Shown in pieces: positions 1 through 64,000 of a stretch of DNA of 64,000 bases. Below the pieces are notes generated by a model. That model saw only the letters and a program-made list of their open reading frames with translations. It was not told where the DNA came from and did no database searches. Each line of letters begins with the position of its first letter. Within the stretch, counting starts at the first letter, position 1. The stretch covers positions 102,881-166,880 of the forward strand of contig JAGVPB010000094.1 of assembly GCA_020052415.1 (NCBI GenBank), given 5' to 3'. The DNA comes from Bacteroidales bacterium. GTDB taxonomy: Bacteria; Bacteroidota; Bacteroidia; Bacteroidales; JAADJA01. The translations under genes were made by a program, and so were the position numbers.

Positions 1-1566
1 GCTGGGCTATTTCATAAGCCTCCTTTCTTGCAGCTTCAATCTGTTCATTGTTTGCTTTGGTAAAAAAAACAAGTTCTTTGGCAACAGCATCAACTACATC
101 ATTGTAATTATCCTCATTTCGTTCAATTGTTGTTACAGCATGATGTTCAACATTGAAATTATATTTCACCCAAAGGCCAAAGCCTGCAAGAGAAGTTGTT
201 AATGTTGGTATTTTAAATGCAATACTTTCAAGCGGAGTATAGCCCCAGGGTTCGTAATAGGAAGGAAAAACTGTAACATCAAAACCTGTAAGCAACTGGT
301 AATAATCGAAATTAAAAATTCCATCCATACCGTTCAAATAAACCGGAACAAAAACGACTTTTACATTATCACCCGGGCCATTGGAAATGTTATTCTCCCT
401 GATTTTTTTAAGAACCGGATCATGGTTCTTATCATACAGCACATGAGTAAGGTATTCGTTTGACACTGGCAGGTTGAAGTCGGCTTTACCAATATGATCA
501 ATCAGATCTTTTCTTGGCCCTGCATTGCTTCCGGGAACAGTAATAAGAGCTATGACTTGTCGTTTCAGCTTCTTATCCGAATTCAGCTTTCCAAGGGCAT
601 CAATATAAATATCAATGCCTTTATTCCAGAACTCATACCTTCCACTGGTGAGAATGATAAGCGCATTTTCTTCAATTTTTTGATTCAACAGCGATTCCAC
701 TACCAGAATGATTCTGGCTCTTGCTGTTTTTCTTTGCGTTTCAAATTCCCCGGTGTTTGGTAGGAAAACATCTGAGAACCCGTTTGGCGTCACTACATCA
801 GGTTCTTTATTTAGCAAATACTTACATTCGTTGGCAGTAATATCACTCACGGTTGTAAAGCAATCAGCTTCCTTAGCAGAATTATACTCCAGTGAAAATT
901 TTGATGTAATGCCCAATTGCCGTGCAAGTTCAGAGGGATTGTATTTTTCAAGATCACTGTAAAGCCGAAGATTATTGCCTGAAATTGATCTTCCCAAAGT
1001 AGTGGCATGAGTTGTAAATACAGTTGCAACCTGAGGCACTTTATCTTTCAGGTAAAGCACGCCCGCGCCTGTCATCCATTCATGAAAATGGCCGATAATT
1101 TTATCATTGGCTGTTACATAAAAGTTGTAAAAGCTTTCAATTACAATTCCTGCTGCATATCCGAACAGGGCGGGTTCAACATAGTCCCAGCCTCCCGACA
1201 ATGAATCAAGCTTATAAGTTTCCCAGAACTCAGCAAATATCTGATCCTTTATAATAAAAAAAGGCGTAAAGTCAACTAAAACGGCTATAGGTTTGCCGGG
1301 TATATTCCACCTTCCGGTTCTAATTCTTAATCCTTCCTTTTCAGCACTTTCATGCCATGCTTTGAATAATGACTTGTCATCAACAAAATCAGGATTTTCA
1401 ACTGTCTCTTTCCAAACATCGGGACCGATAAAAATATATTTATCATCATACCCGTCAACCATTGACATATATTTTGATGACAGAACCGTATAGATCCCTC
1501 CGACCTTATTACAAACTTCCCAGCTTACTTCGAACAGATATCCCGGCGTTGATAACTCACTAGTCA
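1..1566 (-). CDS. glycogen synthase, GT3 (eukaryote-like) family; C-terminal end lies outside the window
   Basis: Hand translation of the minus strand from ATG (1566-1564) gives MTSELSTPGYLFEVSWEVCNKVGGIYTVLSSK. Later motifs are HFHEWMTGAG, TTHATTLGRS and FPSYYEPWGYTPLES, typical of GT3 glycogen synthases. The frame stays open to position 1, and the ORF is absent from the track because it has no stop in the window. Confidence 0.85.
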
Positions 1567-1619
1567 TTATTATTCAATTTGAGAAAAGATATACTACAAT
1601 AACTTTTAATAAATGTTTG

Positions 1620-1627
1620 CAAATTTA
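1620..1627 (-). promoter_or_regulatory. Bacteroidota -7 promoter element (TAnnTTTG) for the glycogen synthase gene
   Basis: The minus strand reads TAAATTTG about 54 nt upstream of the ATG at 1566, matching the published Bacteroides TAnnTTTG -7 consensus. Confidence 0.3.
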
Positions 1628-1780
1628 AGGGTTAACTTTTACCAAAGTCATCATTATTATTAACAATTTCCCTGACAACGCAACTTAAAACCTTAGTCCT
1701 TCATCTATTATACATAAATCTTTTTGGCCTATAGTCTGACTATACATAGACACTTAAAAATTACATTTAAATCATTTATC

Positions 1781-2092
1781 ATGAAAACTAACAATTTATG
1801 TATTCAAATTCTGTATGTGTTTATATTTCTTTCAAGTCAAACCTCCGCCCAAAATTCAGTATTGTCAGAATGTAATTGGTACAAACTCGCGGTTCAACAG
1901 ACGGGTATTCACCAAATAACATATAGTGACCTCATGAGCTACGGGATCAATCCTTCACAACTTAACCCCAAACACATCAGGCTTTACGGAAATGGTAACG
2001 GAATGTTGCCTGAAGATAATAATTCATTCAGGTATGATGACTTACAGGAGAATGCCATTTTTGTCTATTCACTGAAAACTATGGCTTCATAA
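1781..2092 (+). pseudogene. truncated remnant of a PorU-family / C25 peptidase gene (signal peptide plus ~70 aa homologous segment only)
   Basis: MKTNNLCIQILYVFIFLSSQTSAQ is followed by NWYKLAVQQTGIHQITYSDLMSYGINPSQLNPKHIRLYGNGNGMLPEDNNSFRYDDLQENAIFV. This aligns with residues ~170-240 of both full-length PorU-like ORFs (e.g. IRVYGNGGGMLPENVNEFRYDDLQENSIYV). The ORF stops after 103 aa and its 3' end is overlapped by the convergent gene ending at 2065. Confidence 0.65.
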
Positions 2093-3579
2093 ACATAAAT
2101 TTCAGCATCTTTCCAGCCATCCCAACCAAGGCCAGCCTTGTCTCGGGAACAATGACCTAAAAATTCATTATGATTCCAGCCGGTTTCTGTTGCAACTTGT
2201 GGTAAAAAAGTGCCGCTGCGATTACCCTTTTTAATATAAATGCCGTTTTTGCCAAGTTCGATTTCATTAACAGATTCGATCTTTTTTAAGGGTGTCAGTA
2301 CGGATATTTCTATGATGATTTTCTGTAATTCACTTTTACTCACAGGTACGAAGCGTTTATCCTGAGTTGAAGATGCAATTGCCATTTGCTGCACAACTTC
2401 AAATAATGGTTCTTCCTGGTCGAACCTTCCGATACATCCCCGCAGTTCATCGTTCATTTTCAGGGTAACAAAAGCACCGCATTTTGTTTTTATTGCATCT
2501 GAAAAAGTTTCAGATTTAAGTTGAGCTAAATTATTTTCCGAAATATAGCTTTCAATGGTGATTCGCGCAATATTCAACAGGTCTTTTTTGTCAGTGTCAG
2601 TCAAATAAAAATCCGATTGTTCTTTTAGTTTCTTACTTACAACAATTGAATTATACCCTACCACCCTGTTTGAGTCACCATATTTTGTATCCCCTGAATT
2701 TTGATAAGTGATCAAATCGTACTTTAAATCATCAATATTAGTAGTCAGATATAACAAAGTAAGGATGGAAGTCCAGCCGCAAGCCCTTGTTGCAAGCCCC
2801 GGTACATTATTATTAATGCCGTCGCTAAGTTCTGATAAAAACATATCCGGATCGTTTGTAAGAATACTCTCAGCAGTTTTTTTGTCAATTATAACAGCAT
2901 TTTTATAACCAGGATAATGCGAAAAATCTGAACTGACAACAAATAAATTTGATTCATTAAAGTAGGGTTGTAACGCCACAGCTATTTTATGACAATCTTC
3001 CTGAGATTGGGTTCCGATTACTATTGGCACAATTCGAAATCCATCCTTCAATTTATATTGCAAAAAGGGTAATTGTACTTCAACGGAATGTTCCTGTTTG
3101 AAAGCCTGGGCATTAGAATTGAATATCCTGTTCTCTGAACTTAGTTTTTCTGCGAGTTCAGTATTTACTTTAACTCTTCCCAGGGGAGTAATAAAATCAC
3201 CGGAAGTAAATATTGAAGCTCCTTCAAAATACGAGGTGTGACTTGATGCAATTATAAAGACATTATTATAAAATTTTTCTGTATCAATTTGATTAAACCC
3301 TGAAGCTGCAACCCCTCCGGAATAAATATAACCTGCATGCGGTGAAATAACAGCCAGAACATTTTGGAATTTTCCAGGAACAGCATTCTTATAAAGATTC
3401 GCAAGTATTAGATTAAGTTCTTCTTTATCTGAAGGGTAAAACTGACCGGCAAAATCAGGCTGCTTGTCAAGCGGGTTATGGTTTTGAGCCTTATCATCAG
3501 TTTTATCCTGAGATGAACAACAGTTACAAAATAAAACAAATACAATAAGTAAATTGATGAAATAGTTTTTCTTATTCAT
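2065..3579 (-). CDS. AmmeMemoRadiSam system fusion protein: Memo-like (protein B) N-terminal half plus AMMECR1 (protein A) C-terminal half, with N-terminal signal peptide
   Basis: The Memo-like region carries GQFYPSD and VISPHAGYIYSGGVAASGF. The AMMECR1 region carries CGAFVTLKMNDELRGCIGRF and GTFLPQV. The N-terminus MNKKNYFINLLIVFVLFCNCCSSQ looks like a secretion or lipoprotein signal. Confidence 0.85.
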   Translation of the reverse strand: MNKKNYFINLLIVFVLFCNCCSSQDKTDDKAQNHNPLDKQPDFAGQFYPSDKEELNLILANLYKNAVPGKFQNVLAVISPHAGYIYSGGVAASGFNQIDTEKFYNNVFIIASSHTSYFEGASIFTSGDFITPLGRVKVNTELAEKLSSENRIFNSNAQAFKQEHSVEVQLPFLQYKLKDGFRIVPIVIGTQSQEDCHKIAVALQPYFNESNLFVVSSDFSHYPGYKNAVIIDKKTAESILTNDPDMFLSELSDGINNNVPGLATRACGWTSILTLLYLTTNIDDLKYDLITYQNSGDTKYGDSNRVVGYNSIVVSKKLKEQSDFYLTDTDKKDLLNIARITIESYISENNLAQLKSETFSDAIKTKCGAFVTLKMNDELRGCIGRFDQEEPLFEVVQQMAIASSTQDKRFVPVSKSELQKIIIEISVLTPLKKIESVNEIELGKNGIYIKKGNRSGTFLPQVATETGWNHNEFLGHCSRDKAGLGWDGWKDAEIYVYEAIVFSE

Positions 3580-3617
3580 TTTTATATAAATTTGAAAACC
3601 ATAAACAAATGTAAGGA

Positions 3618-5762
3618 ATGTTTATCAAACCTGCAAATAGAGTAAAATTTTCAATCTTCATCCTGGGATTTACATCAATAATTACCCAAATTATTGTGTT
3701 GAGGGAATTCCTGACTGTATTTAACGGAAATGAATTAATTACCGGGATGATTCTTGCAAATTGGATGCTGTTAACAGGATTGGGAGCCTTATTGGGAAGT
3801 TCATTAAAAAAATATTATATAAATTTCAATGCAATAAGTTACACACATATATTAATCGGGATATTACCTATCATTATTGCATTTTTAATTTATTATTTAA
3901 GAAATATACTTTTCCCGGCTGGTAAAATGATTAATCTTCTTGAAGTATTTTTTACTTCTTTAATTTTACTCGCTCCTTTTTGCATTCTTGCCGGAATATT
4001 ATATACTGTCTTTGCCCATCTCCTTTCATCTATTTTAAAATCGAATGTCATCAATAAAGTATATGCCATTGAAGCATTTGGTAGCATTGCAGGTGGAATT
4101 CTCTTTAATTTTTTACTGATATTTATTTTCAAAACTTTTTTTAGCCTGACACTTCTATTAATAATTAACTTTTCCACAGCAATAATACAGTTTTATATAA
4201 CCGATAAAAAAGCAATAGCTTACGTCACATCCCTCATAACCATTTTATTAACTCTCGTTATCATTACATCTGATTTAGAACGAAAAGCTGTTCAACTCCT
4301 CTATCCCAATCAGGAGCTGATCTATTTTAAAGACACGGCATACGGTAAGATAGTCGTTACAAAAACTGCAAATCAATACAACTTTTATGAAAACGGAAAT
4401 TTTCTATATACCAATAATAATAATATTCAGAATGAGGAGAACGTGCACTATGCTATGTCGCAGCATGCGCATCCTGAAAATGTTTTACTGATTTCAGGTG
4501 GCGCCTCAGGAATGCTGCACGAAATTTTGAAATATAATATAAGTTCCGTAGATTATATTGAGCAGAACAAAAACCTGATTGAAGTTGCTGAACTTTATAC
4601 AAGCAATATTATCCATCAGGATAATATTAACATTATTCATAATGATGCACGACTTTTTTTAAAAAATAAATCTGATAAAAAATATGATGTTGTATTGGTT
4701 AGCCTTCCTGATCCAACTAGTGTTCAAATCAACAGGTATTTCACGCTCGAATTTTTTGAGGAATTGAAAAAACACCTGAATGAATTTGCAATCGTTTCAA
4801 TCAGCCTTTCTTCAGTTTCAAATTATATGGGAGAGCAATCAATAAATATTAACTCATCAATATTCTCAACATTGAAACTTTTTTTCCAGAGTGTTACAAT
4901 AATTCCAGGTGGGAAAAATTATTTTATTGCATCCGACGGTCATCTTTCTACTGCAATAGCAAGCTTGATTGAAGAAAAAAAAATAAAAAACGAATATGTA
5001 AACTACTATTATCTTGAAGACACCCTAATCTCAAAAGAAAGTAAATTAATTGAGGATATTATTTCAGAGGATATTGTTATCAACAATGATTTTAAACCTG
5101 TGGTTTATTATTTTCAGTTGCATTATTGGTTAAGCTATTTTAAAGTTAATTATTTGATATTCTTCGCAATTCTTATAGTTTTTGCAGTTTTGATCATTGT
5201 CAGACTTAATTATCTTAATTTCGGACTTTTCGTTACAGGGTTTACGGCATCATCCCTGGAGCTTATTTTAATCATAGCTTTTCAGGTAATTTATGGATAC
5301 ACATATCAAATGATGGGGATAATCATTACTTTTTTCATGGCTGGTTTAATGTTTGGTTCATTGATTTTGGCCGAAAGAATAAAGGTTAGGATAAAGACCT
5401 ACAGTTTAATTCAATATACCATAGGCATTTTTTCAATATTAGTCACTTTAACTTTACTATTACTCAGGTCAAGTTCATTAAATGTTATTTTAGTTCATTT
5501 CATTTTTATTGTGCTAATTTCGGCTACAGGGATGCTGACCGGTCTGCAATATGCAATTTCATCAAAACTTAGAATTGTTTCTATATCCCAGATAGCAGCA
5601 ACCACTTATGCAACCGACTTATTAGGGTCGGCATTGGGGGCAGTACTCGTTACCTCCTTTATTATTCCTTTTTTTGGAATTATTAAAGTTACTCTTATTA
5701 TTGCCATACTAAATTTCATCACCGGTCTGTTTGTTTTAATAAAGTCAAAAAATAGTAATTGA
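3618..5762 (+). CDS. polytopic membrane protein with central spermidine-synthase-like (class I SAM-fold) domain
   Basis: By eye there are ~7 hydrophobic segments, then a soluble domain with LLISGGASGMLHEILKY and DVVLVSLPDPTS (spermidine synthase-like GGGxG / D..DP motifs), then ~6 more hydrophobic segments. Confidence 0.7.
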   Translation: MFIKPANRVKFSIFILGFTSIITQIIVLREFLTVFNGNELITGMILANWMLLTGLGALLGSSLKKYYINFNAISYTHILIGILPIIIAFLIYYLRNILFPAGKMINLLEVFFTSLILLAPFCILAGILYTVFAHLLSSILKSNVINKVYAIEAFGSIAGGILFNFLLIFIFKTFFSLTLLLIINFSTAIIQFYITDKKAIAYVTSLITILLTLVIITSDLERKAVQLLYPNQELIYFKDTAYGKIVVTKTANQYNFYENGNFLYTNNNNIQNEENVHYAMSQHAHPENVLLISGGASGMLHEILKYNISSVDYIEQNKNLIEVAELYTSNIIHQDNINIIHNDARLFLKNKSDKKYDVVLVSLPDPTSVQINRYFTLEFFEELKKHLNEFAIVSISLSSVSNYMGEQSININSSIFSTLKLFFQSVTIIPGGKNYFIASDGHLSTAIASLIEEKKIKNEYVNYYYLEDTLISKESKLIEDIISEDIVINNDFKPVVYYFQLHYWLSYFKVNYLIFFAILIVFAVLIIVRLNYLNFGLFVTGFTASSLELILIIAFQVIYGYTYQMMGIIITFFMAGLMFGSLILAERIKVRIKTYSLIQYTIGIFSILVTLTLLLLRSSSLNVILVHFIFIVLISATGMLTGLQYAISSKLRIVSISQIAATTYATDLLGSALGAVLVTSFIIPFFGIIKVTLIIAILNFITGLFVLIKSKNSN

Positions 5763-5789
5763 TCCTGAAATCAGGAATTGAAAACCAAC

Positions 5790-6956
5790 ATGGCTCAAAA
5801 ATTAATTAATAAAAGACGGTTTTTAAAAGAAGGCATCCTGGGAGCAGGGGCGTTAAGTTGCGGAATATTCAATATAAACCCGCTTAATGTGAAAGCCGGT
5901 GAATTATTAGGTTTGCAGGACAAGGAATCTGAAGGATTCAAAGAAAGCTGGAAAATAGAATCCAAATTTTATATCAACACTCCTAAGGGATTAAAATGTC
6001 AGCTTTGCCCGAATGAATGTAAAATGCTGCTTAATGAAACCGGCGATTGTAGAACCAAAGTAAATATTGAAAACAGGCTTATTTGCATTGCTTACGGTAA
6101 TCCATGCGCAATTCATATTGATCCAATAGAAAAAAAACCACTTTATCACTTTTATCCAGGATCCAGTGCCTTTTCGATTGCTACTGCAGGATGTAATCTG
6201 GCATGTCTGAATTGTCAAAACTGGGAGATTTCCCAATCCAGTCCTTACTCAACAAGAAATTATGATTTATCACCTGAAAAAGTCGTGGATGAGTGTGCAA
6301 AGAACAATTGTAAATCCATTGCCTATACATATTCTGATCCGGTGGCATTTTATGAATATACACTTGACACTGCAATCATTGCCCGTGAAAAAAATATTAA
6401 AAATGTAATTGTCAGCGCTGGCTATATTAATGAAAAGCCATTAAGAGAATGGTGCAAATATATTGATGGTGCACATATTGATTTGAAATCCTTTTCAAAT
6501 GAAATATATGAAATGCTGAATGCCGGGAAGCTAGAACCCGTTCTGAATACATTAAAAATAATGAAAGAAGAGGGTGTATGGCTCGAAATTATCAATCTGA
6601 TAATTCCCACTTGGACGGATGATCTGGATATGATTAAAAAAATGTGTGATTGGCTCGCTGAAAATGGTTTTGAATCAACACCCCTGCATTTTAGCAGATT
6701 TCAACCTCTTTATAAATTGACCAACTTACCTGCAACCCCGGTTTCTGTTTTAGACAAAGCAAGGGAAATTGCACTTTCCCGGGGAGTAAACTTTGTTTAT
6801 ATTGGTAATGTGCCTGGTACCTTGGCAGAAAATACTTTTTGTCCTGATTGTAAAAAAGTCGTCATTTCAAGGAAAGGCTTCAGAATACTTGAAAACAATT
6901 TAGATGCAGGGAAATGCAAATTCTGCAAAGCCGCAATACAAGGCATTTGGGATTGA
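5790..6956 (+). CDS. AmmeMemoRadiSam system radical SAM enzyme with twin-arginine (Tat)-like leader
   Basis: The CxxxCxxC motif is CNLACLNC. Extra Cys clusters are CQLCPNEC near the N-terminus and CPDC...CKFC near the C-terminus. The N-terminus is MAQKLINKRRFLKEGILGAGALSCGIF. The track begins at the alternative TTG at 5778, but the ATG at 5790 is preferred. Confidence 0.85.
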   Translation: MAQKLINKRRFLKEGILGAGALSCGIFNINPLNVKAGELLGLQDKESEGFKESWKIESKFYINTPKGLKCQLCPNECKMLLNETGDCRTKVNIENRLICIAYGNPCAIHIDPIEKKPLYHFYPGSSAFSIATAGCNLACLNCQNWEISQSSPYSTRNYDLSPEKVVDECAKNNCKSIAYTYSDPVAFYEYTLDTAIIAREKNIKNVIVSAGYINEKPLREWCKYIDGAHIDLKSFSNEIYEMLNAGKLEPVLNTLKIMKEEGVWLEIINLIIPTWTDDLDMIKKMCDWLAENGFESTPLHFSRFQPLYKLTNLPATPVSVLDKAREIALSRGVNFVYIGNVPGTLAENTFCPDCKKVVISRKGFRILENNLDAGKCKFCKAAIQGIWD

Positions 6957-7439
6957 TATAACTTCACCAGAATCGATCCTTTTTTTATTAAATAAACACA
7001 TCAAATAAATTAATGCTTATAGAGTTTAAATTTCCGTTAGAAGTAGTTTTTTAATTCAGATAAATATAACAATTTCACAGGATTTACGTAATAATGCTAT
7101 TAAATTGAGTTAAAAAATCAATAATTTAAGTTTAATAACTTTGATATTCATGTAATTGCTCAGACAGAATAAGAATTAATGTTCACTCCATACCATTTCT
7201 TTTCAGAATTTTCTATTCAGCGAGCAGGAATAGGAACAGAGTTATTGTAACAAGAATGCATTAATCATTTTGATTTTTTTTGAAATTTATAATTTTAGTT
7301 TTGTTGGAAAAAATTAAGTTTGTACACTCGCTTTTATTGTTTCTTATAACATTGATCAAATTATGGAATCTTAAATTGGAATTGCAACAAACTAAATTTC
7401 ATACTGTTATGAAATTTTATAAAAAATTTTTACAGAACA

Positions 7440-7470
7440 GGGTTACCTTTTATTGATTTACAGAATTAAC
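7440..7470 (+). promoter_or_regulatory. conserved motif GGGTTACC-N-CAGAATTAAC upstream of the sigma factor gene (candidate ECF-type promoter)
   Basis: GGGTTACCTTTTATTGATTTACAGAATTAAC ends 9 nt before the GTG start at 7480. It is 25/31 identical (ungapped, hand count) to 12864-12894. Confidence 0.5.
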
Positions 7471-7479
7471 TATTGAAAA

Positions 7480-8052
7480 GTGCAGGAATTTAAGGCAGAA
7501 GAAATATTAGAAGGCCTTCAGAATAGAGACACTGACGTTCTGGATTATATCTACAGAAACTTTTTCAATCAGATAAAAGTTTTTATTGTCCAAAATGATG
7601 GTACTGATGAAGATGCAAAGGATATATACCAGGATGCGATTTTAGTGATTTATCAAAAGACCCGAAAGGAAAACCTGATACTTAGTTGTTCTTTTAATAC
7701 TTATTTATATTCAGTTTGCAGATTACTGTGGCTAAAACAACTCGAATACAGGAAATTAAATAAAACTATAATTGAAGAATCTGCAAAGTTTATTGAATTG
7801 GATGACGATGTAGCTAACGTTTACAGGACAAATGAGCGATATATGTTATATCAGGATCATTTTAAAAGGCTTAGTTATAGTTGTCAGAAAATTTTAGAAC
7901 TTTTTCTTGCAAGAATTCAATTAAAAGAAATTGCAAGGATTCTAAGACTTAAAAGTGATGATTACGTGAAAAAGAGAAAACATCAATGCAAAGAAAAATT
8001 AATTGCAAGCATTAAAAATGACCCAAGGTTTAAAGAAATAATGAAACAATAA
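7480..8052 (+). CDS. RNA polymerase sigma factor, sigma-70 family, ECF-like (regions 2 and 4)
   Basis: The region-2-like segment is DAKDIYQDAILVIYQK...FNTYLYSVCRLLWLKQ. The region-4 HTH-like segment is LKEIARILRLKSDDYVKKRKHQCKEKL. The start is GTG, with an in-frame TGA two codons upstream. Confidence 0.75.
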   Translation: MQEFKAEEILEGLQNRDTDVLDYIYRNFFNQIKVFIVQNDGTDEDAKDIYQDAILVIYQKTRKENLILSCSFNTYLYSVCRLLWLKQLEYRKLNKTIIEESAKFIELDDDVANVYRTNERYMLYQDHFKRLSYSCQKILELFLARIQLKEIARILRLKSDDYVKKRKHQCKEKLIASIKNDPRFKEIMKQ

Positions 8053-8072
8053 AATTCTAAATTATCTTAAAA

Positions 8073-8813
8073 ATGAATAAATCCTATAATCAAATCGAAG
8101 ATTTTCTTGATGGCAATTTAATTGGAAAGGAATTAAGTATATTTATCAGCCAGAAAGAATTGGATAAGGAACTTGCAAAGGAAATTGAGCTTAGGTTCGA
8201 AGTAAATGAATTAATAAAGGATAATGGATTTTTCGAATTGAGAGAAAAACTCGAACTTCAGAGAAATGAATCCTATGTAAATAGTTCAATTATTAAGTTC
8301 AGAAAAGATTTATTTAAAACGTGGCATTTTGCCGCTGCTTCTTTTGCTCTTATCCTTGTTGTAGGCGGATTATGGTATATTTTATCGAACAAGCCCTATT
8401 CCACTGAAAAATTAGTTAGTAAATATTATAAACCTGCTCACCCTTTATTACAGGTTAGGTCAGCTGAAATTAAAAGTGATGATGCCCTTGCCACGGCATT
8501 CAAATATTATAAGGACAATGATTTCAACAGCGCTCTTAAATATTTTAATTCATTAGAAAATCAAATGACTGCAAAGTTTTATTCAGGAGTATGTTTTATT
8601 GAATTAGAACAATATGATGATGCTATTGAATCGTTCACAGCAGTAATTAATGACAATGACAATTTATTTGTAGAACAGGCAAACTGGTATTTAGGACTTA
8701 TCTATTTAATGGACAATCAAAAAAATAAGGCCATTGAACAGTTTGAAAAGATTTCTAAGGACGAAAATTACTATACTTCCCAGGCAAAAGAAATATTAAA
8801 ATATCTCAACTAA
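8073..8813 (+). CDS. anti-sigma-like single-pass membrane protein with extracytoplasmic TPR domain
   Basis: It lies 20 nt downstream of the sigma gene. The N-terminus IEDFLDGNL resembles anti-sigma N-termini. There is one TM segment (WHFAAASFALILVVGGLWYIL) and C-terminal TPR-like repeats (AFKYYKDNDFNSALKYF, AKFYSGVCFIELEQYDDAIESF, ANWYLGLIYLMDNQKNKAIEQF). Confidence 0.6.
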   Translation: MNKSYNQIEDFLDGNLIGKELSIFISQKELDKELAKEIELRFEVNELIKDNGFFELREKLELQRNESYVNSSIIKFRKDLFKTWHFAAASFALILVVGGLWYILSNKPYSTEKLVSKYYKPAHPLLQVRSAEIKSDDALATAFKYYKDNDFNSALKYFNSLENQMTAKFYSGVCFIELEQYDDAIESFTAVINDNDNLFVEQANWYLGLIYLMDNQKNKAIEQFEKISKDENYYTSQAKEILKYLN

Positions 8814-11800
8814 TATTTTTTCTTTTCCTGTATATTCTAAAGCCGATATAAACGGTTACTAAAATTAGAAGAAAAGCTACAGGATAAATTAAATACCTCC
8901 TGTATGAATAGGTGATAATGGTTGAATTATCACCTATTTGTACATAAGCAGCCCAAAAATATGGATGAGAATGTATTTGATCAGATTCAGTTATATAGGT
9001 CAGCTTTGAATTTCTAAGTGCATCATCAATATTCAATCCTTTATTCAGATTATGATAAAACTTTTCCATTATATTAGCACTGGAAATATCTTCTATTTCC
9101 CATAATGTCATGACAATAGAAGGAACACCTGCATACATAAATCCCCTGGCAAGACTCATGATTCCTTCTCCCTTACTGAACTTACCTATGCCTGTTTTAC
9201 ATGCACTTAAAACCACCAATTGGGCATTTAGGTTGAGATTGTAAATTTCATAATTATTCAGAAATCCATCCTCCGCCGAATCATTATTTAAAGTAAAAAC
9301 TAATTTTGATTTAAGTGGATCTTCATCATTTATTAAGGTATGCATTGCAAAATGAAGTATTTTAAACTTATTGGCATCGGATTTAACAAATTTCTCGGTA
9401 GCCTCCTCACCAGTCACAACTTTGCCATATACTTCTGAACTAATATTATTTACTTCATCAATTGAATAATCCAAAGGTGTAAGCATTGAGAATTTATCCC
9501 ATGAGACCTTATGTTCAGAGTTCAAATCTGCTAAGTTCAAATAGGTTGGGGCCATAGCCAACAACTTACCATTGTTTTTCTTCTTAACATTATGTTTAAA
9601 CATTATGGTCGCTGAATAAATGTAAGATACAGAATATTGATTAATTACATAGTTTAAATTTCTGAAATCCAATTTATCCGGGACATAATCATCCATTAAT
9701 AAGGCTTCGAAAGTTAAGTAACCCAATATACCATCCGGAACGATCAGCAAACTTTTATGATCCTTGGTAACTCCAATATTTTCCAATAATATTTTATAAA
9801 AATAATAACTGCTTTGAATAAAATCTTTATAAGTCTCCTTCGTAAAATCATGACCCGGAAAGACATTTATCAAAGACATAAGCCCGATAACTTTTTCAGA
9901 GATATTACCTTCAATTATTTGCTTTTTATAAATCACTGTGTCATGCGAAATTAAAAATGTTAACAAGGCTGAATCAACAATTTTATACTCTATAAATATT
10001 TCGTCCTTCTCAAGTCTTTGCTGAATATCCTTAACTTCGATAACATCCACACTATATTTAAGCTGGAAATAGTCGGGATAATTATTTTCAATATGATCAA
10101 TCAGGCTGTCGTATTTTAATGATTCTTCAAAGATTATTTTTTTTAATGAAAAAATTTTATTGCTGTCAGGCATGCTTTTTTGACTTTCGTCATATAGGTT
10201 GATTTTATATAATGAAATTTCTTTATTAAGGTTTTGTTCCTTTGCTTTTATATTTTCAGGAATTTTACCAATTTCGATAGCCTCAGATTGCCTTAACGAA
10301 GATAAAAGAATTGCAGCTTTACCTTTTTCCGAAAACTCAAAAGCTTTATATAAATAATCAATGTCGTTGGTCTTCTCATAAAGATCTGTTGCTACAAGTA
10401 CAATTGAATTATAAATATCATATACATAATCATTTATTAATAGCTTAGTATTTTCGTCCTTATATGAGGATAAAATTTTCTCAAACAAGATTATTGTTAA
10501 TTTATTTACCTCGAAGCTTGCTTGTAGATCTGCAATCTTATGACTGTATTTTCTATAGTAAAGATAAAGTGCATCAGATTTTTTATACAAGGCAATAAAA
10601 TTGTTAAACTCTAAGTCAATGTCATCAATTGATGGATTCGAATATAAATTGTAATCATTGAATTTTTTTATTGTAGAAACAATAGCTTTTTGATAAACTT
10701 CCAACGCCTGTTCAATTTTATCCATATCGTAATACAAATCGGCAAGGTTAATTAAAACCAAAGAAACTTCAGTATTTTTAAAACCAAAAATCTCCTTATA
10801 AATTCTTAATGCATCATTAAATAAATTAACAGCTTCATTATACTTCTTCTGATTTGTACAAAATTGTCCATAAGCACTATAACTTCCTGCTGTATGGTAA
10901 CTATCTTTACCGTATAATTTTTCTGAAATTGAAATGGCCTTTTTATAATTCTCTTCAGCCTTAGAAAAGTCATTCAAACTAAAATAACACCTTGCTGAAT
11001 TTCTTAAGGCTTTAATGCTATTTTCCGGACTAAAGTTGTCAATTAGACAATCATTATAAAATTCAATCGCTTTTTGCAGGTTACCCAGTTTTTCATAAAT
11101 AACCCCAAAATTGAGGTATAATTCATTTATAACTGAATTTGTTGTAATAGAATTCTTTCGATACAATTCCAAAGCCTGTTCCTGGTAAGTAAGAGCTTTA
11201 TTATAATCACCTAACAAAATAAATATCGAACCTATATTAAAATATATCGGGGCAAGGCCAAAGTATTCCAAACCGAAATTTGAAATATAAATTTCTTCTG
11301 CTTTACTCAGATAATTCAAAGATTCGTTTGACTCTCCCATTATATACAAAAACCTGCCATAATTAAGGTATCCGGAAGCGAGCTGCGGATCGTTCTTATT
11401 AAGAAACTTTTCTTTCAATAATACTGATTGATTGAAATATAATTTCGCACTGTCATACAATCCCATATTTGAATTAGCAATGCCTATGTTTAAATACAAT
11501 GAAGCAATTGTAATATCAGATGGATAAACTCTTGACCTCTCAATCGAAAGTGCTTTATTATAAAAACCAAGTGCAGCTTTATTATCCTTTAAGCTAATTT
11601 CAAGGTTTCCAAGTGATTTATAAACCAACGGTGTTAGGCTGTCATATTTTTCATTTTCACAATAATCACGAGCAAGTTTAAGGCATTTTAGTGAACTATC
11701 AATTTCGCCATATTTAAATAATAAATTCCCTTTAATAAAGAAAAACTCTGCATGTACTTTTTTTGAATCTATCCCTTTAGAATTTAGAAAAATTTCGGAA

Positions 11801-12132
11801 GACTTTAAATAATGGAATGCTGAATCAAAAATTCCTTTTGTTTGAAATGATTGTGAAATAAGGATTTGACATTTTAAATATTTCTCCCTTTGATCAATTT
11901 GTAAATATAACAGCGAAGCTTTTTTGTAAAAAAACAATGCCGAATCGAACTGTGCCTGCAAATATAGAGAATCAGCTTTATAAAAGTTTTGAAATGCTTT
12001 CGAGGTCAATTCGGAAGTATCAATTGATTGGCTGTTTGAATTGACAGATGATAAACCAGACACTTTATTATTGCAACAAAATACCGTTAATAAAGCTATT
12101 AATACAAATCCGTTTAAAAAAAATTTGTTCAT
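8806..12132 (-). CDS. exported TPR-repeat / CHAT-domain (caspase-fold protease) protein with C-terminal membrane anchor
   Basis: The N-terminal signal is MNKFFLNGFVLIALLTVFCCNN. About 600 aa of TPR-like repeats follow. The CHAT region contains ILHFAMHTLINDEDPLKSKLVF and LVVLSACKTGIG (His and Cys dyad context). The C-terminal TM is YPVAFLLILVTVYIGF, followed by RIYRKRKNIS. Confidence 0.8.
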   Translation of the reverse strand: MNKFFLNGFVLIALLTVFCCNNKVSGLSSVNSNSQSIDTSELTSKAFQNFYKADSLYLQAQFDSALFFYKKASLLYLQIDQREKYLKCQILISQSFQTKGIFDSAFHYLKSSEIFLNSKGIDSKKVHAEFFFIKGNLLFKYGEIDSSLKCLKLARDYCENEKYDSLTPLVYKSLGNLEISLKDNKAALGFYNKALSIERSRVYPSDITIASLYLNIGIANSNMGLYDSAKLYFNQSVLLKEKFLNKNDPQLASGYLNYGRFLYIMGESNESLNYLSKAEEIYISNFGLEYFGLAPIYFNIGSIFILLGDYNKALTYQEQALELYRKNSITTNSVINELYLNFGVIYEKLGNLQKAIEFYNDCLIDNFSPENSIKALRNSARCYFSLNDFSKAEENYKKAISISEKLYGKDSYHTAGSYSAYGQFCTNQKKYNEAVNLFNDALRIYKEIFGFKNTEVSLVLINLADLYYDMDKIEQALEVYQKAIVSTIKKFNDYNLYSNPSIDDIDLEFNNFIALYKKSDALYLYYRKYSHKIADLQASFEVNKLTIILFEKILSSYKDENTKLLINDYVYDIYNSIVLVATDLYEKTNDIDYLYKAFEFSEKGKAAILLSSLRQSEAIEIGKIPENIKAKEQNLNKEISLYKINLYDESQKSMPDSNKIFSLKKIIFEESLKYDSLIDHIENNYPDYFQLKYSVDVIEVKDIQQRLEKDEIFIEYKIVDSALLTFLISHDTVIYKKQIIEGNISEKVIGLMSLINVFPGHDFTKETYKDFIQSSYYFYKILLENIGVTKDHKSLLIVPDGILGYLTFEALLMDDYVPDKLDFRNLNYVINQYSVSYIYSATIMFKHNVKKKNNGKLLAMAPTYLNLADLNSEHKVSWDKFSMLTPLDYSIDEVNNISSEVYGKVVTGEEATEKFVKSDANKFKILHFAMHTLINDEDPLKSKLVFTLNNDSAEDGFLNNYEIYNLNLNAQLVVLSACKTGIGKFSKGEGIMSLARGFMYAGVPSIVMTLWEIEDISSANIMEKFYHNLNKGLNIDDALRNSKLTYITESDQIHSHPYFWAAYVQIGDNSTIITYSYRRYLIYPVAFLLILVTVYIGFRIYRKRKNIS

Positions 12133-12290
12133 GGAAGGAAATAACTCCTTAAATTAATAGAACGTTGCACCGATAAAGAATAAATCATTATTCCTGCATA
12201 TTTTAATTCAATATTCCATCGAACACAATCAAAACAATCTTACTTAATCGAAAAACTTCTCTGTCGGGTCAATATTAGCAAGCGAAATAA

Positions 12291-12325
12291 AAAAGGGAAA
12301 TAATCTGAGCGAAAATTTCCCTTTT
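12291..12325 (-). terminator. rho-independent terminator downstream of the small secreted-peptide gene
   Basis: A perfect 11-bp stem pairs AAAAGGGAAAT (12291-12301) with ATTTCCCTTTT (12315-12325). On the minus strand it is followed by a T-rich run. Confidence 0.6.
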
Positions 12326-12498
12326 AATAAATCAAATCTCTTCAAGTACCAGAAAATTTTACCCTTATCCCTATATAAAACAAGAGACAATAATTCAACC
12401 ATTAGCAAATCTATTTATAATTTGCAACGTACGAAACTTATCTCTACAAATTGAAATAAGCTGTAAAATCTTTACAAAATCTCTCTGATAATAAAACT

Positions 12499-12681
12499 TT
12501 ATTCCGGAACGTAAACTCCATTAACATCCGCAGCACTATTTCCCTGAATATCATTACCTGGAGAAGTAGATGTACCTGAATTACCGTTGGCATCAGTACC
12601 AGTTTCATCAGAGAATACATTTAAAGTAAAAAAAACAAAGAACATAGCCATAATAATGGCAACAAAACCTCTCTTTTTCAT
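12499..12681 (-). CDS. small secreted protein (60 aa), Gly/Asn/Ser/Thr-rich mature part
   Basis: MKKRGFVAIIMAMFFVFFTLNVFS is a signal-like segment followed by a low-complexity DETGTDANGNSGTSTSPGNDIQGNSAADVNG tail. The gene has its own TAnnTTTG element (12725-12732, minus) and terminator (12291-12325). Confidence 0.5.
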   Translation of the reverse strand: MKKRGFVAIIMAMFFVFFTLNVFSDETGTDANGNSGTSTSPGNDIQGNSAADVNGVYVPE

Positions 12682-12724
12682 AAACCCTCAATTTTAAAAT
12701 TAATACAATTTTCGAATGACGATT

Positions 12725-12732
12725 CAAAAATA
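12725..12732 (-). promoter_or_regulatory. Bacteroidota -7 promoter element (TATTTTTG) for the small secreted-peptide gene
   Basis: The minus strand reads TATTTTTG 44 nt upstream of the ATG at 12681. Confidence 0.3.
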
Positions 12733-12863
12733 GTACTATTTTTCAATTTGGGACTTTTTTTTTCAATTTTTCACATATTTTATTAAATACATTATATTAA
12801 ATGCTGGTTATCAGTAAATTAATAATATTTTTTATTTTTTTAGTAAAAATAATTACAAAACCA

Positions 12864-12894
12864 GGGTAACCTTTTTTTCGATTTCAGAATTAAC
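12864..12894 (+). promoter_or_regulatory. second copy of the conserved GGGTWACC-N-CAGAATTAAC motif, upstream of the histidine kinase-like gene
   Basis: GGGTAACCTTTTTTTCGATTTCAGAATTAAC lies 44 nt upstream of the ATG at 12938. The upstream flank TACAAAACCA also resembles TACAGAACA at the first site. Confidence 0.5.
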
Positions 12895-12937
12895 AAATGG
12901 AGTGTAGTGCGTATTTCTTGACCTTTAATTTGCAGAA

Positions 12938-13729
12938 ATGAATAGAAAGTTGACTTATAAAGAGTTAGAGGAAAAGGTATCCGAAATGGAAAGTAAACTT
13001 ACCTTGAAGGATAAAGAAGTACATAAGTTAAAGTCATCCTTTCTATCGAATATTTCACACGAAATTCGAACCCCGATGAATGTGATAGTTGGATTCTCCT
13101 ATCTGCTAAATGATCCACATTATGACCAAAATCAAAAGGAATTCTTTGTTGGAGAGATAAATAAAAACAGTAAAGAATTACTCAGGTTAATTGATAACAT
13201 TATTTTAACTGCCAAGATTGAGACGGATGATATTAAGCTCGAAATGAATATTTGTGATATTCAAACCTTGATGGAGGAACTTTATACTCAAATTCGAAAA
13301 TTTGTTAATTCTAATTTAAACAATAAAGTTGAATTAAAATTCATTCAAAATACTTTAAAATCGAATTATCAGATTTTCACAGACAGGGAGAAGTTTATGC
13401 GCGCGATGTTTAATATGATAGAAAACGCAATTAAATTTTCAAAAAATAATTCTGTCGAATTTGGTTACAATATAATTAATGACAAATTTGTTGATTTCTT
13501 CATTAAAGATAATGGAATTGGTACCAATGGTGAAATCAATTTCTCCGGCCGGAAATTAAGTCTTATTGAACCGGATGATAATTCAGATTTTTATGAAACC
13601 AGGATTGGACTTACTATATCTGATAAATTGATCAGGTTGCTTGGCGGAAAGTTAAAAATAAAATCCTCAATTGGAAAAGGATCCTCTTTTAATTTTACAA
13701 TACCTCTGTTAGTAGAAAAGCCTGTATAA
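12938..13729 (+). CDS. soluble histidine kinase-like protein (coiled coil + HisKA + HATPase_c), no sensor or TM domain
   Basis: The H-box is SFLSNISHEIRTPMN, the N-box-like segment is MIENAIKFS, the G1-like segment is IKDNGIG and the G2-like segment is GLTISDKLIRLLGG. No hydrophobic segment is present and no response regulator gene lies nearby. Confidence 0.7.
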   Translation: MNRKLTYKELEEKVSEMESKLTLKDKEVHKLKSSFLSNISHEIRTPMNVIVGFSYLLNDPHYDQNQKEFFVGEINKNSKELLRLIDNIILTAKIETDDIKLEMNICDIQTLMEELYTQIRKFVNSNLNNKVELKFIQNTLKSNYQIFTDREKFMRAMFNMIENAIKFSKNNSVEFGYNIINDKFVDFFIKDNGIGTNGEINFSGRKLSLIEPDDNSDFYETRIGLTISDKLIRLLGGKLKIKSSIGKGSSFNFTIPLLVEKPV

Positions 13730-13750
13730 ACGATACAGGCTAAGAATTAA

Positions 13751-13778
13751 GCCATCCAATATTGGGTGGCTTTTTTTT
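13751..13778 (+). terminator. rho-independent terminator after the histidine kinase-like gene
   Basis: The hairpin GCCATCCAAT/ATTGGGTGGC is followed directly by T8. Confidence 0.7.
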
Positions 13779-13896
13779 ATTTACCGTTAATCTATTACAA
13801 TTCGAATGGTTGAAAGAAATAATTTCAGGCTATAACAATCTAAAATTCCTGTAAATTTTAATTTGCTTTGCAATAAAAATAAATTAAATATTGCTT

Positions 13897-16530
13897 CTAT
13901 CGCTTTAACAATAAAAGCTGCTCTTCAATTACCTTTATTTTATTTTCAGCATCCTTTTTCTTATTAATCTCCTTTTGAATGACGGAAGAAGGAGCTGTAC
14001 TTACAAATCTTTCATTTTCCAGTTTCTTTATTACCGACTTGAGAAATCCTTTTGTATATTCAAGTTCATTCTCTAGTTTTATTATTTCCTTATCATGATC
14101 TATAAGCCCGGAAACCGGTACATAAAATTCTGTCGACTTTACTACAAAGGAAGCAGCATCAGGTACTTTCGCGTCAACATATAAAATATTGCTGATTTTA
14201 CACAGCTTGGCAATTACACTATCGAAAGTATGATCAGGTACTTGTTTATTATTTTTTTTAATAAATAAATCTATAAACTCTTTGTGAGGAATATTTTTCT
14301 CTTTACGCAAATTACGGATAGCCATAATGACTTCACTTTCAAGTTCAAATTTTTGTAAAATTCGAAAATCAGAACTACTTTGAACATTTATTCCGGCAAC
14401 CATTATACTCTCATTTTCTCCTCTCTCACCTAAATGATGCCATATTTCTTCTGTTATAAATGGCATAAAAGGATGTAAAAGCTTCATTAATCCTTCAAAA
14501 AGAGAAATAGTTTTTTTATAGGTCACCTCATCTATTGGAAGCTGGTAGCCAGGTTTAATCATTTCAAGATACCAGGAACAGAAGTCATCCCAGATTAATT
14601 TATACACTGTCATTAAGGCATCTGAAATTCTGTACTTCGAAAATTGATCATTTAGGGTTGCAATTGTAAAATTCAACTTTGACTCAAACCACTGTACAGA
14701 TGTCGCAGCATATTCTGGCTGATCAAGGGTTTGGTTAATCTCCCACCCTTTTACAAGCCTCATCGCGTTCCAAATTTTATTGCTAAAATTTCTTCCCTGT
14801 TCACACAATACCTCATCGAATGGCAAATCATTTCCTGCCGGAGAAGTAAGTAACATTCCCATACGAACGCCATCAGCTCCATATTTATTGATAAGTTCAA
14901 TGGGATCAGGAGAGTTACCAAGTGATTTTGACATCTTCCTTCCAAGTTTATCGCGAACAATGCCTGTTAAATATACATTTTTAAAAGGTATTTTTTTCTG
15001 ATACTCAAGACCAGCCATAATCATTCGTGCTACCCAAAAGAAAAGTATTTCAGGTGCGGTAACCAAATCATTCGTAGGGTAATAATATGTAATTTCCTGG
15101 TTTGATGGATTCCTTATACCATCGAAAACAGAAATTGGCCATAACCATGATGAAAACCAGGTATCAAGGACATCTTCATCCTGCCTTAAATCGTCAATTT
15201 TCAGGTTCTTCAAATTAAGATCATTTTTTGCAATTTCAAAAGCCTGTTCTTTGGACCGGGCAACAATCACTTCATTATCTGGTGTGTAATATGCTGGAAT
15301 TCTTTGCCCCCACCATAATTGCCGTGAAATACACCAATCACGTACATTTTCCATCCAATGCCGGTATGTATTTATAAATTTTGCCGGATGAAATTTAATT
15401 GTACCGTTTAATACAACATCCAAGGCAGGTTTAGCAAGCCTGTCCATTTTAAGAAACCATTGGAGTGAAAGCTTAGGTTCGATGGCTTCATCAGTTCTCT
15501 CGGAAAAACCAATTTTATTTACATAATCCTCAATTTTTACAAGATTGTTCTCTTTTTCGAGTTCAATAATAATTTTTTTCCTTGCTTCAAACCGATCTTC
15601 ACCTACAAAAATTTGTGCCTTCTGACTAAGGGTCCCGTTGTCCTCAAATATGTCAATTGTCGGTAATTTATGTCTTATCCCGATTTCATAATCATTAATA
15701 TCATGTGCAGGAGTTATCTTCAGGCAACCAGTGCCAAATTCCATGTCAACATATTCATCTTCAATAACAGGAATGACACGGTCAATTAACGGAACCAGAA
15801 CTTTCTTACCCAGAAATTTTTTAAATCTCGTATCATTGGGATTGACGCAGACAGCCGTATCACCTAAGATGGTTTCGGGACGAGTAGTGGCAATAGTGAT
15901 CCAGTCCTCTTCATCTGTCACTCTATACCTGATATAATAGAGTTTGGAATGAACTTCCTTATAAATAACCTCTTCATCCGACAAAGCAGTTAATGCCTTC
16001 GGGTCCCAGTTGACCATACGGATACCACGATAAATAAGACCTTTATTATAAAGGTCAATAAACACGTCAATCACAGATTGGTAAAGAGATTCATCCATCG
16101 TAAACCTCGTTCGTTCCCAATCACAGGAAGCTCCAAGCTTTTTCAGTTGTTCAAGGATAATGCCTCCATGTTTTTCTTTCCAATCCCAGGCATGTTTTAA
16201 AAATTCTTCCCTTGAAATAGATGATTTCTCAATGCCCATTTCTTTCAATTTGCCAACAACTTTAGCTTCTGTTGCGATGGAAGCATGGTCAGTCCCGGGC
16301 AACCAGAGAGCATTTTTACCCAGCATGCGTGCCCGCCGCACCAAAACATCCTGTAAAGTATTGTTCAGCATGTGACCCATGTGCAATACGCCTGTAACAT
16401 TCGGAGGAGGTATTACGATACAATACGGGTCCCTGTCATCCGGTACACTTCTGAAAAAGCCATTATCCATCCAGAACTTATACCACTTATCCTCAGTCTT
16501 CAATGGTTCGTATTTACTGGGAATATTCAT
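13897..16530 (-). CDS. valS: valine--tRNA ligase
   Basis: At 877 aa it carries the class I HIGH-type motif [24 protein letters not shown], and a C-terminal coiled coil. Confidence 0.95.
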
Positions 16531-16586
16531 AAGATATTTTTTATTTGAACAGGCAAAAGTAGAAAAAACATGTTTAGAGCATCCTG

Positions 16587-17210
16587 TTATTGCGAGAATA
16601 AAAAGTCCTTTGAATCCATTCCTAAATTAAATATCAAATCAATAACACTCATATTTGGAATAAATCCTGTTTGCGTATTAAATACCTGCCAATAAGGTTT
16701 AGAATTTAGATTTGATTTATTTTTAGGTATAATGTCGTATCGAAGATCAACCATTCCGGGCAATGCTTTTTTTAGATATGAATTATTGTATTCAATTGAC
16801 TTTTGGGCATTCAACACTCTTAAAATCATATTAAGAACTAATGAATTATAATCAAATAAAAATTTATAATTTTTGATGTAAAAAGGTTCCAGTGCATCTC
16901 TGTAAAATAAGAAATAAGGCGAATGATTATAGGCCGATACGATTGCCCGCCAATGCTTCAGCTGCCAATTCACAGAATAATCAATTCGAATGTCTTTGAT
17001 TTTAGTATGGTTTCCGTTAGTTTTTATGACTGGTATAGTCAAAATCAGCTTCCCGTTGCCGGTACAAATTTCACAACGATTGCGATAGGTCTGCTTTGTA
17101 TAATTTTCATCACCTTCAATGATGATTGAATCAGCTTTCATTATCCAGAAGAAGTATTCGATTGGAGGTAAGTATGCCGTAGAAAGCAGTATGGACAATG
17201 GTCTCATCAT
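16587..17210 (-). CDS. WbqC-like family protein
   Basis: [12 protein letters not shown]...[12 protein letters not shown] resembles the WbqC family (PF08889). The internal Met at 17210 is preferred because the track N-terminus runs through the terminator hairpin of the upstream gene. Confidence 0.6.
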
Positions 17211-17243
17211 AATTCCAAATGACAAAAATAACAAAGATAAGGC

Positions 17244-17275
17244 ATAAAAAAAGGTGCACACTGTATGCACCTTTT
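17244..17275 (-). terminator. rho-independent terminator after the thioredoxin gene
   Basis: A perfect 10-bp stem pairs AAAAGGTGCA (17249-17258) with TGCACCTTTT (17266-17275), with a T-run on the minus strand. Confidence 0.65.
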
Positions 17276-17293
17276 CAATATTGCTTATATTCT

Positions 17294-17662
17294 TTAATTA
17301 GCTGCGACTGGCTTATTCAACAAAACCTCATCAATTGCTCCTTTAAGAGCATCTTTCGGGAGGGCGCCCGTTGCCATTTGCGGTTTTCCATCCTTCGGGC
17401 AGAACAACATTGACGGGATGCTTCTGATACCAAAAGCAGCTGCAAGTTCCTGTTCCATTTCCGTATCTACTTTATAAATATTGATTTTACCATTGTATTC
17501 AACAGATAATTCCTCCAGGATAGGAGCTACCATTTTGCATGGACCGCACCAGTCGGCGTAAAAGTCTATTAAACATGGTAACTGGCCTTCAAACTGCCAA
17601 TCTTTATTCTTTTCGTAATTAAAAACTTTTTCCAAAAAAGTCTGTTTTGATAAATGTTCCAT
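17294..17662 (-). CDS. thioredoxin (cytoplasmic, CGPC active site)
   Basis: DFYADWCGPCKMVAP is present and there is no signal peptide. Confidence 0.85.
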   Translation of the reverse strand: MEHLSKQTFLEKVFNYEKNKDWQFEGQLPCLIDFYADWCGPCKMVAPILEELSVEYNGKINIYKVDTEMEQELAAAFGIRSIPSMLFCPKDGKPQMATGALPKDALKGAIDEVLLNKPVAAN

Positions 17663-17685
17663 TTTATTAGTTATTATTTATTTTT

Positions 17686-18213
17686 TTAAGATTTTTCACC
17701 ATTGATTTTAAGTACAAACTCATCTATTATCCTGATATAATCTTCTTTCGTAAGAGCACCGGGCTGCATCGCAGGCTTACCGGTTGCTGGACTGAAAAGA
17801 ACTGAAGGAATACTATTAACCCGAAAAACAGATGCAAGTTCTTTCTCTTTATCAGTATTTACTTTATATATTATGACTCTTCCTTTATAATGGTCTGCAA
17901 GTTCATCCATAATAGGTGCTACCATTTTACAGGGTTTACACCAGTCCGCATAAAAATCAATTACACACGGTAGTTCTCCTTTATAAATCCATTCTTCAGG
18001 ATTAGCTTCATAGTCCCAAACTTTAATTTTAAAGTCTGCAACCGTAAGATATGAGGGTTTGATGTCACCATTCGCCAATTGCGGATTATTAAATGAACTG
18101 ACATTGTCAACAGCGGCTGCATTTGTTTTTACCCCGGAATTTTCTGAATTCTGATTACAGGAAGCAGTTATGATTACAGTAATCAGAACCAGTAGTTTAA
18201 TTACTCTATGCAT
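17686..18213 (-). CDS. exported thioredoxin-family (lipo)protein, CKPC active site
   Basis: The signal or lipobox-like N-terminus is MHRVIKLLVLITVIITASC. The active site is DFYADWCKPCKMVAP. Confidence 0.8.
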   Translation of the reverse strand: MHRVIKLLVLITVIITASCNQNSENSGVKTNAAAVDNVSSFNNPQLANGDIKPSYLTVADFKIKVWDYEANPEEWIYKGELPCVIDFYADWCKPCKMVAPIMDELADHYKGRVIIYKVNTDKEKELASVFRVNSIPSVLFSPATGKPAMQPGALTKEDYIRIIDEFVLKINGEKS

Positions 18214-18235
18214 TTTTTATTGTATTATTTAATAA

Positions 18236-18682
18236 TTATTTCTTTTTCTCACCCAAAAGGAATTCATCTATCACCTGTTTGAATGATTCTTTAGGCAATG
18301 CTCCGGTTGACATTTGTGGTTTTCCATTTGCGGGCACAAATAAGACTGATGGAATACTACGAATACCAAACAAGGATGAAAGTTCGCGTTGCTGGTCGGT
18401 GTTTACTTTATAAATGTTGATTTTCCCTTTATATTCATTGGCAAGTTCTTCCATTATTGGCGCAATGAGTTTACACGGTTTACACCAGTCGGCATAAAAA
18501 TCAACGATACAGGGTAATTTACCTTCGTAAACCCATTCCTCAGGATTATCAACATAATTATAAATTTTTTGCTTGAAAGTTTCAGTTGTAAGCTGTTCCG
18601 GCTTAACTGCAGAATTATCCTGCGCACCAACCTGAAAGGCGATGGCAAAGGTTGACAGAAATATTATGAACAAATTTTTCAT
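18236..18682 (-). CDS. exported thioredoxin-family protein, CKPC active site
   Basis: The signal peptide is MKNLFIIFLSTFAIAFQVGAQ. The active site is DFYADWCKPCKLIAP. Confidence 0.8.
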   Translation of the reverse strand: MKNLFIIFLSTFAIAFQVGAQDNSAVKPEQLTTETFKQKIYNYVDNPEEWVYEGKLPCIVDFYADWCKPCKLIAPIMEELANEYKGKINIYKVNTDQQRELSSLFGIRSIPSVLFVPANGKPQMSTGALPKESFKQVIDEFLLGEKKK

Positions 18683-18767
18683 GTTAGACTTAATTTATTG
18701 ATAAAAATAAAAACGCTGCAAAGTTAAAATAATTTTTCAAAGAATATCGCTTAAATATCACTTTTCG

Positions 18768-18775
18768 TATTTTTG
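18768..18775 (+). promoter_or_regulatory. Bacteroidota -7 promoter element (TATTTTTG)
   Basis: TATTTTTG lies 53 nt upstream of the ATG at 18828. Confidence 0.3.
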
Positions 18776-18827
18776 CAGTCAAAATTCATTCCAATTGACA
18801 TTGTGTCATTAAAAGATAATTGAATTT

Positions 18828-19256
18828 ATGAAGTCGCTATTTAAAAATACAGGAATAATGCAATTCGAGAATTTTTTTATTACCGAAGAAAAATGCCTTG
18901 AATACCTTGCCGGTGAAAAATGGAGATCCGGCTTTATTTGTCGAAAATGCGGCCATAACAACTATTGCAAAGGGAAAAGTCCTTTTTCAAGAAGGTGTAC
19001 CAAATGTAAAACGGAAGAGTCAGCTAAAGCCCATACGATTTTTCATAAATGTAAATTTCCATTAACAGAAGCTTTTAAAATTGCGTACCTGGTTTGCCGC
19101 AATCGTGATATTTCTTCTTTTCAACTTTCGGAAGAGTTAAACCTTCGGCGAATGACCTGCTGGAAATTCAAAAAAAAGATTGCAGAATGTATTGATAAGA
19201 GGGGTGATATTGATATTCTTAAGAAAGAATTTTTAAAGAGCAACATTTTAGGCTAA
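18828..19256 (+). CDS. stand-alone IS1595-type transposase zinc-ribbon domain protein (no DDE catalytic domain)
   Basis: CLEYLAGEKWRSGFICRKCGHNNYCKGKSPFSRRCTKCKTEES resembles the Zn_Tnp_IS1595 N-terminal domain. The ORF is only 142 aa and no DDE domain follows. Confidence 0.6.
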   Translation: MKSLFKNTGIMQFENFFITEEKCLEYLAGEKWRSGFICRKCGHNNYCKGKSPFSRRCTKCKTEESAKAHTIFHKCKFPLTEAFKIAYLVCRNRDISSFQLSEELNLRRMTCWKFKKKIAECIDKRGDIDILKKEFLKSNILG

Positions 19257-19261
19257 AAACC

Positions 19262-19296
19262 AAAAAGCGCCTGCCATTTTCAGGCTGACGCTTTTT
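19262..19296 (+). terminator. imperfect bidirectional terminator hairpin between convergent genes
   Basis: AAAAAGCGCCTGCC pairs with GGCTGACGCTTTTT with two mismatches. It is flanked by an A-run and a T-run. Confidence 0.45.
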
Positions 19297-19390
19297 GGAT
19301 GAAAAAAATTACCAATTTATCCTGATTGATAAACGACATTAAAAAGGTTATATTGCAAATATTAAAAAATCCTCAAAAAATATTTCAGAA

Positions 19391-19924
19391 CTAAATTTCC
19401 CCCTGCTGTTTTGCCTTTTCTTCAAACTCCTTAATTAATTCTTCGGGCGATTTTCCCAGATTTTTAATAGATACTGAAGCATCGTCTGCGAATTCATCGT
19501 TCGGATATTTCTGAAGAAATTCTTCATAAATTCTTTTAGCCGTATTTAAATCCCCGATTTCATTTTCATAAACATAACCTTTCAAAAATAAACACTGAGG
19601 TGCTTTTTCATAGTCCGGAAAGTCTTTCAAAATTCTATCGAAAACCTTTATTGCCTTTTGCGGCATATTCAGGTTCATGGCCATGTCACCTGCTTTAAAA
19701 AGAAATTCCGGCGTATCAGAATCACCCGGAAATTCATCTGCATAAGACATATATGCGGCAACGAGAGTACCGGCCTTGTCTTTATCAATCATCTTATTTT
19801 CGTCGGAAAAAAGTTCTTCTTCAAGTGACTTAATAGTGTCCTTTTTATCCTTTTGTGGTGACGAACACGAAATAAAAAAGCCAATAGTCAATACCAAATT
19901 AATTGTTGAAATCCATTTTTTCAT
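19391..19924 (-). CDS. TPR-repeat lipoprotein (YbgF/CpoB-like)
   Basis: The internal start gives MKKWISTINLVLTIGFFISC (lipobox-like). TPR-like segments include AIKVFDRILKDFPDYEKAPQCLFLKGYVY. Confidence 0.55.
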   Translation of the reverse strand: MKKWISTINLVLTIGFFISCSSPQKDKKDTIKSLEEELFSDENKMIDKDKAGTLVAAYMSYADEFPGDSDTPEFLFKAGDMAMNLNMPQKAIKVFDRILKDFPDYEKAPQCLFLKGYVYENEIGDLNTAKRIYEEFLQKYPNDEFADDASVSIKNLGKSPEELIKEFEEKAKQQGEI

Positions 19925-19947
19925 AATTATATCGTTTATCATTTTAA

Positions 19948-20520
19948 TTAACGCTTATTCTTTTTTTTAAGAGGAAATATCATTTTATAGTCCACCTCAA
20001 TATTACCTTTCGAGATATCGAGCAACTTTCTTTTTAACAATACTTTGCGGAGGTTGCTTACCTTATCAACAAACAAAATGCCTTCGAGATGGTCGTACTC
20101 ATGCTGTATGATTCTTGCCATGACACTCGTATATTCTTCGTCAAAAAATTCCCAGTTTTCGTTGTAATACTGTATATGAATCTTAGGTTTTCGCATGATG
20201 TCCTCACGGACATCCGGAATACTCAAACAGCCTTCATTAAACATCCATTCATCTCCTTCTTGGTTTATGATTACCGGATTTATTAAAACTTTTTTAAATC
20301 CAACCGCCTGAGGGTCCTCTTTAGCGTATGGAGTTGCGTCCATAACGAGCAATCGTATCGAAAGGTTAACCTGTGGTGCAGCGAGGCCAACGCCTGAGGT
20401 TGCATACATGGTTTCAAACATATCTGAAATTAAACCGTTCAGATTCGGGTAATTCTTATCAATACTTTTTGCTACTTTCCTAAGAATTGGGTGGCCAAAT
20501 GCTGTAATAGGTAAAATCAT
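19948..20520 (-). CDS. def: peptide deformylase
   Basis: Motifs GVGLAAPQV, EGCLSIP and QHEYDHLEG are present. Confidence 0.95.
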   Translation of the reverse strand: MILPITAFGHPILRKVAKSIDKNYPNLNGLISDMFETMYATSGVGLAAPQVNLSIRLLVMDATPYAKEDPQAVGFKKVLINPVIINQEGDEWMFNEGCLSIPDVREDIMRKPKIHIQYYNENWEFFDEEYTSVMARIIQHEYDHLEGILFVDKVSNLRKVLLKRKLLDISKGNIEVDYKMIFPLKKKNKR

Positions 20521-20530
20521 TTTAACTTTT

Positions 20531-20956
20531 TTAATTACTTCTCTTTTTCAGGTGATCCATGAAGGATTGCAAAATCAGTACTGCGCTGATTTTATCAATA
20601 GTGGCCTTATTTTGTCTATCTTTTTTACTTATGCCTGACATTACCATTGTCTGTAATGCAATTTTCGATGTGAATCTTTCGTCAAATCTTTCGATCATCA
20701 CATCGGGAAATTCTCTCTTCAGCTTTCTTACGAACGGATCAATGAACTTAACAGCCTCAGAGAGTTGATTGTTCATCTTTCGTGGTTCACCAATAACAAA
20801 ACAATCTACATGCTCCCTGTTTAAATAATTTTTCAGATATAAAAATATATCTTTCGAATGTACTGTTTCAAGAGCATTGGCAATGATCCTGTTTTCATCA
20901 GTAACAGCAAGTCCCACACGTTTTTGACCAAAATCTATTGCTAAAATCCTTCCCAT
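20531..20956 (-). CDS. ruvX: Holliday junction resolvase-like protein RuvX (YqgF)
   Basis: The protein starts MGRILAIDFGQKRVGLAVTD. The start was moved to the internal ATG at 20956 because the track begins at an upstream non-ATG codon. Confidence 0.85.
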   Translation of the reverse strand: MGRILAIDFGQKRVGLAVTDENRIIANALETVHSKDIFLYLKNYLNREHVDCFVIGEPRKMNNQLSEAVKFIDPFVRKLKREFPDVMIERFDERFTSKIALQTMVMSGISKKDRQNKATIDKISAVLILQSFMDHLKKRSN

Positions 20957-21039
20957 TTTCGTAGTATTCTTTGAATTCAATCCGTCATCCTCCAGTCCCG
21001 GCAAAATTATAAAGAAGTTTAGATTTCAGGAAAAATATC

Positions 21040-21047
21040 TATTTTTG
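21040..21047 (+). promoter_or_regulatory. Bacteroidota -7 promoter element (TATTTTTG)
   Basis: TATTTTTG lies 19 nt upstream of the dapD ATG at 21066. Confidence 0.3.
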
Positions 21048-21065
21048 ACTACCTAATTAAAGGCA

Positions 21066-21884
21066 ATGTACGAGATTCTGAAGAATGAAATAGAAAAAGC
21101 ATGGGAAAACCGATCTTTACTGAATCAGGAATCTGTAAAGGATTCTATAAGGCAAATAATAGGATTGCTCGATTCCGGCGCTTTAAGGATCGCGGAATTT
21201 TCAAATAATGAATGGCTGGTCAATGAATGGACCAAAAAAGCAGTGATATTGTATTTCCTGATTCAAAAAATGGTGAAAACAGAGATTGGCCCGTTTGAAT
21301 TCCATGATAAAATTCCACTTAAAACAAAGTATTCCGAGATGGGCATAAGGGTTGCACCTCCCGCAATTGCAAGGTACGGTTCGTATATCGCTCCGGGTGT
21401 TATCCTGATGCCATCATACGTTAATATCGGTGCTTATATTGACAGTGGAACTATGGTGGATACATGGGCAACGGTTGGATCATGTGCTCAGATCGGTAAA
21501 AACGTTCATCTGAGCGGTGGTGTCGGAATTGGTGGTGTTCTCGAACCACCGCAGGCAACACCTGTCATAATTGAGGACGGATGCTTCATTGGTTCAAGGA
21601 GCATTGTTGTTGAAGGAGTAATTGTAGAAAAGGAAGCTGTCCTGGGAGCCAATGTGGTTCTGACCATGTCAACAAAAATAATTGATGTTACTGGAACTTC
21701 GCCTGTCGAATCGAAAGGCAAAATTCCTTCCCGGTCTGTTGTTATTCCGGGTTCAATTACAAGAAGTTTCCCGGCAGGTGAGTTTAATGTTTCATGTGCA
21801 CTTATTATTGGTAAAAGAAAGGAATCAACCGATTTAAAAACTTCACTTAATAAAGCCCTGAGAGAATATGACGTTGCAGTCTGA
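21066..21884 (+). CDS. dapD: 2,3,4,5-tetrahydropyridine-2,6-dicarboxylate N-succinyltransferase
   Basis: The left-handed beta-helix hexapeptide region reads MPSYVNIGAYIDSGTMVDTWATVGSCAQIGKNVHLSGGVGIGGVLEP. Confidence 0.85.
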   Translation: MYEILKNEIEKAWENRSLLNQESVKDSIRQIIGLLDSGALRIAEFSNNEWLVNEWTKKAVILYFLIQKMVKTEIGPFEFHDKIPLKTKYSEMGIRVAPPAIARYGSYIAPGVILMPSYVNIGAYIDSGTMVDTWATVGSCAQIGKNVHLSGGVGIGGVLEPPQATPVIIEDGCFIGSRSIVVEGVIVEKEAVLGANVVLTMSTKIIDVTGTSPVESKGKIPSRSVVIPGSITRSFPAGEFNVSCALIIGKRKESTDLKTSLNKALREYDVAV

Positions 21885-22881
21885 TAATTCAAAATATCAT
21901 AAATTCCTGGTCATTCAGACAGCTTCGATTGGCGATGTAATTCTGGCTACTCCGGTTATTGAAAAATTACATAATTATTTTCCGGACTGTGAAATTGATT
22001 TCCTATTAAAAAAGGGTAATGAATCTCTATTTGAATCACATCCTTTTCTTCATAAGATATTGCTGTGGGAGAAATCTGTAAATAAGTATAAAAACCTGTT
22101 GTCTCTCCTTGCCTTAGTTCGAAGGCAGAGGTACGATTGTGTGATCAATATTCAAAGATTTGCTTCATCAGGTTTGATTACACTTTATTCCGGCGCCAAA
22201 CATAAAATCGGTTTTAATAAAAATCCCCTTTCACTTTTCTTTAACACACGGGTAAAACATAAAATTATTCATGGAAACCTCCATGAGGCCGAACGTAACC
22301 TTGACCTGATAAGAATATTAACTGATGATGCCTCATTTCCGGTGAAGCTTTATCCGGGCAAAAACCATTTCGCAAAAGTATCACAGTATAAAACTGTCAG
22401 GTACATTACGATTTCACCTGCTTCCCTTTGGTTCACAAAGCAATACCCCTTTGAAAAATGGGTTGAATTCGCAGGTGAAACCGGTGAAGACATCAGGATA
22501 TATTTCCTGGGATCGGTAAATGATCAGGATTTCTGCGATCGCATAATAAAAAAATCAGGACATAAAGATTCCCTTAACCTTGCAGGGAAGTTAAGTTTTT
22601 TAGAGTCAGCTGCACTGATGAAGGATGCTATAATGAATTTCGTAAATGATTCTGCTCCTTTGCATCTTGCCTCAGCGATGAATGCGCCAACCACAGCTAT
22701 TTTTTGTTCGACTATTCCCGAATTCGGATTTGGCCCGCTGTCAGAAAATTCAGAAATTGTTCAAACTACGGAAAAACTTGCTTGCCGTCCCTGCGGATTA
22801 CATGGCTTTGACAAATGTCCGGAAAAGCACTTTAAATGTGCATTAACCATTAATAAAAACGTTTTATTAAACAGGATATGA
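21868..22881 (+). CDS. glycosyltransferase family 9 (heptosyltransferase-like)
   Basis: FLVIQTASIGDVILATPVIEKL and the C-terminal NDSAPLHLASAMNAPTTAIF are typical of GT9. Confidence 0.75.
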   Translation: MTLQSDNSKYHKFLVIQTASIGDVILATPVIEKLHNYFPDCEIDFLLKKGNESLFESHPFLHKILLWEKSVNKYKNLLSLLALVRRQRYDCVINIQRFASSGLITLYSGAKHKIGFNKNPLSLFFNTRVKHKIIHGNLHEAERNLDLIRILTDDASFPVKLYPGKNHFAKVSQYKTVRYITISPASLWFTKQYPFEKWVEFAGETGEDIRIYFLGSVNDQDFCDRIIKKSGHKDSLNLAGKLSFLESAALMKDAIMNFVNDSAPLHLASAMNAPTTAIFCSTIPEFGFGPLSENSEIVQTTEKLACRPCGLHGFDKCPEKHFKCALTINKNVLLNRI

Positions 22882-23447
22882 TAATTGAAGAAGATATCAA
22901 TAAGGCCGTTGAAGTTTTAAAAGGAGGAGGTATAATTTTGTACCCAACCGATACTATATGGGGCATAGGGTGTGATGCTACCAATAGCCGGGCCGTTCAA
23001 AAAATTATAAAAATAAAGAGCCGTCCCAAAGGATTCAGTTTTATTATTCTGCTTGAAAAGAACAGCAGGATATCCGAATATGTTCAGGAAATTCCTGATA
23101 TTACATGGGATTTGCTAAAAAGCTTCGATACTCCTACTACAATAATTTATTCAAAAGCAAAACATCTTGCAAAAAATGTACCGGCTAATGACGGAAGTAT
23201 TGCAATCCGAATTGTGAAGGATGAATTTTGCCGACGGCTAATCAGCCGGCTTGGAAAGCCAATTATTTCGACATCTGCAAATTTTTCAGGAGAACCTTCA
23301 CCACTTATGTTTAAGGATATTTCTCCCGAACTTAAAAAAAAAGTTGACTACGTTGTGGTTTCAAATCAAAACAAATTAAATAAAGTCAAAGCATCAACAA
23401 TTATAAAGCTGAAGCCAAACGGAGAGTTTGATGTTGTGAGGCAATAA
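22878..23447 (+). CDS. tsaC: L-threonylcarbamoyladenylate synthase (YrdC/TsaC family)
   Basis: ILYPTDTIWGIGCDA and ISTSANFSGEP are present. The start overlaps the upstream stop (ATGA). Confidence 0.8.
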   Translation: MIIEEDINKAVEVLKGGGIILYPTDTIWGIGCDATNSRAVQKIIKIKSRPKGFSFIILLEKNSRISEYVQEIPDITWDLLKSFDTPTTIIYSKAKHLAKNVPANDGSIAIRIVKDEFCRRLISRLGKPIISTSANFSGEPSPLMFKDISPELKKKVDYVVVSNQNKLNKVKASTIIKLKPNGEFDVVRQ

Positions 23448-23502
23448 TAATTTGAAGATTAATTGAGTTAAATTGGAAAAATTTTAAACATTTAGATTCT
23501 TA

Positions 23503-24297
23503 ATGATAAAAGTCGGCTTAATTCAATTTGAACCCAAACTGGGTAAACCGGTGGAAAATATTTCCACACTTCAGGGCCTGCTTGAAAGGGCGCATGGGGC
23601 AGATTTGATTGTATTACCTGAACTTTCCAATTCGGGATATAATTTCGAATCCCGCATGCAGGCATTTGAACTTTCAGAGGAAATAAAATCCGGCGATTAC
23701 ACTGAATTTCTTACCGCACAGGCAAAAAAGAATAATGAATACTTTGTTTCAGGAATCAATGAACGGGCGGAAAATAAACTTTTCAATTCATCAATACTTG
23801 TCGGTCCAAACGGATTGATCGGAACATACAGAAAAATTCATCTTTTCATGAATGAGAAAGACATTTTTGAAAAGGGTGATCTGGAACTTAAAGTTTTTGA
23901 TCTTGGATTTTGCAAAACAGGAATGCTAATTTGTTTCGACTGGATATTTCCTGAGGTTTGGCGAATACTGGCCTTAAAAGGTGCCGATGTAATTTGTCAT
24001 CCATCTAATCTTGTTTTGCCTTATGCGCAACAGGCTGTTCCGGTTCACGGTATGATCAACCGCACTTTCAATATTACAGCCAACCGGATTGGAACAGAAA
24101 AATCATTGACTTTCACAGGGCAATCTTTTATATCGGACCCATCGGGTACAATTCTGAAAATGGCTTCACTGGACAAAGCGGAAATAATACTGGTGGACAT
24201 TGACCCGCAAAAAGCCAGGAATAAAATGATAACTGAAAGAAACCATGCTTTCAATGACAGAATACCATCAGCCTATACTTTTCTTACGCAAAATTAA
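23503..24297 (+). CDS. carbon-nitrogen hydrolase (nitrilase superfamily) protein
   Basis: The Glu/Lys/Cys triad contexts are LPELSNSGY, YRKIHLF and GMLICFDWIFPE. Confidence 0.8.
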   Translation: MIKVGLIQFEPKLGKPVENISTLQGLLERAHGADLIVLPELSNSGYNFESRMQAFELSEEIKSGDYTEFLTAQAKKNNEYFVSGINERAENKLFNSSILVGPNGLIGTYRKIHLFMNEKDIFEKGDLELKVFDLGFCKTGMLICFDWIFPEVWRILALKGADVICHPSNLVLPYAQQAVPVHGMINRTFNITANRIGTEKSLTFTGQSFISDPSGTILKMASLDKAEIILVDIDPQKARNKMITERNHAFNDRIPSAYTFLTQN

Positions 24298-24405
24298 AAT
24301 TTGAATAATAATTCGCTTTCTTCTTACAAAATAATCCTCTAAGCTTCTCACAGCTAAGATTTGCATTCGAGTAAAGCTACAAAAAACCAATGAGATAAAA
24401 AGTTT

Positions 24406-24413
24406 TAATTTTG
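24406..24413 (+). promoter_or_regulatory. Bacteroidota -7 promoter element (TAATTTTG)
   Basis: TAATTTTG lies 37 nt upstream of the ATG at 24450. Confidence 0.3.
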
Positions 24414-24449
24414 CACCGGTTTTTAAACTGACTAATCATCATAATAATA

Positions 24450-26492
24450 ATGTCAGAAAGAGTTAAATATACTATTGAAAAGACCCCGAAAGAAACGCTT
24501 CAAAGGTGGTACTACCTGATGGCACTCGGCAGGGCATTGGATGAAAAAGCACCGAATTATTTAAAGCAGGCGCTTGGATGGTCGTACCATGCACCCTATG
24601 CTGGTCACGATGGAATACAACTTGCCATAGGGCAGGTATTCGATAAAAATACCGACCACCTTTTCCCTTACTACCGCGATATGCTTACCGTAATATCAGC
24701 CGGGCTGACGGCTGAAGAAATTATTCTCAACGGTATATCAAAAGCTACAGATATTGCAGGAGGAGGACGGCACATGTCGAATCACTTTGCAAAGCCTGAG
24801 TGGCATATTCATAATGTTTCTTCTGCAACCGGAAACCACACATTACACGCAGCAGGTGTTGCACGGGCGATAAAAAAGTACAACATCGCTGGTATTGCAA
24901 TCAGTTCACAGGGCGAATCTTCTATGTCGGAGGGTTTTGTTTACGAAGCAATAAATGGAGCAAGCAACGAAAAATTACCGGTGATCTTTGTAATACAGGA
25001 TAACCGGTTCGGAATATCAGTTCCGAAAAAGGATCAAACTGCCAATCTTCATGCTGCAGATAATTTCAGGGGATTCAAAAACCTTAAGATTTTCAAATGT
25101 GATGGGAAAAATGTATTCGAAGCAATGAATACTATGGCTGAAGCTAAAAACTATGTTCAACAAAACCAAATGCCGGCTCTTGTGCATGCTTCAGTGGTTA
25201 GGATCGGCTCCCATTCCAATTCGGATGATCAATTACTCTACAGGGATGATAATGAATTACATTGCATAAAGGCATCGGATCCATTTTTACGGTTCAAAAA
25301 AATAATGATAGCTGCCGGAAGATTTAGTGAGGATGAATTAAAGAAAATTGACGAGGACATTAAAGCGGAAGTATCAAAAGCTCATAAAGCAGCTCTGAAA
25401 GCGCCGGATCCAACTCCGGAATCTATAAATAATCACATAATTCCTGAGCCTTATATTTCGGTAAAATATCCTGAAGGCCTACACGATGGGCAGGGAACCA
25501 AAAAAAAACTGATTGCTGCATTGAATGAAACGCTGAAGGCTGAATTCAGGCTAAATCCTGATGCTTATATCTGGGGCCAGGATGTAGCACATAAAGAGAA
25601 AGGCGGAGTATTTAATGTGACAAAAGGGATGCAACAGGAATTTGGCAAAGAACGGGTTTTCAATGCACCGATTGCGGAGGATTATATCGTAGGGACAGCA
25701 AACGGCATGAGCCGGTTCGATGATAAAATAAGGTTAGTCATTGAAGGAGCCGAATTTGCTGATTATTTCTGGCCAGCCATGGAACAGTTTGTGGAGCTTA
25801 CCCATGAATATTGGCGAACCAACGGTCAATATTCACCCAACGTAACCATACGATTAGCTTCTGGCGGGTATATTGGCGGAGGACTTTACCATTCACAAAC
25901 AACGGAAGGGGCCTTGACAACTTTTCCCGGCATTCGTGTTGTATATCCTTCATTTGCTGATGATGCAGCCGGGTTATTGCGAACCAGCATACGGTCAAAA
26001 GGACCGACACTTTTCCTTGAGCCTAAAGCACTCTATAATGATCCCAAAGCTGAAGCAGCTTTCCCTGATGATTTTGAAGTTCCATTTGGAAAAGCCCGTA
26101 TCCGAAGACCTGGCCGGGATATTACCATTATCACTTATGGTAATACTACTCATATGTGTTTAGAAGCTGCAGTTAGGTTAGCTAAAGAAACCGGTAAAGA
26201 GGCAGAAGTGATTGATTTGCGTTCGCTTATTCCTTTGGATAAGGTTACCATATTGAATTCGTTAAAAAAGACCAACAGGGTATTGGTAGTTCATGAAGAT
26301 AAGGTGTTCAGCGGATTTGGAGGCGAAATTGCCGCTTTAATAGCTGATGAAGCTTTTGAATTTCTTGATGCGCCGGTTAAAAGGGTCGGATCAACATTTA
26401 CCCCGGTAGGATTTAACCGTATTCTTGAGAAAGCGATATTGCCGAATATTGAGAAGATTTACAAAGCAGCCCTGGATTTGATTGCTTATTGA
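24450..26492 (+). CDS. 2-oxoacid (branched-chain alpha-keto acid type) dehydrogenase E1 component, fused alpha/beta subunits
   Basis: The 680-aa protein has an N-terminal TPP-binding alpha-like half (GQGESSMSEGFVYEAINGA) and a C-terminal beta-like half (FNAPIAEDYIVGTANGM, transketolase-C-like end). Confidence 0.85.
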   Translation: MSERVKYTIEKTPKETLQRWYYLMALGRALDEKAPNYLKQALGWSYHAPYAGHDGIQLAIGQVFDKNTDHLFPYYRDMLTVISAGLTAEEIILNGISKATDIAGGGRHMSNHFAKPEWHIHNVSSATGNHTLHAAGVARAIKKYNIAGIAISSQGESSMSEGFVYEAINGASNEKLPVIFVIQDNRFGISVPKKDQTANLHAADNFRGFKNLKIFKCDGKNVFEAMNTMAEAKNYVQQNQMPALVHASVVRIGSHSNSDDQLLYRDDNELHCIKASDPFLRFKKIMIAAGRFSEDELKKIDEDIKAEVSKAHKAALKAPDPTPESINNHIIPEPYISVKYPEGLHDGQGTKKKLIAALNETLKAEFRLNPDAYIWGQDVAHKEKGGVFNVTKGMQQEFGKERVFNAPIAEDYIVGTANGMSRFDDKIRLVIEGAEFADYFWPAMEQFVELTHEYWRTNGQYSPNVTIRLASGGYIGGGLYHSQTTEGALTTFPGIRVVYPSFADDAAGLLRTSIRSKGPTLFLEPKALYNDPKAEAAFPDDFEVPFGKARIRRPGRDITIITYGNTTHMCLEAAVRLAKETGKEAEVIDLRSLIPLDKVTILNSLKKTNRVLVVHEDKVFSGFGGEIAALIADEAFEFLDAPVKRVGSTFTPVGFNRILEKAILPNIEKIYKAALDLIAY

Positions 26493-26548
26493 TCGAATTC
26501 TATAGTTTCTTTTGATAATTGCAGATAACCAGAACAAGAATTAATGGT

Positions 26549-27838
26549 ATGAAGAAGTTTTTCAATAAAAGAGTCAGGGGATGGTTTTTCACAATCCTGG
26601 TAATCATTCTCACCTTTGAATTATCACCTTACATTCTTTCTCCTCTCCTTTTAAGACATTCCTTTTCAAGGAGGGATATTAAAGCAGAATTGAAAAATAC
26701 AGCTTCAACAGAGGAAAATAACGAAAAACAGGAATCATCCAATTCCAACGAATATCTTGGCGACCATATTTTGCATCCATATATGGGTTTTGTTAGTATT
26801 CCCCACCCTAACTACAATGATTTTTGCTTTCCCGGAATAAACCCGGTCACCAAAAAATCAAAAGATAAAATCCATTTGGTAATCATGGGAGGTTCGGTTG
26901 CAAAAGATATCTACAATTATACCGGTGAACGAATAATTCGCAAATTAAAGGAATCGCCAAAATTCAAAGGGAAGGAAATTGATATCGTTGTGTTCGCATT
27001 GGGAGGTTTTAAACAGCCGCAGCAGCTTATGGCTCTTAATTATTTTATGGCACTCGGAGCGGAATATGATATTATCATTAACATTGACGGGTTCAATGAA
27101 ATCGTTTTGCCATATTCTGACAATCTTCCAAACCACGTGTTCCCATCCTATCCACGGCATTGGAATATCTATTCACGGAAAAAACTTGATTCAAAAGTTA
27201 CCTTGCTCATGGGAAAACAGGCGGTAATCAAGAATAACATTAATGATGGCAAACATTTCATGGGCGGTTCAATTATAAAGAACTGCAACTTTTCATTATT
27301 TATTTGGAAAATAATTGAAAATAAAAGAAATCAGGATTTGGCAAGCCTTGAGTCACTGTTAAGAAATGCAGTTGAAAACAGTGAATCGGATTATCAGTCA
27401 ACCGGTATTTATACGACGGTGAAGGATACACTTGAATTCATGAAAGAGCAGGCAAAATTCTGGAGCACATCGTCACGACAAATCGCATATCTTGAAAAAC
27501 CCGCAGGTTTTGAATATTATCATTTTCTACAACCTAACCAGTATGCAGAGGGCTCAAAAGTAATGACCCGTGAAGAAATGGAAATTGCTTTTGAAAGCAA
27601 TCCGTTTGCATACAAAGATGCCGTGAGAATTGGATATCCTCTGTTAAAAGAAGAAGGAAATAATCTGACCGCCGAGGGTGTTAATTTCACCGATTTGACA
27701 AGCTTGTTCATAAATGAAAAACGAAGCGTTTACAATGATAAATGCTGTCACTTCAACCGGCTTGGCTATGACATTATCGCTGATAAAATTTGCGAAACAA
27801 TTATCAGTAAGACTTCCGATCATTCAACCGGCCTATGA
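26549..27838 (+). CDS. membrane-anchored hypothetical protein, possibly SGNH-like
   Basis: The N-terminal TM is WFFTILVIILTF. MGGSVAKD and the C-terminal DKCCHFNRLGYDIIADKI are reminiscent of SGNH block I and the DxxH block V. The start was moved to the ATG at 26549. Confidence 0.4.
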   Translation: MKKFFNKRVRGWFFTILVIILTFELSPYILSPLLLRHSFSRRDIKAELKNTASTEENNEKQESSNSNEYLGDHILHPYMGFVSIPHPNYNDFCFPGINPVTKKSKDKIHLVIMGGSVAKDIYNYTGERIIRKLKESPKFKGKEIDIVVFALGGFKQPQQLMALNYFMALGAEYDIIINIDGFNEIVLPYSDNLPNHVFPSYPRHWNIYSRKKLDSKVTLLMGKQAVIKNNINDGKHFMGGSIIKNCNFSLFIWKIIENKRNQDLASLESLLRNAVENSESDYQSTGIYTTVKDTLEFMKEQAKFWSTSSRQIAYLEKPAGFEYYHFLQPNQYAEGSKVMTREEMEIAFESNPFAYKDAVRIGYPLLKEEGNNLTAEGVNFTDLTSLFINEKRSVYNDKCCHFNRLGYDIIADKICETIISKTSDHSTGL

Positions 27839-28938
27839 ATTCAAAACAGAATGGACGGTGGTTTGAAAAACATCCTGCAATAGTTTTTTCACTCTTTATT
27901 GTCGGCGGAATTCTCGCGATTGATTTTGTATGCTCTGTCTTCATTATTCCTGAGGATTACAATTCCTTCAGGGCTCCAAATCCAAACTATCATCATGATT
28001 TACTTGCGAACCAGGAATCAAAAAATATTTGGGGGGACAGGATTTTCAATATATATACCAATTCTCTTGGTTTTAAAGATAAATCTTGTCGTAAAGTAAC
28101 TTTAACAACGGATAAGAAACGGATTCTTTTTATCGGTGATTCATTTACTGAAAGTATGGGAATGACCTGGGAAGAAAGTTTTATAGGAGTGCTCAGTGAA
28201 AAATTGAAGGAGGTTGAAATTCTCAATGCCGGGGTAGTAAGTTATAGTCCAAAACTTTACTATTTGAAAGTTAAATATCTCCTGGAATATGTTAGGTTGA
28301 AATTTGACGAACTATATGTATTCATTGATAACAGTGACCCACTGAATGAGATCACTTACCAGGATTTCGAACCTTATGATAAAAACGCCATGAAAAAGTT
28401 TGGATATATTGTAAACCGTTTTTTATTCACTCATTCCTATCTCTATTATTCAATTTCCGGTAAAATTACGAGCAATCGTAAATCACGTGTTACCGAAAGC
28501 TGGAACCCGGTGAGCGGACAGAGTGTGCTTGACGAATTTTCAAAGGAAGATGCAAACTTTATTGCAGCCACACTTAACTGGAGTTATTCACCTGATATTT
28601 TTGAAAAATGGGGTAAAAAAGGTCTTCAGCTTGCAGCAGAAAACATGCAAAAACTTTGTGATAAGTGTAATCAAAATAATATAAAAGTTACCGTGGTCAT
28701 TTATCCCTGGCCTTCAATGATAGTGAATAAAGACATTAATAATGTGCAGGTTATTTTTTGGGATAATTTCTGTCAAAAAAACAACCTACGCTTCCTGAAC
28801 CTTTACCCAAAGTTCATTTCCGGTGAAGATCCAAAGGAGGTTATAAGAAAATATTTTATTACTGGCGACGTGCATTGGAGTGAAGAGGGCAACCGGCATG
28901 TTGCGGACATACTAAAAAACTATATTTACAACCAATAG
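27835..28938 (+). CDS. membrane-anchored SGNH/GDSL-type hydrolase or acyltransferase
   Basis: The N-terminal TM is AIVFSLFIVGGILAI. ILFIGDSFTES is the GDS block and GDVHWSEEGNRHVA is the DxxH block. The start overlaps the upstream stop (ATGA). Confidence 0.6.
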   Translation: MNSKQNGRWFEKHPAIVFSLFIVGGILAIDFVCSVFIIPEDYNSFRAPNPNYHHDLLANQESKNIWGDRIFNIYTNSLGFKDKSCRKVTLTTDKKRILFIGDSFTESMGMTWEESFIGVLSEKLKEVEILNAGVVSYSPKLYYLKVKYLLEYVRLKFDELYVFIDNSDPLNEITYQDFEPYDKNAMKKFGYIVNRFLFTHSYLYYSISGKITSNRKSRVTESWNPVSGQSVLDEFSKEDANFIAATLNWSYSPDIFEKWGKKGLQLAAENMQKLCDKCNQNNIKVTVVIYPWPSMIVNKDINNVQVIFWDNFCQKNNLRFLNLYPKFISGEDPKEVIRKYFITGDVHWSEEGNRHVADILKNYIYNQ

Positions 28939-29032
28939 TTTTAAAAATTTTTCCTGCCTCGGTATTGCTATTTCTTTCAGAAATTGTATATTAGCGGTTT
29001 TTAAGCGATAACAATATTTTAATATTAAAACA

Positions 29033-32000
29033 ATGAAAAAGTTGACTCCGTTTCTTTCAAAATTAAGCAGTAAATTTCGTATGCCGGTTATCCTATTATT
29101 AAGCGCCACTTCAGTGGCAGAGGTTATTGCAGGGACCGGTGAGGCCAAAGACTGGTCAATTGTAGCTACTTATACGATTCCTGGCAAAGCTTCCGGTCTC
29201 GCATGGGACGGGACTTACATTTATTTCGGGATATATGGTGCAAATGGCGATGATGTATATAAATTCAACCCAACCAACGGAACCAATGAGCTTTTGTTTA
29301 CTAGCACTGCACTGGAAGACGCCTTTGGGATGACCTGGGACGGAAGCAATTTATGGATCACCGACCATGCCAACAGTTCGTCATTGCCTGCTTATGCTAT
29401 GAAATTCGACATGAGTGGAAATGTGATCAGTCAGTTTAATTTGCCGGATCATTACATGTCGGGGATTGCTTATGATAATGGTAATTTCTGGGCAGCGACC
29501 TATTACCCGAACCCGGGGACCATATACAAACTTGATAATACCGGGGCAATTCTTGACCAGATTCCCTCACCGAATGCCCAGCCCTGGGACGTCTGTATGC
29601 AGGGAAGCGATCTATGGGTCGCTGATTACGATGGTAATACGCTTTATAAGATTAACCAGTCGGGAACAATTCTTGAAAGTCATGCCTGTGAAAATTTGAA
29701 ACCCGCCGGTGTAGTCTTTGATGGCCAGTATTTATGGTATGTTGATGGTGAATTATCTTCGAACAGCACCCTTTACAAAGTCAACCTTTCCGGAGCCGGA
29801 ACACCGCAAATCGAGGTACCCGTAATCATGTACAATTATGGAAATGTTATCCTCGGCGATTCGGCAGTATGGTACTGCGATGTGAACAGCACTGGTACAG
29901 CAGATCTTGTGATCACCAACCTGATCATTCAGAATGCGGTTCCTATCTTTGTTTGGATGGGCTTCCCGCAGACGATCACTCCCGGAGGCTCCATTCAAAT
30001 CCCATTTATTTATAAACCAACCGAACCTATCCCACTTGACACCTGGATAATCATCGAATCCAATGACCCAGTCAGTCCGCAGGTTACGTTACAGGTGACA
30101 GGTGAAGCCGTTTATGACGGACCGCATATTAATGTCCCTAACCAGGTACACGATTATAGTGATGTAAGATTAAATGCCACTACCAGATGGTTTCTTGAAA
30201 TTCAAAATGATGGCGGACAAACTTTGCAGGTAACGGATATTTCGATTACTGATGACCATTTTTATCTTGATCAGAGTGTTACATTTCCCATTTCTGTTAA
30301 TGTTTTGGAAAGTACATATATTGGAATATGGTTCCAGCCGGATGAGGCAATAGTATATAATGGCTATGCCCAAATCAGTCACAATGATATTACTCAGGGA
30401 AATATTCTGGTCAATTTACAGGGAACTGGCATAGATGAAGATTATCCGATGGGAGAATTGCTATGGAATTATACCATCACTACCAGTTGGGATAACAGCA
30501 TAAAGGGAATTTCGCCAATAGGTGATGTAAGCGGTGACGGAGTTGATGATGTAGTGGTTTGTTCTGAGGATGATTTTGTCAGGTGTTTCAATGGGAATTC
30601 TTCAGGAACAGCCGACATTCTTTGGGAAAATGAAGCAGGTTCGCTTTATGCTCAAAACGATATTTGTATTCCGGGTGATCTCAATGGCGATGGCTTCGGC
30701 GATGCAGTTATTGGTTTTGCATGGGGAGTGCGGGCTGTTAAAGCTTTTTCTGGTAAAACCGGGGAACAATTGTGGATTTACGACACCCATGAGTATGGCG
30801 ACGGAGGCTGGGTTTACCAGGTTTCCGGAAATTTTGATTATAACGATGACGGCATAAAAGATATACTTGCAGCTACCGGCAACGATGGCAACAATACAGG
30901 TCCAAAACGTATTTTCTGTTTGAATGGGGTTTCAGGTGAAGTCTTATGGGATACCTTTACCGACGGGCCAAATTTTGGAGTAATCGGAGTTGAGGATTTC
31001 ACAGGTGATTCTACTCCGGATGCTATTGGAGGTGCATCAAATAACGGCGAAACCGAAGGAAAAGTTTATGGAATTGACGGAGCTGACGGCTCTATTACCT
31101 TTACATACACAACGAGCGGAAGTTCGGTTTGGGCTCTGGAACAACTGAAGGATATAAACAATGATGGCATCAAAGATATTATTGCAGGAGACTTTGGCGG
31201 ACATTATTACCTGATTGATCCTGTTACCGGAAATCCGGTTTATTTCGGCAATGTTGGCACTTCACTTTTACTGCGATTCGAACGCCTGAATGATGTGAAT
31301 GGAGACGGATACCCTGATATAGCGATTGGACACAGCGGAACAAATGCCGTAGTTGAAAGCGGATTTAACGGTCAAAATATCTGGCTGACAGGACTGGCAG
31401 ACAAATGCTGGAACATTGATCGTATTGATGACGTCAGCGGTGATGGGATTAATGATTTGGTGGCTGGAACATTATATTCAGGAAATTATTGTTATTTCAT
31501 CAATGGAACCAATGGCGATATACTATTCTCACAAAATTATGGTGAACCTGTTGACGGAATAGCTGCTATTCCTGATATCACAGGCGACGGATCATGGGAA
31601 ATGGTTGTCGGAGGTCGTAACGGTAAATTATATTGTTACTCCGGCGGATTGAACAGTTCAATTTTAAATGCTGACTTCGAGGCTGATACTACTTATGGAC
31701 ACATCCCTTTTGATGTGCAGTTTACCGATCTTACTTCCGGAAATGCAATATCCTGGCAATGGGATTTTGAAAATGACGGAACCATTGATTCTTATGATCA
31801 AAATCCTGTTCATGCCTATTCAACTATTGGTACATACTCCGTTAAAATGATTGCCGGTAATGGTACGGTTACTGACACTGCTTTAAAAATAAATTATATA
31901 ATTGCAGATTCGACAGTCGGCTACTCCGAAATTTTATCAGAAAATAATATTTCAGCAAGTCCTAACCCTTTTAATAAAAATGTAACTGTTTACTATGAAC

Positions 32001-32212
32001 TGACTGATAATGTCACGGTTCAAATTTCGATTTATAATCCCAAAGGTGAAAAAGTAAGGACATTACAGCCAAGTATTTATCAAACCAATGGCAAATACAA
32101 GGTGTTGTGGGATGGCACAAATGATTACGGTCATTATGTGGATCAGGGTATATATTTCGGTTACTTCATGATTGGTAATAATATTAAAGTAATTAAGCTG
32201 ATCAAACAATAG
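29033..32212 (+). CDS. large secreted T9SS cargo protein: beta-propeller (NHL-like) region, FG-GAP/VCBS-type repeats, PKD domain, type A C-terminal sorting domain
   Basis: A signal peptide is present. Repeated DxNGDGxxD loops occur (GDLNGDGFGDAVIG, DVNGDGYPDIAIG, DVSGDGINDLVAG). The PKD-like segment is FTDLTSGNAISWQWDFENDGTIDSYDQNPVHAYSTIGTYSVKM. The C-terminus ASPNPFNKNVTVYYEL...GIYFGYF resembles the Por_Secre_tail CTD. Confidence 0.75.
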   Translation: MKKLTPFLSKLSSKFRMPVILLLSATSVAEVIAGTGEAKDWSIVATYTIPGKASGLAWDGTYIYFGIYGANGDDVYKFNPTNGTNELLFTSTALEDAFGMTWDGSNLWITDHANSSSLPAYAMKFDMSGNVISQFNLPDHYMSGIAYDNGNFWAATYYPNPGTIYKLDNTGAILDQIPSPNAQPWDVCMQGSDLWVADYDGNTLYKINQSGTILESHACENLKPAGVVFDGQYLWYVDGELSSNSTLYKVNLSGAGTPQIEVPVIMYNYGNVILGDSAVWYCDVNSTGTADLVITNLIIQNAVPIFVWMGFPQTITPGGSIQIPFIYKPTEPIPLDTWIIIESNDPVSPQVTLQVTGEAVYDGPHINVPNQVHDYSDVRLNATTRWFLEIQNDGGQTLQVTDISITDDHFYLDQSVTFPISVNVLESTYIGIWFQPDEAIVYNGYAQISHNDITQGNILVNLQGTGIDEDYPMGELLWNYTITTSWDNSIKGISPIGDVSGDGVDDVVVCSEDDFVRCFNGNSSGTADILWENEAGSLYAQNDICIPGDLNGDGFGDAVIGFAWGVRAVKAFSGKTGEQLWIYDTHEYGDGGWVYQVSGNFDYNDDGIKDILAATGNDGNNTGPKRIFCLNGVSGEVLWDTFTDGPNFGVIGVEDFTGDSTPDAIGGASNNGETEGKVYGIDGADGSITFTYTTSGSSVWALEQLKDINNDGIKDIIAGDFGGHYYLIDPVTGNPVYFGNVGTSLLLRFERLNDVNGDGYPDIAIGHSGTNAVVESGFNGQNIWLTGLADKCWNIDRIDDVSGDGINDLVAGTLYSGNYCYFINGTNGDILFSQNYGEPVDGIAAIPDITGDGSWEMVVGGRNGKLYCYSGGLNSSILNADFEADTTYGHIPFDVQFTDLTSGNAISWQWDFENDGTIDSYDQNPVHAYSTIGTYSVKMIAGNGTVTDTALKINYIIADSTVGYSEILSENNISASPNPFNKNVTVYYELTDNVTVQISIYNPKGEKVRTLQPSIYQTNGKYKVLWDGTNDYGHYVDQGIYFGYFMIGNNIKVIKLIKQ

Positions 32213-32504
32213 AAAATTATCGAATGCTTCCATTAAATCTTTGATTGTTACCTAAGATCAAATCAAGTTGATTCATTCATAATATAAGAACAGCCTCGCA
32301 GGGAAGCTCAATGACCTTAAACTGTCATCTGAACAATTGCAATCAAACCAGGTGAGTAATCCGGTTTAATTCCTGAATTTTTACCTAAATTACTGGTGAA
32401 TTCAATTTGATAAAAAGTCGCATTATCCGATTTTGTTCCCAATTTGGTAACTATAATCTGTAATAAATCGTAGGAGCAGGTAAATTTACAATTCAGAAAT
32501 AGCA

Positions 32505-34967
32505 ATGTATAGGTATTTTCTGGTCATCTTTACCGCAATTACCCAAGTTGTTCTGGCTCAGGATGCAGCCTGGAATAAAATTGGTTTGGGAAATTCGGGT
32601 CTGCCAAATGAAACTATCAAATGTATCGAATTTGATAAGGACGGTGCAATGTGGGTCGGGACTTATATGGGTGGTTTGGCCGTCCTGAAGGATGATAAAT
32701 GGACAGTTTATAATACCACCAATTCTGAGCTACCGCACAACTATATAAATGCCATAGCCATTGACCGGAACAATGTAAAATGGATAGGCACCGATGGAGG
32801 CGGATTAACTCAATTTGACGGGCAAACCTGGAAAACATTCAAGACTTCCAACTCGTCACTCCCTTCCAATGTGGTGATGTCGGTATTTGCCGATGATAAT
32901 GGAATCATTTGGGTAGGCACATATTTCGGAGGACTGGCACGGTTCGACGGTACTAACTGGCAGATTTATAAAGATGACAACTCACCCCTGTTGTCAAACA
33001 AAGTTGTTGTCATAAAAAAGGATACTAAAAATTTACTTTGGATAGGAACCCAGGGTGGAGGAGTTGCATCTTTTGACGGTCAAAACTGGAATATTTACAC
33101 CGAAAGAAATTCAAAACTCGCCAGTGATTATATTTATTCCATCGCAATTGATAAGCAGAACAACAAATGGTTTGGTACCGGCGGCGGAGGCCTTGCGGTA
33201 TTCAATGGAGAAAACTGGCTTAGCTTTACTTCAAAAAATTCAAAGATCACGGATGATAATGTAAGGCCAATTTATATCGGGGAACAGGGATATAAGTGGA
33301 TAGGGACCTACATCGGAGGACTGAACTTGTTTGATGGTGAAAAATGGAAGGTTTACGATTACCAGAATTCGTCGGTGCCCGATGATGAAATAACCTGTAT
33401 TTCACATGACCAGTACCGACTTTTGATTGGAACCGAACGGTCAGGCATTATTACATTTCAGGATACCATCAAACAATCCTATACAACCTTATCTGATGAA
33501 CTTGCATTGCAGGAGATAACTCCGGTCCTATTTGAAAAGGAACCCGAGCCTGTCCCAATAAAAAAGGAAGAATCCAAACCTGAAAAGAAAGCGGAATCCA
33601 AACCTGAAAAGAAAGCAGAACCTAAGCCTGAGAAAAAGACACTGCCCAAATCCGAGAAAAAGGCTGAACCCAAGCCTGATCCTGAGAAATTAATAGTTGC
33701 AGACGCTAAGACAGAAAAAAAAGCCAAACCTGAGCCCAAACCTGAGAAAAAAGCTGAACCTAAGATAAAAGACACAGTTCCTGAAGTTCAGAGCATAGTG
33801 ACGCCTCAGCAAAAACATAAAATTGTCGTCATGTTCGATGCCGCCGACCTTAACCGGGATAAAACAAGGATGAACATGTACATGAGGTCCTTTAAAATTT
33901 TATTACGTCACCGGGAACGAATTAATAAATGGTATGATGTCACATTAATGATTTATTCGAGTAATTCCAACATCAATCCGAAGAAAATCATCATCAGTAA
34001 ATCAAAGCTGAACTCGTTACGTGTAGCCAATGTTGTTTATCTCGACGGGGAAACGAACTATACTGAAGCTATCAAAAAAGCATTCGGGACAATTACAAAG
34101 GATTTCAGCAAACAGGGTAATAACCATGTGATATCAGCTACCTACAAATTTATCCGGGAAGATGAAAAAGCAAAGGTGATCATCAAAGAAAACGTTCAGC
34201 AAAACAATATTGTGTTTTCATTGCTTGCCTTTGAAACACGCGGCTGGAAAATGGAATATAAGATGCGCGACCTGGTTCCAAAAGGGAGAAGCCATTATTA
34301 TTCAATCAACCGTGCAAGCATAAAGGATAACTGGTCGGTGACCGCCCAATTCGGGATTTCCATCTTTAAGGGAGACATGGATGTATCACAGGTAATATCC
34401 TTTCCCGGTGTAGTTGGGTTTGCTGTAAATAAACAAGTCCTTTCGACAGGTATTATTAATGGCGGGATCAAGGCACAATTTAATTTCGGTAGCCTGAACG
34501 GAAGTAAAAACAGTTACTCCTTTGAAAACAAATATAAGGAAGGCTGTCTGAATTTCCAGGTCATTCTCAATAATTTGATGAGCAGGAATTTCAGGTTCGA
34601 AACAATCAGGCCTTACGCATTTGCAGGCCTTGGGTTTATAAATTACAGGGTATTGCTTCGCGATGGCAGTGGAAATGTGGTCAATGGATACGGTTATAAA
34701 GTAAATGAAGGAGACATCGAGGGTAATGGAACCGACCCAGAAAAAACATCGGCTGCAACCGACATGATATTCCCTGTAGGTGCAGGTGTAAATTACAAGC
34801 TGAATCCTAAATTAAATCTTGAACTTGAGGCATCATCAAGGTTTATGAACAGCGATAAACTCGATGGTAAATGCCGTTTCGAAAATGATAAATACTGGTT
34901 TGTTTCGATAGGTGTCACCTATTTATTCAGTAACAAGGAATTTCTGGCCGATATCCTGAATCGTTGA
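32505..34967 (+). CDS. secreted multidomain protein: Reg_prop (two-component regulator propeller) repeats, Lys/Pro/Glu-rich repeat linker, degenerate vWA-like region, C-terminal OMP beta-barrel-like domain
   Basis: Repeated W[VI]GT..GGL..F[DN]G..W motifs occur ~7 times. KPEKKAE repeats follow. LDGETNYTEAIKKAF is vWA-like. The C-terminal alternating-hydrophobic strands end in WFVSIGVTYLF. Confidence 0.6.
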   Translation: MYRYFLVIFTAITQVVLAQDAAWNKIGLGNSGLPNETIKCIEFDKDGAMWVGTYMGGLAVLKDDKWTVYNTTNSELPHNYINAIAIDRNNVKWIGTDGGGLTQFDGQTWKTFKTSNSSLPSNVVMSVFADDNGIIWVGTYFGGLARFDGTNWQIYKDDNSPLLSNKVVVIKKDTKNLLWIGTQGGGVASFDGQNWNIYTERNSKLASDYIYSIAIDKQNNKWFGTGGGGLAVFNGENWLSFTSKNSKITDDNVRPIYIGEQGYKWIGTYIGGLNLFDGEKWKVYDYQNSSVPDDEITCISHDQYRLLIGTERSGIITFQDTIKQSYTTLSDELALQEITPVLFEKEPEPVPIKKEESKPEKKAESKPEKKAEPKPEKKTLPKSEKKAEPKPDPEKLIVADAKTEKKAKPEPKPEKKAEPKIKDTVPEVQSIVTPQQKHKIVVMFDAADLNRDKTRMNMYMRSFKILLRHRERINKWYDVTLMIYSSNSNINPKKIIISKSKLNSLRVANVVYLDGETNYTEAIKKAFGTITKDFSKQGNNHVISATYKFIREDEKAKVIIKENVQQNNIVFSLLAFETRGWKMEYKMRDLVPKGRSHYYSINRASIKDNWSVTAQFGISIFKGDMDVSQVISFPGVVGFAVNKQVLSTGIINGGIKAQFNFGSLNGSKNSYSFENKYKEGCLNFQVILNNLMSRNFRFETIRPYAFAGLGFINYRVLLRDGSGNVVNGYGYKVNEGDIEGNGTDPEKTSAATDMIFPVGAGVNYKLNPKLNLELEASSRFMNSDKLDGKCRFENDKYWFVSIGVTYLFSNKEFLADILNR
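33568..33765 (+). repeat. in-frame tandem repeat encoding (E/A)(S/P)KPEKKA units
   Basis: GAATCCAAACCTGAAAAGAAAGC occurs at 33570-33592 and again at 33594-33616 (24-nt period). Degenerate copies continue to ~33765. Confidence 0.85.
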
Positions 34968-35021
34968 TGGGCTCTTTGTTTCCGTACTAAAATAAGCATC
35001 CAGTTTTATCGTTACTTGTCA

Positions 35022-36179
35022 ATGAAAAGTGGAAACTTGCAATTTTTGATTCTTACAACCTATCTCATTCTAATCTCCCATATATGTATTTCACAGAAGG
35101 AGTATGCTAAAAATCCCCATGTTGATTATAATATTGCTATCAGCGATGACAATTACCATATCAGCTACACTTTTATGGATCATTTCGATAATTTTCAAAC
35201 TTTTGAATTGATATTGCCTGTGGAATTTACCGAAAATGAGATAACAGTTTTCGGGGTTCCGTCATGGCTGTTTAATCCTTACTCAGATACCGAATATAAC
35301 CGACAAATCCGCAACAAGGAACTGAGCAAAGGGCTTTTTAAATTAAGCAAAAATACAATTGAGGTTGATAAAAGCGCAGTACTGAGAAGGTATGCCGAAA
35401 CTTTTTGTAAACCTATTGCCGGCATGATCGTCGAATCGCTTGAGGAATATGGCAGAGACACCCGCCGCGACAGGATTGAACTGGCCATCCGGTTCGTACA
35501 GGACATTCCTTATGGCATACCCCAATATTCTGACAAAGCAAGGCATTACGGAGGAGTAATTCCACCACCGGCGCTTCTGAAAAATGGTTATGGCGATTGT
35601 GATTCAAAAGTTCTGCTTTTTGCCGGTATTCTTATCTATCTCATCCCCGGAAATGAAATTATCTTTCTGAACCAGGCCGATCATGTGCTATCTGCTGTAT
35701 TTGGAGAAAAGGAAGAAGGACTCACCTATGTGAACTTTATGAATAAAAATTACCTGGTCGCTGAAACATCAGGTCCCGGACAAAGAAAACTGGGCGAGAA
35801 GGGTAATTATTTCAGGAATAAATTCACAGCTGAACCACTGGATTTCGACCTACCTGAACCATTGCCTTTTGACCCGGATGCTATTGCTGTCAGGTCTGTT
35901 TCGAATAACAGTGTGGATAAAAATAAAGTGGTGATCAAAAACATGTCGGCCAACTATTTTAAATTTCAGCTAAGCTATGACAACAAGAACTGGCAGGATT
36001 TTAATCTGAAAAATAATGAATCAGGCATTTTTAACCTTACAGAGAAAGATTTCGTAATGCTTAGGATACGGGAAAGATCAAAAGGCTTTGCCGTTTATAA
36101 AATCCTGCCCGGGAACTCTTATTCATTTCACTGGGACAACCATTACGAAAAATGGGAACCGGATTTTAAGGTGTTTTAA
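35022..36179 (+). CDS. secreted hypothetical protein with possible transglutaminase-like cysteine protease core
   Basis: The signal-like N-terminus is LQFLILTTYLILISHICIS. GYGDCDSKVLLFAGIL (Cys), ADHVLSAV (His) and LVAETSG (acidic) have spacing reminiscent of transglutaminase-like folds. Confidence 0.35.
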   Translation: MKSGNLQFLILTTYLILISHICISQKEYAKNPHVDYNIAISDDNYHISYTFMDHFDNFQTFELILPVEFTENEITVFGVPSWLFNPYSDTEYNRQIRNKELSKGLFKLSKNTIEVDKSAVLRRYAETFCKPIAGMIVESLEEYGRDTRRDRIELAIRFVQDIPYGIPQYSDKARHYGGVIPPPALLKNGYGDCDSKVLLFAGILIYLIPGNEIIFLNQADHVLSAVFGEKEEGLTYVNFMNKNYLVAETSGPGQRKLGEKGNYFRNKFTAEPLDFDLPEPLPFDPDAIAVRSVSNNSVDKNKVVIKNMSANYFKFQLSYDNKNWQDFNLKNNESGIFNLTEKDFVMLRIRERSKGFAVYKILPGNSYSFHWDNHYEKWEPDFKVF

Positions 36180-36332
36180 GAATCGTTAAAGCAATCTCTA
36201 TTCTTACTATTTTTATCCCCTCGAATCAACTCTGCTTTCCCGTAACACCACTCAGCCCCTATCCCATTGCCCGTTACACATCACCCCCACATCTATATAC
36301 TAAATACTCAAGACTAAACACTAAATAAGGCA

Positions 36333-37670
36333 ATGAAAATCCTACTCATCAATCCCCCGCGCTCGCCACACAACATGATCCTTCAGTCAGCCCCGGATGA
36401 AGCAAAGTATTTTATCCACAAAAAACTTATTGGCCCGCCGCTTGGATTGCTCACCATTGCCGCTGCCGTCAGGGATTTTGATGTCACCTTGTTCGATACC
36501 AAAGGAGAATATGATCTCATCCCTGATGCTCCGCCTCTCGAACAAATGATCATGGAATTACTTCATAGAATTCAACCCGATATCGTAGGCGTATCAATCA
36601 TTACATCAGAATTATATTTTTCAATTGATATCTTTAAAACAATAAAGAATTATAATCCGGATATTCTTACTGTTGCAGGTGGCCTTCATACCACACTTTG
36701 CCCTGAGGACTTTACCGATCCTTCGGTAGATGTGATCTGTCCGGGCCAGTCTGCCAATACTTTCAGAGCTTTGGTCATAAGAAAATCGCAGAACCTTGAC
36801 CTTCGGGATGTGCCGGGCATTTACGTCAATTCGGACAAAGGATTGTTTGCTACTAAAGCTGTTGAATCCAACTGGGATCCTGCAAATGAAAACTTCCTCA
36901 TGCCCGATCGCAGCCTGCTTGAGCGCTGGCGGCAAACCTACAAAGTAGGAAATGCACCTTCACCGACTACCTATCTTTTCACCTCGCTGGGTTGCCCCTA
37001 CCGCTGCACTTTCTGCTCCATCTGGAAAGAGCATAGAGGACTTTATCACCAGCGCACTGTCGAAAGTGTCATTACAGAGCTCAGGCAGATTGATTACGAC
37101 ATCGTCCGCTTTGCGGATGCCAATACCATTGTCAACATCAGTTTTATCAACCGGCTTTTCGACCGGATAAATGAAGAGGGTATCAAAAAAGAATACATCA
37201 TGGATATCCGCGCCGATACGGCGGTTGATCATCCGCAACTGATCGAAAAACTGGCAAATGCAGGTTTAAAGGTAGTCATTTGCGGCTTCGAATCCTTTCG
37301 CGACAGCGAACTGAAAAAATATAACAAGAAGTCCCTTGCTGACCGCATCCACAAGGCCATTGATATTTTTCACCAAAACGGGATTCTTTTGAGAGGGAAT
37401 TATGTTGTTCCCGGCGACTACACCGAAGATGATTTCAAAGCGCTTGCCGAATATGCAAATTCCCACCGTGTCACCTACGCCGGATACACCATACTTACTC
37501 CTATGCCCGGAACGATTTTGTATGAAGAAATGAAAAGCCAGATCATTGACTACGACCTTTCGAAATATAATTTCTTTAACAGTGTCATTAAAACAACTTT
37601 GCCCCTTGATCAGTTTTACGAAAATGTCGGGAAGCTATGGTTGATAAAGAAAGGAAAGGATGTGATTTAG
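36333..37670 (+). CDS. B12-binding-domain radical SAM protein (class B rSAM family)
   Basis: The N-terminus MKILLINPP...GPPLGLLTIAAAV is typical of the B12-binding-type Rossmann domain of this family. The radical SAM motif is LGCPYRCTFCSIW (CxxxCxxC). Confidence 0.8.
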   Translation: MKILLINPPRSPHNMILQSAPDEAKYFIHKKLIGPPLGLLTIAAAVRDFDVTLFDTKGEYDLIPDAPPLEQMIMELLHRIQPDIVGVSIITSELYFSIDIFKTIKNYNPDILTVAGGLHTTLCPEDFTDPSVDVICPGQSANTFRALVIRKSQNLDLRDVPGIYVNSDKGLFATKAVESNWDPANENFLMPDRSLLERWRQTYKVGNAPSPTTYLFTSLGCPYRCTFCSIWKEHRGLYHQRTVESVITELRQIDYDIVRFADANTIVNISFINRLFDRINEEGIKKEYIMDIRADTAVDHPQLIEKLANAGLKVVICGFESFRDSELKKYNKKSLADRIHKAIDIFHQNGILLRGNYVVPGDYTEDDFKALAEYANSHRVTYAGYTILTPMPGTILYEEMKSQIIDYDLSKYNFFNSVIKTTLPLDQFYENVGKLWLIKKGKDVI

Positions 37671-37760
37671 TTTCAGGTTCAAGGTTTCAGGTTTCAAGTT
37701 TCATCTCGCCGTAGGCGAGACAGGTTTTAGGTTTCTGGTTCAAGATTTCAGGTTCCTGTT
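37671..37760. repeat. heptad tandem repeats (TTTCAGG/TTCAAGG-type) flanking a GC stem-loop at a convergent gene junction
   Basis: The left array reads TTTCAGG TTCAAGG TTTCAGG TTTCAAG TTTCA. The hairpin is TCTCGCC-GTA-GGCGAGA at 37704-37720. The right array reads CAGG TTTTAGG TTTCTGG TTCAAGA TTTCAGG TTCCTG. Confidence 0.8.
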
Positions 37761-37908
37761 TAGTTCCATCTGCCGACTGTTGACTGCTATTCTGTTCAGA
37801 GTTCCGGGTTTTGCGTTCAAAAGTAAAACAATCAAACTGCTGGTCGTTGCCTGATAATTCGTTATTCTTATTTCAATTGTTCTTCATTCGTCATTCGATA
37901 TTCAAGTT

Positions 37909-38817
37909 TCAGACTTCAATAACTTTTCCCAGCTCACTCAACGTAATTATCCGGAAATCCCCTTCGATAAATTTTCCGATCTTATATAAGCTGGTGCCAG
38001 CGCCACATTCAATAAACCTGTTTACTTTTAAATTAAGTATCTTTTCCATGGTTTTCATCCAGTTGATCTGGTGGTTCAGATTAGCAGACAATTCACGGAT
38101 AATCTCCTTTTTTTCGGAGAATGTCCTTTGGTCAATACCCGATACAATCCTGTATCCCGAATCCTTTATCACAACTTCCTTTTCAACGAATTCCATGAAA
38201 TTTCGCGAAGCCTCATCCAGCAATGGTGTGTGGTACGGACAGGTCACATTCATGAGTGAAGTGTGCAATGCTCCTTCAAGTCTGGCAAGTTCAAGTACCT
38301 CCTCTATTTCGCTCCTGATACCTGAAATCATATAAGAATAAATACCGTTGGCGTTGGCAATGGTAACGCCTGATTTATTCGACAACAGCTTCAGTATATC
38401 ATTTCTCTCCAGTCCAACAATGCTTCCCATGCCTGTATCGGTGGTGCGCAGGACTCCTTTGATCAGTTCAAAGGCTTTCCTGATAAGATCGAGGCCTCCG
38501 GCAAAGGATATGGAACCACCACAATATAAAGCAGAATACAGTCCCATACTGTAACTGGAAATGTAATCCGGTGTGACCTCCTTACGCTTCAGAATATCAG
38601 ATACCGCACACCCGAAAATATAACTAATATATTGAGCCTCAAGTTCGTGATCCCTGAAATCATTTTCTTTAATATAAAATTTAGTAAGGCTGAAACCGGT
38701 TTTTAAAGATGCCTCCTTGAGCAAATGGTCAATATCGTCTGAATATTGTCGAAGTAATTCGTGTTCATCACCCTTGTATTCCGAAACAAAGGCTGGGAAA
38801 ATAAATCCGGTGAGCAT
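37909..38817 (-). CDS. FabD-like acyltransferase (malonyl-CoA:ACP transacylase family, divergent)
   Basis: The nucleophile elbow SYSMGLYSALYCGG corresponds to GHSLGEYSAL in FabD. Size is 302 aa and the gene lies directly downstream of the ACP gene. Confidence 0.7.
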   Translation of the reverse strand: MLTGFIFPAFVSEYKGDEHELLRQYSDDIDHLLKEASLKTGFSLTKFYIKENDFRDHELEAQYISYIFGCAVSDILKRKEVTPDYISSYSMGLYSALYCGGSISFAGGLDLIRKAFELIKGVLRTTDTGMGSIVGLERNDILKLLSNKSGVTIANANGIYSYMISGIRSEIEEVLELARLEGALHTSLMNVTCPYHTPLLDEASRNFMEFVEKEVVIKDSGYRIVSGIDQRTFSEKKEIIRELSANLNHQINWMKTMEKILNLKVNRFIECGAGTSLYKIGKFIEGDFRIITLSELGKVIEV

Positions 38818-38844
38818 CTTATCGAACTTTGGGGAAACAGTATT

Positions 38845-39150
38845 TTAATTCGTTAAAAGGATGTCATTGCCTTTTTCGATAATGAGCAATTGCATTTGCA
38901 CCAACTCTCCGATGGTTTCAACCGGATGCCTGACGGTGTATTTACCGATGGTTTTCAATTCAATGCCAAGCTTGTATTTCTTTTTGAAAATCTCGATCAA
39001 TTCCAGAAACATTAGTGAATCGCCATCGAGGTCTTTGATAATATTGGTTTGGTCGTTAATCTCATCAATTTCAACTTCACATTCTTCAGCAAAAAAATTA
39101 TATACCACCTCCTTTACTTCCTTCCGTATTTGTTCTGTAATTTCTGTCAT
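38845..39150 (-). CDS. acyl carrier protein
   Basis: DLDGDSLMFLELIEIF contains the DSL phosphopantetheine attachment motif. The start at the internal ATG 39150 (MTEITEQIRKEV) is preferred over 39189. Confidence 0.8.
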   Translation of the reverse strand: MTEITEQIRKEVKEVVYNFFAEECEVEIDEINDQTNIIKDLDGDSLMFLELIEIFKKKYKLGIELKTIGKYTVRHPVETIGELVQMQLLIIEKGNDILLTN

Positions 39151-39241
39151 ACGTCTAACAAATTCTTTTAAAAACAATGAAAACGACACTGCAAAAGTAG
39201 TTAAATTTCCTTACCGGAATTGATGTAATTTTACTGCCGGA

Positions 39242-40651
39242 ATGGACAGGAAATTAAACATAAAGCTGATTTTGTCAGCAGGAGAAGATGATCCGCTTCG
39301 GCTGAGAGATCCTTTTATGCCGGTTTCACTTGCTATACTTGCATCAGTTGCTCCGGAGCATAATTATCATTTCGTTGATATGTTGTGGGAAGATCATGAA
39401 TTTGATTCTCCTGCCGATCTGGTTGGGATAAGCGTGAGAAATTCAGCTGAAAAAACTGCATTTAATTTGGCAGATGAGTACAGGAAGCGAGGATTAATAG
39501 TAATTATGGGTGGGCCGCAGGTTTCTTCCAATCCTTTTGAATCGTTGAAACATGCAAACGCTGTTGCCATCGGGGAAGGTGAAAAGCTCTGGCCGGTGAT
39601 ACTCGAAGACTTTTTAAAAAACGATTTAAGGGATTTTTATGTTTGTTCTCCCGAAAAGTTTGAAGCCAACGGATATCGCATCTTCCGACTTGAAAGTCTG
39701 CCGGATCTTTCGGGATTACCGGTTGCAAAGCGGGAACTCTACCGTAGAAAATACACCTTTGATATGGTTTTTGCTTCGAGGGGTTGTCCGATCAATTGTG
39801 ATTTTTGTTCTGTTTCAGGATTATTTGGTAAAACTTACCGTCTCAGGCCCGAAGAAGAAGTTATTGATGAAATTAAATCCTTCAGTGGTTATTATTACCT
39901 AATTGATGATACAGTTTTTGGCAGGCCATCAACATATAATTATTACCTATCGCTTTATAATAAAATTTCAAAGCTGAATAAAGTCAGATACTGGGTAGGC
40001 CAGGCCAACCTTGACGCCGCATCAGACGAAAGAGGTCAGCAGGTAATCGGAAAGGCAGTGAAAGCAGGTTTGATCTATCTCGCCATGGGCATGGAGTCCT
40101 TAAACCGTGAAGTTTTGAAAAAGAGTGGCAGCATCTCAAAAATGGGTATAAAAAAGGATGAGGATGTTATTGAAAAAATGAAAGCGAACATCCGTTTTAT
40201 TCAGAACCAGGGAATCCTGATTTCAGGTTGGTTTGCCATTGGCTATGAGGATGACAACCCTGAAACCTTCAAACGGACCTATGAATTTTGCCGGGAAATG
40301 AAAATCATGCCTGTGTTTACACCGGTTAAAGCATTTAAGGGAACTGATTTGTACAACCGTCTTTATAGCGAAGGCCGTTTAAGCAATGATGGGATCAATA
40401 TTACCAATGTCCCACATCCACAAATGACAAACGAACAGATACTGCATGCGCTTGAAATGGTAGCTAAAAAGGGATACGGTTTAAAAGAGATCATAAGAAG
40501 GACTGCTTTTTATTGCGGAAAATTAATACGTTGCAGGAATAAACCGCAAGATGTTATCCATAAGACTATTTTTGCACTGATGACACAGATCAGGATGGGA
40601 CAGATAGTGAGAGGGGAAAACAATAGAATGAGAAATAAAATAAGAGTATGA
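39242..40651 (+). CDS. B12-binding-domain radical SAM protein (class B rSAM family), second copy
   Basis: The radical SAM motif is RGCPINCDFCSV (CxxxCxxC). The N-terminal region (PVSLAILASVAPE...VGISV...IVIMGGPQVS) resembles a B12-binding-type domain. Confidence 0.8.
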   Translation: MDRKLNIKLILSAGEDDPLRLRDPFMPVSLAILASVAPEHNYHFVDMLWEDHEFDSPADLVGISVRNSAEKTAFNLADEYRKRGLIVIMGGPQVSSNPFESLKHANAVAIGEGEKLWPVILEDFLKNDLRDFYVCSPEKFEANGYRIFRLESLPDLSGLPVAKRELYRRKYTFDMVFASRGCPINCDFCSVSGLFGKTYRLRPEEEVIDEIKSFSGYYYLIDDTVFGRPSTYNYYLSLYNKISKLNKVRYWVGQANLDAASDERGQQVIGKAVKAGLIYLAMGMESLNREVLKKSGSISKMGIKKDEDVIEKMKANIRFIQNQGILISGWFAIGYEDDNPETFKRTYEFCREMKIMPVFTPVKAFKGTDLYNRLYSEGRLSNDGINITNVPHPQMTNEQILHALEMVAKKGYGLKEIIRRTAFYCGKLIRCRNKPQDVIHKTIFALMTQIRMGQIVRGENNRMRNKIRV

Positions 40652-41058
40652 CTATGTTCGATTTTCGCTTAACGGTCAGGGGCTATGAGTTGGATTCTTA
40701 CGGCCATGTAAATCATGCCGTTTATGTAAATTACCTGGAGCAGGCCCGCTGGGTGATTATCAAGAATGCCGGATTACTTGAAGAGTTTCAAAAGACAGGC
40801 ATTAAGATAGTTGTCGTCAAGTTAAACGTAAGATACATGAGGGAAATCGGTTTGCTGGATGAAATTTTGGTTCAAACGCGGATCAAGAAGGAATCACCTT
40901 ATCTCGTTTTCTATCATTTTATAAAAGAGGCAAATAAAAACCTTCTGATGGCAAGGGCCGTTGTTAAAACCATACTTCTCGGAAAAGAAAAAAAACCGCT
41001 CGATATTCCTGATGAGATGATTCAAAAATTAGAACTTTACCGTCATGGCAATGACTGA
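40648..41058 (+). CDS. hotdog-fold acyl-CoA/ACP thioesterase (4HBT / YbgC-like)
   Basis: VRGYELDSYGHVNHAVYVNYLEQARW is present. The ATGA start overlaps the upstream stop. Confidence 0.8.
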   Translation: MTMFDFRLTVRGYELDSYGHVNHAVYVNYLEQARWVIIKNAGLLEEFQKTGIKIVVVKLNVRYMREIGLLDEILVQTRIKKESPYLVFYHFIKEANKNLLMARAVVKTILLGKEKKPLDIPDEMIQKLELYRHGND

Positions 41059-41800
41059 ACAATACATCCATTGGGAGCAGAAGGAAAGTATCGGTATTCT
41101 TACCCTGAACAATCCGCCTGAAAACTATTTGACCGAACCGGAATTTGTTTCACTGGCGCAGTTAAAGGAATGGCTCAGGGATGATGTCCATGGACTTATC
41201 ATTAACGGAGCCGGAAGGCATTTTTCAGCCGGAGCAGATTTCGATAAAATAAGGAAGCAATCGCTGAATGTATCGGAAATGAAGGATTCGCTGTTGAAAG
41301 GCAATGCTCTTGTAAATTTTATTGCCGATCTTGAGTTGCCTGTAGTGGCCGCCATTTCAGGAATCTGTTTTGGCGGAGGGCTTGAAATCGCACTTGCCTG
41401 CGATATCAGGATTTGTACACAAAGAAGCCTGTTTGCCTTTCCAGAGATCAACCTCAACCTGATCCCTGCATTAGGTGGTTTGAAAAGACTGCAAAACCTT
41501 TGCGGACAAAGGAATGCAATGGAATTACTGATGCGCGGTGATTCGTTGAATGCCCCCCTTGCGCTCGAATTAAAGATCATTGACCAGGTTGTTAAAGGGA
41601 AAGATTGCCGGGATATCGCCATTCAATATTTGAATTCGCTCATACAAGACCGTCCAAAGAAAGTGATTCAAATGCTGATGCGGTCATTCCGCAATGCTGA
41701 AAGGCTTGATTTTGAGGAAGCCCAAAAGAAAGATGTGGAAATGTTTTGCGAGCTTGCCCTTGAGGCATCTTTGTCAGGGAAAAATCAAATGTTCAATTAA
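41045..41800 (+). CDS. enoyl-CoA hydratase/isomerase (crotonase) family protein 1
   Basis: Motifs GAGRHFSAGADFD, CFGGGLEIALACDIRI and FAFPEINLNLIPALGG are present. Confidence 0.85.
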   Translation: MAMTEQYIHWEQKESIGILTLNNPPENYLTEPEFVSLAQLKEWLRDDVHGLIINGAGRHFSAGADFDKIRKQSLNVSEMKDSLLKGNALVNFIADLELPVVAAISGICFGGGLEIALACDIRICTQRSLFAFPEINLNLIPALGGLKRLQNLCGQRNAMELLMRGDSLNAPLALELKIIDQVVKGKDCRDIAIQYLNSLIQDRPKKVIQMLMRSFRNAERLDFEEAQKKDVEMFCELALEASLSGKNQMFN

Positions 41801-41823
41801 TCACTATTCAATACCTGATTATT

Positions 41824-42543
41824 TTGGAAAAGTCATCAAGCATAACATCATACAATACGCTCCAATGGATTGAAGAAAATAAAACCGGCTATTTAATTCC
41901 TGACCGGCCACCGGCCAATGCTATGACTGCTGCTTTTTTTGCAGAACTAAATGATTTGAGGATAAATAAAATTTCAGGATCAGAAGTAAAAGCAATCATC
42001 ATTTATGGGAGAGGGAGACATTTTTCATCGGGAGCCGCCTTGGACGAACTGTACGATATGGTTCTGAAAGAAACAATCATAAATACCGAAGGGAAAATCA
42101 TCCGCTATCCCGATTCGATGAAAAATAACCTCGATGCCCTGCAATTTTTTAATAAGTTAAACATCCCGGTAATTGCAGCTATCAACGGTGTTTGTCTTGG
42201 CTCCGGCCTTGAACTTGCATTGCATTGCCATTTCAGGATTTCTGTTCCTAATGCTGTGCTTGGGCTTCCCGAATCTTCATACAACCTCATGCCCGGACTT
42301 GGCGGTGTTCAGCAATTGCTGGCTAACAGAATATCAAAGATGAATGCAATGGATATTATTTTTAAGGGAAATAGTTTCAGTGCAACAGAAGGATTGAATA
42401 TTGGCATCATTGACAGGATAGTCCCGAAAAACAAACTGATGGAAGCGGCGACTTTGCTTGCGGAAATCTCAGCCAATGATTACAGAAAGTATCTAAAACC
42501 AGATTATTTACATAGGTTTGATGAGCAATTCACAGAAAATTAA
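41824..42543 (+). CDS. enoyl-CoA hydratase/isomerase (crotonase) family protein 2
   Basis: Motifs GRGRHFSSGAALDE, CLGSGLELALHCHFRI and LGLPESSYNLMPGLGG are present. The start is TTG. Confidence 0.8.
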   Translation: MEKSSSITSYNTLQWIEENKTGYLIPDRPPANAMTAAFFAELNDLRINKISGSEVKAIIIYGRGRHFSSGAALDELYDMVLKETIINTEGKIIRYPDSMKNNLDALQFFNKLNIPVIAAINGVCLGSGLELALHCHFRISVPNAVLGLPESSYNLMPGLGGVQQLLANRISKMNAMDIIFKGNSFSATEGLNIGIIDRIVPKNKLMEAATLLAEISANDYRKYLKPDYLHRFDEQFTEN

Positions 42544-42552
42544 TCTGCAAAC

Positions 42553-43701
42553 ATGGTGAACGAAGTTGAAACAGGGATCAGGGTAAAAGTTTCCGGGACA
42601 GGTTCTTATCTTCCGGGAAAGGCGATCACGATTGACGAGGTTGATCATTACCTGGGAAAGCTCGATCATGCTCCTCTGAAGATAAGGAAATGGCTCGAAA
42701 GGATGAAGGAATTGATGAAGGAAATACTTGAAGTAGAGCATTATTATTTTGCAATTGATCCTGTTACCCGGCAGTTCACTGAAGACAATATTTCGATGTC
42801 AGTGAAGGCGGCGAAGCTTGCATTGGATTCTGCCGGTCTCAAAAGCGGTGATATTGACCTCATTGTTTACGGGAGCGCGCACCAGGATCAAATGCCCACG
42901 GCATCGGTTCGAATACAGGAAGCACTTGGAATTGAAAAATGCGGTGAGCTTTCTATTCATGCCAATTGTACATCCGCTTATAAAGCCCTTCTGACTGCCT
43001 TTGATATGCTTCGTCTTGGCCGGTATAAACGTGCATTGGTTTTGTCATCAGGCATGTCGTCATCCGAACTGAGGGCCGAATATTACAACCAGCCATTGAT
43101 AAAAAAAGAGGAAGTATTTCTCCGGTACTTTTTGAGTGATGGCGCCGGTGCCCTGGTTCTTGAGGCCAATCCTGAAAACAGGGAAGGATTGTTTATCGAA
43201 AATGTGATGATGGAATCGGTCGGTGGTAAAAAACCGGCAGCCATGCTCAACCGCCGTCCTGCCTACTGGATGAATCCCAGGGATGAATTTGAAGGGGGTT
43301 ATCACCACCTGTCGCAAATGTTCAACGAACAGCTCCGGCTGCATTTTTTTAATGATGATGGCTCTGTGTTTTACAAAGGACTGAAGAAAATGATTGATGC
43401 TTACAACATTCAGGTTGAGAAAATCAGGTTCTTCCAGGTTAACTTTCCTTCGAAGCATATTTCGGAGCTGGTGATGGAGGAGTGTGAACTTCTTAGAATA
43501 CCCAAAAGCAAACTTTACTCAAAAATGAGCACCATGGGGTACCTCGGGCCGCCAATGGTTTTTGTTTGCCTCGACCGAATCCTGAAGGAAGAAAAACTCG
43601 AAGGAAACGATATAATACTTAGCTTTGTTACAGAAGTCAGCAAATTTATGCAGGCCGGATTCACGCTACAGTGGCATACTGCCGAACTTACAGGGGCATG
43701 A
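42553..43701 (+). CDS. KASIII (FabH)-like thiolase-fold protein; Cys retained, His/Asn positions apparently substituted
   Basis: The active-site Cys context is HANCTSAYKAL. By hand alignment to E. coli FabH, HQAN corresponds to FQVN and HGNTSAAS corresponds to MGYLGPPM. Confidence 0.7.
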   Translation: MVNEVETGIRVKVSGTGSYLPGKAITIDEVDHYLGKLDHAPLKIRKWLERMKELMKEILEVEHYYFAIDPVTRQFTEDNISMSVKAAKLALDSAGLKSGDIDLIVYGSAHQDQMPTASVRIQEALGIEKCGELSIHANCTSAYKALLTAFDMLRLGRYKRALVLSSGMSSSELRAEYYNQPLIKKEEVFLRYFLSDGAGALVLEANPENREGLFIENVMMESVGGKKPAAMLNRRPAYWMNPRDEFEGGYHHLSQMFNEQLRLHFFNDDGSVFYKGLKKMIDAYNIQVEKIRFFQVNFPSKHISELVMEECELLRIPKSKLYSKMSTMGYLGPPMVFVCLDRILKEEKLEGNDIILSFVTEVSKFMQAGFTLQWHTAELTGA

Positions 43702-44723
43702 TAAACAGGATCGGGATCATCGGTTGCGGTAAAATGGGAACAGATTTATTTAACTTTCTGAACAACTTTCCTTTTTGCATTACCATGATCGGCAAATATC
43801 CTGAAAGTGTTGGCAATATTAAAAAAGCCTGGCTTCGAAAGCTGAACAGGTCACTTGTTTTAGGAATAACAGATGAAGATTCCCTGAAAGAGAAGGCCAA
43901 ACAGGTAAAATTCAGCTTTGATTTGAATGATCTTTCAGAAACCGACCTCGTGATTGAAAGCATAACAGAGGACCAAAAGTTAAAATCGGAATTATTTAAG
44001 GAACTTGATCATATCCTCCCGCCTGAAACAATTTTTACAACCAATACTTCCTCTATTCCGTTATCCATGCTTGTACCATCGGTCAGAAGAAGTGCGGTAT
44101 TTCTCGGATTACATTTCTTTTATCCGGTGGCCATGAAAAACATTGTTGAGATAAATACAACAGGCAACGTGAATCAACACACGCTTAACTTAGTTACTGA
44201 ATTCTTGAATAAAACCGACAGGTTCTTTATTGCCCTTACCAAAGAAAACCATTTTCTGACCAACCGCCTTTTCCTCAAGTTGCAGGCTGGTGCTTTTAAT
44301 ATTCACAAAGAGGAAAATACTTCCATTGAATGGCTGGATAAACTGGTAAGTGAAACTCTTTTCCCGGCCGGGATTTTTCGTTTCTTCGATCAGGTTGGCA
44401 ACGATATCATGTACACATCGGTTAAAAATTATATTGCAAATTATCCCGACCGTAGTTTTTATGAACCCTTGTTGGCCGCGCTGAAAGAAAAGACAGATCA
44501 AAACTTCCTGGGTGTGAAATCCGGGAAAGGATTCTACGATTATACCGGCCACACAGGCACGTCGGCATCCCTTGTTTTATCGGATATATCAGCCGGAAAG
44601 CAAAAGGAGATCAGCCAAAAACTTTTAAATTATTATCTAGAACCTATCGAAAATGCACTTCTGCAGAAAATCTGTTCCCGAAGTGAAATGGAACACATTG
44701 TAAAAGAATATACCGGTTTTTAA
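43698..44723 (+). CDS. 3-hydroxyacyl-CoA dehydrogenase family protein (NAD-binding)
   Basis: IGIIGCGKMGTD is the Rossmann motif and HFFYPVAMKNIVEI is the HADH catalytic His context. The start at ATG 43698 forms an ATGA overlap with the upstream stop. Confidence 0.8.
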   Translation: MINRIGIIGCGKMGTDLFNFLNNFPFCITMIGKYPESVGNIKKAWLRKLNRSLVLGITDEDSLKEKAKQVKFSFDLNDLSETDLVIESITEDQKLKSELFKELDHILPPETIFTTNTSSIPLSMLVPSVRRSAVFLGLHFFYPVAMKNIVEINTTGNVNQHTLNLVTEFLNKTDRFFIALTKENHFLTNRLFLKLQAGAFNIHKEENTSIEWLDKLVSETLFPAGIFRFFDQVGNDIMYTSVKNYIANYPDRSFYEPLLAALKEKTDQNFLGVKSGKGFYDYTGHTGTSASLVLSDISAGKQKEISQKLLNYYLEPIENALLQKICSRSEMEHIVKEYTGF

Positions 44724-44813
44724 AATTATTTATAATATTGCGGCCTGATTTACTTTTAAAAGAAACAAATTACCGGATTGACTGTTAATCCTGCTTTCGA
44801 ATCTGCTGACTGA

Positions 44814-46034
44814 ATGAACAACAAAGTACTGATCACCGGCCTCAATGTTATTTCCTCTCTCGGGCTTAATTTGCAAAGCAACTGGGAGAATGTACTCAGG
44901 GGTAAAAGCGGGATTAAAAGAATTACCCTCTTCGACCCTTCCGGTTTACAGACTCAGATCGCGGCGCAGGTGCCGGATGAATTTGAAGAATATGCCGCCC
45001 GTAAGGTCAGGAAAAGGCTTGCCCGCCAGATGACCCGTGTAACAAAGATGTGTTACCTGTGCGCTCTCGATGCCGTCGAAAACAGCGGGATTAACTTTGA
45101 GAATTTCGATAAATCACGATGTGCAGTCATACTTGGTGTTGTCAATACCGGCAATTCGAGTGTGGAAAAGGATACCGACGCCAAGAACCGCATCATCAAA
45201 GGCATGAACAACGCCATGTCGGCATGGATTTCTATAGAATATGGGCTTACCGGCCCGAATTACACGGTGGCTACCGCCTGTTCAAGTTCCGCTTATGCCA
45301 TTGGCCTGGGCTATGACCTGATCAAGAGCGGACAGGCAGATATAGTGATCACCGGCGGCGCCGATTCCATCATCAATCCTGAAGAAATCTCAGGATTTAA
45401 TGAGCTTTTTGCCTTGTCAATCGAAAATGATCCTCCCGAAAAAGCAAGCAAGCCTTTCTCGAAAAACCGCGATGGATTTGTGATCGGTGAAGGAGCCGGA
45501 ATCATGATCCTCGAATCGGAAGTTTCAGCAAAAGCAAGACATGCTCAAGTTTATGCGGAAGTCGCCGGATATTCATTCACCAATGAGGCTTATAGCATCA
45601 TGGCTCCCATGAAAGACGGCGAAGGCATGGCCCATACAATAGAACTCGCGATTAAGAATTCCGGCATAAATAAAGCGGAAGTGGATTATATCAATGCTCA
45701 TGGCACAGCCACTACATTGAACGACAAGTATGAGACTTTGGCCATTAAAAAAGTTTTTGGCGACAGGGCTTACCATATTCCCGTTTCGTCAAGCAAATCC
45801 ATGATCGGCCATACGGTTGGCGCTGCCGGCGTCATAGAGGGAGCGATATCAGTTTTAAGCGTTCTTTACAATAAGCTGCCTCCTACCATCAATCTGGATG
45901 AACCTGACCCCGAACTCGATCTCGATTATGTCCCCAACCATTCCCGTGACCAGAATGTCAGGGTTGCTTTGTCCAATTCCTTTGCTTTTGGAGGGCATAA
46001 TGTGACGCTGGTGTTCAGGAAGGGAAAGGAATAG
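44814..46034 (+). CDS. beta-ketoacyl-ACP synthase II-like (FabF-type KS) with intact Cys-His-His triad
   Basis: The triad contexts are ATACSSSAYAIG (Cys), INAHGTATTLND (His) and SKSMIGHTVGAAG (His). Confidence 0.85.
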   Translation: MNNKVLITGLNVISSLGLNLQSNWENVLRGKSGIKRITLFDPSGLQTQIAAQVPDEFEEYAARKVRKRLARQMTRVTKMCYLCALDAVENSGINFENFDKSRCAVILGVVNTGNSSVEKDTDAKNRIIKGMNNAMSAWISIEYGLTGPNYTVATACSSSAYAIGLGYDLIKSGQADIVITGGADSIINPEEISGFNELFALSIENDPPEKASKPFSKNRDGFVIGEGAGIMILESEVSAKARHAQVYAEVAGYSFTNEAYSIMAPMKDGEGMAHTIELAIKNSGINKAEVDYINAHGTATTLNDKYETLAIKKVFGDRAYHIPVSSSKSMIGHTVGAAGVIEGAISVLSVLYNKLPPTINLDEPDPELDLDYVPNHSRDQNVRVALSNSFAFGGHNVTLVFRKGKE

Positions 46035-46133
46035 GATAGTTCTGAGTTCTGAGTTCAAAGTACGAAGCTTTCCCCTTTTGAAGGGGGCAGGGGGATGAAA
46101 AATAAATATTAATGCATAAAAAAATTAACTAAC

Positions 46134-46547
46134 ATGAAAAGAAAAGCAACTGCGGTTTGGCTGGGATCCGGAAAGGAAGGCAAAGGCCAACTATCAACAC
46201 AAAGCGGTGTTTTAAAACAAGTTCAGTACTCCTACACCTCACGTTTTGAAGAAGGAATCGGAACAAATCCTGAAGAGCTTGTTGCTGCAGCCCATGCCGG
46301 TTGTTTTACAATGAAGCTGAGCTTCAACCTCACTGATGTTGGATTTATCCCTGACCGGCTTGAAACCGGTTGTGAAATAACCTTTGAAGGCGGAATAATA
46401 ACAAGCTCGCATTTGGAGGTGAAGGCTCGGGTAAAGGGCATAACAGAAGAAAAATTTGAAACGGCAGTGAAGGATGCAGAAAAGAACTGCCCTGTCTCAA
46501 AACTGCTCAACACAAAAATTTCCGTTTCCTATAAGCTGAATCAATAG
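46134..46547 (+). CDS. OsmC family peroxiredoxin
   Basis: The 137-aa protein has NPEELVAAAHAGCFTMKL and EKNCPVSK, the two conserved Cys contexts of OsmC. Confidence 0.8.
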   Translation: MKRKATAVWLGSGKEGKGQLSTQSGVLKQVQYSYTSRFEEGIGTNPEELVAAAHAGCFTMKLSFNLTDVGFIPDRLETGCEITFEGGIITSSHLEVKARVKGITEEKFETAVKDAEKNCPVSKLLNTKISVSYKLNQ

Positions 46548-46632
46548 AAAACAGGCATCCGGAATTAGTAAAAAGGTGGAATTACACAACCATTGTGGGT
46601 AAGCGAAATGATAAAAAACTATTGGAAATGAT

Positions 46633-49600
46633 TCAATCTGTTAGTACAAGTTTCTGCCTTTGCACCGATACCGCTTTCTGTTCATCTGTTACGATAAGAG
46701 TATAAAGGTAAATCCCGCTTTTCAGTTTGTTACCCTTTCCGTCATTGCCATTCCATATAAAAAATGGAGTGTAGGTTGATTCAGTCACTATTTTCGTGTG
46801 ATAATTCAGGACGATTCTCCCTGCAAGGTCAAATATATCGAGGGTAATGTCGAGCTCATCGCCCGGATTGTTGTGGTCAAAAGAAAAAGTAGTTTGATCC
46901 TTAAAAGGATTTGGAGAATTCTTAACCTGGTTCAAAGCCAGCACAGCATTCTGGTTGATCAAAAATTCAATCGTCTTTTCAGCAGGGTTATTGTAGTTAT
47001 CCCAGGCTTTTAATGTCAGGGTGTGAAGCCCGTCGGGTAAATTATAGAACGGGTAATATATTTTACCGCTTTGGTAGCTGTCAATGTCCTGTACATAATA
47101 TTCACTCAGGTATATTACATTCGAATAATCGTTATCGAGAGTTGCTAAAATTTCGTGACCTATTCCGCCAGCCGAAAGGTTGATACCGCTTAAGTCATTA
47201 ATAAAAGCAAGCATAATAGGATTTTCATGTGTCTGATCGCCCGATACGAAAGTAAGATCGTTCAGAAACAGGTCAATTTGTGGCCCCTCATTATCCGAAA
47301 CTGCATTTGTATTTATTCCTCCAATTATGATCTCATTGTTATAACCCATAGCATCGGCATCATTAGAAAATGAATAGTAGCTGATTTTACCGGAACCATA
47401 CTCATACGCAATGTCCTTAGGCATCATAAAGGTAAACACAAAACTGCCTGCAGTTACGGTGGCTTCACCAGTCCATATCTTTTTATCCTGGCATAAGAAA
47501 GTTATTGGATAGCTGTAGGTATCATTTCCAATGGTATTATAGCGCGTCGGTTTGTCATAAAGTGTAATATAAACTTTACCGTTAAAGTTAGTAATTTTAT
47601 TACCTGCCTCATCAATGATCTCTCCTTCAGCATAAATTAAATCCAGCGCCTGTAAAGTATCTGACGCCATTTGGGTAGATTTATTCAGGATTTTAACAGT
47701 CCTCACATTATATGTTGAGTATGCCATTTTAAGAGCCGGATCACCAACGAGAATAAAATTCCGTGTAGTGAGTTGCCCGGGAGGTTTTGAGTGCTTTATT
47801 ATGTCGCCAAGATACGGATGCTCTCCGTCGGTAAGATTAAAAGCTGCATCCAATACCCGTTGATTGACGGTGAAATTCGATTGTGCATAAGCAAGTCTCG
47901 TGGTTGTAAAAAGTGCAATTCCGCCACCATGAGGATTCAGGAAAACCATTTCTCCTCCGGTGGAAAGCTCTGGCTCGTCGAATCTTGTAAACTCGCAGGT
48001 TGCAGTAATAAACACGGGCATTTTACCAACATTGGTCCAGTCCTGTATGTCATTCGATCCTAATATTCGTTCGTGCGCCCAGCCGGCTTTACCTCCATGT
48101 CCGACATAATTAACGATAAGTGCGCCGTTGTTTACAGCATTGTTGATTGCTTCTGTTACAGCTGGGTAGCGATAACCTGCAGGTGTTTTGACCTGGGGGT
48201 ATGCATCGAGGTAAATTTTTTGTTCATTGTAAAGTTCAGGGATGAATCCTGCTCCGTTGGCAAGGCTGTCAGCTTGTTCGAGGTGAAGATTGCCATCTTC
48301 GTCATCAGCTATAAAGCAGATTTTTGATCTCCAGGTCCCAAAAACGGGTTCGGTGGTTGCAAGGTAAAGATTAATTTTATCAATAGCGGTCTGGGCTTCC
48401 TCAACGGTTTGAACCGGGAATCTTCCGATACCAATGTCTAATTGCCCCACTCCGTCGTTTCCTTCATTTTCATCAAGAAATCCATAAAAATCATCAATAA
48501 CAAAACTCGAAGCCGTGATCCATGATTCTTCGTTTTGAAATGCAGGGATGAAATTGGAATTGTTCTCATACCTGTTTTTCGGATCAAAAGAGCCATCTCC
48601 AAATAAAACGAGAAAGCGTGGTTCATTCCCTTCATATTTGTCATACAGCATTTTCATATAATCACGTATGGCCGTAGGATCCTGTTTCCCTGAAGAAAAT
48701 TCATTATAGATTTCTTTTGTCCCAACCACCTTAATTTCAAAACTGTCTCTTGAAACATGGAGTGCAGCCAGCTCATTTGCCTGGTCAATAAACAAAGGAT
48801 GAGAAACGATTACCATATCAAAAGGCCCATCGCCATGCAAATCCTGGTTGTCAACCATTTCCACAAACTCCGGTGAGTAATATTCGCTTCCGTCGAAGGC
48901 AACGAATTCGCGAAGTGAATCGGTTTGAACGGTAAATAACAGTTCGCCGGCGTTTGATTCCGGTTCAATTTTAAAAGGTATGATGGGGTTGGTAATGTCC
49001 CAGACCATAAGGCCGGGATTAGAATTGGTAATTGTAAATTCAGAAACAGCGCCATCCAATACCGAAGATAATTGCCTGAACATAAGCTGCCCGTTATCAA
49101 ACTTAAGATTGCTTGAGGCATTTACCATAATGTAATTAAGCCAGGCAATGGAGGAAAGCGTAGATGGCAGATATTCGAATTTCACATTTACATCGGTATT
49201 GCCGGTATAGTAAGTAAGTGTCTTTTTTTTCTTCTGGGCATATTTTGTCGAACTGGGCGAAACAAGTGTCAATATCATGGTATCGTTCAAATCGTTATTT
49301 ACATGTAAGGCCATCAGTTCATTTTCAAAGCTCCTGTTGGCAACTTCGGTCTTTATGATTACAGGATCGCTTGTAACAATATTCGGGAAGTTGAACTGAT
49401 ACTCCCGGTTGTTAATTTCACCAAATACGTCTCCATACCAGACTTTTCCGGATTGGATCAGGTTGATTTCCTCATCCTCAACCACTTGGTAATCGTTATA
49501 TTTTGTTACATAATTAGAGGGGTTTGAGGCAACTGATAATACGGTTTGCAGTCTCTTTCCCGGCTCTGCAGAAATAGTCAGGTAATAGTAATTATGGTCG

Positions 49601-50439
49601 TCATAATAATTCACATAATAGGTGAAATATCCAAGCACGTTTTGCCAAACATTCGGATCCATTCCATAAAATAAAATATAATCACCCTGATTGAAAACGC
49701 CATCATCTTCACCAATAACCTGAATGGCATTTTCCTGAAGGTCGTCGTATCTGAATTTATCATTCGCTTCGGGCAACATGCCTCCACCATTGCCAAATAT
49801 CCTGATCATTGTCGGATTAACTGAAGCCGGATCAATTCCGAAACTCTCAAGATCATTGTACCCTATTTTATAGATTCCGGACTTGCCGGTTTTGATTTTA
49901 ATCCATTGTCCGGAGCTGAGAACAGAATGTTCTGCATAATTCCGGCTTTTGACAACCGGGTAATTAGAATTTGCTGTTACATCAATTTTTATCCGGTAGA
50001 AAATTAATTTTTCATAATTCCCGTTTTCGTTATTAAATCTAAGAGGTAAGAATGAAATGATCCCCAAAGGGACTTTCCTGTCAACCACCACAAAGGTGTT
50101 TATTGTGATATCCCTATCCCTAAACTGAATACCGGATAAATAATTACTCTCTTCAGCAGAACAGGGTTCAAATAATACAGAATCGAAAGAGGCATTAATT
50201 TCCGAATTGTATGAACCGATGGAGATGGATTCGGTATATAATGGCAATTGCGTGGGAATATCGGTAAATGCACCTTCGAAGTACAGGTATTCTGTAAAGA
50301 TTCCATTTTCACCCGACTCCTTTACCAATCCTTTCCAGTGGATTTCACTGCTGATAAATTGCGAAAGTGCCGTTACACTATGAATAAATGATAAAAGTAT
50401 AAAAAGGAGTATGTTTTTTCTCATATCCGGATTGCTCAA
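46633..50439 (-). CDS. porU: PorU-family T9SS C-terminal signal peptidase/sortase (peptidase C25-like), paralog A
   Basis: The 1268-aa protein has a signal peptide. The C25 catalytic contexts are VNYVGHGG (His) and FITATCEFTRFD (Cys). The C-terminus NSPNPFKDQTTFSF...GIYLYTL is a T9SS CTD-like domain. Confidence 0.75.
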   Translation of the reverse strand: MSNPDMRKNILLFILLSFIHSVTALSQFISSEIHWKGLVKESGENGIFTEYLYFEGAFTDIPTQLPLYTESISIGSYNSEINASFDSVLFEPCSAEESNYLSGIQFRDRDITINTFVVVDRKVPLGIISFLPLRFNNENGNYEKLIFYRIKIDVTANSNYPVVKSRNYAEHSVLSSGQWIKIKTGKSGIYKIGYNDLESFGIDPASVNPTMIRIFGNGGGMLPEANDKFRYDDLQENAIQVIGEDDGVFNQGDYILFYGMDPNVWQNVLGYFTYYVNYYDDHNYYYLTISAEPGKRLQTVLSVASNPSNYVTKYNDYQVVEDEEINLIQSGKVWYGDVFGEINNREYQFNFPNIVTSDPVIIKTEVANRSFENELMALHVNNDLNDTMILTLVSPSSTKYAQKKKKTLTYYTGNTDVNVKFEYLPSTLSSIAWLNYIMVNASSNLKFDNGQLMFRQLSSVLDGAVSEFTITNSNPGLMVWDITNPIIPFKIEPESNAGELLFTVQTDSLREFVAFDGSEYYSPEFVEMVDNQDLHGDGPFDMVIVSHPLFIDQANELAALHVSRDSFEIKVVGTKEIYNEFSSGKQDPTAIRDYMKMLYDKYEGNEPRFLVLFGDGSFDPKNRYENNSNFIPAFQNEESWITASSFVIDDFYGFLDENEGNDGVGQLDIGIGRFPVQTVEEAQTAIDKINLYLATTEPVFGTWRSKICFIADDEDGNLHLEQADSLANGAGFIPELYNEQKIYLDAYPQVKTPAGYRYPAVTEAINNAVNNGALIVNYVGHGGKAGWAHERILGSNDIQDWTNVGKMPVFITATCEFTRFDEPELSTGGEMVFLNPHGGGIALFTTTRLAYAQSNFTVNQRVLDAAFNLTDGEHPYLGDIIKHSKPPGQLTTRNFILVGDPALKMAYSTYNVRTVKILNKSTQMASDTLQALDLIYAEGEIIDEAGNKITNFNGKVYITLYDKPTRYNTIGNDTYSYPITFLCQDKKIWTGEATVTAGSFVFTFMMPKDIAYEYGSGKISYYSFSNDADAMGYNNEIIIGGINTNAVSDNEGPQIDLFLNDLTFVSGDQTHENPIMLAFINDLSGINLSAGGIGHEILATLDNDYSNVIYLSEYYVQDIDSYQSGKIYYPFYNLPDGLHTLTLKAWDNYNNPAEKTIEFLINQNAVLALNQVKNSPNPFKDQTTFSFDHNNPGDELDITLDIFDLAGRIVLNYHTKIVTESTYTPFFIWNGNDGKGNKLKSGIYLYTLIVTDEQKAVSVQRQKLVLTD

Positions 50440-50550
50440 ATCAAAAAAAAATTCAACATATAAACATTTATCTTTAGACGGAAATTTACGTCGTTGCGTT
50501 GCGCGGGTTAATTAAAAGACAGTGATTTACAAGATGTTTTCACATCTTTT

Positions 50551-53500
50551 TTATTTCAGTATCACCAGTTTGCTTGTTTCATCAGCTATCTGCCCATCAT
50601 AGCTTTTCACTTTCACCCGGTAAATATACATTCCCTGCTTCAGTTTGCTGCCGCTTTCATCAGTTCCCCGCCAGTTGGGAGAAATGTATTTGTAGCCACC
50701 CGAAAAATAATCATCCTTTAATGTGGTCACAAGCTGACCTTCAAGCGAGTAAATGTTGATGGTAATTTCAAGAGGCTGATCATCCTGATTATGCTCAAAA
50801 GCAAATTTTGTAGTTTCTTTAAAGGGATTCGGGTAATTCATAAGATGGTCAAGCGCCATTTCGGCTGATTCTGCAACTATGAAATCTGTATAAACTGTAG
50901 TTGAATTATTATTGATGTCCCAAACCCTCAGTGAAAGATCGTGGTGGCCGTTACTTAATCTGTAAAATGGATAAGTAACTGTACCGTTAGTAAAATCATC
51001 GAGATCGGATTGATAATAATCGTTCAGAATAAAATTGCCTGTATTATCAAGAGTTGCCTGAATATCATGACCGATTCCGCTTCCAACAGTATTGATCCCG
51101 CTTTCGTCACTGATTTTAGCAAAAAGCAGGGGGTTTTCATCGGTCAAACCTCCGGCAATGAAATGCTCATCGTTCATAAAGAGCTGCACCTCCGGCCCTT
51201 CGGTATCCACTGCCATATTTTGCTCATAACCTCCCACAACGATATCCATGAAGTAACCTGCAGCATCTTCGGCGTCATTTTTTGCATAGTAACTTATTTT
51301 CCCGAAACCATAATCATAGGCAATATCTTTGGGTACAATAAATGAAAACGACCATTCACCGTTGCTCACAGTGGCCATACCCTTATAAAGCGGATTTTTC
51401 TGAATGTAAAAATTGGTTTGTATGCTGGCCGGGTCATTACCGAGTGTGGTATATCTCGATGGTTTGTCATAAACTGTCGGGAAAAGCACTCCATTAAATC
51501 CCGTTAGCTTATTTCCAAGGTAATCCTGCATCTCACCCGAAACACTTACATTCGATAATGCAGTAAGGGTATCGGTGGGTTCGATGATGGATATATCATT
51601 AATTTTCAGAGTAACCACATCTTGTTTCGGAAAAGCAAATTTAAGGGCGGGATCACCAAGCAAAACAAATTTTCGGGTATTCTCCGTGCTTCCGGAAGCG
51701 TTTTTTGAAAGGCGTATCACATCTCCCATACGCAAATATTCACCTTCTGATTTTTGCAAAGTGTAGGTGAAGAAATTTTTGTTCAGAGTGGCATTGGCGC
51801 CAGCATAAGTTGCACGGGTTGTACTGTATAAGGAAATACCTCCGCCGTGCGAATTCAGAAAAATCAATTCTCCGGCGGATGTTCTTTCCGGATCATCAAA
51901 GCGGCTGAACTCACAGGTAGCAGTAAGAAATACAGGCAAATTATCAAAATTGTCCCAGCTATTGATATCAGCCACTGTTAATATGCGCTCATGGGCAAGT
52001 CCCAGCTCGCCGCCATGTCCGACGTAATTGACAATTAACGCTCCTCTTTCAACACGGTTAGTGATATCCTGTGTTACCTTAGGATATAACTCCCCGCTTG
52101 GCGTTGATTCCTGAATATAGGAATCAAGATAAATTTTATCAATGTTGATGTTTTTATTCGTGGTATCAATTTGATGCGCCAGTTTTTCAGTATCATTGAA
52201 ATGCAGGTTACTGTCCTCATCGTCGGCAATGAGGCATACAACGTTACGCCAGTCACCCATTACATCGTCGGTGTTAACAGCATAATGAATGACCTTATCA
52301 ACAGCTTCGGTTGCCTGTTGAAGTGTTCTTACAACAAAGCGTCCGACACCGATATCCAGTAAATTATCCCCGTCGAGGTTTGCATAAAAATCATCGGTTA
52401 TATAAGAACCGATGGGATTAAGCGATTCCATTGATTCCCATGTCGGCACAAAATTGGAGTTGTTTGCAATCCTGTCTTTATAATCAAACGACGCATCACC
52501 AAAAAGCAGAAGATATTTTGGTTCATTACCTGAAGATGCATTATCGTAAAGCATTTTAACAAAATCACGAATAGCCGAAATATCAGCGGCCCCGCTCGAG
52601 AATTCATTATAAATATCCTGCAATTGAACTACTTCAACATTCATATTGTCCTGAATCCTGTGGTGTTCGGCAAGGCGATTCGCTTCATTAATAAATTCAG
52701 GCGGGGTAACAATGATCAGTTCAATATCGCTGAGATCATGAAGGTTTTGATTGTCAATTTTGCCCACGATCTCAACGGCGAACAATGAAGCACCATCAAA
52801 CGCTATGAATTCCTGCAACTCATTTGATTCGGTCCTGAAAACGAGTTGATTTAAACCGGCCGTTGATTCAACCTTTTCGGGATTGATGCGGTCCGTGATA
52901 TTCCAAATTGAAACATCAGTAGTGATTTTTGTTAAAGTATATTCAGCAACACATTCCTGGTTTGCAGTTCTTAAATCGCGAAAGATCATCTGTCCGCCTT
53001 CAAAACTGAGATTTCGGACATAATTGATCGTAAAATAATTCAAAAATCCCAGGGATGATGACATTGGCTTGTTGTATTCAATCATGATGTTCAAATCCTT
53101 GCTGTACACCATAAGAGTGGTCGAATCAAATTTGGTTTTTGCATAGTCCTGATTATTATCATTGTTATAGTTTGACCTTGCACATAGAAGGTTCAGAATA
53201 TTTGTACTGTTCACAAAAACATCAAATGTGCTTTCAATATCTGATTTTGCCGCTACATCTACATCAATATGAACAGGCGATGACAAATCAAGATTTGGAA
53301 TACTGATGCCCTGAATTAAAGTTGTTGTCAGATCGAAGGTTTCGCCGTACCACATCCTTCCCGTACTGATCAGGTTGTTTTCTTCAAGTTCATGGTGGTA
53401 TGCATCGTTGTATTTCGAACAGAACAATGTCGGAGTAAGTTGGGAAGACGGCTGATTCTGTATTCGTTTTCCCAATCCCGCATCGGCTGTGATAAAATAA

Positions 53501-54351
53501 TAGTTGCGGTTTGAATAAAGGTGAGGATATTTATGAAGTTTATTATCCGACGCTGAGTATTTCCATTCATCAGGCGATTCTCCATAAAATAAAATGTAAT
53601 CCCCGGCATCGAATACTCCGTCATCTTCTCCAGCAACATAAATGGAGTTTTCCTGTAAATCATCATACCTGAATTCATTGACATTTTCGGGCAGCATTCC
53701 CCCACCGTTGCCATAAACTCTGATATTTTTTGGATTTAATGAATTTATATCCATACCCATTGCACTTAAATCCTGTGCACTAATTTTGTATATTCCTGAA
53801 TTTGAAACCGCTACTTTATACCAGTTCCCGTTTGCCAATGCAGAATTTTCCGCATAGTTTGAGCCCTTCTTCTGCCAGGCATCTCCATCCAATGCTTCAC
53901 AGGTTAATTCAACTTCAAAAGAAATAAGTTTTTCATACAATCCTGTCAGTTCATTTTTACGAACCGGGATAAAGCTGACAACAGCATACGGATTTTTCAT
54001 TTCATAAGCCAGGGACGCCTCCACTTCAATTTCATTTCCGATGATTTCTGCATTTTCAACGGTTTTGATTTCACTGCTGGTTAAAGGTTCAAACACTTTG
54101 TTTTTAAGCATTACTACGAGGTTTGACCCGGTGATATTTAACCGATACCTTTCAAAATATAGCGGAAGAAAATTATTTTCTGCATCATTGGTACATTCAT
54201 CACTCCGCAGGATAGATATCGCTGTGTTCTCCGAAATTTGTATTTGCCGGGTGCCCGACCAATGAATTGTTCTTGTGTATGACTGGACTTCTGAAAAACA
54301 TAATACAGGTATTAACAATAAGATGTGAAGAACTAAACTTTTCGATTTCAT
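50551..54351 (-). CDS. porU: PorU-family T9SS C-terminal signal peptidase/sortase (peptidase C25-like), paralog B
   Basis: The 1266-aa protein has a signal peptide. Catalytic contexts are VNYVGHGG and FLTATCEFSRFD. The C-terminus is NYPNPFKETTKFAF...GMYIYRV. It is collinear with paralog A along its whole length. Confidence 0.75.
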   Translation of the reverse strand: MKSKSLVLHILLLIPVLCFSEVQSYTRTIHWSGTRQIQISENTAISILRSDECTNDAENNFLPLYFERYRLNITGSNLVVMLKNKVFEPLTSSEIKTVENAEIIGNEIEVEASLAYEMKNPYAVVSFIPVRKNELTGLYEKLISFEVELTCEALDGDAWQKKGSNYAENSALANGNWYKVAVSNSGIYKISAQDLSAMGMDINSLNPKNIRVYGNGGGMLPENVNEFRYDDLQENSIYVAGEDDGVFDAGDYILFYGESPDEWKYSASDNKLHKYPHLYSNRNYYFITADAGLGKRIQNQPSSQLTPTLFCSKYNDAYHHELEENNLISTGRMWYGETFDLTTTLIQGISIPNLDLSSPVHIDVDVAAKSDIESTFDVFVNSTNILNLLCARSNYNNDNNQDYAKTKFDSTTLMVYSKDLNIMIEYNKPMSSSLGFLNYFTINYVRNLSFEGGQMIFRDLRTANQECVAEYTLTKITTDVSIWNITDRINPEKVESTAGLNQLVFRTESNELQEFIAFDGASLFAVEIVGKIDNQNLHDLSDIELIIVTPPEFINEANRLAEHHRIQDNMNVEVVQLQDIYNEFSSGAADISAIRDFVKMLYDNASSGNEPKYLLLFGDASFDYKDRIANNSNFVPTWESMESLNPIGSYITDDFYANLDGDNLLDIGVGRFVVRTLQQATEAVDKVIHYAVNTDDVMGDWRNVVCLIADDEDSNLHFNDTEKLAHQIDTTNKNINIDKIYLDSYIQESTPSGELYPKVTQDITNRVERGALIVNYVGHGGELGLAHERILTVADINSWDNFDNLPVFLTATCEFSRFDDPERTSAGELIFLNSHGGGISLYSTTRATYAGANATLNKNFFTYTLQKSEGEYLRMGDVIRLSKNASGSTENTRKFVLLGDPALKFAFPKQDVVTLKINDISIIEPTDTLTALSNVSVSGEMQDYLGNKLTGFNGVLFPTVYDKPSRYTTLGNDPASIQTNFYIQKNPLYKGMATVSNGEWSFSFIVPKDIAYDYGFGKISYYAKNDAEDAAGYFMDIVVGGYEQNMAVDTEGPEVQLFMNDEHFIAGGLTDENPLLFAKISDESGINTVGSGIGHDIQATLDNTGNFILNDYYQSDLDDFTNGTVTYPFYRLSNGHHDLSLRVWDINNNSTTVYTDFIVAESAEMALDHLMNYPNPFKETTKFAFEHNQDDQPLEITINIYSLEGQLVTTLKDDYFSGGYKYISPNWRGTDESGSKLKQGMYIYRVKVKSYDGQIADETSKLVILK

Positions 54352-54601
54352 AATTTTCAGCCGATATTAAGTATTATTGAAAACTGTAAAAATAAATTAA
54401 TTTTTCCGAATGCTTAATGAAATTATATTTGGCAAAGTATTGATAATAAAAGATTTAAATTTATTTTTACCTAAAAACTAAAACTTGATTAAAAACGTTA
54501 TTAGTGAGTTTATATTGTTTTATAAAAGAATCAGGAAAAAATTGCCGGCACTGAATAATATTGCAACTTTTAAAAGTGTACTTCCGATCAAGGAGTATTT
54601 A

Positions 54602-55591
54602 ATGTTTTGTATAATATTACTGGTGTTGACTGCATATCAAACTAAGGGATTTAGCCAGGATCCCGGATTTTCTCAGTTCTATTCTAATCCCCTCTATCTT
54701 AATCCTGCACTGGCCGGAACAGGAGATTGTTCGAGGGTAATGTTTAATTACAGGAACCAGTGGCCGTCAATATCCGCTAATTTTGTTACCTATAGTGCAT
54801 CGGCTGATCATTATTTCAACGTTCTTTCAGGTGGGCTGGGTGTAATCATCACTTCGGATAACATCGGCAGCAACCTGATGAATACATTAAGGGCTGGAGC
54901 AATATATTCCTATCATCTGAAAATAAGCAATGACATTAGCATGAATGCCGGGTTTGAAGCGACATTTCACCAGCAAAAAATAAATTATGGCGACCTGATA
55001 TTCCGTGATATGATAGATCCGGCGACAGGTACTATTAATCCCGGCAGTACTTCTGAGATACCCATTGACAGGAACTCGGTGATCGCCCCGGATTTTTCGT
55101 CCGGTTTGTTGTTGGGAATCAAAGAGTCGTATTTCATCGGAGTTGCGGTTCATCATCTTACCGAACCCACACTTAATTACTATTCAGGGACGGACCACAA
55201 TTTATTGTACCGTAAATACACCCTTCATGGCGGAGCACGTTACATGCTGAATAAGGGTTACATCAGCGGGAAAAACAGTCCCTGGATCATTTCGCCGAAT
55301 TTTCTATATGATTACCAACAAACTGCCCGGCAGTTGAATTTTGGTGTTTATGTTGAAAAATCACCACTTACAGCCGGATTGTGGTACCGGTACGACATTG
55401 ATAATGCTGACGGAATCATTTTGCTGCTGGGAATGAATTATAACAGGTTTAAATTCGGCTATTCCTATGATGTAACTTTATCGCGACTAAAAGGTACAAC
55501 GGGTGGCGCTCATGAAGTTTCGGCGGTATTGTTGGTAAATTGTAATAAAAAAAGAAATAAGCCCGGGGCAATAAAATGTCCGGAATTTTAG
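54602..55591 (+). CDS. T9SS membrane protein, PorP/SprF family
   Basis: The N-terminal signal is followed by QDPGFSQFYSNPLYLNPALAGT, characteristic of the PorP/SprF family. The ATG at 54602 is preferred over the upstream TTG at 54485. Confidence 0.8.
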   Translation: MFCIILLVLTAYQTKGFSQDPGFSQFYSNPLYLNPALAGTGDCSRVMFNYRNQWPSISANFVTYSASADHYFNVLSGGLGVIITSDNIGSNLMNTLRAGAIYSYHLKISNDISMNAGFEATFHQQKINYGDLIFRDMIDPATGTINPGSTSEIPIDRNSVIAPDFSSGLLLGIKESYFIGVAVHHLTEPTLNYYSGTDHNLLYRKYTLHGGARYMLNKGYISGKNSPWIISPNFLYDYQQTARQLNFGVYVEKSPLTAGLWYRYDIDNADGIILLLGMNYNRFKFGYSYDVTLSRLKGTTGGAHEVSAVLLVNCNKKRNKPGAIKCPEF

Positions 55592-55592
55592 T

Positions 55593-55600
55593 TATGTTTG
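55593..55600 (+). promoter_or_regulatory. Bacteroidota -7 promoter element (TATGTTTG) for gldJ
   Basis: TATGTTTG lies 18 nt upstream of the ATG at 55618. Confidence 0.35.
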
Positions 55601-55617
55601 CACCAAATTTTAAAAAA

Positions 55618-57087
55618 ATGAAGTACTTCAGTTTCTTAACGTTCACATTAATAGCTGGTTCACTCCTGCTTTTAACCTCTTGCAAAAAGCAAAAATCAGC
55701 TACTACCGGTTGGGAATACAATAATCCGAAAAACGGTGGATTCGAAGTCGCTGATTATCTTGGACAAATGAATGGTCCCGGTTTGATACTAATCCAGGGT
55801 GGAACCTACACTATGGGTTCGAACGCTGAAGACCCGATGTATGAATGGAACAGCACTCCCCGAAGGGTTACCATTAAGACCTTTTACCTCGATGAAACGG
55901 AGGTTTCCAACCTTGATTATCTTGAATACCTGTATTGGATAAACAGGGTGTTTGGAACCGATTACCCGGAAGTATATCGTAAGGCATTACCGGATACACT
56001 GGTATGGCGCAATCGCCTGGCTTATAATGAACCTATGGTTGAACTTTATCTTCGCCATCCGGCTTACCATTATTATCCGGTAGTTGGAGTCAGCTGGAAA
56101 CAGGCTGCCGATTATTGCTCCTGGAGAAGCGACAGGGTGAATGAAATGCTGCTTGTTGAACGAGGAATCCTGGATCTCGATCCCGACCAGTTGAATGAAA
56201 ATAATTTTAATACCGAAGCCTACCTGGCCGGACAATATGAAGGACTTGTCAACAGGAACCTGCAGGATTTAAATCCGAATAGCACAGGTGAAAGAAGAGT
56301 TAGGATGGAAGATGGTGTAATACTACCGCGCTATCGCCTGCCCACAGAAGCTGAGTGGGAATTTGCAGCTATTGGTCAGATTGGAAACACAGTATATGAA
56401 AGAGTTATTGACAGAAGGATTTATCCATGGAACAGTCATGTACTGAGAACTGATGATAAGAACTATTATGGCAGCTTTTTAGCGAACCACAAAAGAGGAA
56501 AAGGCGATTATGCCGGAGTTTCAGGTGATCTGAACGACGGTGCAATCGGCCCGGCTATGGTTGGTTCATTCTGGCCTAATGATTATGGACTTTTCAATAT
56601 GGCAGGTAATGTTTGCGAATGGGTTGCTGATGTTTATCGTCCGCTAACTTTTGAAGATATGGCTGACCTGAATCCACACAGAGGTAATGTTTTTCAGAGA
56701 AAAGTCAGGGATTCCGAAGGACTTATTGCTGAAAAGGACGAATACGGTAAATTGAAATACGAAGACGTACCCGTTGAAGATATTGTAGATCGCAGGAATT
56801 ACCGAAAATCAAATAACATTAATTATCTCGATGGTGATTTCCAATCCACTGTAAACAGTGAAGATTGGGTAAAACAAAATGAAGATTCAAACTCCGCCAC
56901 CATGTATGATTTTTCTGTAACTTCAATGATCAATGATCATGCAAGAGTTTACAAAGGCGGATCATGGAAGGATAATTCATACTGGATGATGCCCGGTTCC
57001 AGAAGGTTTTTGGATGAGAACCAGGCGACTGATTACATCGGTTTCAGATGCGCAATGGACCGTGTCGGAAGCGATGATGGCCTCTGA
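55618..57087 (+). CDS. gldJ: gliding motility lipoprotein GldJ (FGE-sulfatase/SUMF1-like domain)
   Basis: MKYFSFLTFTLIAGSLLLLTSC is the lipobox, followed by KKQKSATTGWEYNNPKNGGFEV. SUMF1-like segments are YPVVGVSWKQAADYCSWRS and GNVCEWVADVY. The gene is followed by murF, as I recall for Flavobacterium. Confidence 0.85.
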   Translation: MKYFSFLTFTLIAGSLLLLTSCKKQKSATTGWEYNNPKNGGFEVADYLGQMNGPGLILIQGGTYTMGSNAEDPMYEWNSTPRRVTIKTFYLDETEVSNLDYLEYLYWINRVFGTDYPEVYRKALPDTLVWRNRLAYNEPMVELYLRHPAYHYYPVVGVSWKQAADYCSWRSDRVNEMLLVERGILDLDPDQLNENNFNTEAYLAGQYEGLVNRNLQDLNPNSTGERRVRMEDGVILPRYRLPTEAEWEFAAIGQIGNTVYERVIDRRIYPWNSHVLRTDDKNYYGSFLANHKRGKGDYAGVSGDLNDGAIGPAMVGSFWPNDYGLFNMAGNVCEWVADVYRPLTFEDMADLNPHRGNVFQRKVRDSEGLIAEKDEYGKLKYEDVPVEDIVDRRNYRKSNNINYLDGDFQSTVNSEDWVKQNEDSNSATMYDFSVTSMINDHARVYKGGSWKDNSYWMMPGSRRFLDENQATDYIGFRCAMDRVGSDDGL

Positions 57088-57108
57088 TTATTTGTATAAG
57101 ATATTTCG

Positions 57109-57146
57109 AACCCCATTTCAATTAAAGGAATGGGGTTTATTTTTTA
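57109..57146 (+). terminator. rho-independent terminator after gldJ
   Basis: AACCCCATT (57109-57117) pairs with AATGGGGTT (57129-57137), followed by a TTTATTTTTT run. Confidence 0.65.
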
Positions 57147-57157
57147 CTTTTGTTTTG

Positions 57158-58453
57158 ATGAATTCAGTGATTGAAAAATTATATAAAACCTACCGGGATT
57201 TCCCTGATGTTACAACCGATTCGAGGCTGGTCAATCCCGGTTCTATATTCTTTGCGCTTAAAGGAGAAAGTTTTAACGGCAATGAATATGCAGCGGAGGC
57301 CATAAAGAAGGGCGCACGGTTAGCTGTTGTTGATGAATTAAAGGGCGATCCGGGAAAGAATATCCTCGTTGTGGAAAATGTGCTCGACAGCCTGCAGAGA
57401 ATCGCAAAGTTACACCGGCAAAAGCTTGGTTTGAAGATAATTGCCATAACCGGAACAAATGGAAAAACCACCACCAAAGAACTCATGCACCGTGTTCTGA
57501 AAAAAAAATATAAGGTTGGCGCTACAGCAGGAAACCTGAATAACCATATTGGTGTCCCATTGACAATACTTTCATTCAAACCGGGTTTGGAATTCGGAAT
57601 CGTTGAAATGGGCGCAAATCATATCGGAGAAATTACAAGGCTTTGCGACATTGCCCGGCCTGATTTTGGAATAATTACCAACGTCGGAAAAGCACACCTT
57701 GAAGGATTCGGAAACCTGGAAGGAGTAATCAAAGCTAAAACTGAACTTTATAATTTCCTCAGAAAAAATGATGGGATTGTTTTCGTAAATACACAGAATG
57801 AAATACTTCTGAAAGCATCCGTCGGCATTAAATCATCCGGCTACAGTTCCGGTGAAGGAGCTGATTACTCCGGAAAAATCGTCAGGGATTTTCCTTACCT
57901 TACCCTTGATTGTAATTTAGCGAATCATATCTTAAAAATCGAATCAAAGCTTATTGGCAGTTATAATTTTGAAAATATCCTGGCAGCAGTTGCTATTGGT
58001 AACTATTTTGATGTATCTCCCGAAGATATCAAAGAAGCTATCGAATCCTATGAACCCGCAAACAACAGGTCCCAAATTATTAGTACTGCTTCAAACACAT
58101 TGATACTTGATGCTTATAATGCAAATCCGTCAAGTATGAAGGTGGCTATTGAAAATTTCGCCAAAGCGGAATTTAGCAACAAGGTTTTGATATTGGGCGA
58201 TATGTTCGAGCTTGGAAATGAATCTGAAACAGAACACAATGCAATTCTCGATCTGATCCGGTACTTCGGTTTTAAAAAGATATTTCTTGTCGGCAGGGCT
58301 TTTCATAATGCATATAATTCAAAGGAATTTCAAAGTTTTCCAACCGTAATCCAATTGCAGGAGTTTCTTAAGGAACATCCGCTAACAGAAAGTACTGTTC
58401 TGATAAAGGGTTCAAGAAAGATGCAACTTGAAAGGCTGACGCCCGGTTTATAA
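57158..58453 (+). CDS. murF: UDP-N-acetylmuramoyl-tripeptide--D-alanyl-D-alanine ligase
   Basis: ITGTNGKTTTKE is the P-loop and DAYNANPSSM is present. The start is set at ATG 57158 (MNSVIEKLY) because the track N-terminus overlaps gldJ and its terminator. Confidence 0.9.
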   Translation: MNSVIEKLYKTYRDFPDVTTDSRLVNPGSIFFALKGESFNGNEYAAEAIKKGARLAVVDELKGDPGKNILVVENVLDSLQRIAKLHRQKLGLKIIAITGTNGKTTTKELMHRVLKKKYKVGATAGNLNNHIGVPLTILSFKPGLEFGIVEMGANHIGEITRLCDIARPDFGIITNVGKAHLEGFGNLEGVIKAKTELYNFLRKNDGIVFVNTQNEILLKASVGIKSSGYSSGEGADYSGKIVRDFPYLTLDCNLANHILKIESKLIGSYNFENILAAVAIGNYFDVSPEDIKEAIESYEPANNRSQIISTASNTLILDAYNANPSSMKVAIENFAKAEFSNKVLILGDMFELGNESETEHNAILDLIRYFGFKKIFLVGRAFHNAYNSKEFQSFPTVIQLQEFLKEHPLTESTVLIKGSRKMQLERLTPGL

Positions 58454-59509
58454 ATGGATAATTATAGTGTCATCGGCTTAATGTCAGGATCCTCTCTCGA
58501 TGGGCTCGATATCGCCTGCTGTGAATTTTCTTATGATGTAAAATGGAATTTTACCATCCGCCATGCAGAGACTGTAGAATATCCCTCAAATTGGTTGAAA
58601 AGGTTAATAAATATGCCTGTTTCAGATAGTGAAGGCCTGGTGAAAACTCATATTGAATTTGGAAAATACCTCGGCAGGGTCGTAAAAGGTATAGTGAAAA
58701 AAACAGGATTTCGTGCCGATTTTATTGCTTCTCACGGCCATACCATTTTTCACCGTCCGGAAAAAGGTTACACGTTTCAAATCGGAAACGGGAATTCCAT
58801 CGCAGCCATCACAGGAATACCGGCTGTTTATGACTTCCGTTCAGCAGATGTGGCTCTGGGCGGACAAGGCGCTCCGCTTGTACCCATCGGTGACAGGCTG
58901 CTATTCGGTGATTACCCCTATTGTTTAAATTTGGGCGGAATATCGAATATTTCCTTTGAAAATGATAAAAAAAGAATTGCTTTTGATATTTGTCCGGTGA
59001 ATATGGTTTTAAACTATTTGTCATCCCGAAAGGGATTAAAATATGATGATAAGGGTCGGATAGCTTATGGCGGTAAAATAATATCTCCATTATTGGACAA
59101 GCTTAACAGTCTGGATTTTTATCAACAAGACCCACCAAAATCCCTGGGCAGAGAATGGGTCGAACAATTTGTGGTTCCCTTAATCATCGAAGCAACAGGA
59201 ACTCCGGACGACCTGTTGAGAACTTTTACCGAACACATTGCATTCCAGATAGGAAAAATATTGAATCAACATCCTGCCGGGAAAATTTTAGTTACAGGAG
59301 GCGGAGCAAAAAACAAATTTTTAATTGACAGGATGAAAATCATACTGAAATCTGAAATCGTTATCCCCGAAACCAAAATCGTTGATTACAAGGAAGCCCT
59401 GATATTTGCCTTTCTCGGAATATTGAGATGGAAAAACGAAATCAACTGTTTGTCCTCGGTTACCGGAGCCAGCAGAGATTGTTGCTGCGGAGTAATAGCC
59501 CATCCCTGA
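58454..59509 (+). CDS. anmK: anhydro-N-acetylmuramic acid kinase
   Basis: GLMSGSSLDGLDIA is at the N-terminus and LVTGGGAKN is present. The gene abuts the murF stop. Confidence 0.85.
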   Translation: MDNYSVIGLMSGSSLDGLDIACCEFSYDVKWNFTIRHAETVEYPSNWLKRLINMPVSDSEGLVKTHIEFGKYLGRVVKGIVKKTGFRADFIASHGHTIFHRPEKGYTFQIGNGNSIAAITGIPAVYDFRSADVALGGQGAPLVPIGDRLLFGDYPYCLNLGGISNISFENDKKRIAFDICPVNMVLNYLSSRKGLKYDDKGRIAYGGKIISPLLDKLNSLDFYQQDPPKSLGREWVEQFVVPLIIEATGTPDDLLRTFTEHIAFQIGKILNQHPAGKILVTGGGAKNKFLIDRMKIILKSEIVIPETKIVDYKEALIFAFLGILRWKNEINCLSSVTGASRDCCCGVIAHP

Positions 59510-59709
59510 ATACAAAATCAAATGAATCCACCGGAGTCTGATCTCATTGTCAATTAACATACAGGCAGAAATTCAGATATAAAATAAACTTTTACAAACT
59601 CCGTTTGCTCTTGAAAAAATATATTAACATATAACTGTTTAAAATTCAGGTTCGAAAAATTTACCCTCACTTCATATTCGAGTAATTTTACTTTTTCATA
59701 AAAATTGAA

Positions 59710-60441
59710 TTGTTTATGTTGACAGCATTCATTTTACAGATTACGGGAACTGGTCAGGCAGCAGCCGATACACTAAACAGGGTCATTAACAATGCAGCTG
59801 TTCAGTCTGGCCATTTGTCCTTATCATTATGGGATCTTACATTAAAGGGCGGGTGGATAATGATTATTCTTGGAGTTTTTTCAATCATTGCCGTTTACAT
59901 TTTTGTAGAGCGGTATTTATCAATAAACAGGAGTTCAAGGGAAGAAAAGAATTTCATGAATAACATCCGTGATTTTATTCATGATGGCCGGATAGATTCA
60001 GCAATTACATTATGCAGGAACAACGACACTCCAATAGCAAGAATGATTGAAAAGGGATTATCCAGGATCGGAAAACCATTAAGTGACATCAATACTGCTA
60101 TTGAAAATATAGGCAAACTCGAAGTATCGCGCCTTGAGAAAAATATTGCAGGCCTGGCTACTATTTCCGGGGCATCTCCAATGCTTGGATTTCTTGGGAC
60201 AGTAATAGGAATGGTAAAGGCTTTTTACGACATGTCAATGGCTGGAAACAATATTGATATACAATTGCTTTCGACTGGTATTTATCAGGCAATGGTTACA
60301 ACGGTAGGAGGACTTATCGTGGGTATCATTGCTTATATTTGTTATAATATTCTTGTAGCAAGAATCGAGAAACTCGTATTCCTTCTTGAAGCAAGAGCGA
60401 CAGAATTCATGGATGTTCTGCACGAACCTGCAAAAAAATAA
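59710..60441 (+). CDS. MotA/TolQ/ExbB proton channel family protein
   Basis: Three TM segments are present. LATISGASPMLGFLGTVIGM and YQAMVTTVGGLIVGI are typical ExbB/TolQ motifs. Confidence 0.85.
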   Translation: MFMLTAFILQITGTGQAAADTLNRVINNAAVQSGHLSLSLWDLTLKGGWIMIILGVFSIIAVYIFVERYLSINRSSREEKNFMNNIRDFIHDGRIDSAITLCRNNDTPIARMIEKGLSRIGKPLSDINTAIENIGKLEVSRLEKNIAGLATISGASPMLGFLGTVIGMVKAFYDMSMAGNNIDIQLLSTGIYQAMVTTVGGLIVGIIAYICYNILVARIEKLVFLLEARATEFMDVLHEPAKK

Positions 60442-60489
60442 TATTAAGCGGGCTAAAAGAGTTGTTCTTAAACTACTATTAAACAGACA

Positions 60490-60906
60490 ATGGCAATTCA
60501 GACAAGAAATAAATTAAGAACGGATTTCAGCATGGCTTCCATGTCGGACCTGGTATTTTTGCTGCTGATCTTTTTTATGCTTACTTCAACACTTGTAGCT
60601 CCCAATGCAATAAAATTATTGCTCCCTGCAAGTAACAGCCGGACGATTGAGCAACCTCCGAAAATCATAGTATCCATCAATCAGAATCATGATTTTTTCC
60701 TGCAGGGAGTTCAGGTAAATGAATATTCGCTTGAAAGCGGATTAATGGAAAAGCTCACAGGTCAGGAAAGTGTTTCAATCCGCCTTGAAGCAGATAAGAA
60801 CATTCAGGTTCAGTATATTGTAAATGTTATTGATATTGTAAACACTATTAATAAAAAGTACGGTACGAAACATAAAGTTATTTTGGCAACAAGTCCGAAG
60901 AAATAG
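60490..60906 (+). CDS. ExbD/TolR family biopolymer transport protein
   Basis: MSDLVFLLLIFFMLTSTL is a single TM segment, and the size is 138 aa. Confidence 0.8.
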   Translation: MAIQTRNKLRTDFSMASMSDLVFLLLIFFMLTSTLVAPNAIKLLLPASNSRTIEQPPKIIVSINQNHDFFLQGVQVNEYSLESGLMEKLTGQESVSIRLEADKNIQVQYIVNVIDIVNTINKKYGTKHKVILATSPKK

Positions 60907-60983
60907 AAAAACGATATAATATTTTTTCGCAATCGCTCAGCAATAAAAAATCTGGTGGATTGGATAGTTAAATTAGAAGTTCA

Positions 60984-61757
60984 ATGAGCAAAGATAAATA
61001 TAAAGGAATAATCGGTACTGTTGTTTTTCACACAGCCATATTGCTTATTCTTATCCTGCTGGGATTTTCAACTTCACTGCCCTTACCGGGAGAAGAAGGT
61101 GTTGAAGTAAACCTCGGTAACAGCGATGATGGAATTGGTGACATTCAACCCGAAAAACCAATTGCGGCCGACAATAAAACTGAACTTCAAATACAACAAC
61201 AAACAGAGGACGATGGGGAGATTGTAACGCAGGATATAGAAGACGCACCCTCGATTGTCAGGAGCAAAGAGAAAGTTATTGAAAAGAAAACAAATTTAAC
61301 AGAGAAGAAAAAGCCGGAAAAAGAAGAACCACAAATAAATCCGGCAGCACTTTATAAGGGAAAAAGTAAACAGACAGGAGAAGAAGGAAATCAGGGTATT
61401 ACCGGTAAAGCAGGCGACCAGGGAAATCCGAATGGGACTCCTGATTCTGATAACTACAAAGGTCAGGGAGGTTCGGGTGATGGTTTGTCATATAGCCTTG
61501 CCGGACGATCACCCAAATATTTGCCAAAACCTTCAAGTCATTTTACTGAAAACGGAACCGTTGTCGTTCAGATCAGTGTTGACAGGTATGGTAAAGTGAC
61601 ACATGCTGTTGCCATTGATAAAGGATCAAATACTACTGATGCGAACCTCCGCAGATTAGCTGAAGAAGCTGCAAAAAAAGCTGTTTTCAATGCAAATACA
61701 GATGCAGCTGAAGTCCAAAGGGGAACAATAACCTACCACTTTGTTGTAAAAGATTAA
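60984..61757 (+). CDS. TonB-like energy transducer
   Basis: It has an N-terminal TM, a Glu/Lys/Pro-rich linker and a C-terminal TonB-like domain (GTVVVQISVDRYGKVTHAVAIDKGS). Confidence 0.6.
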   Translation: MSKDKYKGIIGTVVFHTAILLILILLGFSTSLPLPGEEGVEVNLGNSDDGIGDIQPEKPIAADNKTELQIQQQTEDDGEIVTQDIEDAPSIVRSKEKVIEKKTNLTEKKKPEKEEPQINPAALYKGKSKQTGEEGNQGITGKAGDQGNPNGTPDSDNYKGQGGSGDGLSYSLAGRSPKYLPKPSSHFTENGTVVVQISVDRYGKVTHAVAIDKGSNTTDANLRRLAEEAAKKAVFNANTDAAEVQRGTITYHFVVKD

Positions 61758-63053
61758 ATGAATTACACTCAGTCACTTGACTATCTTTTCAGTCAGCTTC
61801 CAATGTTTCACAGGATCGGAGCTGCTGCCTACAAAGCCAATCTTGACAATACAATTTCTCTGTGCAGGATTCTTGGAAATCCGGGTAACAAATTTCCTTC
61901 AGTTCACATTGCCGGAACCAATGGCAAAGGTTCTGTTTCGCATATTATCGCTTCTGTTTTGCAGGAAGCCGGATATAAAACCGGGCTTTATACTTCGCCC
62001 CACTTAAAGGATTTTCGGGAAAGGATCAGGATCAACGGGAGAAAAATTCCTAAATCCAATATCACTGAATTTGTAAAAACCTATAAAAGGTCATTTGAAC
62101 CTATTCAACCTTCATTTTTCGAATACACTTTCGGGATGGCTGCCAGGTATTTTGCTGATGAAAAGGTTGATATTGCTGTAATAGAGACGGGAATGGGCGG
62201 GAGACTCGATTCGACCAATGTTGTAAATTCAATCCTGACAGTAATTAGCAACATCGGATACGATCATACTCAGTTTCTGGGTGACACCCTTGAGAAAATT
62301 GCCATTGAAAAAGCCGGTATCATTAAGCCGGGGATACCCGTTATTATTGGTGAGACACGGAATGAAACGAAAGATGTTTTTGTAAGAAAAGCGTTTGAAA
62401 CAAAGTCGCAGATATGTTTTGCCGATGAAAAGTTTAAAGCAGCAAACTCTAAAAAAACAGGTAAACACAATCCAAAATTCCGTATGGATATTTATAGGGA
62501 AGATATCCTTGATTTTAAGGATTTGATTTGCGATCTGACCGGTAATTACCAGTTAAAAAATATTATAACGGCATTTCAATCAGTTGAAACATTGAAAAGC
62601 CTGGGATTTGAGATTACTCCTGATCATCTCCGGCAAGGAATTAAAAAAATCAGAAAAAACACTGGTCTTCAGGGAAGGTGGCAGATCCTTGGCAGGAATC
62701 CTTTAATTGTCTGCGATACCGGGCATAATGTGGATGGAATCAAGCTGGTTTTACAGCAATTGAAAGAAACCCCGCACAAGACATTGCATATTGTTTTAGG
62801 ATTTGTAAAGGATAAAAACATTGACGCCATCATTGACCTTTTGCCAAAGGATGCCTGTTATTATTACTGCAAGGCCAATATTCCGCGTGGCCTTGATCAG
62901 GACAAGCTAAGAGCATCATGCCTTAAAAAAGGACTAACTGGAAAATCGTACCCAACTGTGAAACTTGCTTTTGAAACTGCCAAAAAAAATGCTGATAAAG
63001 AAGATCTCATTTTTGCAGGCGGCAGTACTTTTATTGTGGCAGAAGTTATTTGA
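61758..63053 (+). CDS. folC: bifunctional folylpolyglutamate synthase / dihydrofolate synthase
   Basis: HIAGTNGKGS is the P-loop, with a Mur ligase-like fold. AVIETGMGGRLDSTN is present. Confidence 0.9.
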   Translation: MNYTQSLDYLFSQLPMFHRIGAAAYKANLDNTISLCRILGNPGNKFPSVHIAGTNGKGSVSHIIASVLQEAGYKTGLYTSPHLKDFRERIRINGRKIPKSNITEFVKTYKRSFEPIQPSFFEYTFGMAARYFADEKVDIAVIETGMGGRLDSTNVVNSILTVISNIGYDHTQFLGDTLEKIAIEKAGIIKPGIPVIIGETRNETKDVFVRKAFETKSQICFADEKFKAANSKKTGKHNPKFRMDIYREDILDFKDLICDLTGNYQLKNIITAFQSVETLKSLGFEITPDHLRQGIKKIRKNTGLQGRWQILGRNPLIVCDTGHNVDGIKLVLQQLKETPHKTLHIVLGFVKDKNIDAIIDLLPKDACYYYCKANIPRGLDQDKLRASCLKKGLTGKSYPTVKLAFETAKKNADKEDLIFAGGSTFIVAEVI

Positions 63054-63178
63054 TATAACCCACATTCCATCAAATCTTTGTTTCATAAAATCATGGATTA
63101 TCAACAGAATATTTTCCTATTTCCATCATTCCTCCACAGGTGTGTCTTGGCATATCTTTCCATTTTACCTCGCCACTA

Positions 63179-64000
63179 TCATTCCGGATTTCTAACTTCC
63201 GACATGGATTTAGGCTTAATTGCCATCATTTCGTAAAAAATCTTAATCCAGATCGCAATGCATGGCACTGCCTTCAGGACGTAAGGAATAATCAGGTTCT
63301 CTCGGATTACACCTGGAAACAGGTCAGTCGGCGACAGCGAAGTAAAAATTAATGCAATTGCAAGAAGAAGGATATTTTCAGTTCGAGGAGCCCGGGAATA
63401 AAACCAGATGGAAATCCCGCTCATGGCAATAATAAAAGTCGGTGACTCGGCTTTGTGGTTAAAAATCACAACCCAGATCAGTACAGATGCGAGAGCAAGA
63501 AGCCTGAAATTCAGATTATCATATTGCCTTGTTCTTATGAAAGGAAGCATGAATAAAACTGCACCAACTAATACCAATATGATTTTATCAACTGAAATAC
63601 CAAACCATGTCGCGATCCAACCCATAACTGATAATCCATAGGAAGCAGAGTGATCTGATGCCAGCATATTCATCCAGTTTGAATAAAGCGCTTGTAACTG
63701 TCCAAGGGGTACAACTATCAGGGGCAAAGCAAGAAAGACTATAAACCAAAGGATCACAAATAATCCGAATTTCCACTTTTTTGGATAGAATAAAAACAGA
63801 GCAAAGGCTACTAATCCGAAGATTTTAATAAAAACAGAAAACATAAGGCAAAGTGCAGCTGGCAAGGGTTTATTCTTTTCGAGCAAGCCAAATGAAAGAA
63901 TGATCAAACCAGCTACCAATCCGTTGCTTTGACCATTCTGGAGCGACGTCATCAGCTCAATAATGATGGTGATAAGCATGAAGATTTTCTTTTTTGCATC
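63179..64000 (-). CDS. polytopic membrane protein, GT87/DUF2029-like glycosyltransferase candidate; N-terminus outside the window
   Basis: Multiple hydrophobic segments are present. The minus-strand frame stays open through position 64000 (…DAKKKIFMLITI…). Confidence 0.45.
   Translation of the reverse strand, partial: DAKKKIFMLITIIIELMTSLQNGQSNGLVAGLIILSFGLLEKNKPLPAALCLMFSVFIKIFGLVAFALFLFYPKKWKFGLFVILWFIVFLALPLIVVPLGQLQALYSNWMNMLASDHSASYGLSVMGWIATWFGISVDKIILVLVGAVLFMLPFIRTRQYDNLNFRLLALASVLIWVVIFNHKAESPTFIIAMSGISIWFYSRAPRTENILLLAIALIFTSLSPTDLFPGVIRENLIIPYVLKAVPCIAIWIKIFYEMMAIKPKSMSEVRNPE

Follow-up and report, generated by a model that had tools for sequence, protein, structure and literature searches.

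The AmmeMemoRadiSam system comprises a radical SAM (rSAM) enzyme, a Memo-like protein and an AMMECR1-like protein, represented by the NCBIfam models TIGR04337, TIGR04336 and TIGR04335 respectively. Its biochemical function is still unknown. The family models begin after the N-terminal leaders described below, and 82 of 139 non-fragment family representatives are leaderless, and at least 18 are signal-less rSAM-AMMECR1-Memo fusions. As far as could be found in the literature searched, radical SAM enzymes are treated as cytoplasmic, as they need Fe-S assembly, SAM and a low-potential reductant, and no radical SAM enzyme exported with such requirements has been described. By contrast, the Bacteroidales locus studied here encodes a version of this system in which the proteins carry conserved signals predicted to place them outside the cytoplasm, which would put radical SAM chemistry in the periplasm.

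Composition of the locus

The window analysed is a 64,000-nucleotide stretch of a Bacteroidales contig. A sequence-only reading had proposed that positions 2065-6956 encode an AmmeMemoRadiSam system apparently targeted outside the cytoplasm, consisting of a Memo-AMMECR1 fusion with a signal peptide and an rSAM enzyme with a twin-arginine-type leader. This observation holds and is not attributable to chance, but the interval contains three genes rather than two (Table 1), as the membrane protein gene lying between the other two had been overlooked. Family membership is secure: the fusion matches TIGR04336 at 238.7 bits against a cutoff of 26 (residues 39-314) and TIGR04335 at 167 bits against 99 (residues 334-502), while the rSAM enzyme matches TIGR04337 at 359.4 bits against 220. 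The nearest solved structures are human MEMO1 (3BCZ, 7KQ8) for the Memo domain, and MM0484 (1ZQ7) and PH0010 (1VAJ) for the AMMECR1 domain. The rSAM enzyme also hits TIGR02493, TIGR04041 and PFL-AE (3C8F), placing it in the PFL-activase-like group.

Table 1. Features of the AmmeMemoRadiSam locus, in window coordinates; rSAM residues are numbered from the ATG at 5790
Coordinates	Strand	Feature	Residues	Detail
2065..3579	-	Gene for the Memo-AMMECR1 fusion, predicted to be secreted	504 aa	
3511..3579	-	Sec-type signal peptide of the fusion	1-23	MNKKNYFINLLIVFVLFCNCCSS; predicted cleavage before Q24
2641..3459	-	Memo domain	41-313	PF01875, 203 bits
2074..2574	-	AMMECR1 domain	336-502	PF01871, 173 bits
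3618..5762	+	Gene for an MFS-like membrane protein, predicted 14 TM, with a central spermidine-synthase-like domain	714 aa	PF01564; NF037959, 47.7 bits against a cutoff of 40
3630..4271	+	Predicted transmembrane helices 1-7	5-218	
4314..5099	+	Predicted SpeE-fold domain, predicted to face the periplasm	233-494	
5151..5756	+	Predicted transmembrane helices 8-14	512-713	
5790..6956	+	Gene for the AmmeMemoRadiSam radical SAM enzyme	388 aa	Listed ORF starts at TTG 5778 (392 aa)
5790..5894	+	Tat-like leader	1-35	n-region with N-K-R-R-F-L-K; Gly/Ala/Cys-rich h-region GILGAGALSCGIF; c-region ending V-K-A
5811..5828	+	K-R-R-F-L-K motif	8-13	
5940..6953	+	Radical SAM catalytic core	51-388	Includes the N-terminal CxxCPxxC motif and C-terminal Cys pairs
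6192..6215	+	CX3CX2C radical SAM cluster motif	C135, C139, C142	PF04055 covers residues 135-282 of the TTG-start ORF (131-278 from the ATG)

The level of conservation of this arrangement was studied across 81 related loci. Only three gene families are conserved: the rSAM enzyme in 81, the SpeE-like membrane protein in 61 and Memo-AMMECR1, adjacent to the rSAM gene, in 59. The three-gene module recurs in about 60 of the 81 loci. In most of the loci that carry it, the membrane protein gene is directly upstream of that for the rSAM enzyme. No electron-transfer gene is conserved next to the Bacteroidales module.

Targeting signals of the Memo-AMMECR1 fusion and the rSAM enzyme

The signal peptide of the fusion is followed by QDK, and has a basic n-region (MNKK), a strongly hydrophobic core and a C-S-S site preceding the Gln, corresponding to the Bacteroidetes 'Q-rule' cleavage pattern (PMC5837995, PMC10653852). 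Of 56 partner genes from related loci, 54 have a comparable hydrophobic core, 46 have a small-x-small site followed by Gln and 34 have C-x-x-Q.

The rSAM gene most likely starts at the ATG at 5790 (MAQKLINKRRFLKEG...), 27 nt after the upstream stop codon. As the TIGR04337 model begins only at about residue 71 of the TTG-start ORF, or about residue 67 counting from the ATG, the N-terminal part is an extension. This Tat-like leader of around 50 residues is conserved: 114 of 120 close homologues carry [S/T/N]-K-R-x-F-[L/I]-[K/R] followed by an uncharged stretch with a median length, under the definition used, of 17 residues, while the other six begin inside or just after the leader and look like truncated gene calls. 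K8, R9 and F11 are invariant in 66 aligned homologues, as are the three Cys of the CX3CX2C motif and those at positions 70, 73, 77, 87, 351, 354, 376 and 379. In the AF2 model, an isolated helix at residues 8-24 is followed by a disordered linker, with pLDDT of 41-65 over residues 1-50, and the confident catalytic core starts at about residue 51.

The 'twin arginine' of the sequence-only reading nevertheless requires correction. The family motif is S/T-K-R-x-F-L/I-K, with Lys in 114 of 114 close homologues, and the second Arg of the leader in the window occupies the variable x position. K-R is probably a natural but weaker variant of the Tat motif. Furthermore, this leader receives no hit from either TIGR01409 or PF10518, and one of the two close homologues tested reaches only about 13 bits, against cutoffs of 16.7 and 22.7 respectively. 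By contrast, more distant relatives carry true R-R leaders in the same register, and 6 of the 10 tested reach the TIGR01409 cutoff, at 16.8-19.5 bits. Of the 139 non-fragment family representatives, 25 have Tat-like leaders, 23 of them R-R, and these are concentrated among the nearest relatives of the query (18, 5 and 2 per tertile of 50).

The two leaders differ in the way that Sec and Tat signals should. In contrast to the strongly hydrophobic core of the Memo-AMMECR1 signal, the h-region of the rSAM leader is 23% Gly and weakly hydrophobic, with a mean Kyte-Doolittle hydropathy of 1.24, and follows an n-region with a net charge of +4. Only 12 of 113 rSAM leaders have a Q-rule cleavage site, so the processing of this leader is unclear.

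The MFS-like membrane protein

The AF2 model of the 714-aa protein (pLDDT 87.8, pTM 0.87) contains 7+7 transmembrane helices. TM1-5 align to TM9-13 at 26% identity (E = 2e-4), although there is no Pfam MFS hit and none of the 50 listed PDB fold matches covers the transmembrane part. Across 66 homologues, the number of Lys and Arg residues per loop is 2.2, 3.5, 2.1, 1.9, 1.0, 2.8, 2.4 and 2.6 in even loops, against 0.05, 0.5, 0.4, 0, 0.7 and 0 in odd loops. The SpeE-like domain lies in an odd, K/R-poor loop between TM7 and TM8, and is hence predicted to face the periplasm. A Foldseek comparison of this domain gives TM-scores normalised to the target of 0.65-0.75 to solved SpeE structures. The adenosyl-binding residues are retained, E315 being Glu in 62 of 66 homologues and D343 being Asp in 66 of 66. 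However, the Asp of GGGDG associated with dcSAM selectivity is never present, position 296 being I, V, A or L, and the first, catalytic Asp of D-S-x-D-P, at position 362, is Asn in 57 of 66. It is therefore not a canonical aminopropyltransferase.

Associations in more distant relatives

The leaderless rSAM-AMMECR1-Memo fusions show that the three domains work together, and the rSAM enzyme should therefore be on the same side of the membrane as its Sec-signal-bearing partner. A Desulfobacterota relative, from the Desulfatibacillaceae, has an rSAM enzyme with an R-R leader adjacent to a Memo-AMMECR1 with a Sec signal, although the SpeE-like partner is absent from this locus. One further locus with an R-R leader, L043, carries the SpeE-like membrane protein, a Fer4_5 NapH-like membrane protein, the rSAM enzyme and a TM-anchored Memo-AMMECR1, with tatC and tatA adjacent; this is the only locus in which the Tat genes are found next to the module. 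Some relatives are fused to FMN_bind, NapH-like Fer4_5 or DsbD_2 modules, which move electrons across the membrane (PMC8238504). In those fusions an extra TM after the last cytoplasmic CX3CP loop is predicted to place the rSAM domain on the FMN_bind side. This partly answers the objection, raised in the sequence-only reading, that no reducing system is known to be available in the periplasm, albeit in other lineages. Conversely, some relatives put the rSAM domain behind a Sec-like signal, a lipobox or a polytopic membrane domain, which is hard to reconcile with the loading of Fe-S clusters in the cytoplasm.

Localisation of the system and alternative explanations

Every comparative test that could be run supports the extracytoplasmic targeting of the whole system, with a Tat-type route for the Fe-S enzyme, and export is well supported in silico, though it remains a prediction. 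The favoured explanation, held with moderate confidence, is an envelope-located variant of the AmmeMemoRadiSam system made of three proteins. The Memo-AMMECR1 fusion would be exported by Sec and probably cleaved by signal peptidase I before Gln24. The rSAM enzyme would fold and receive its Fe-S clusters in the cytoplasm before being moved across the inner membrane by the Tat pathway; because its leader lacks the usual Bacteroidetes cleavage pattern, it may stay attached as a tether. The membrane protein would hold its spermidine-synthase-fold domain in the periplasm, and it is inferred that it brings SAM to the exported enzyme, or removes its adenosyl by-products, so that the trio can modify an envelope or membrane substrate. 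No periplasmic pool of SAM and no periplasmic Fe-S assembly system is known, however, the electron source in this lineage is likewise only inferred, and the absence of the SpeE-like protein from the Desulfobacterota locus means it cannot be a universal SAM supplier. In its fullest form, in which a dedicated MFS-like transporter exports SAM and hands it to the enzyme, or removes 5'-deoxyadenosine and methionine, while the fused modules of other lineages carry electrons across the membrane, this hypothesis is not excluded but remains doubtful.

It is possible, but considered unlikely, that the rSAM enzyme instead stays in the cytoplasm, held at the inner face of the membrane by a remnant Tat-like leader, and modifies Memo-AMMECR1, or a cofactor on it, before that protein leaves through Sec. 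The failure of the leader to match the Tat HMMs, the invariant K-R in place of R-R, the lack of a Q-rule site and the availability of SAM, reductant and Fe-S assembly in the cytoplasm all favour this view, as does the precedent for cytoplasmic rSAM maturation of a Tat-exported effector (PMC13128918); remnant Tat signals are also likely to exist on non-exported enzymes such as NarG. Nevertheless, a simple tether would not need the full S/T-[KR]-R-x-F-L-K motif, conserved across phyla with canonical R-R leaders passing TIGR01409, and the h-region is too weakly hydrophobic to act as a stable anchor. The predicted outward placement of the rSAM domain in the FMN_bind and NapH-like fusions, that of the adenosyl-binding domain of the third partner, and the tatC and tatA genes of L043 also argue against it.

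Similarly tentative is the suggestion that the enzyme is exported by Tat but carries its SAM bound in the folded protein and fires once in the periplasm, for instance installing a stable radical or a modification on AMMECR1, Memo or a substrate in the manner of glycyl-radical activases. Tat moves folded proteins with their cofactors, the enzyme is PFL-activase-like and, as the Desulfobacterota locus shows, the SpeE-like partner is not universally required; it would then have another job, such as flipping or alkylating the substrate. Yet no glycyl-radical-type motif or partner has been identified, a stoichiometric enzyme would be costly to the cell, and the tight linkage of the MFS-SpeE-like gene, with its adenosyl-binding residues retained, suggests a role connected to the cofactor. 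That the leaders are artefacts of mis-called start codons or chance hydrophobic N-termini is very unlikely: although the listed rSAM ORF begins at the furthest-upstream start rather than a verified one, and six homologues lack the leader in their gene calls, its conservation at the protein level at down to about 60% identity, and the signals on 54 of 56 partners, effectively refute this.

Comparison with described systems

Relative to the cytoplasmic form of the AmmeMemoRadiSam system, the same three domain families are co-located and the CX3CX2C and CxxCPxxC motifs are retained, but here both proteins carry export leaders and the MFS-SpeE-like membrane protein is added. A conserved, multi-phylum subfamily seems to challenge the assumption that radical SAM enzymes are cytoplasmic, with the periplasm-facing adenosyl-binding transporter being predicted in Bacteroidota and Ignavibacteriota. 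This would also narrow the search for the function of the trio, two of which have human disease-linked homologues; at least in this branch the substrate should be in the envelope or membrane.

The rSAM leader appears to resemble those of Tat-exported Fe-S proteins with unusual or uncleaved leaders, such as Rieske proteins and probably the K-R leaders of the chloroplast Rieske protein and Salmonella TtrB, in its Fe-S passenger, S/T-x-R-x-F-L-K-type n-region, weakly hydrophobic Gly-rich h-region, natural K-R variant and possible retention as an anchor. The difference is that this passenger would also need SAM and a low-potential reductant after its predicted export. Relatives of the rSAM enzyme are fused to exactly the modules of the extracytosolic flavinylated electron-transfer systems surveyed by Meheust et al. 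2021 (PMC8238504), the main text of which does not mention radical SAM, Memo or AMMECR1, or are encoded beside them (in locus L043 and a second locus, L085), but the module in the window has no such gene nearby. The membrane protein shares with the fused MFS/spermidine synthases (NF037959) and SpeE (PF01564) the predicted full SpeE fold and the ribose-binding Glu and adenine-binding Asp, but differs in the loss of the two Asp residues described above, and in the insertion of the domain between TM7 and TM8. Finally, cytoplasmic rSAM maturases of exported proteins, such as anSME and the HXS system (PMC13128918), are likewise radical SAM enzymes genetically linked to a protein that carries an export signal; in those systems the rSAM enzyme has no leader of its own, whereas here it carries a conserved Tat-type leader itself.

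Gene content of the locus

The Memo-AMMECR1 fusion scores 238.7 bits on TIGR04336 and 167 bits on TIGR04335, both far above the respective cutoffs, while the rSAM protein (MAQKLINKRRFLKEG...) scores 359.4 bits on TIGR04337 against a cutoff of 220. The TIGR04336 model starts at residue 39 of the fusion, and the TIGR04337 model starts at about residue 71 of the 392-aa TTG-start ORF, which is about residue 67 when counted from the ATG. Both proteins therefore have N-terminal extensions relative to their families. Between them lies a gene for a polytopic membrane protein, matching PF01564 and NF037959 'fused MFS/spermidine synthase', which was not mentioned in the sequence-only reading. The divergently transcribed Memo-AMMECR1 and membrane protein genes are separated by only 38 bp, and hence their promoters must overlap the coding regions or each other.

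The part of the window holding this module is comparatively low in G+C, which may represent an island or simply local composition. Homologues of the proteins encoded just downstream of the rSAM gene recur in 6-9 of the 81 loci compared below. The short ORF overlapping the 3' end of the Memo-AMMECR1 gene has a Q-rule-type signal peptide (...FLSSQTSA, followed by QNS) but no Pfam hit, and may be a truncated remnant of a secreted protein gene. Elsewhere in the window, the Pfam match of the thioredoxin-fold protein starts at residue 73, leaving an N-terminal extension of about 70 residues, and this protein could be a membrane-anchored or periplasmic thioredoxin.

Coordinates of features in the window and in four loci of related rSAM enzymes (L043, L081, L082 and L087)
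Sequence	Coordinates	Strand	Feature
Window	1-1573	-	ORF of at least 524 aa running off the start of the window (MTSELSTPGYLFEVSWEVCNKVGGIYTVLSS...)
Window	1-14000		Region holding the module, a sigma/TPR/CHAT cluster and a histidine kinase; 29-37% G+C (29-34% after the first 2 kb)
Window	1724-2092	+	122-aa ORF, overlapping the 3' end of the Memo-AMMECR1 gene by 28 nt
Window	2065-3579	-	504-aa Memo+AMMECR1 fusion
Window	3579-3618		Interval between the Memo-AMMECR1 and membrane protein genes
Window	3618-5762	+	714-aa polytopic membrane protein with a central spermidine-synthase-like domain
Window	5790 (ATG start)		rSAM gene, following 27 nt after the stop codon of the membrane protein gene
Window	5832-5870		Equivalent of the Cys-containing h-region in the rSAM leaders of the close homologues
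Window	7480-12132		Weak Sigma70_r2 protein, TPR protein and 1108-aa TPR-CHAT protein
Window	14000-64000		Remainder of the window, mostly 36-44% G+C
Window	17686-18213	-	175-aa thioredoxin-fold protein
L043	4821-11709		Six-gene arrangement including tatC and tatA
L081	9115-10089		Gene just downstream of an R-R-leader rSAM
L082	7193-7873		Gene just downstream of an R-R-leader rSAM
L087	1986-4493		835-aa fusion protein P0124, a representative with a Sec-like signal

Conservation of the rSAM leader

A protein search returned 120 close homologues of the rSAM enzyme at 60-93% identity, mostly about 388 aa long and from Bacteroidales metagenome-assembled genomes. Of these, 114 carry the motif [S/T/N]-K-R-x-F-[L/I]-[K/R], with the first basic residue being Lys in 114 of 114, whereas the remaining six start inside or just after the leader and look like truncated gene calls. 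K8, R9 and F11 are invariant in an alignment of 66 sequences. A mis-called start codon can be rejected as an explanation, because the leader is conserved at the protein level. The motif is followed by an uncharged stretch with a median of 17 residues, which is 23% Gly and 9% Cys and has a mean Kyte-Doolittle hydropathy of only 1.24; in 65 of 113 cases the next charged residue is basic. AlphaFold2 models residues 8-24 as an isolated helix followed by a disordered linker, with pLDDT of 41-65 over residues 1-50, and the confident catalytic core begins near residue 51.

This is the anatomy of a Tat-type signal, but with K-R rather than R-R. The pair of arginines taken in the sequence-only reading as a twin arginine is, in the alignment register, K-R plus an Arg at the variable position, and the 93%-identical relative of the window's protein reads NKRQFLK. 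Curated Tat HMMs give no hit for the window leader and about 13 bits for one of the two close homologues tested, below both cutoffs. The frequency of Cys in the h-region, where 101 of 114 leaders have at least one, often as G-x-C-G, is unusual for a signal peptide. However, an interpretation of these sequences as Tat-lipoproteins is not convincing, as only 62 of 114 have a lipobox-like pattern, it occurs at two different positions, and in many sequences the Cys lies in the middle of the hydrophobic stretch.

Relatives with canonical leaders

A search of 1.84 billion cluster representatives found 4,129 relatives at E ≤ 1e-10, of which the best 150 were classified. After setting aside 11 fragments, 82 were leaderless, 25 had a Tat-like leader (23 of them R-R), 15 had another short N-terminal extension and 17 had a long N-terminal fusion; several of the group with other short extensions are also R-R or K-R leaders. 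Targeted forms cluster near the query, with the three tertiles of 50 holding 18, 5 and 2 Tat-like leaders and 12, 2 and 3 long fusions. The K-R of Bacteroidales aligns in register with R-R, for example ISKREFLK against ISRREFLK, HSRRDFIK and INRREFLG, and six of ten R-R leaders reach the TIGR01409 cutoff, at 16.8-19.5 bits. Two of these representatives are named in NCBI as AmmeMemoRadiSam rSAM enzymes, from Desulfatibacillaceae and Planctomycetota. The feature therefore spans phyla.

In the neighbourhoods of two leaderless representatives, P0135 and P0154, the partners were not adjacent. No Memo or AMMECR1 gene was found near the R-R-leader representatives P0141 and P0131, but the downstream genes encode secreted proteins. 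The genes of this type in loci L081 and L082 have no Pfam family on record; the product of one looks like a beta-propeller by eye, while the other has a signal peptide ending ARA before QT. In the representatives P0123 and P0125, rSAM domains of this family are also found fused behind signal-bearing beta-propeller (Reg_prop, PorZ-like) and CBM_11-like domains, which suggests carbohydrate or cell-surface contexts.

Signal peptides of the Memo-AMMECR1 partner

In 81 loci, comprising 80 from a scan of reference genomes plus the window, Memo-AMMECR1 is adjacent to the rSAM in 59. Of 56 full-length partner genes, 54 have a strongly hydrophobic N-terminal core, 46 have a small-x-small site followed by Gln and 34 have C-x-x-Q; the window reads C-S-S before Q-D-K. 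Gln at +1 is the Bacteroidetes 'Q-rule' for signal peptidase I substrates (PMC5837995, PMC10653852). As the residue preceding the Cys is often N, T, E, D or Q, cleavage by SPI before Gln fits better than cleavage by SPII, although these patterns alone do not resolve the two. By contrast, only 12 of 113 rSAM leaders have a Q-rule site, and therefore the rSAM leader may not be cleaved in the usual way.

In a Desulfatibacillaceae contig, the R-R-leader rSAM P0122 is followed by a Memo-AMMECR1 that begins MGRGAKTLVLLVAICVASLSAGSA, a classical Sec signal. Conversely, at least 18 leaderless representatives are rSAM-AMMECR1-Memo fusions with no signal at all. These fusions also show that the three domains act together physically, which makes a split localisation, with a cytoplasmic rSAM and a periplasmic partner, unlikely.

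A conserved membrane protein with a predicted periplasmic domain

Clustering all ORFs from the 81 loci reveals only three conserved families: the rSAM in 81 loci, the SpeE-like membrane protein in 61 and Memo-AMMECR1 in 59. The next-largest family is found in 21 loci. The AlphaFold2 model of the membrane protein (pLDDT 87.8, pTM 0.87) has seven TM helices, a soluble domain at residues 233-494 and then seven more TM helices. Its topology was assessed from hydropathy and positive-inside counts. Over 66 homologues, the mean K+R per loop is 2.2, 3.5, 2.1, 1.9, 1.0, 2.8, 2.4 and 2.6 for the even loops (N-terminus, 2, 4, 6, 8, 10, 12 and C-terminus), but 0.05, 0.5, 0.4, 0, 0.7 and 0 for the odd loops (1, 3, 5, 9, 11 and 13). 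The soluble domain is loop 7, an odd loop, and is predicted by the positive-inside rule to face the periplasm. TM1-5 align to TM9-13 at 26% identity (E = 2e-4); the core may therefore be a parallel 6+6 repeat, as in MFS transporters, with TM7, the domain and TM8 inserted in the central loop, although a Pfam search of the two TM halves found no family.

The soluble domain has the full SpeE fold in this model, with TMt of 0.65-0.75 to solved SpeE structures. The ribose-binding Glu (E315) is Glu in 62 of 66 and the adenine-binding Asp (D343) is Asp in 66 of 66, whereas the Asp of GGGDG is never present and the first Asp of D-S-x-D-P is Asn in 57 of 66. It is therefore an adenosyl-binding module, not a canonical aminopropyltransferase.

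Possible sources of electrons

Several relatives of this rSAM carry N-terminal fusions identifiable with Pfam. The representatives P0126 and P0132 have FMN_bind and Fer4_5 (NapH-like) domains, P0128 and P0130 have DsbD_2, P0142 has DsbD_2, FMN_bind and Fer4_5, and P0143 and P0149 have a single TM and FMN_bind; P0143 is also preceded by a DsbD_2+Fer4_5 membrane protein. In P0126, P0132 and P0142, hydropathy and K/R counts show one extra TM after the last cytoplasmic CX3CP loop, which places the rSAM on the same side as the FMN_bind domain. Meheust et al. describe these modules as extracytosolic electron-transfer systems (PMC8238504), the main text of that paper mentioning neither rSAM nor Memo nor AMMECR1.

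Locus L043, on a contig labelled as a Methanosarcinales MAG, has an R-R leader (VDRREFIKK) and encodes, in order, the SpeE-like membrane protein, a Fer4_5 (NapH-like) membrane protein, the rSAM, a TM-anchored Memo-AMMECR1, and then tatC (185.7 bits) and tatA (78.9 bits). No other locus has Tat or NapH-like genes beside the module, and no conserved electron-transfer or Tat gene was found beside the Bacteroidales module.

Interpretation

The presence of export-type leaders on both the fusion and the rSAM, as proposed in the sequence-only reading, is confirmed, with the two corrections that the motif is K-R and that a third conserved gene is present; the interpretation that the system is targeted outside the cytoplasm is supported in silico. 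The most economical reading is that this branch of the AmmeMemoRadiSam family works outside the cytoplasm, with the fusion leaving by Sec, the Fe-S enzyme leaving by Tat, possibly remaining tethered by its leader, and the membrane partner presenting an adenosyl-binding domain on the same side. It is inferred, but cannot be shown, that this partner supplies SAM or removes its by-products. This reading predicts radical SAM chemistry in the periplasm.

Two alternatives remain: that the rSAM carries one bound SAM through Tat and fires once, or that it stays inside the cell as a membrane-tethered maturase. The K-R motif, the sub-threshold HMM scores and the lack of a cleavage site on the rSAM leader all weaken the case for export, which also assumes a Tat system not sought in this genome. 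There is no electron conduit near the Bacteroidales module, and the SpeE-like partner is absent from the Desulfobacterota locus. Furthermore, a few relatives place the rSAM domain behind Sec-like signals, a lipobox or polytopic domains (P0124, P0165 and the NapH-like fusions), raising the question of how their Fe-S clusters would be loaded. The case of P0124 is puzzling, as this single protein joins a non-RR, Sec-like signal (MKNNKFIKILIFTFLTISF...FSQ), Memo, AMMECR1 and the Fe-S rSAM domain, with a rhomboid gene downstream.

Comparison with known systems

The system is a member of the AmmeMemoRadiSam family, as all of the defining features were tested and are present. No TIGR04337 member has a solved structure, with PFL-activating enzyme being the only weak hit. 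The leader of the rSAM is Tat-like but does not formally satisfy the twin-arginine or HMM criteria, whereas its R-R relatives do. No paper describing the biology of this system, an exported radical SAM enzyme or this variant was found, although the analysis of Memo-AMMECR1-rSAM gene contexts by Burroughs et al. 2019 (PMC6664185) may contain relevant prior observations. The nearest published cases are cytoplasmic rSAM maturases of exported proteins, such as the HXS system (PMC13128918).

Follow-up and report, generated by a model that had tools for sequence, protein, structure and literature searches.

A rare, conserved two-block motif upstream of a divergent sigma factor gene and a sensor-less histidine kinase gene in Bacteroidales is very probably an autoregulated ECF-type promoter and its regulon counterpart

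Autoregulation of an ECF sigma factor from a private -35/-10 promoter is a textbook design; here it is met in a Bacteroidales sigma family that appears to be uncharacterised. Typical ECF (group 4) promoters carry an AAC signature in the -35 element (GGAAC or GTAAC) and CGT in the -10 element, and transcription usually starts 5-9 nt after the -10 element. Bacillus subtilis SigW is autoregulated from a TGAAAC-N16-CGTA promoter. To our knowledge, DdvS/DdvA of Myxococcus xanthus is the only CHAT-linked ECF system that has been studied. The DdvS promoters, including the autoregulated PddvSA, were mapped by 5'-RACE and follow the pattern GTAA-N16-CGT (PMC6061681), and fused proteins of the DdvA type were found by their authors only among Myxococcota and in a single species of Comamonas (PMC11506125). 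The mapped promoter of Caulobacter crescentus sigma-F reads GTAACC-N16-CGAA (PMC3511200), and the Brucella melitensis BcrS gene has its own promoter of the form TGTAACCTTTTT...GCGAATAA, with GCGAAT in the -10 element (PMC8315932).

In the window, i.e. the whole stretch of 64,000 nt of Bacteroidales DNA that we analysed, two copies of a motif lie on the plus strand at 7440-7470 and 12864-12894, upstream of a sigma factor gene and a histidine kinase gene, exactly where a sequence-only reading of this DNA had placed them. Column by column the ungapped copies are identical at 25/31 positions, the mismatches being at motif positions 5, 13, 16, 17, 18 and 21; the blocks GGGTWACCTTTT and CAGAATTAAC are invariant in both copies and the upstream flanks (TACAGAACA at 7431-7439 and TACAAAACCA at 12854-12863) are alike, all in agreement with that reading. 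From the end of the first copy to the sigma GTG (7480) there are 9 nt, as had been stated, and from the end of the second to the kinase ATG (12938) there are 43, which corrects the 44 nt given there. We propose that the copies are very probably an autoregulated ECF-type promoter and one regulon promoter, both read by the sigma factor encoded at 7480-8052. The sigma-specific promoter suggested in the sequence-only reading finds support in what we observe, since the motif is conserved at the sigma and kinase loci, is built of two blocks, is rare, is oriented toward its genes and tracks the sigma gene across genomes.

The rarity is easily seen from pattern counts. The pattern GGGTWACCTTTT-N8-14-CAGAATTAAC matches twice in the window versus 0 times in 100 shuffles, and the same two sites are its sole matches in the whole 4.67-Mb host genome (39.4% G+C). 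A PWM of 32 nt, built from 26 distinct orthologous sites, gives the two copies 41.9 and 41.1 bits and no other site in the genome more than 13.8. Further regulon members in this genome were sought with relaxed and variable-spacing patterns, which returned background matches only: over the whole genome the relaxed variable-spacing patterns gave 15 matches versus 18 for the reversed control, and the extra relaxed-pattern matches that we inspected lie inside long reading frames. The genome-wide search that had been proposed for defining a regulon, now carried out, leaves the two copies as the regulon sites, and with 2 sites in 4.67 Mb and no dispersed repeat the worry that the motif might be a common repeat falls away.

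Alignment of orthologous sigma loci resolved the motif into its parts. In the promoter of the sigma operon the -35 element (A-GGGTTACC-TTTT) spans 7439-7451 of the plus strand, followed by a spacer of 11 nt at 7452-7462 and the -10 element GAATTAA at 7463-7469; in the kinase promoter, on the same strand, the -35 element (A-GGGTAACC-TTTT) spans 12863-12875 and the -10 element GAATTAA 12887-12893. Among 24 distinct orthologs from the genus the -35 block has a mean pairwise identity of 93% versus 52% in the 20-nt upstream flank (flank identity is 52-54% overall), with an information content of 1.5-2.3 bits per position. The -10 block GAATWAA is 94% identical among genus orthologs, and the spacer is conserved in length, without gaps in any genus ortholog, and unconstrained in sequence (41% identity). 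The genus consensus can be written as AGGGTWACCTTT(T), 11 variable bases, GAATWAA, 8-11 bases and the start codon. Because two conserved blocks are held apart by a spacer of fixed length and free sequence, the arrangement has the look of a -35/-10 promoter, unlike that of a single protein-binding site or an RNA element.

How does this arrangement compare with described ECF promoters? Counted from the hexamer, the layout is GGTAAC-N16-GAAT, with the N16 spacing of SigW. The centre of the -35 element is W, as the kinase copy and most orthologs read GTAAC and the sigma copy of this genome and many relatives read GTTAC; the AAC signature of ECF -35 elements is only half kept in the aligned sites. 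CGT is never found in the -10 element, which reads GAATWAA in the genus and GGAT or GTAT in other lineages, and its absence counts against an ECF promoter. Sigma-F and BcrS also deviate from CGT, with CGAA, and they share with this locus a -35 core GTAACC followed by a T-run, GAA(T) within the -10 element, a promoter directly upstream of the sigma gene (autoregulation) and a very small regulon. They differ in that GAA is preceded by C there and by A or G here; in that GAA lies 2 nt closer to the -35 element here when the GAA triplets are aligned, which counts against our reading; in that the centre of the -35 element can be T here (GTTACC); and in that the -10 element extends here into a conserved TWAA. 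The genetic setting also differs, as here it comprises a Bacteroidota-specific sigma lineage, a putative TPR anti-sigma and a separate CHAT protein. With DdvS the locus has in common a few private promoters clustered near the sigma gene; unlike here, where the -10 element is GAAT and the regulon includes a histidine kinase, and T9SS cargo in relatives, the DdvS promoters have CGT and the regulon is a CBASS/CRISPR defence island.

The copies had been described as unlike the housekeeping TTTG/TAnnTTTG promoter, and a regex scan bears this out, with no TAnnTTTG found within or downstream of either copy. The scan also found none in the whole 256 nt upstream of the kinase, and the kinase would for this reason depend entirely on the motif promoter. 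Upstream of the sigma motif there are three housekeeping-type -7 elements TAnnTTTG on the plus strand (7136, 7296 and 7315, together covering 7136-7322), 125-330 nt away from it; three such elements in the 523-nt gap (6957-7479) versus 0.47 per kb window-wide amount to a ~12x higher density. By the published Bacteroidetes consensus these could be candidate basal sigma-A promoters of the sigma operon. A scan with the sigma-70 consensus of the E. coli type gave 43 hits versus 41 expected. An AT-only inverted repeat at 7394-7417, also upstream of the sigma motif, has no conserved counterpart at orthologous loci.

Other kinds of element were considered and set aside. A known RNA element was rejected since an Rfam search of 6900-13100 returned no match at E <= 1, a sigma-54 promoter was rejected because inspection showed GC to be missing 10 nt past the GG, and a translation signal because motif-to-start-codon distances vary between ~3 and 400 nt among target genes.

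Because of an in-frame TGA at 7474-7476, the sigma gene can start no earlier than the GTG at 7480. With this limit on the sigma reading frame, and with no TAnnTTTG between motif and gene, no space is left there for another promoter, which speaks for the motif as the promoter itself. Judged by the usual distance from an ECF -10 element to +1, transcription would start within 7472-7479 (plus strand), leaving the sigma mRNA with a predicted 5' leader of 1-8 nt, i.e. nearly leaderless. A leader of 1-8 nt before a GTG would be unusual for efficient translation and counts against the promoter reading. Leaderless mRNAs make up ~5.5% of transcripts in one mapped flavobacterium (PMC9723704).

The gene at 7480-8052 (plus strand, GTG start) encodes a divergent ECF-type sigma factor of 190 aa. 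It scores 38.9 bits with TIGR02937 (cut-off 42.9) and 20.2 with Pfam Sigma70_r2 (cut-off 24), without a match to r4, and these sub-cut-off scores count against an ECF assignment. A profile of 19 sigma orthologs has a sole match in the PDB, B. subtilis SigW, which it aligns end to end (E 8.4e-6). The two proteins share the two-domain sigma-2/sigma-4 architecture over ~190 aa with a full-length profile alignment, and differ in anti-sigma type, -10 sequence and phylum, the sequence similarity being marginal (E 8.4e-6 with the 19-sequence profile). The stop codon of the sigma gene is followed after 20 nt by a gene on the same strand (8073-8813) for a single-pass, anti-sigma-like protein of 246 aa, in which a cytoplasmic N-terminus and one hydrophobic segment (WHFAAASFALILVVGGLWYIL, identified by eye from the translation) precede a C-terminal TPR domain (residues 135-226 match TPR families). 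No anti-sigma-domain model matched this protein; its organisation is the layout of a putative single-pass anti-sigma factor, presumably co-transcribed with the sigma gene. Convergent to it, on the minus strand at 8806-12132 and outside the promoter region, lies a gene for a TPR-CHAT protein of 1108 aa (Pfam CHAT 9.3e-56, TPR_12 4.5e-64). The locus resembles DdvS/DdvA in combining an ECF sigma and a transmembrane anti-sigma, putative here, with a link to TPR-CHAT, which in DdvA is periplasmic (PMC6061681, PMC11506125), with the difference that TPR-CHAT is fused to the anti-sigma there and is encoded by the separate convergent gene here.

Within the genus, 25 of the 28 other genomes have a sigma ortholog, 58-77% identical, and more distant orthologs are found in further families of the order; in species-representative genomes there are at least 502 relatives, the closest of them in uncultured Bacteroidales MAGs. 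Conservation of the motif upstream of orthologous sigma genes, which the first description had named as a check, is complete in the genus, where the motif is present in 26/26 genomes that have the sigma. Between the 32-nt motif and the start codon of the sigma gene there are 8-11 nt in the genus loci inspected and as few as 3-6 nt in one family. Beyond the genus the motif persists in further families of Bacteroidales and Marinilabiliales, among them those of Marinifilum, Ancylomarina and Labilibaculum (an example is GGGTTACCTTTTTGCCATAAAAGGAATAAAGGGATAGAAAATATG). Many sigma orthologs of Prolixibacteraceae and Sunxiuqinia lack it, which counts against our reading. These motif-less orthologs (L132, L140, L142-L149, L154 and L156) are 46-50% identical, and a different pattern recurs upstream of them, approximately TTTAAACG-N-TATAAC and situated ~9 nt ahead of the ATG; it may be a diverged promoter for sigmas of the F/Y type described below.

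The strict pattern is found 1-10 times per genome in 27 of the 29 genus genomes, versus 2 matches in total for the reversed control. Three genus genomes lack the sigma, and these absences are soft, all genus genomes being MAGs of 63-98% completeness; two of the three also lack the motif and the third, G018, a fragmented MAG of 240 contigs, has four motif sites, three of them at or near contig ends. Orthologous sigmas were sought in G018 and G040, where only distant ECFs were found. Across 32 genomes of other families the relaxed pattern matches only in G052, G046, G035, G039 and G040 (reversed control, 3), and the first four of these are 4/5 of the other-family genomes with a sigma ortholog at E < 1e-30. 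G031 has the sigma and only a degenerate motif, and this, like the motif sites of G018, counts against our reading. Over all 61 genomes the motif is present in 30/31 with the sigma versus 2/30 without it, for which Fisher p = 6e-14 is only indicative since the genomes are related.

The second copy stands before the gene of a sensor-less histidine kinase of 263 aa (12938-13729, plus strand), which consists of a coiled coil, HisKA (Pfam 7.5e-14) and HATPase_c (1.3e-12) and nothing more; no response regulator is adjacent. The one-gene unit is closed by a strong intrinsic terminator at 13749-13782 (plus strand), with a 10-bp stem containing 5 GC pairs, followed by TTTTTTATTT. Kinase orthologs in the genus are encoded by frames of 260-296 codons, 42-60% identical, 5.3-6.3 kb from the sigma promoter, and the motif lies ~38-47 nt before the kinase start in 12/12 loci with readable upstream sequence (8 with the strict pattern, 3, in G015, G017 and G026, with an altered -10 element, GTAT or GAATAT, the twelfth being this genome). 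The -10 element of orthologous kinase promoters is GAAT, or GTAT in two species. Since the motif is kept at orthologous kinases that are only 42-60% identical, there is good support for counting the kinase as a regulon member, and the wiring would be old within the genus. The kinase is the only predicted regulon member outside the sigma operon in this genome.

Two further features of the kinase loci may be mentioned. An upstream frame of 14 codons (12897-12941, plus strand; MECSAYFLTFNLQK) begins 2 nt past the motif and its stop overlaps the kinase start (ATGA); it is not conserved in orthologous kinase leaders and is probably fortuitous. In three species the kinase has been deleted except for a short 3' remnant (L077-L079: G009:C167, G016:C10 and G020:C312); the motif, the terminator and the neighbouring tRNA are still in place there, and the sigma motif is kept too.

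In relatives the motif also precedes other genes. Wherever a downstream gene could be recognised the site points toward it, at ~3-400 nt. Of the 62 distinct sites that were scanned, 3 lie inside an unexplained frame, all three from the relaxed order-level pattern, and two apparent exceptions are intergenic, upstream of thrS. Copies are most numerous in G006 (10) and G023 (6), where the genes downstream encode exported proteins: 5/10 downstream genes encode a T9SS C-terminal sorting domain, in one of these five together with cohesin/dockerin-like and in two with YadA-head-like domains, and two encode paralogous lipoproteins, judged from the N-terminal sequence read by eye. Genes following the motif in other families encode a C39-peptidase ABC exporter, a subtilase, TPR proteins and a DUF4493 lipoprotein. 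The exporter is that of G046 (L176, G046:C20:49736-...), where it (Pfam 7.7e-35), and not a kinase, follows a motif situated 4.9 kb downstream of the sigma, a hint that in that lineage the export of peptides or bacteriocins may be controlled. A different kind of downstream sequence was seen in two sister species, at loci outside the window (L058, G018:C68:1-2306; L076, G028:C534; L041, G028:C29), where a conserved multi-copy non-coding stretch of 220-280 nt directly follows the motif. Its copies are 86-99% identical, open with a GTCCGCC...GGCGGAC hairpin, sit mostly at contig ends and have different genes further on. The stretch is absent from this genome and is a candidate for a sigma-dependent small RNA or a shared long leader.

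The -10 variants follow lineages, with GAAT in the genus, GTAT in 4/4 pattern hits of G035 and GGAT in 7/7 of G046. We compared the second base of the -10 element at 84 sigma loci with residue X of the sigma helix YSVC(R/K)-X-LWLK, which lies in the region of sigma residues ~77-86 (~7708-7737 of the window). With X = L the upstream -10 element is GAAT in 40/44 cases, with X = I it is GGAT in 14/17 and with X = R it is GTAT in 2/2, and sigmas with F or Y at this position have no motif in 15/18. Residue X loosely tracks the -10 variant, which is suggestive only, as the tally is confounded by clade structure and has exceptions, such as kinase promoters with GTAT in genomes whose sigma has X = L. 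In G019 (G019:C4:145074-170154; L087 and L092) three paralogous sigma cassettes stand in tandem ~12 kb apart, one of which combines R as residue X with a shifted form of the motif (GGGTATCC...GGTATAAA); this looks like duplication followed by a change of specificity.

Could the motif be an operator or activator site and not a core promoter? GGTWACC is a 7-bp palindrome in which both central bases, A and T, occur, and a dimer bound to it, or the response-regulator partner of the kinase, for which an unlinked DNA-binding protein is conceivable as no response regulator is adjacent, might control both units, possibly from inside a longer transcript that starts at an upstream TAnnTTTG element. We consider this unlikely. 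Ancylomarina and several MAG lineages have retained the T-run and the second block and lost the palindrome, with GGTTACT replacing GGTWACC in at least six Ancylomarina-type loci, several MAGs and G035/G052; dyad symmetry is not conserved across orthologous sites, and the conserved flanks are asymmetric, with G upstream and the T-run downstream. The dimeric protein on palindromic GGTWACC, which the sequence-only reading had kept as its alternative, is disfavoured by the GGTTACT lineages and the asymmetric flanks. The two blocks are, moreover, unrelated in sequence, separated by a constant distance and in strict orientation relative to the genes, and in the three species that have deleted the kinase the motif stays both at the sigma gene and at the remnant. 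The 256-nt region upstream of the kinase is without a housekeeping -7 element for an activator to act on, and nothing resembling a separate core promoter was seen between the motif and either gene.

Promoter specificities are known to overlap among ECF sigmas, and the motif might also be a genuine alternative-sigma promoter read by a different sigma of the genome, in which case the circuit would be a cascade and not autoregulated. Bacteroidota genomes encode ~22 ECF sigmas on average (PMC7826278), and the G018 assembly contains motif sites and no orthologous sigma. We give this very little probability, as the motif tracks sigmas of the 7480-8052 type across 61 genomes, is found directly upstream of the orthologous sigma in those genus genomes that have the gene, and has a -10 variant that changes lineage-wide together with the sigma clade; G018 itself is a fragmented MAG with its motif sites at contig ends. 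That the copies are a non-functional leftover of local duplication, or due to chance, might be argued from there being only two of them in the genome, 5.4 kb apart in an AT-rich region. The probability of this is close to nil: shuffles gave 0 matches, synteny of the two sites is preserved throughout the genus, and the blocks are conserved where spacer and flanks diverge, across species with sigmas only 58-77% identical. The ortholog alignments effectively rule out chance and a duplication remnant alike.

How would the autoregulated sigma promoter and its kinase counterpart work then? We infer the dependence on the 7480-8052 sigma and, from general knowledge of ECF systems, the transcription start and the assignment of the sigma domains to the blocks: the -35 block GGGTWACCTTT would be the target of the sigma-4 domain, and the -10 block GAATWAA, 11 nt further on, that of the sigma-2 domain. 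The copy at 7439-7469 would drive the sigma/anti-sigma operon, resulting in positive autoregulation, with transcription starting a few nt before the sigma GTG and giving a nearly leaderless mRNA; at the sigma gene and at the other motif sites starts would be expected 5-9 nt after GGAATAAA. The copy at 12863-12893 would drive the sensor-less kinase as a monocistronic unit that has a leader of ~35-40 nt and ends at a terminator of its own. Release of the sigma by the membrane anti-sigma (8073-8813) would induce both units, which would make up the regulon in this genome, and in sister species the regulon would also include T9SS-sorted surface proteins and lipoproteins. As a tentative extension, it is possible that the locus forms a hybrid cascade, in which an envelope signal sets the amount of a constitutively active, input-less kinase that acts on an unlinked response regulator. 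The signal might be gated by a neighbouring exported CHAT protease acting on the TPR anti-sigma, signalling would proceed by kinase abundance and not by ligand sensing, and the sigma would be made from a nearly leaderless, GUG-initiated mRNA.

The sigma family appears to be uncharacterised and is widespread in Bacteroidales and Marinilabiliales, with the same motif present in cultured hosts, Marinifilum flexuosum DSM 21950 and Ancylomarina species. Its sigma/anti-sigma/CHAT module looks like a split version of M. xanthus DdvA. The analysis provides a usable promoter consensus, AGGGTWACCTTT-N12-GAATWAA, by which the predicted regulon of the sigma can now be read directly from genome sequence; in relatives this regulon would add T9SS cargo, lipoproteins, a subtilase and a C39-type ABC exporter.

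Follow-up and report, generated by a model that had tools for sequence, protein, structure and literature searches.

A conserved sigma factor, anti-sigma-like and TPR-CHAT gene module in Bacteroidota, a possible split counterpart of the DdvA/DdvS system

The locus under study lies within a 64-kb stretch of DNA (the window, which designates this whole stretch) and comprises a putative sigma factor gene, a gene for a single-pass membrane protein with a TPR domain (TM-TPR) and a convergent gene for a TPR-CHAT protein. These are accompanied by a small secreted peptide gene and an orphan histidine kinase gene, arranged as follows:

7480-8052, plus strand: sigma gene, GTG start, 190 aa, from the ORF list
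8073-8813, plus strand: TM-TPR anti-sigma-like gene, 246 aa, 20 nt 3' of the sigma gene
8806-12132, minus strand: TPR-CHAT gene, 1108 aa, convergent with the TM-TPR gene
12291-12325, minus strand: intrinsic-terminator hairpin and T-run, separating the small ORF from the CHAT gene
12499-12681, minus strand: gene for a small secreted peptide of 60 aa, also called in public annotation
12938-13729, plus strand: orphan soluble histidine kinase, 263 aa, with a coiled coil, HisKA and HATPase_c

The original prediction had placed the sigma, TM-TPR and CHAT genes, with an 8-nt convergent overlap, exactly as the ORF coordinates do: since the TM-TPR gene ends at 8813 and the minus-strand CHAT gene reaches 8806, their 3' ends share 8 nt (8806-8813). 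The locus is also AT-rich as had been proposed (GC ~0.30 vs 0.378 for the 64-kb window), but a foreign origin is not supported, as the GC content of the trio tracks that of the host, from 0.24 to 0.50 in nine relatives, and the genes flanking it are syntenic in relatives. In these nine relatives the trio lies below its flanks by 0.3-5 points of GC (2-5 in eight of the nine). The neighbours in the window are genes for a radical-SAM protein, a spermidine-synthase-like protein and the histidine kinase, and valS. PADLOC returned no defence-family match at the locus except for a generic TPR model, and neither Cas7-11 (gRAMP), Csx30 and Csx31 nor other cas genes are found among the ORFs at 2-16.5 kb.

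The 190-aa protein appears to be a divergent ECF-like sigma factor, as judged from its sequence and structure model. Its layout, a sigma2 domain and a sigma4 domain separated by a disordered linker (residues 100-115), agrees with the group IV trait of having sigma2 and sigma4 only, within about 170-200 aa. The protein does not pass the curated sequence models for ECF sigma factors (Pfam Sigma70_r2/r4_2 and TIGR02937), scoring 20.2 bits with Sigma70_r2 (cut-off 24) and 38.9 with TIGR02937 (cut-off 42.9), and having no match to the Pfam sigma r4 domain. It belongs to a family conserved in Bacteroidales MAGs, and PF04542 is present in many of its relatives. The AlphaFold (AF2) model, with a pLDDT of 82.8, consists of two helical domains with a disordered linker between them, and with this model Foldseek retrieves ECF sigma structures matching over both domains with probability 1.0, including SigE/RseA, AlgU/MucA, SigW/RsiW and Mtb SigL/SigH; at least the top 30 matches are ECF sigma factors, with 160-190 columns aligned. 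CHAT is not mentioned in the main text of the ECF classification paper.

The 246-aa protein encoded downstream is best described as an anti-sigma-like single-pass membrane protein, with the following features:

aa 1-66, plus strand: N-terminal cytoplasmic four-helix module, carrying IEDFLDGNL and no Zn ligands
about aa 84-105 (nt 8322-8387), plus strand: TM helix, spanning aa 73-105 in the structure model
nt 8457-8459, plus strand: invariant R129, in a disordered periplasmic linker
aa 136-245 (nt 8478-8807), plus strand: TPR domain, predicted periplasmic

The layout is that of class I anti-sigma factors, with a gene directly downstream of the sigma gene, a single TM helix and an extracytoplasmic domain. 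The anti-sigma reading of the original prediction gains support from gene order, as 74/80 loci have a TM-TPR homologue directly 3' of the sigma gene, and from the N-terminal module, which in 11 of 28 diverse relatives matches PF13490 zf-HC2 (best E=1.7e-4), an anti-sigma N-terminal family. However, the N-terminus of the window protein itself has no Pfam family match, a PDB profile search with this N-terminus found no anti-sigma chain, and the HxxxCxxC zinc motif is absent, the N-terminal 80 aa being devoid of any His or Cys; these three results count against the reading favoured below. The structure model shows four N-terminal helices, the TM helix, at whose start a WxxAAAS motif is conserved, and a TPR domain that resembles the peptide-binding TPR domains of Hop TPR2A, PcrH/IpgC and YbgF. 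R129, located in a linker with pLDDT<50, is one of just two residues that are 100% invariant in a 74-sequence alignment; it is also kept by the aligned TM-TPR proteins from sigma loci without a CHAT gene within 10 kb, so that its role may be structural. In a variant locus (L120) the CHAT gene overlaps convergently, as in the window, with the gene of a canonical zinc anti-sigma factor having HLLQCNSC and no TPR domain, which indicates that docking between TPR domains, earlier proposed as one way of coupling, is not required.

The third protein of the trio combines an export signal, TPRs, a CHAT domain and a membrane anchor:

N-terminus of the 1108-aa protein, minus strand: export signal with a possible lipobox (...TVFCC)
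about aa 40-620, minus strand: TPRs
aa 790-1068 (nt 8929-9765), minus strand: CHAT domain, Pfam PF12770
nt 9340-9342, minus strand: candidate catalytic H931, within HFAMHT (residues 927-932)
nt 9199-9201, minus strand: candidate catalytic C978, within SACKTG (residues 976-981)
about aa 1080-1098 (nt 8839-8895), minus strand: C-terminal TM helix, with the tail RIYRKRKNIS after it

This architecture, from signal peptide to C-terminal TM helix and basic tail, had been read from the window alone and was borne out by Pfam domains and, across 53 relatives, by hydropathy. The match to PF12770 has E=9e-56 and 189.8 bits (cut-off 24), covering profile positions 22-289 of 289, and that to TPR_12 has E=4.5e-64 over eight stretches. 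On proper alignment the catalytic dyad is intact, H931 and C978 being invariant in 52/52 full-length relatives. As scored by hydropathy only, 51 of the 53 relatives have a hydrophobic export signal at the N-terminus, and 47 have a TM helix at the C-terminus with a K/R-rich tail after it; the predicted location of the TPR-CHAT module on the periplasmic side would thus be a conserved property of the family. The sequence of the C-terminal TM helix is not conserved among relatives and therefore no specific TM-TM pairing is indicated, which also weighs against the favoured reading. When a profile of the CHAT domain was compared with the PDB, the nearest chain by sequence was 8rot_B/8rw5 (E=1.6e-3; for Csx29, E is about 0.4); its 8rot_B sequence has H862 aligned to H931, and its catalytic Cys stretch to C978. 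We take this chain to be DdvA, because it is 991 aa long and the aligned His is H862 (PMC11506125).

The sigma/anti-sigma-like/CHAT trio is a module conserved across Bacteroidota. The original prediction had made its case depend on the CHAT gene staying next to the sigma/TM-TPR pair in other genomes, and the synteny does hold in both directions: the CHAT gene is found in 54/80 sigma-anchored genome loci and in 39/48 of those that are well flanked, with a median sigma-CHAT gap of 1.1 kb, and of 29 well-flanked CHAT-anchored metagenome loci, 20 have a sigma-like gene nearby and 17 a TM-TPR gene. In the remaining nine of the 48 sigma loci, no CHAT gene lies within 10 kb, a result that counts against the favoured reading. 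Four gene arrangements are observed, convergent (20), divergent upstream (31) and co-directional upstream or downstream (7), covering Bacteroidales, Lentimicrobiaceae, Saprospiraceae, Porifericola/Cyclobacteriaceae and Flavobacteriaceae; proximity of the sigma and CHAT genes has therefore been kept through rearrangement. On one contig the whole module is duplicated (L005/L010).

Upstream of the CHAT gene, the 60-aa peptide has a predicted signal peptide, a G/S/T/N-rich stretch and the C-terminus ...AADVNGVYVPE. The ORF has its own conserved TAttTTTG box upstream, which as TAnnTTTG appears to be of housekeeping type. The terminator hairpin that follows has a stability of -16.6 kcal/mol (z = -4.2), reached by 0/200 shuffles, and five relatives have a hairpin and T-run of differing sequence in the same position as in the window. 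In all 35 loci that have it, the GDVNGxYVP/GDVNGxFVP motif directly precedes CHAT on the same strand; six-frame translation, 2.66 M aa in total, gave a single stray match, and the motif recurs in three CHAT-anchored metagenome loci. Its product has three formats, namely the 60-aa peptide, a T9SS cargo protein and a protein with 3-7 tandem 31-aa repeats.

A bipartite, ECF-type motif is present twice in the window:

7440-7470, plus strand: GGGTTACCTTTT-N11-GAATTAAC, ending 9 nt before the sigma GTG
12864-12894, plus strand: second copy, GGGTAACCTTTT-N11-GAATTAAC, ending 43 nt before the kinase ATG

These are the only two matches in 64 kb, vs 0.03 expected by chance. The autoregulated promoters expected of ECF sigma factors have an AAC-type -35 element with the -10 element about 16-17 nt downstream; we propose that TTAC(C) is the -35 and GAATTA the -10 element, 16 nt apart. 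The motif lies before the sigma gene in 14/14 window-type loci and at the same position in 38 Lentimicrobium-type loci; in the form GG(G)TWACC-N16-GAAT(T/A)AA it precedes the sigma gene at 52 loci as well as neighbouring candidate targets, and its variant shifts with the sigma clade jointly at sigma and target promoters. Among these targets is the histidine kinase (cluster 13, syntenic in 12 loci), whose gene has the motif in 10 window-type loci (the window and nine further), making it a candidate regulon member in the window clade. The motif also precedes the operon of the T9SS cargo protein and CHAT in 25 Lentimicrobium-type loci and in L008/L009. The window CHAT gene has no recognisable copy, and a terminator follows the small ORF, both of which again count against the favoured reading, as does the chance that the motif is the operator of another regulator.

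Starting from the gene anatomy, folds, dyad, topology signals, two-way synteny and shared promoter-like motif observed, we tentatively favour an envelope signalling module in which the CHAT protein, acting in trans, would free the sigma factor through cleavage of the anti-sigma, a reading that we regard as possible, if a little short of probable. A role of CHAT as the site-1 protease for the anti-sigma, put forward in the original prediction, is plausible. The parts would be an ECF-type sigma factor, its co-transcribed anti-sigma-like partner, a separate TPR-CHAT protein that is located on the periplasmic side after export and anchored in the inner membrane by its C-terminal TM helix, and a clade-specific GDVNGxYVP peptide. 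In the resting state, the anti-sigma would sequester the sigma factor at the membrane; the TPR arrays would read a cue in the periplasm, perhaps the peptide or protein that bears the motif, and this would activate CHAT, which would then cut the juxtamembrane linker of the anti-sigma, with the invariant Arg129 as candidate P1. This cut would lead to intramembrane proteolysis and release of the sigma factor, which we infer to read the GGGTWACC-N16-GAATTAA promoters of its own operon and, in the window clade, of the orphan histidine kinase, and in other clades also that of the operon for the motif-bearing T9SS protein and CHAT. Since in 25 loci of those clades the CHAT operon has the sigma-type motif, CHAT could also be an output of the sigma factor.

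It is indeed conceivable, although in our judgement unlikely, that CHAT is a regulon output that is made with the T9SS cargo as an envelope or surface effector, processing or degrading extracytoplasmic proteins, while the pair senses its cue in a conventional manner. Placement in an operon behind a sigma-type motif, as in the 25 loci and L008/L009, is what one classically expects of a regulon member, the genes of ECF regulons usually lie beside the sigma gene, and nine of 48 sigma loci manage without an adjacent CHAT gene. However, the linkage also holds where CHAT has no such motif, namely in L060/63/69 and in window-type loci, with their housekeeping-type box and terminator, which speaks for CHAT taking part in the pathway rather than being an output alone. 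Also, the tight convergent overlap of the CHAT and anti-sigma genes recurs in unrelated variants, and among solved structures the CHAT domain is closest to the sensor portion of an anti-sigma factor.

We likewise find it unlikely that the GDVNGxFVP product is a substrate, pseudo-substrate or ligand of TPR-CHAT in a secreted signalling loop, in which CHAT would process the product or be held by it, and the TPRs of the anti-sigma or of CHAT would sense it, resulting in self-sensing or cell-to-cell signalling via an ECF sigma factor. The strict placement of the motif, its recurrence in metagenome loci and its three formats, with seven tandem repeats in L034, are in line with such a loop, as are the free C-terminus that the motif forms in window-type peptides, followed by one acidic residue, and the peptide-binding relatives of the anti-sigma TPR domain; since the cargo operon has a sigma-type motif, positive feedback would follow. 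Against this, the motif is restricted to two clades and absent from other CHAT-linked lineages, it may belong to a Ca-binding segment of degenerate dockerin-like type, and the Arg that follows it in cargo proteins is missing from window-type peptides. As to an adjacency merely inherited by descent, with no functional link, the comparative data make it very unlikely: window-type loci do share a wider synteny (clusters 10, 12, 13 and 16), so that adjacency alone proves little within that clade, but it survives four arrangements, several families and both anchors, whereas other neighbours of the trio are conserved in only 10-13 loci.

As regards the proposed cut by CHAT, established site-1 proteases belong to the serine or metalloprotease types (DegS, PrsW), whereas the window candidate, whose gene adjoins the pair, is a cysteine protease of clan CD. 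In other respects the module resembles the classical regulated anti-sigma proteolysis of RseA/DegS/RseP and RsiW/PrsW/RasP (summary in PMC10028731), with a single-pass anti-sigma, a predicted cytoplasmic sigma-binding domain and a site-1 cut expected before intramembrane cleavage. The EACC2-caspase conflict systems, in which a caspase-superfamily peptidase, a TPR protein (DUF1822) and an ECF sigma factor are associated (PMC8195603), are alike in gene association and differ in being predicted intracellular counter-invader systems with other domains (EACC2, TRADD-N). Another parallel is Craspase, in which the TPR-CHAT protein Csx29 of type III-E Cas7-11 cleaves Csx30, an inhibitor of the ECF-like CASP-sigma (PMC10028731): in both, an ECF-type sigma factor would autoregulate genes of its locus and a TPR-CHAT protease cleaves, or in the window is proposed to cleave, a sigma inhibitor. 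Craspase, however, is cytoplasmic, RNA-activated via a Cas effector and without membrane parts, unlike the predicted exported CHAT protein of the window with no cas genes, and the sequence similarity to Csx29 is weak.

The closest known system is that of Myxococcus, where DdvA is a transmembrane anti-sigma factor with a periplasmic TPR-CHAT domain and DdvS its ECF sigma factor (PMC11506125, PMC6061681). The model proposed for DdvA is self-cleavage by CHAT in the juxtamembrane linker, within a dimer, before RseP (PMC11506125), and ours is the same, a juxtamembrane CHAT cut followed by RseP; both systems have an ECF sigma factor, a single-pass anti-sigma and a periplasmic-side TPR-CHAT with a His-Cys dyad. 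The mechanistic novelty earlier claimed for the locus was thus overstated, as DdvA (PMC11506125) and Csx29/Csx30 (PMC10028731) precede it. Whereas DdvA is one polypeptide, the window has two convergent genes, the protease having its own export signal and C-terminal TM helix, and the anti-sigma has a small TPR domain of its own and no CHCC zinc site. DdvS controls a CBASS/CRISPR defence island (PMC11506125, PMC6061681), whereas PADLOC gave no defence genes at the present locus, for which the sigma operon and the histidine kinase are the candidate targets. DdvA-like proteins have been reported solely in Myxococcota and one Comamonas species (PMC11506125), whereas the window family is Bacteroidota-wide. 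By analogy, the module would be a split variant of DdvA/DdvS, in which the DdvA chain of anti-sigma domain, TM helix and TPR-CHAT is divided in two and the protease acts in trans.

The module under study comprises an ECF-like sigma gene, the gene of an anti-sigma-like protein with a TM helix and a TPR domain (TM-TPR), and a convergent TPR-CHAT protease gene. The three open reading frames were recovered with the coordinates and strands of the original prediction, including the 8 nt shared by the stop regions of the TM-TPR and TPR-CHAT genes, and they carry the public annotation labels 'sigma-70 family', 'hypothetical protein' and 'TPR repeat protein', respectively.

Features of the module and its flanks
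2068-3579, minus strand: roughly 500-aa protein, 60% identical to cluster 16 (a neighbour-gene family)
3618-5762: multi-TM spermidine-synthase-like protein, 714 aa
5778-6956: radical-SAM protein
7440-7470: bipartite motif, copy 1, ending 9 nt before the sigma start codon
7480-8052, plus strand: sigma gene, GTG start, 190 aa
8073-8813, plus strand: TM-TPR gene, 246 aa, 20 nt 3' of the sigma gene
8806-12132, minus strand: TPR-CHAT gene, 1108 aa
about 12291-12325: terminator hairpin (-16.6 kcal/mol, z=-4.2), conserved at the small gene of window-type loci
12499-12681, minus strand: small secreted peptide gene, 60 aa, with signal peptide and C-terminus ...DVNGVYVPE
12864-12894: bipartite motif, copy 2, ending 43 nt before the histidine kinase ATG
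12938-13729: orphan soluble histidine kinase

The assignment of the first product as an ECF-like sigma factor holds at the level of the fold, as judged by AlphaFold and Foldseek, and not at that of sequence scores, Pfam Sigma70_r2 and TIGR02937 both scoring under the curated cut-offs. A PDB search with the sigma sequence alone reached only E about 0.1, so that fold and family-level evidence was needed instead. In profile searches SigW is the best PDB match (E=6e-4), and the AlphaFold model (pLDDT 82.8), in which a disordered linker (residues 100-115) joins two helical domains, matches almost exclusively ECF sigma structures, SigE/RseA, AlgU/MucA, SigW/RsiW, BldN/RsbN and Mtb SigL/SigH each with a Foldseek probability of 1.0. 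On the modelled structure, the window protein is an ECF-fold sigma factor, divergent by sequence. Its family is well kept in Bacteroidales MAGs (58-88% identity among the 120 clusters listed), and the main text of the ECF reclassification paper makes no mention of CHAT.

The TM-TPR protein is modelled with four N-terminal helices followed by a long TM helix (residues 73-105) and a short juxtamembrane helix, after which come a disordered stretch (126-134, pLDDT<50) and a TPR domain of three to four repeats (136-245). By Foldseek the TPR domain is similar to TPR domains of periplasmic or peptide-binding type, most of all to that of YbgF (TM-score 0.80), then to those of BamD, Hop TPR2A and PcrH/IpgC, and the full model retrieved TPR domains only. 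The N-terminus bears an IExYLDGxL signature, which we take to be the one familiar from anti-sigma helix 1, and lacks zinc ligands. Its sequence in the window protein matched no Pfam family, 11 of 28 diverse relatives of the N-terminal module matched the anti-sigma N-terminal family PF13490 zf-HC2 (best E=1.7e-4), and a PDB search with an N-terminal anti-sigma-like profile gave spurious matches only (protein A, Nif11). As far as can be judged from the sequence, the protein is anti-sigma-like, without the zinc motif. Only R129 and W205 are 100% conserved in the 74-member alignment, R129 being located in the disordered periplasmic linker, and the most conserved block among close relatives is formed by the TM helix and the juxtamembrane stretch. 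The TM-TPR marker alone accounts for 268 clusters at 50% identity (E<=1e-30). A sigma/anti-sigma fusion of the Rosetta-stone type was rejected, as the relatives of 400-510 aa hold tandem cytoplasmic modules and no fused sigma. In five long relatives (P0254, P0303, P0333, P0351 and P0384; 390-510 aa), 2-4 tandem modules of ~60 aa (IExYLxGxL...LRxxL) precede the TM helix on the cytoplasmic side, and such a multiplicity of anti-sigma-like modules per chain is unusual.

For the convergent gene, Pfam finds the CHAT domain over its full length (residues 790-1068, E=9e-56) along with eight TPR_12 stretches, and by these matches the product is a member of the CHAT peptidase domain. The His and Cys contexts proposed originally, HFAMHT (residues 927-932) and SACKTG (976-981), contain H931 and C978, a dyad which is invariant in 52/52 full-length relatives. 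The proposed periplasmic-side topology is also sustained when export signal and anchor are scored from hydropathy: an N-terminal hydrophobic signal occurs in 51/53 relatives, in many followed by a lipobox-like ...SC, and a C-terminal TM helix with a +3 to +8 K/R tail in 47/53. Under the positive-inside rule, these features would make the TPR-CHAT body face the periplasm while anchored in the inner membrane. A specific TM-TM pairing between anti-sigma and CHAT was rejected, the sequence of the CHAT C-terminal TM helix not being conserved. In the PDB, the CHAT-region profile best matches a 991-aa chain, 8rot_B/8rw5 (E=1.6e-3), whose aligned His is residue 862, as given for DdvA, the Myxococcus xanthus fused anti-sigma with a periplasmic TPR-CHAT (PMC11506125); the Craspase Csx29 chains come next (E about 0.4).

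The association of the CHAT gene with the pair was analysed in both directions. A scan anchored on the sigma-family alignment, with one genome per GTDB species, gave 80 loci, with a TM-TPR homologue directly 3' of the sigma gene in 74 and a CHAT gene in 54. Where at least 6 kb upstream and at least 5 kb downstream were available, CHAT was found in 39 of 48 loci and had no adjacent copy in the other nine. The gap between sigma and CHAT has a median of 1.1 kb and a maximum of 5.8 kb. CHAT is convergent downstream, as in the window, in 20 loci (in several of which the 3' ends overlap or nearly touch), divergent upstream in 31, and co-directional upstream in 4 and downstream in 3. By record titles the linked loci belong to Bacteroidales, Lentimicrobiaceae, Saprospiraceae, Porifericola, Cyclobacteriaceae and Flavobacteriaceae, and neighbours other than the trio are common to only 10-13 loci. 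Reciprocally, among 29 metagenome loci recovered with the C-terminal 335 aa of CHAT and flanked by at least 3 kb on either side, a sigma-family or ECF-like gene was present in 20 (10 strong, E<=1e-20, and 10 weaker) and a TM-TPR gene in 17, whereas 6 had neither partner.

A variant of the layout is seen in locus L120 (6006-13314), where two CHAT genes bracket an ECF sigma (180 aa) and a canonical zinc anti-sigma (232 aa; HLLQCNSC, TM helix, periplasmic domain not of the TPR type). The first CHAT gene is on the plus strand; the second is convergent, shares 7 nt with the 3' end of the anti-sigma gene, and its product has no C-terminal TM helix. This is the window layout minus the TPR domain on the anti-sigma, and the CHAT association thus reaches beyond the TM-TPR family. 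Together with the scans in both directions, this variant indicates that CHAT is indeed conserved beside the pair. Similar two-CHAT loci are L117, L118, L121 and L138. Multiplication of components was also observed: in one genome the whole module (sigma, TM-TPR, CHAT and kinase) is duplicated in tandem (L005 and L010, contig CAYQWA010000004.1, about 12 kb apart), in a Flavobacteriaceae locus (L079:6566-17970) one sigma/TM-TPR pair is surrounded by three CHAT paralogues, and L020 and L037 each have two tandem pairs. That the module is functionally coupled in some way seems to us very probable.

ECF promoters consist of an (A/T)AC-type -35 element, 16 nt and a -10 element, a geometry with which the spacing and elements of a bipartite motif, GGGTWACCTTTT-N11-GAATTAAC, agree. 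It occurs exactly twice in the 64-kb window (0.03 expected), before the sigma gene and before the kinase. Within the window-type clade of loci it precedes the sigma gene in 14/14 and the kinase orthologue in nine, or ten counting the window. In Lentimicrobium-type loci a variant, GTATTACCTTTT-N9-10-GGAT(A/T)AA, precedes the sigma gene in 38 loci and, on the opposite strand, the first gene of a divergent CHAT-ending operon in 25, and high-scoring matches are almost confined to these sites. Since sigma and target promoters alike carry the variant proper to their sigma clade, we read the motif as the putative promoter type of this sigma. In L060, L063 and L069 (Porifericola/Cyclobacteriaceae; about 11330-13770) another variant, GGTAACCTT...GCAAC(T/C)AA, precedes the sigma gene, and a second copy stands before genes located 3' of TM-TPR, for a secreted protein of 235-240 aa and a putative lipoprotein of 545 aa, with CHAT lying immediately upstream of the sigma gene and devoid of the motif; this placement suggests that the candidate regulon varies by clade. 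In the window itself, no sigma-type motif was found ahead of either CHAT or the small ORF; the strand facing them has only a near-palindromic GGTTACC half-site (minus strand, 12863-12871), with no match to a -10-like element after it. As the -35-like core GGTWACC is nearly palindromic, the sites at 12863-12871 and 7439-7447 each show an opposite-strand half-site; the other GGTWACC sites in the window (26241 and 55864) lack the rest of the motif. Bacteroidota use promoter types other than the sigma-70 consensus, and a sigma-70-type promoter and terminator consensus scan was uninformative, with 36 sites against 35.7 expected.

The small secreted peptide has homologues at the same place in six relatives. 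Its C-terminus belongs to a motif, G-x-S-x-GDV(N/G)G(T/V)(F/Y)VP, present in 35 loci, always just upstream of CHAT and on the same strand, with one stray match in 2.66 M aa of six-frame translation. It comes in three formats: at the C-terminus of roughly 60-aa peptides (window type), once within a 410-aa protein that combines a CarboxypepD_reg-like and a dockerin-like domain with a T9SS C-terminal sorting domain (neighbour family cluster 3, 36 loci), and as 3-7 tandem 31-aa repeats (L028, L034, L038 and L039). In L034 (8614-9501, minus strand) a 295-aa secreted protein carries a CarboxypepD_reg-like head and 7 near-identical 31-aa repeats (FQLLVTNVPTMGGSSAGDVNGTFVPSTRYxx), similar repeat proteins being found in the other three; from its sequence, it looks like a multi-copy precursor of the C-terminal motif of the window peptide. 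A TAttTTTG box, similar to the Bacteroidetes housekeeping -7 element, is conserved at the small gene in window-type loci. Elsewhere in the window, 50566-50847 (minus strand) has a weak match (30% over 94 aa, E=1.5e-7) to the part of the cluster-3 cargo protein that serves T9SS C-terminal sorting, which suggests a T9SS-secreted protein there.

The locus had also been described as compositionally foreign. The AT-richness itself is real, the trio having a GC content of about 0.30 against 0.378 for the window. However, in nine relatives with GC contents of 0.24-0.50 the trio likewise lies 0.3-5 points under its flanks (2-5 in eight) and follows host GC over the nine lineages, and the flanks are syntenic in relatives; a horizontally acquired island was thus rejected, and low GC is a property of the gene family. 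The original prediction is confirmed in its gene observation and partly supported in its interpretation, with CHAT conserved beside the pair and the dyad intact; its claim of foreign origin is not supported. The order of the upstream neighbours (2068-6956) is kept in 10-13 related loci, a lineage synteny unrelated to the module. The 523-nt intergenic region upstream of the sigma gene (6957-7479) is unusually long and AT-rich (GC 0.233), and only its last 40 nt, which hold the promoter-like motif, are explained; at the gathering score Rfam identified nothing there or elsewhere in 1-20 kb.

The closest known system is DdvA with its ECF sigma DdvS (PMC11506125), which has in common with the window module an ECF sigma, a single-pass anti-sigma and a periplasmic TPR-CHAT with the dyad, whereas only DdvA is fused, zinc-containing, dimeric and defence-island-controlling, with a narrow distribution (DdvA-like proteins are reported only in Myxococcota and one Comamonas). 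As neither the single-chain architecture nor the defence regulon was found, the window module is not of the DdvA family. An anti-phage defence system was rejected, PADLOC giving no family other than a generic TPR model and no cas or CBASS genes being nearby. Craspase, in which Csx29 acts on Csx30, the inhibitor of CASP-sigma, is a cytoplasmic analogue (PMC10028731), and an association of EACC2-caspase systems with both a TPR protein and an ECF sigma was noted earlier (PMC8195603). A literature search for periplasmic TPR-CHAT with sigma in Bacteroidetes returned DdvA and CRISPR papers only, in which the Bacteroidota module is undescribed. What the window holds is thus a genuine and conserved split version of a known kind of system, itself uncharacterised, with parts beyond the first reading and a mechanism open to direct testing.

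In the best-supported reading, which we hold tentatively and just short of calling probable, a DdvA-like pathway would be split over two proteins, with CHAT cutting the anti-sigma. The TM-TPR protein would hold the sigma at the membrane; upon a cue read by the TPR arrays, the tethered periplasmic TPR-CHAT would clip the juxtamembrane linker of the anti-sigma, where a clan-CD protease would have R129 as a natural candidate for its P1 residue, and intramembrane proteolysis would then free the sigma for its own operon, for the kinase in the window clade and for the cargo/CHAT operon in other clades. In favour are the two-way linkage that survives rearrangement, the compartment common to CHAT and the TPR domain of the anti-sigma, the intact dyad with DdvA as the nearest solved relative, and the invariant linker Arg. 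Against it, the TM-TPR proteins in the 74-sequence alignment that come from the nine loci without adjacent CHAT keep R129, and a CHAT gene behind the motif may be mere output. That CHAT is only an output of the sigma is nonetheless unlikely in our view, the linkage persisting where CHAT is not behind a sigma-type motif. More doubtful is a loop centred on the peptide, in which the GDVNG-motif product would be acted on by CHAT or would gate it. These readings overlap biologically. A more novel proposal, a secreted-peptide or secreted-protein signalling pathway widespread in Bacteroidota and ending in an ECF sigma, appears improbable: a Sec- or T9SS-exported GDVNGxFVP product (the 60-aa peptide in the window genome) would be processed by, or gate, the membrane-anchored periplasmic caspase-like protease, which would then cut the TPR anti-sigma at the invariant Arg. 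If true, this would be a self-sensing or cell-to-cell circuit with a caspase-fold enzyme as a signal-dependent site-1 protease in trans.

To our knowledge, the mechanism by which ECF anti-sigma factors of Bacteroidetes are inactivated is mostly unknown. Genomes of this group are particularly rich in ECF sigma factors, with an average of about 22 each (PMC7826278). The module offers a concrete site-1 protease candidate whose catalytic class, that of the caspase-fold cysteine proteases, would be new to this role. Its gene lies next to that of the presumed substrate, Arg129 is the candidate cleavage residue, and the predicted target promoters could be used as reporters. As protease and substrate are separate proteins, a model of CHAT cut followed by RseP is testable in trans, unlike in the fused DdvA. 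The GDVNGxFVP-motif secreted proteins and their T9SS link suggest a signal input not yet described, and the module would tie DdvA, the single characterised TPR-CHAT anti-sigma, to a far larger split family.
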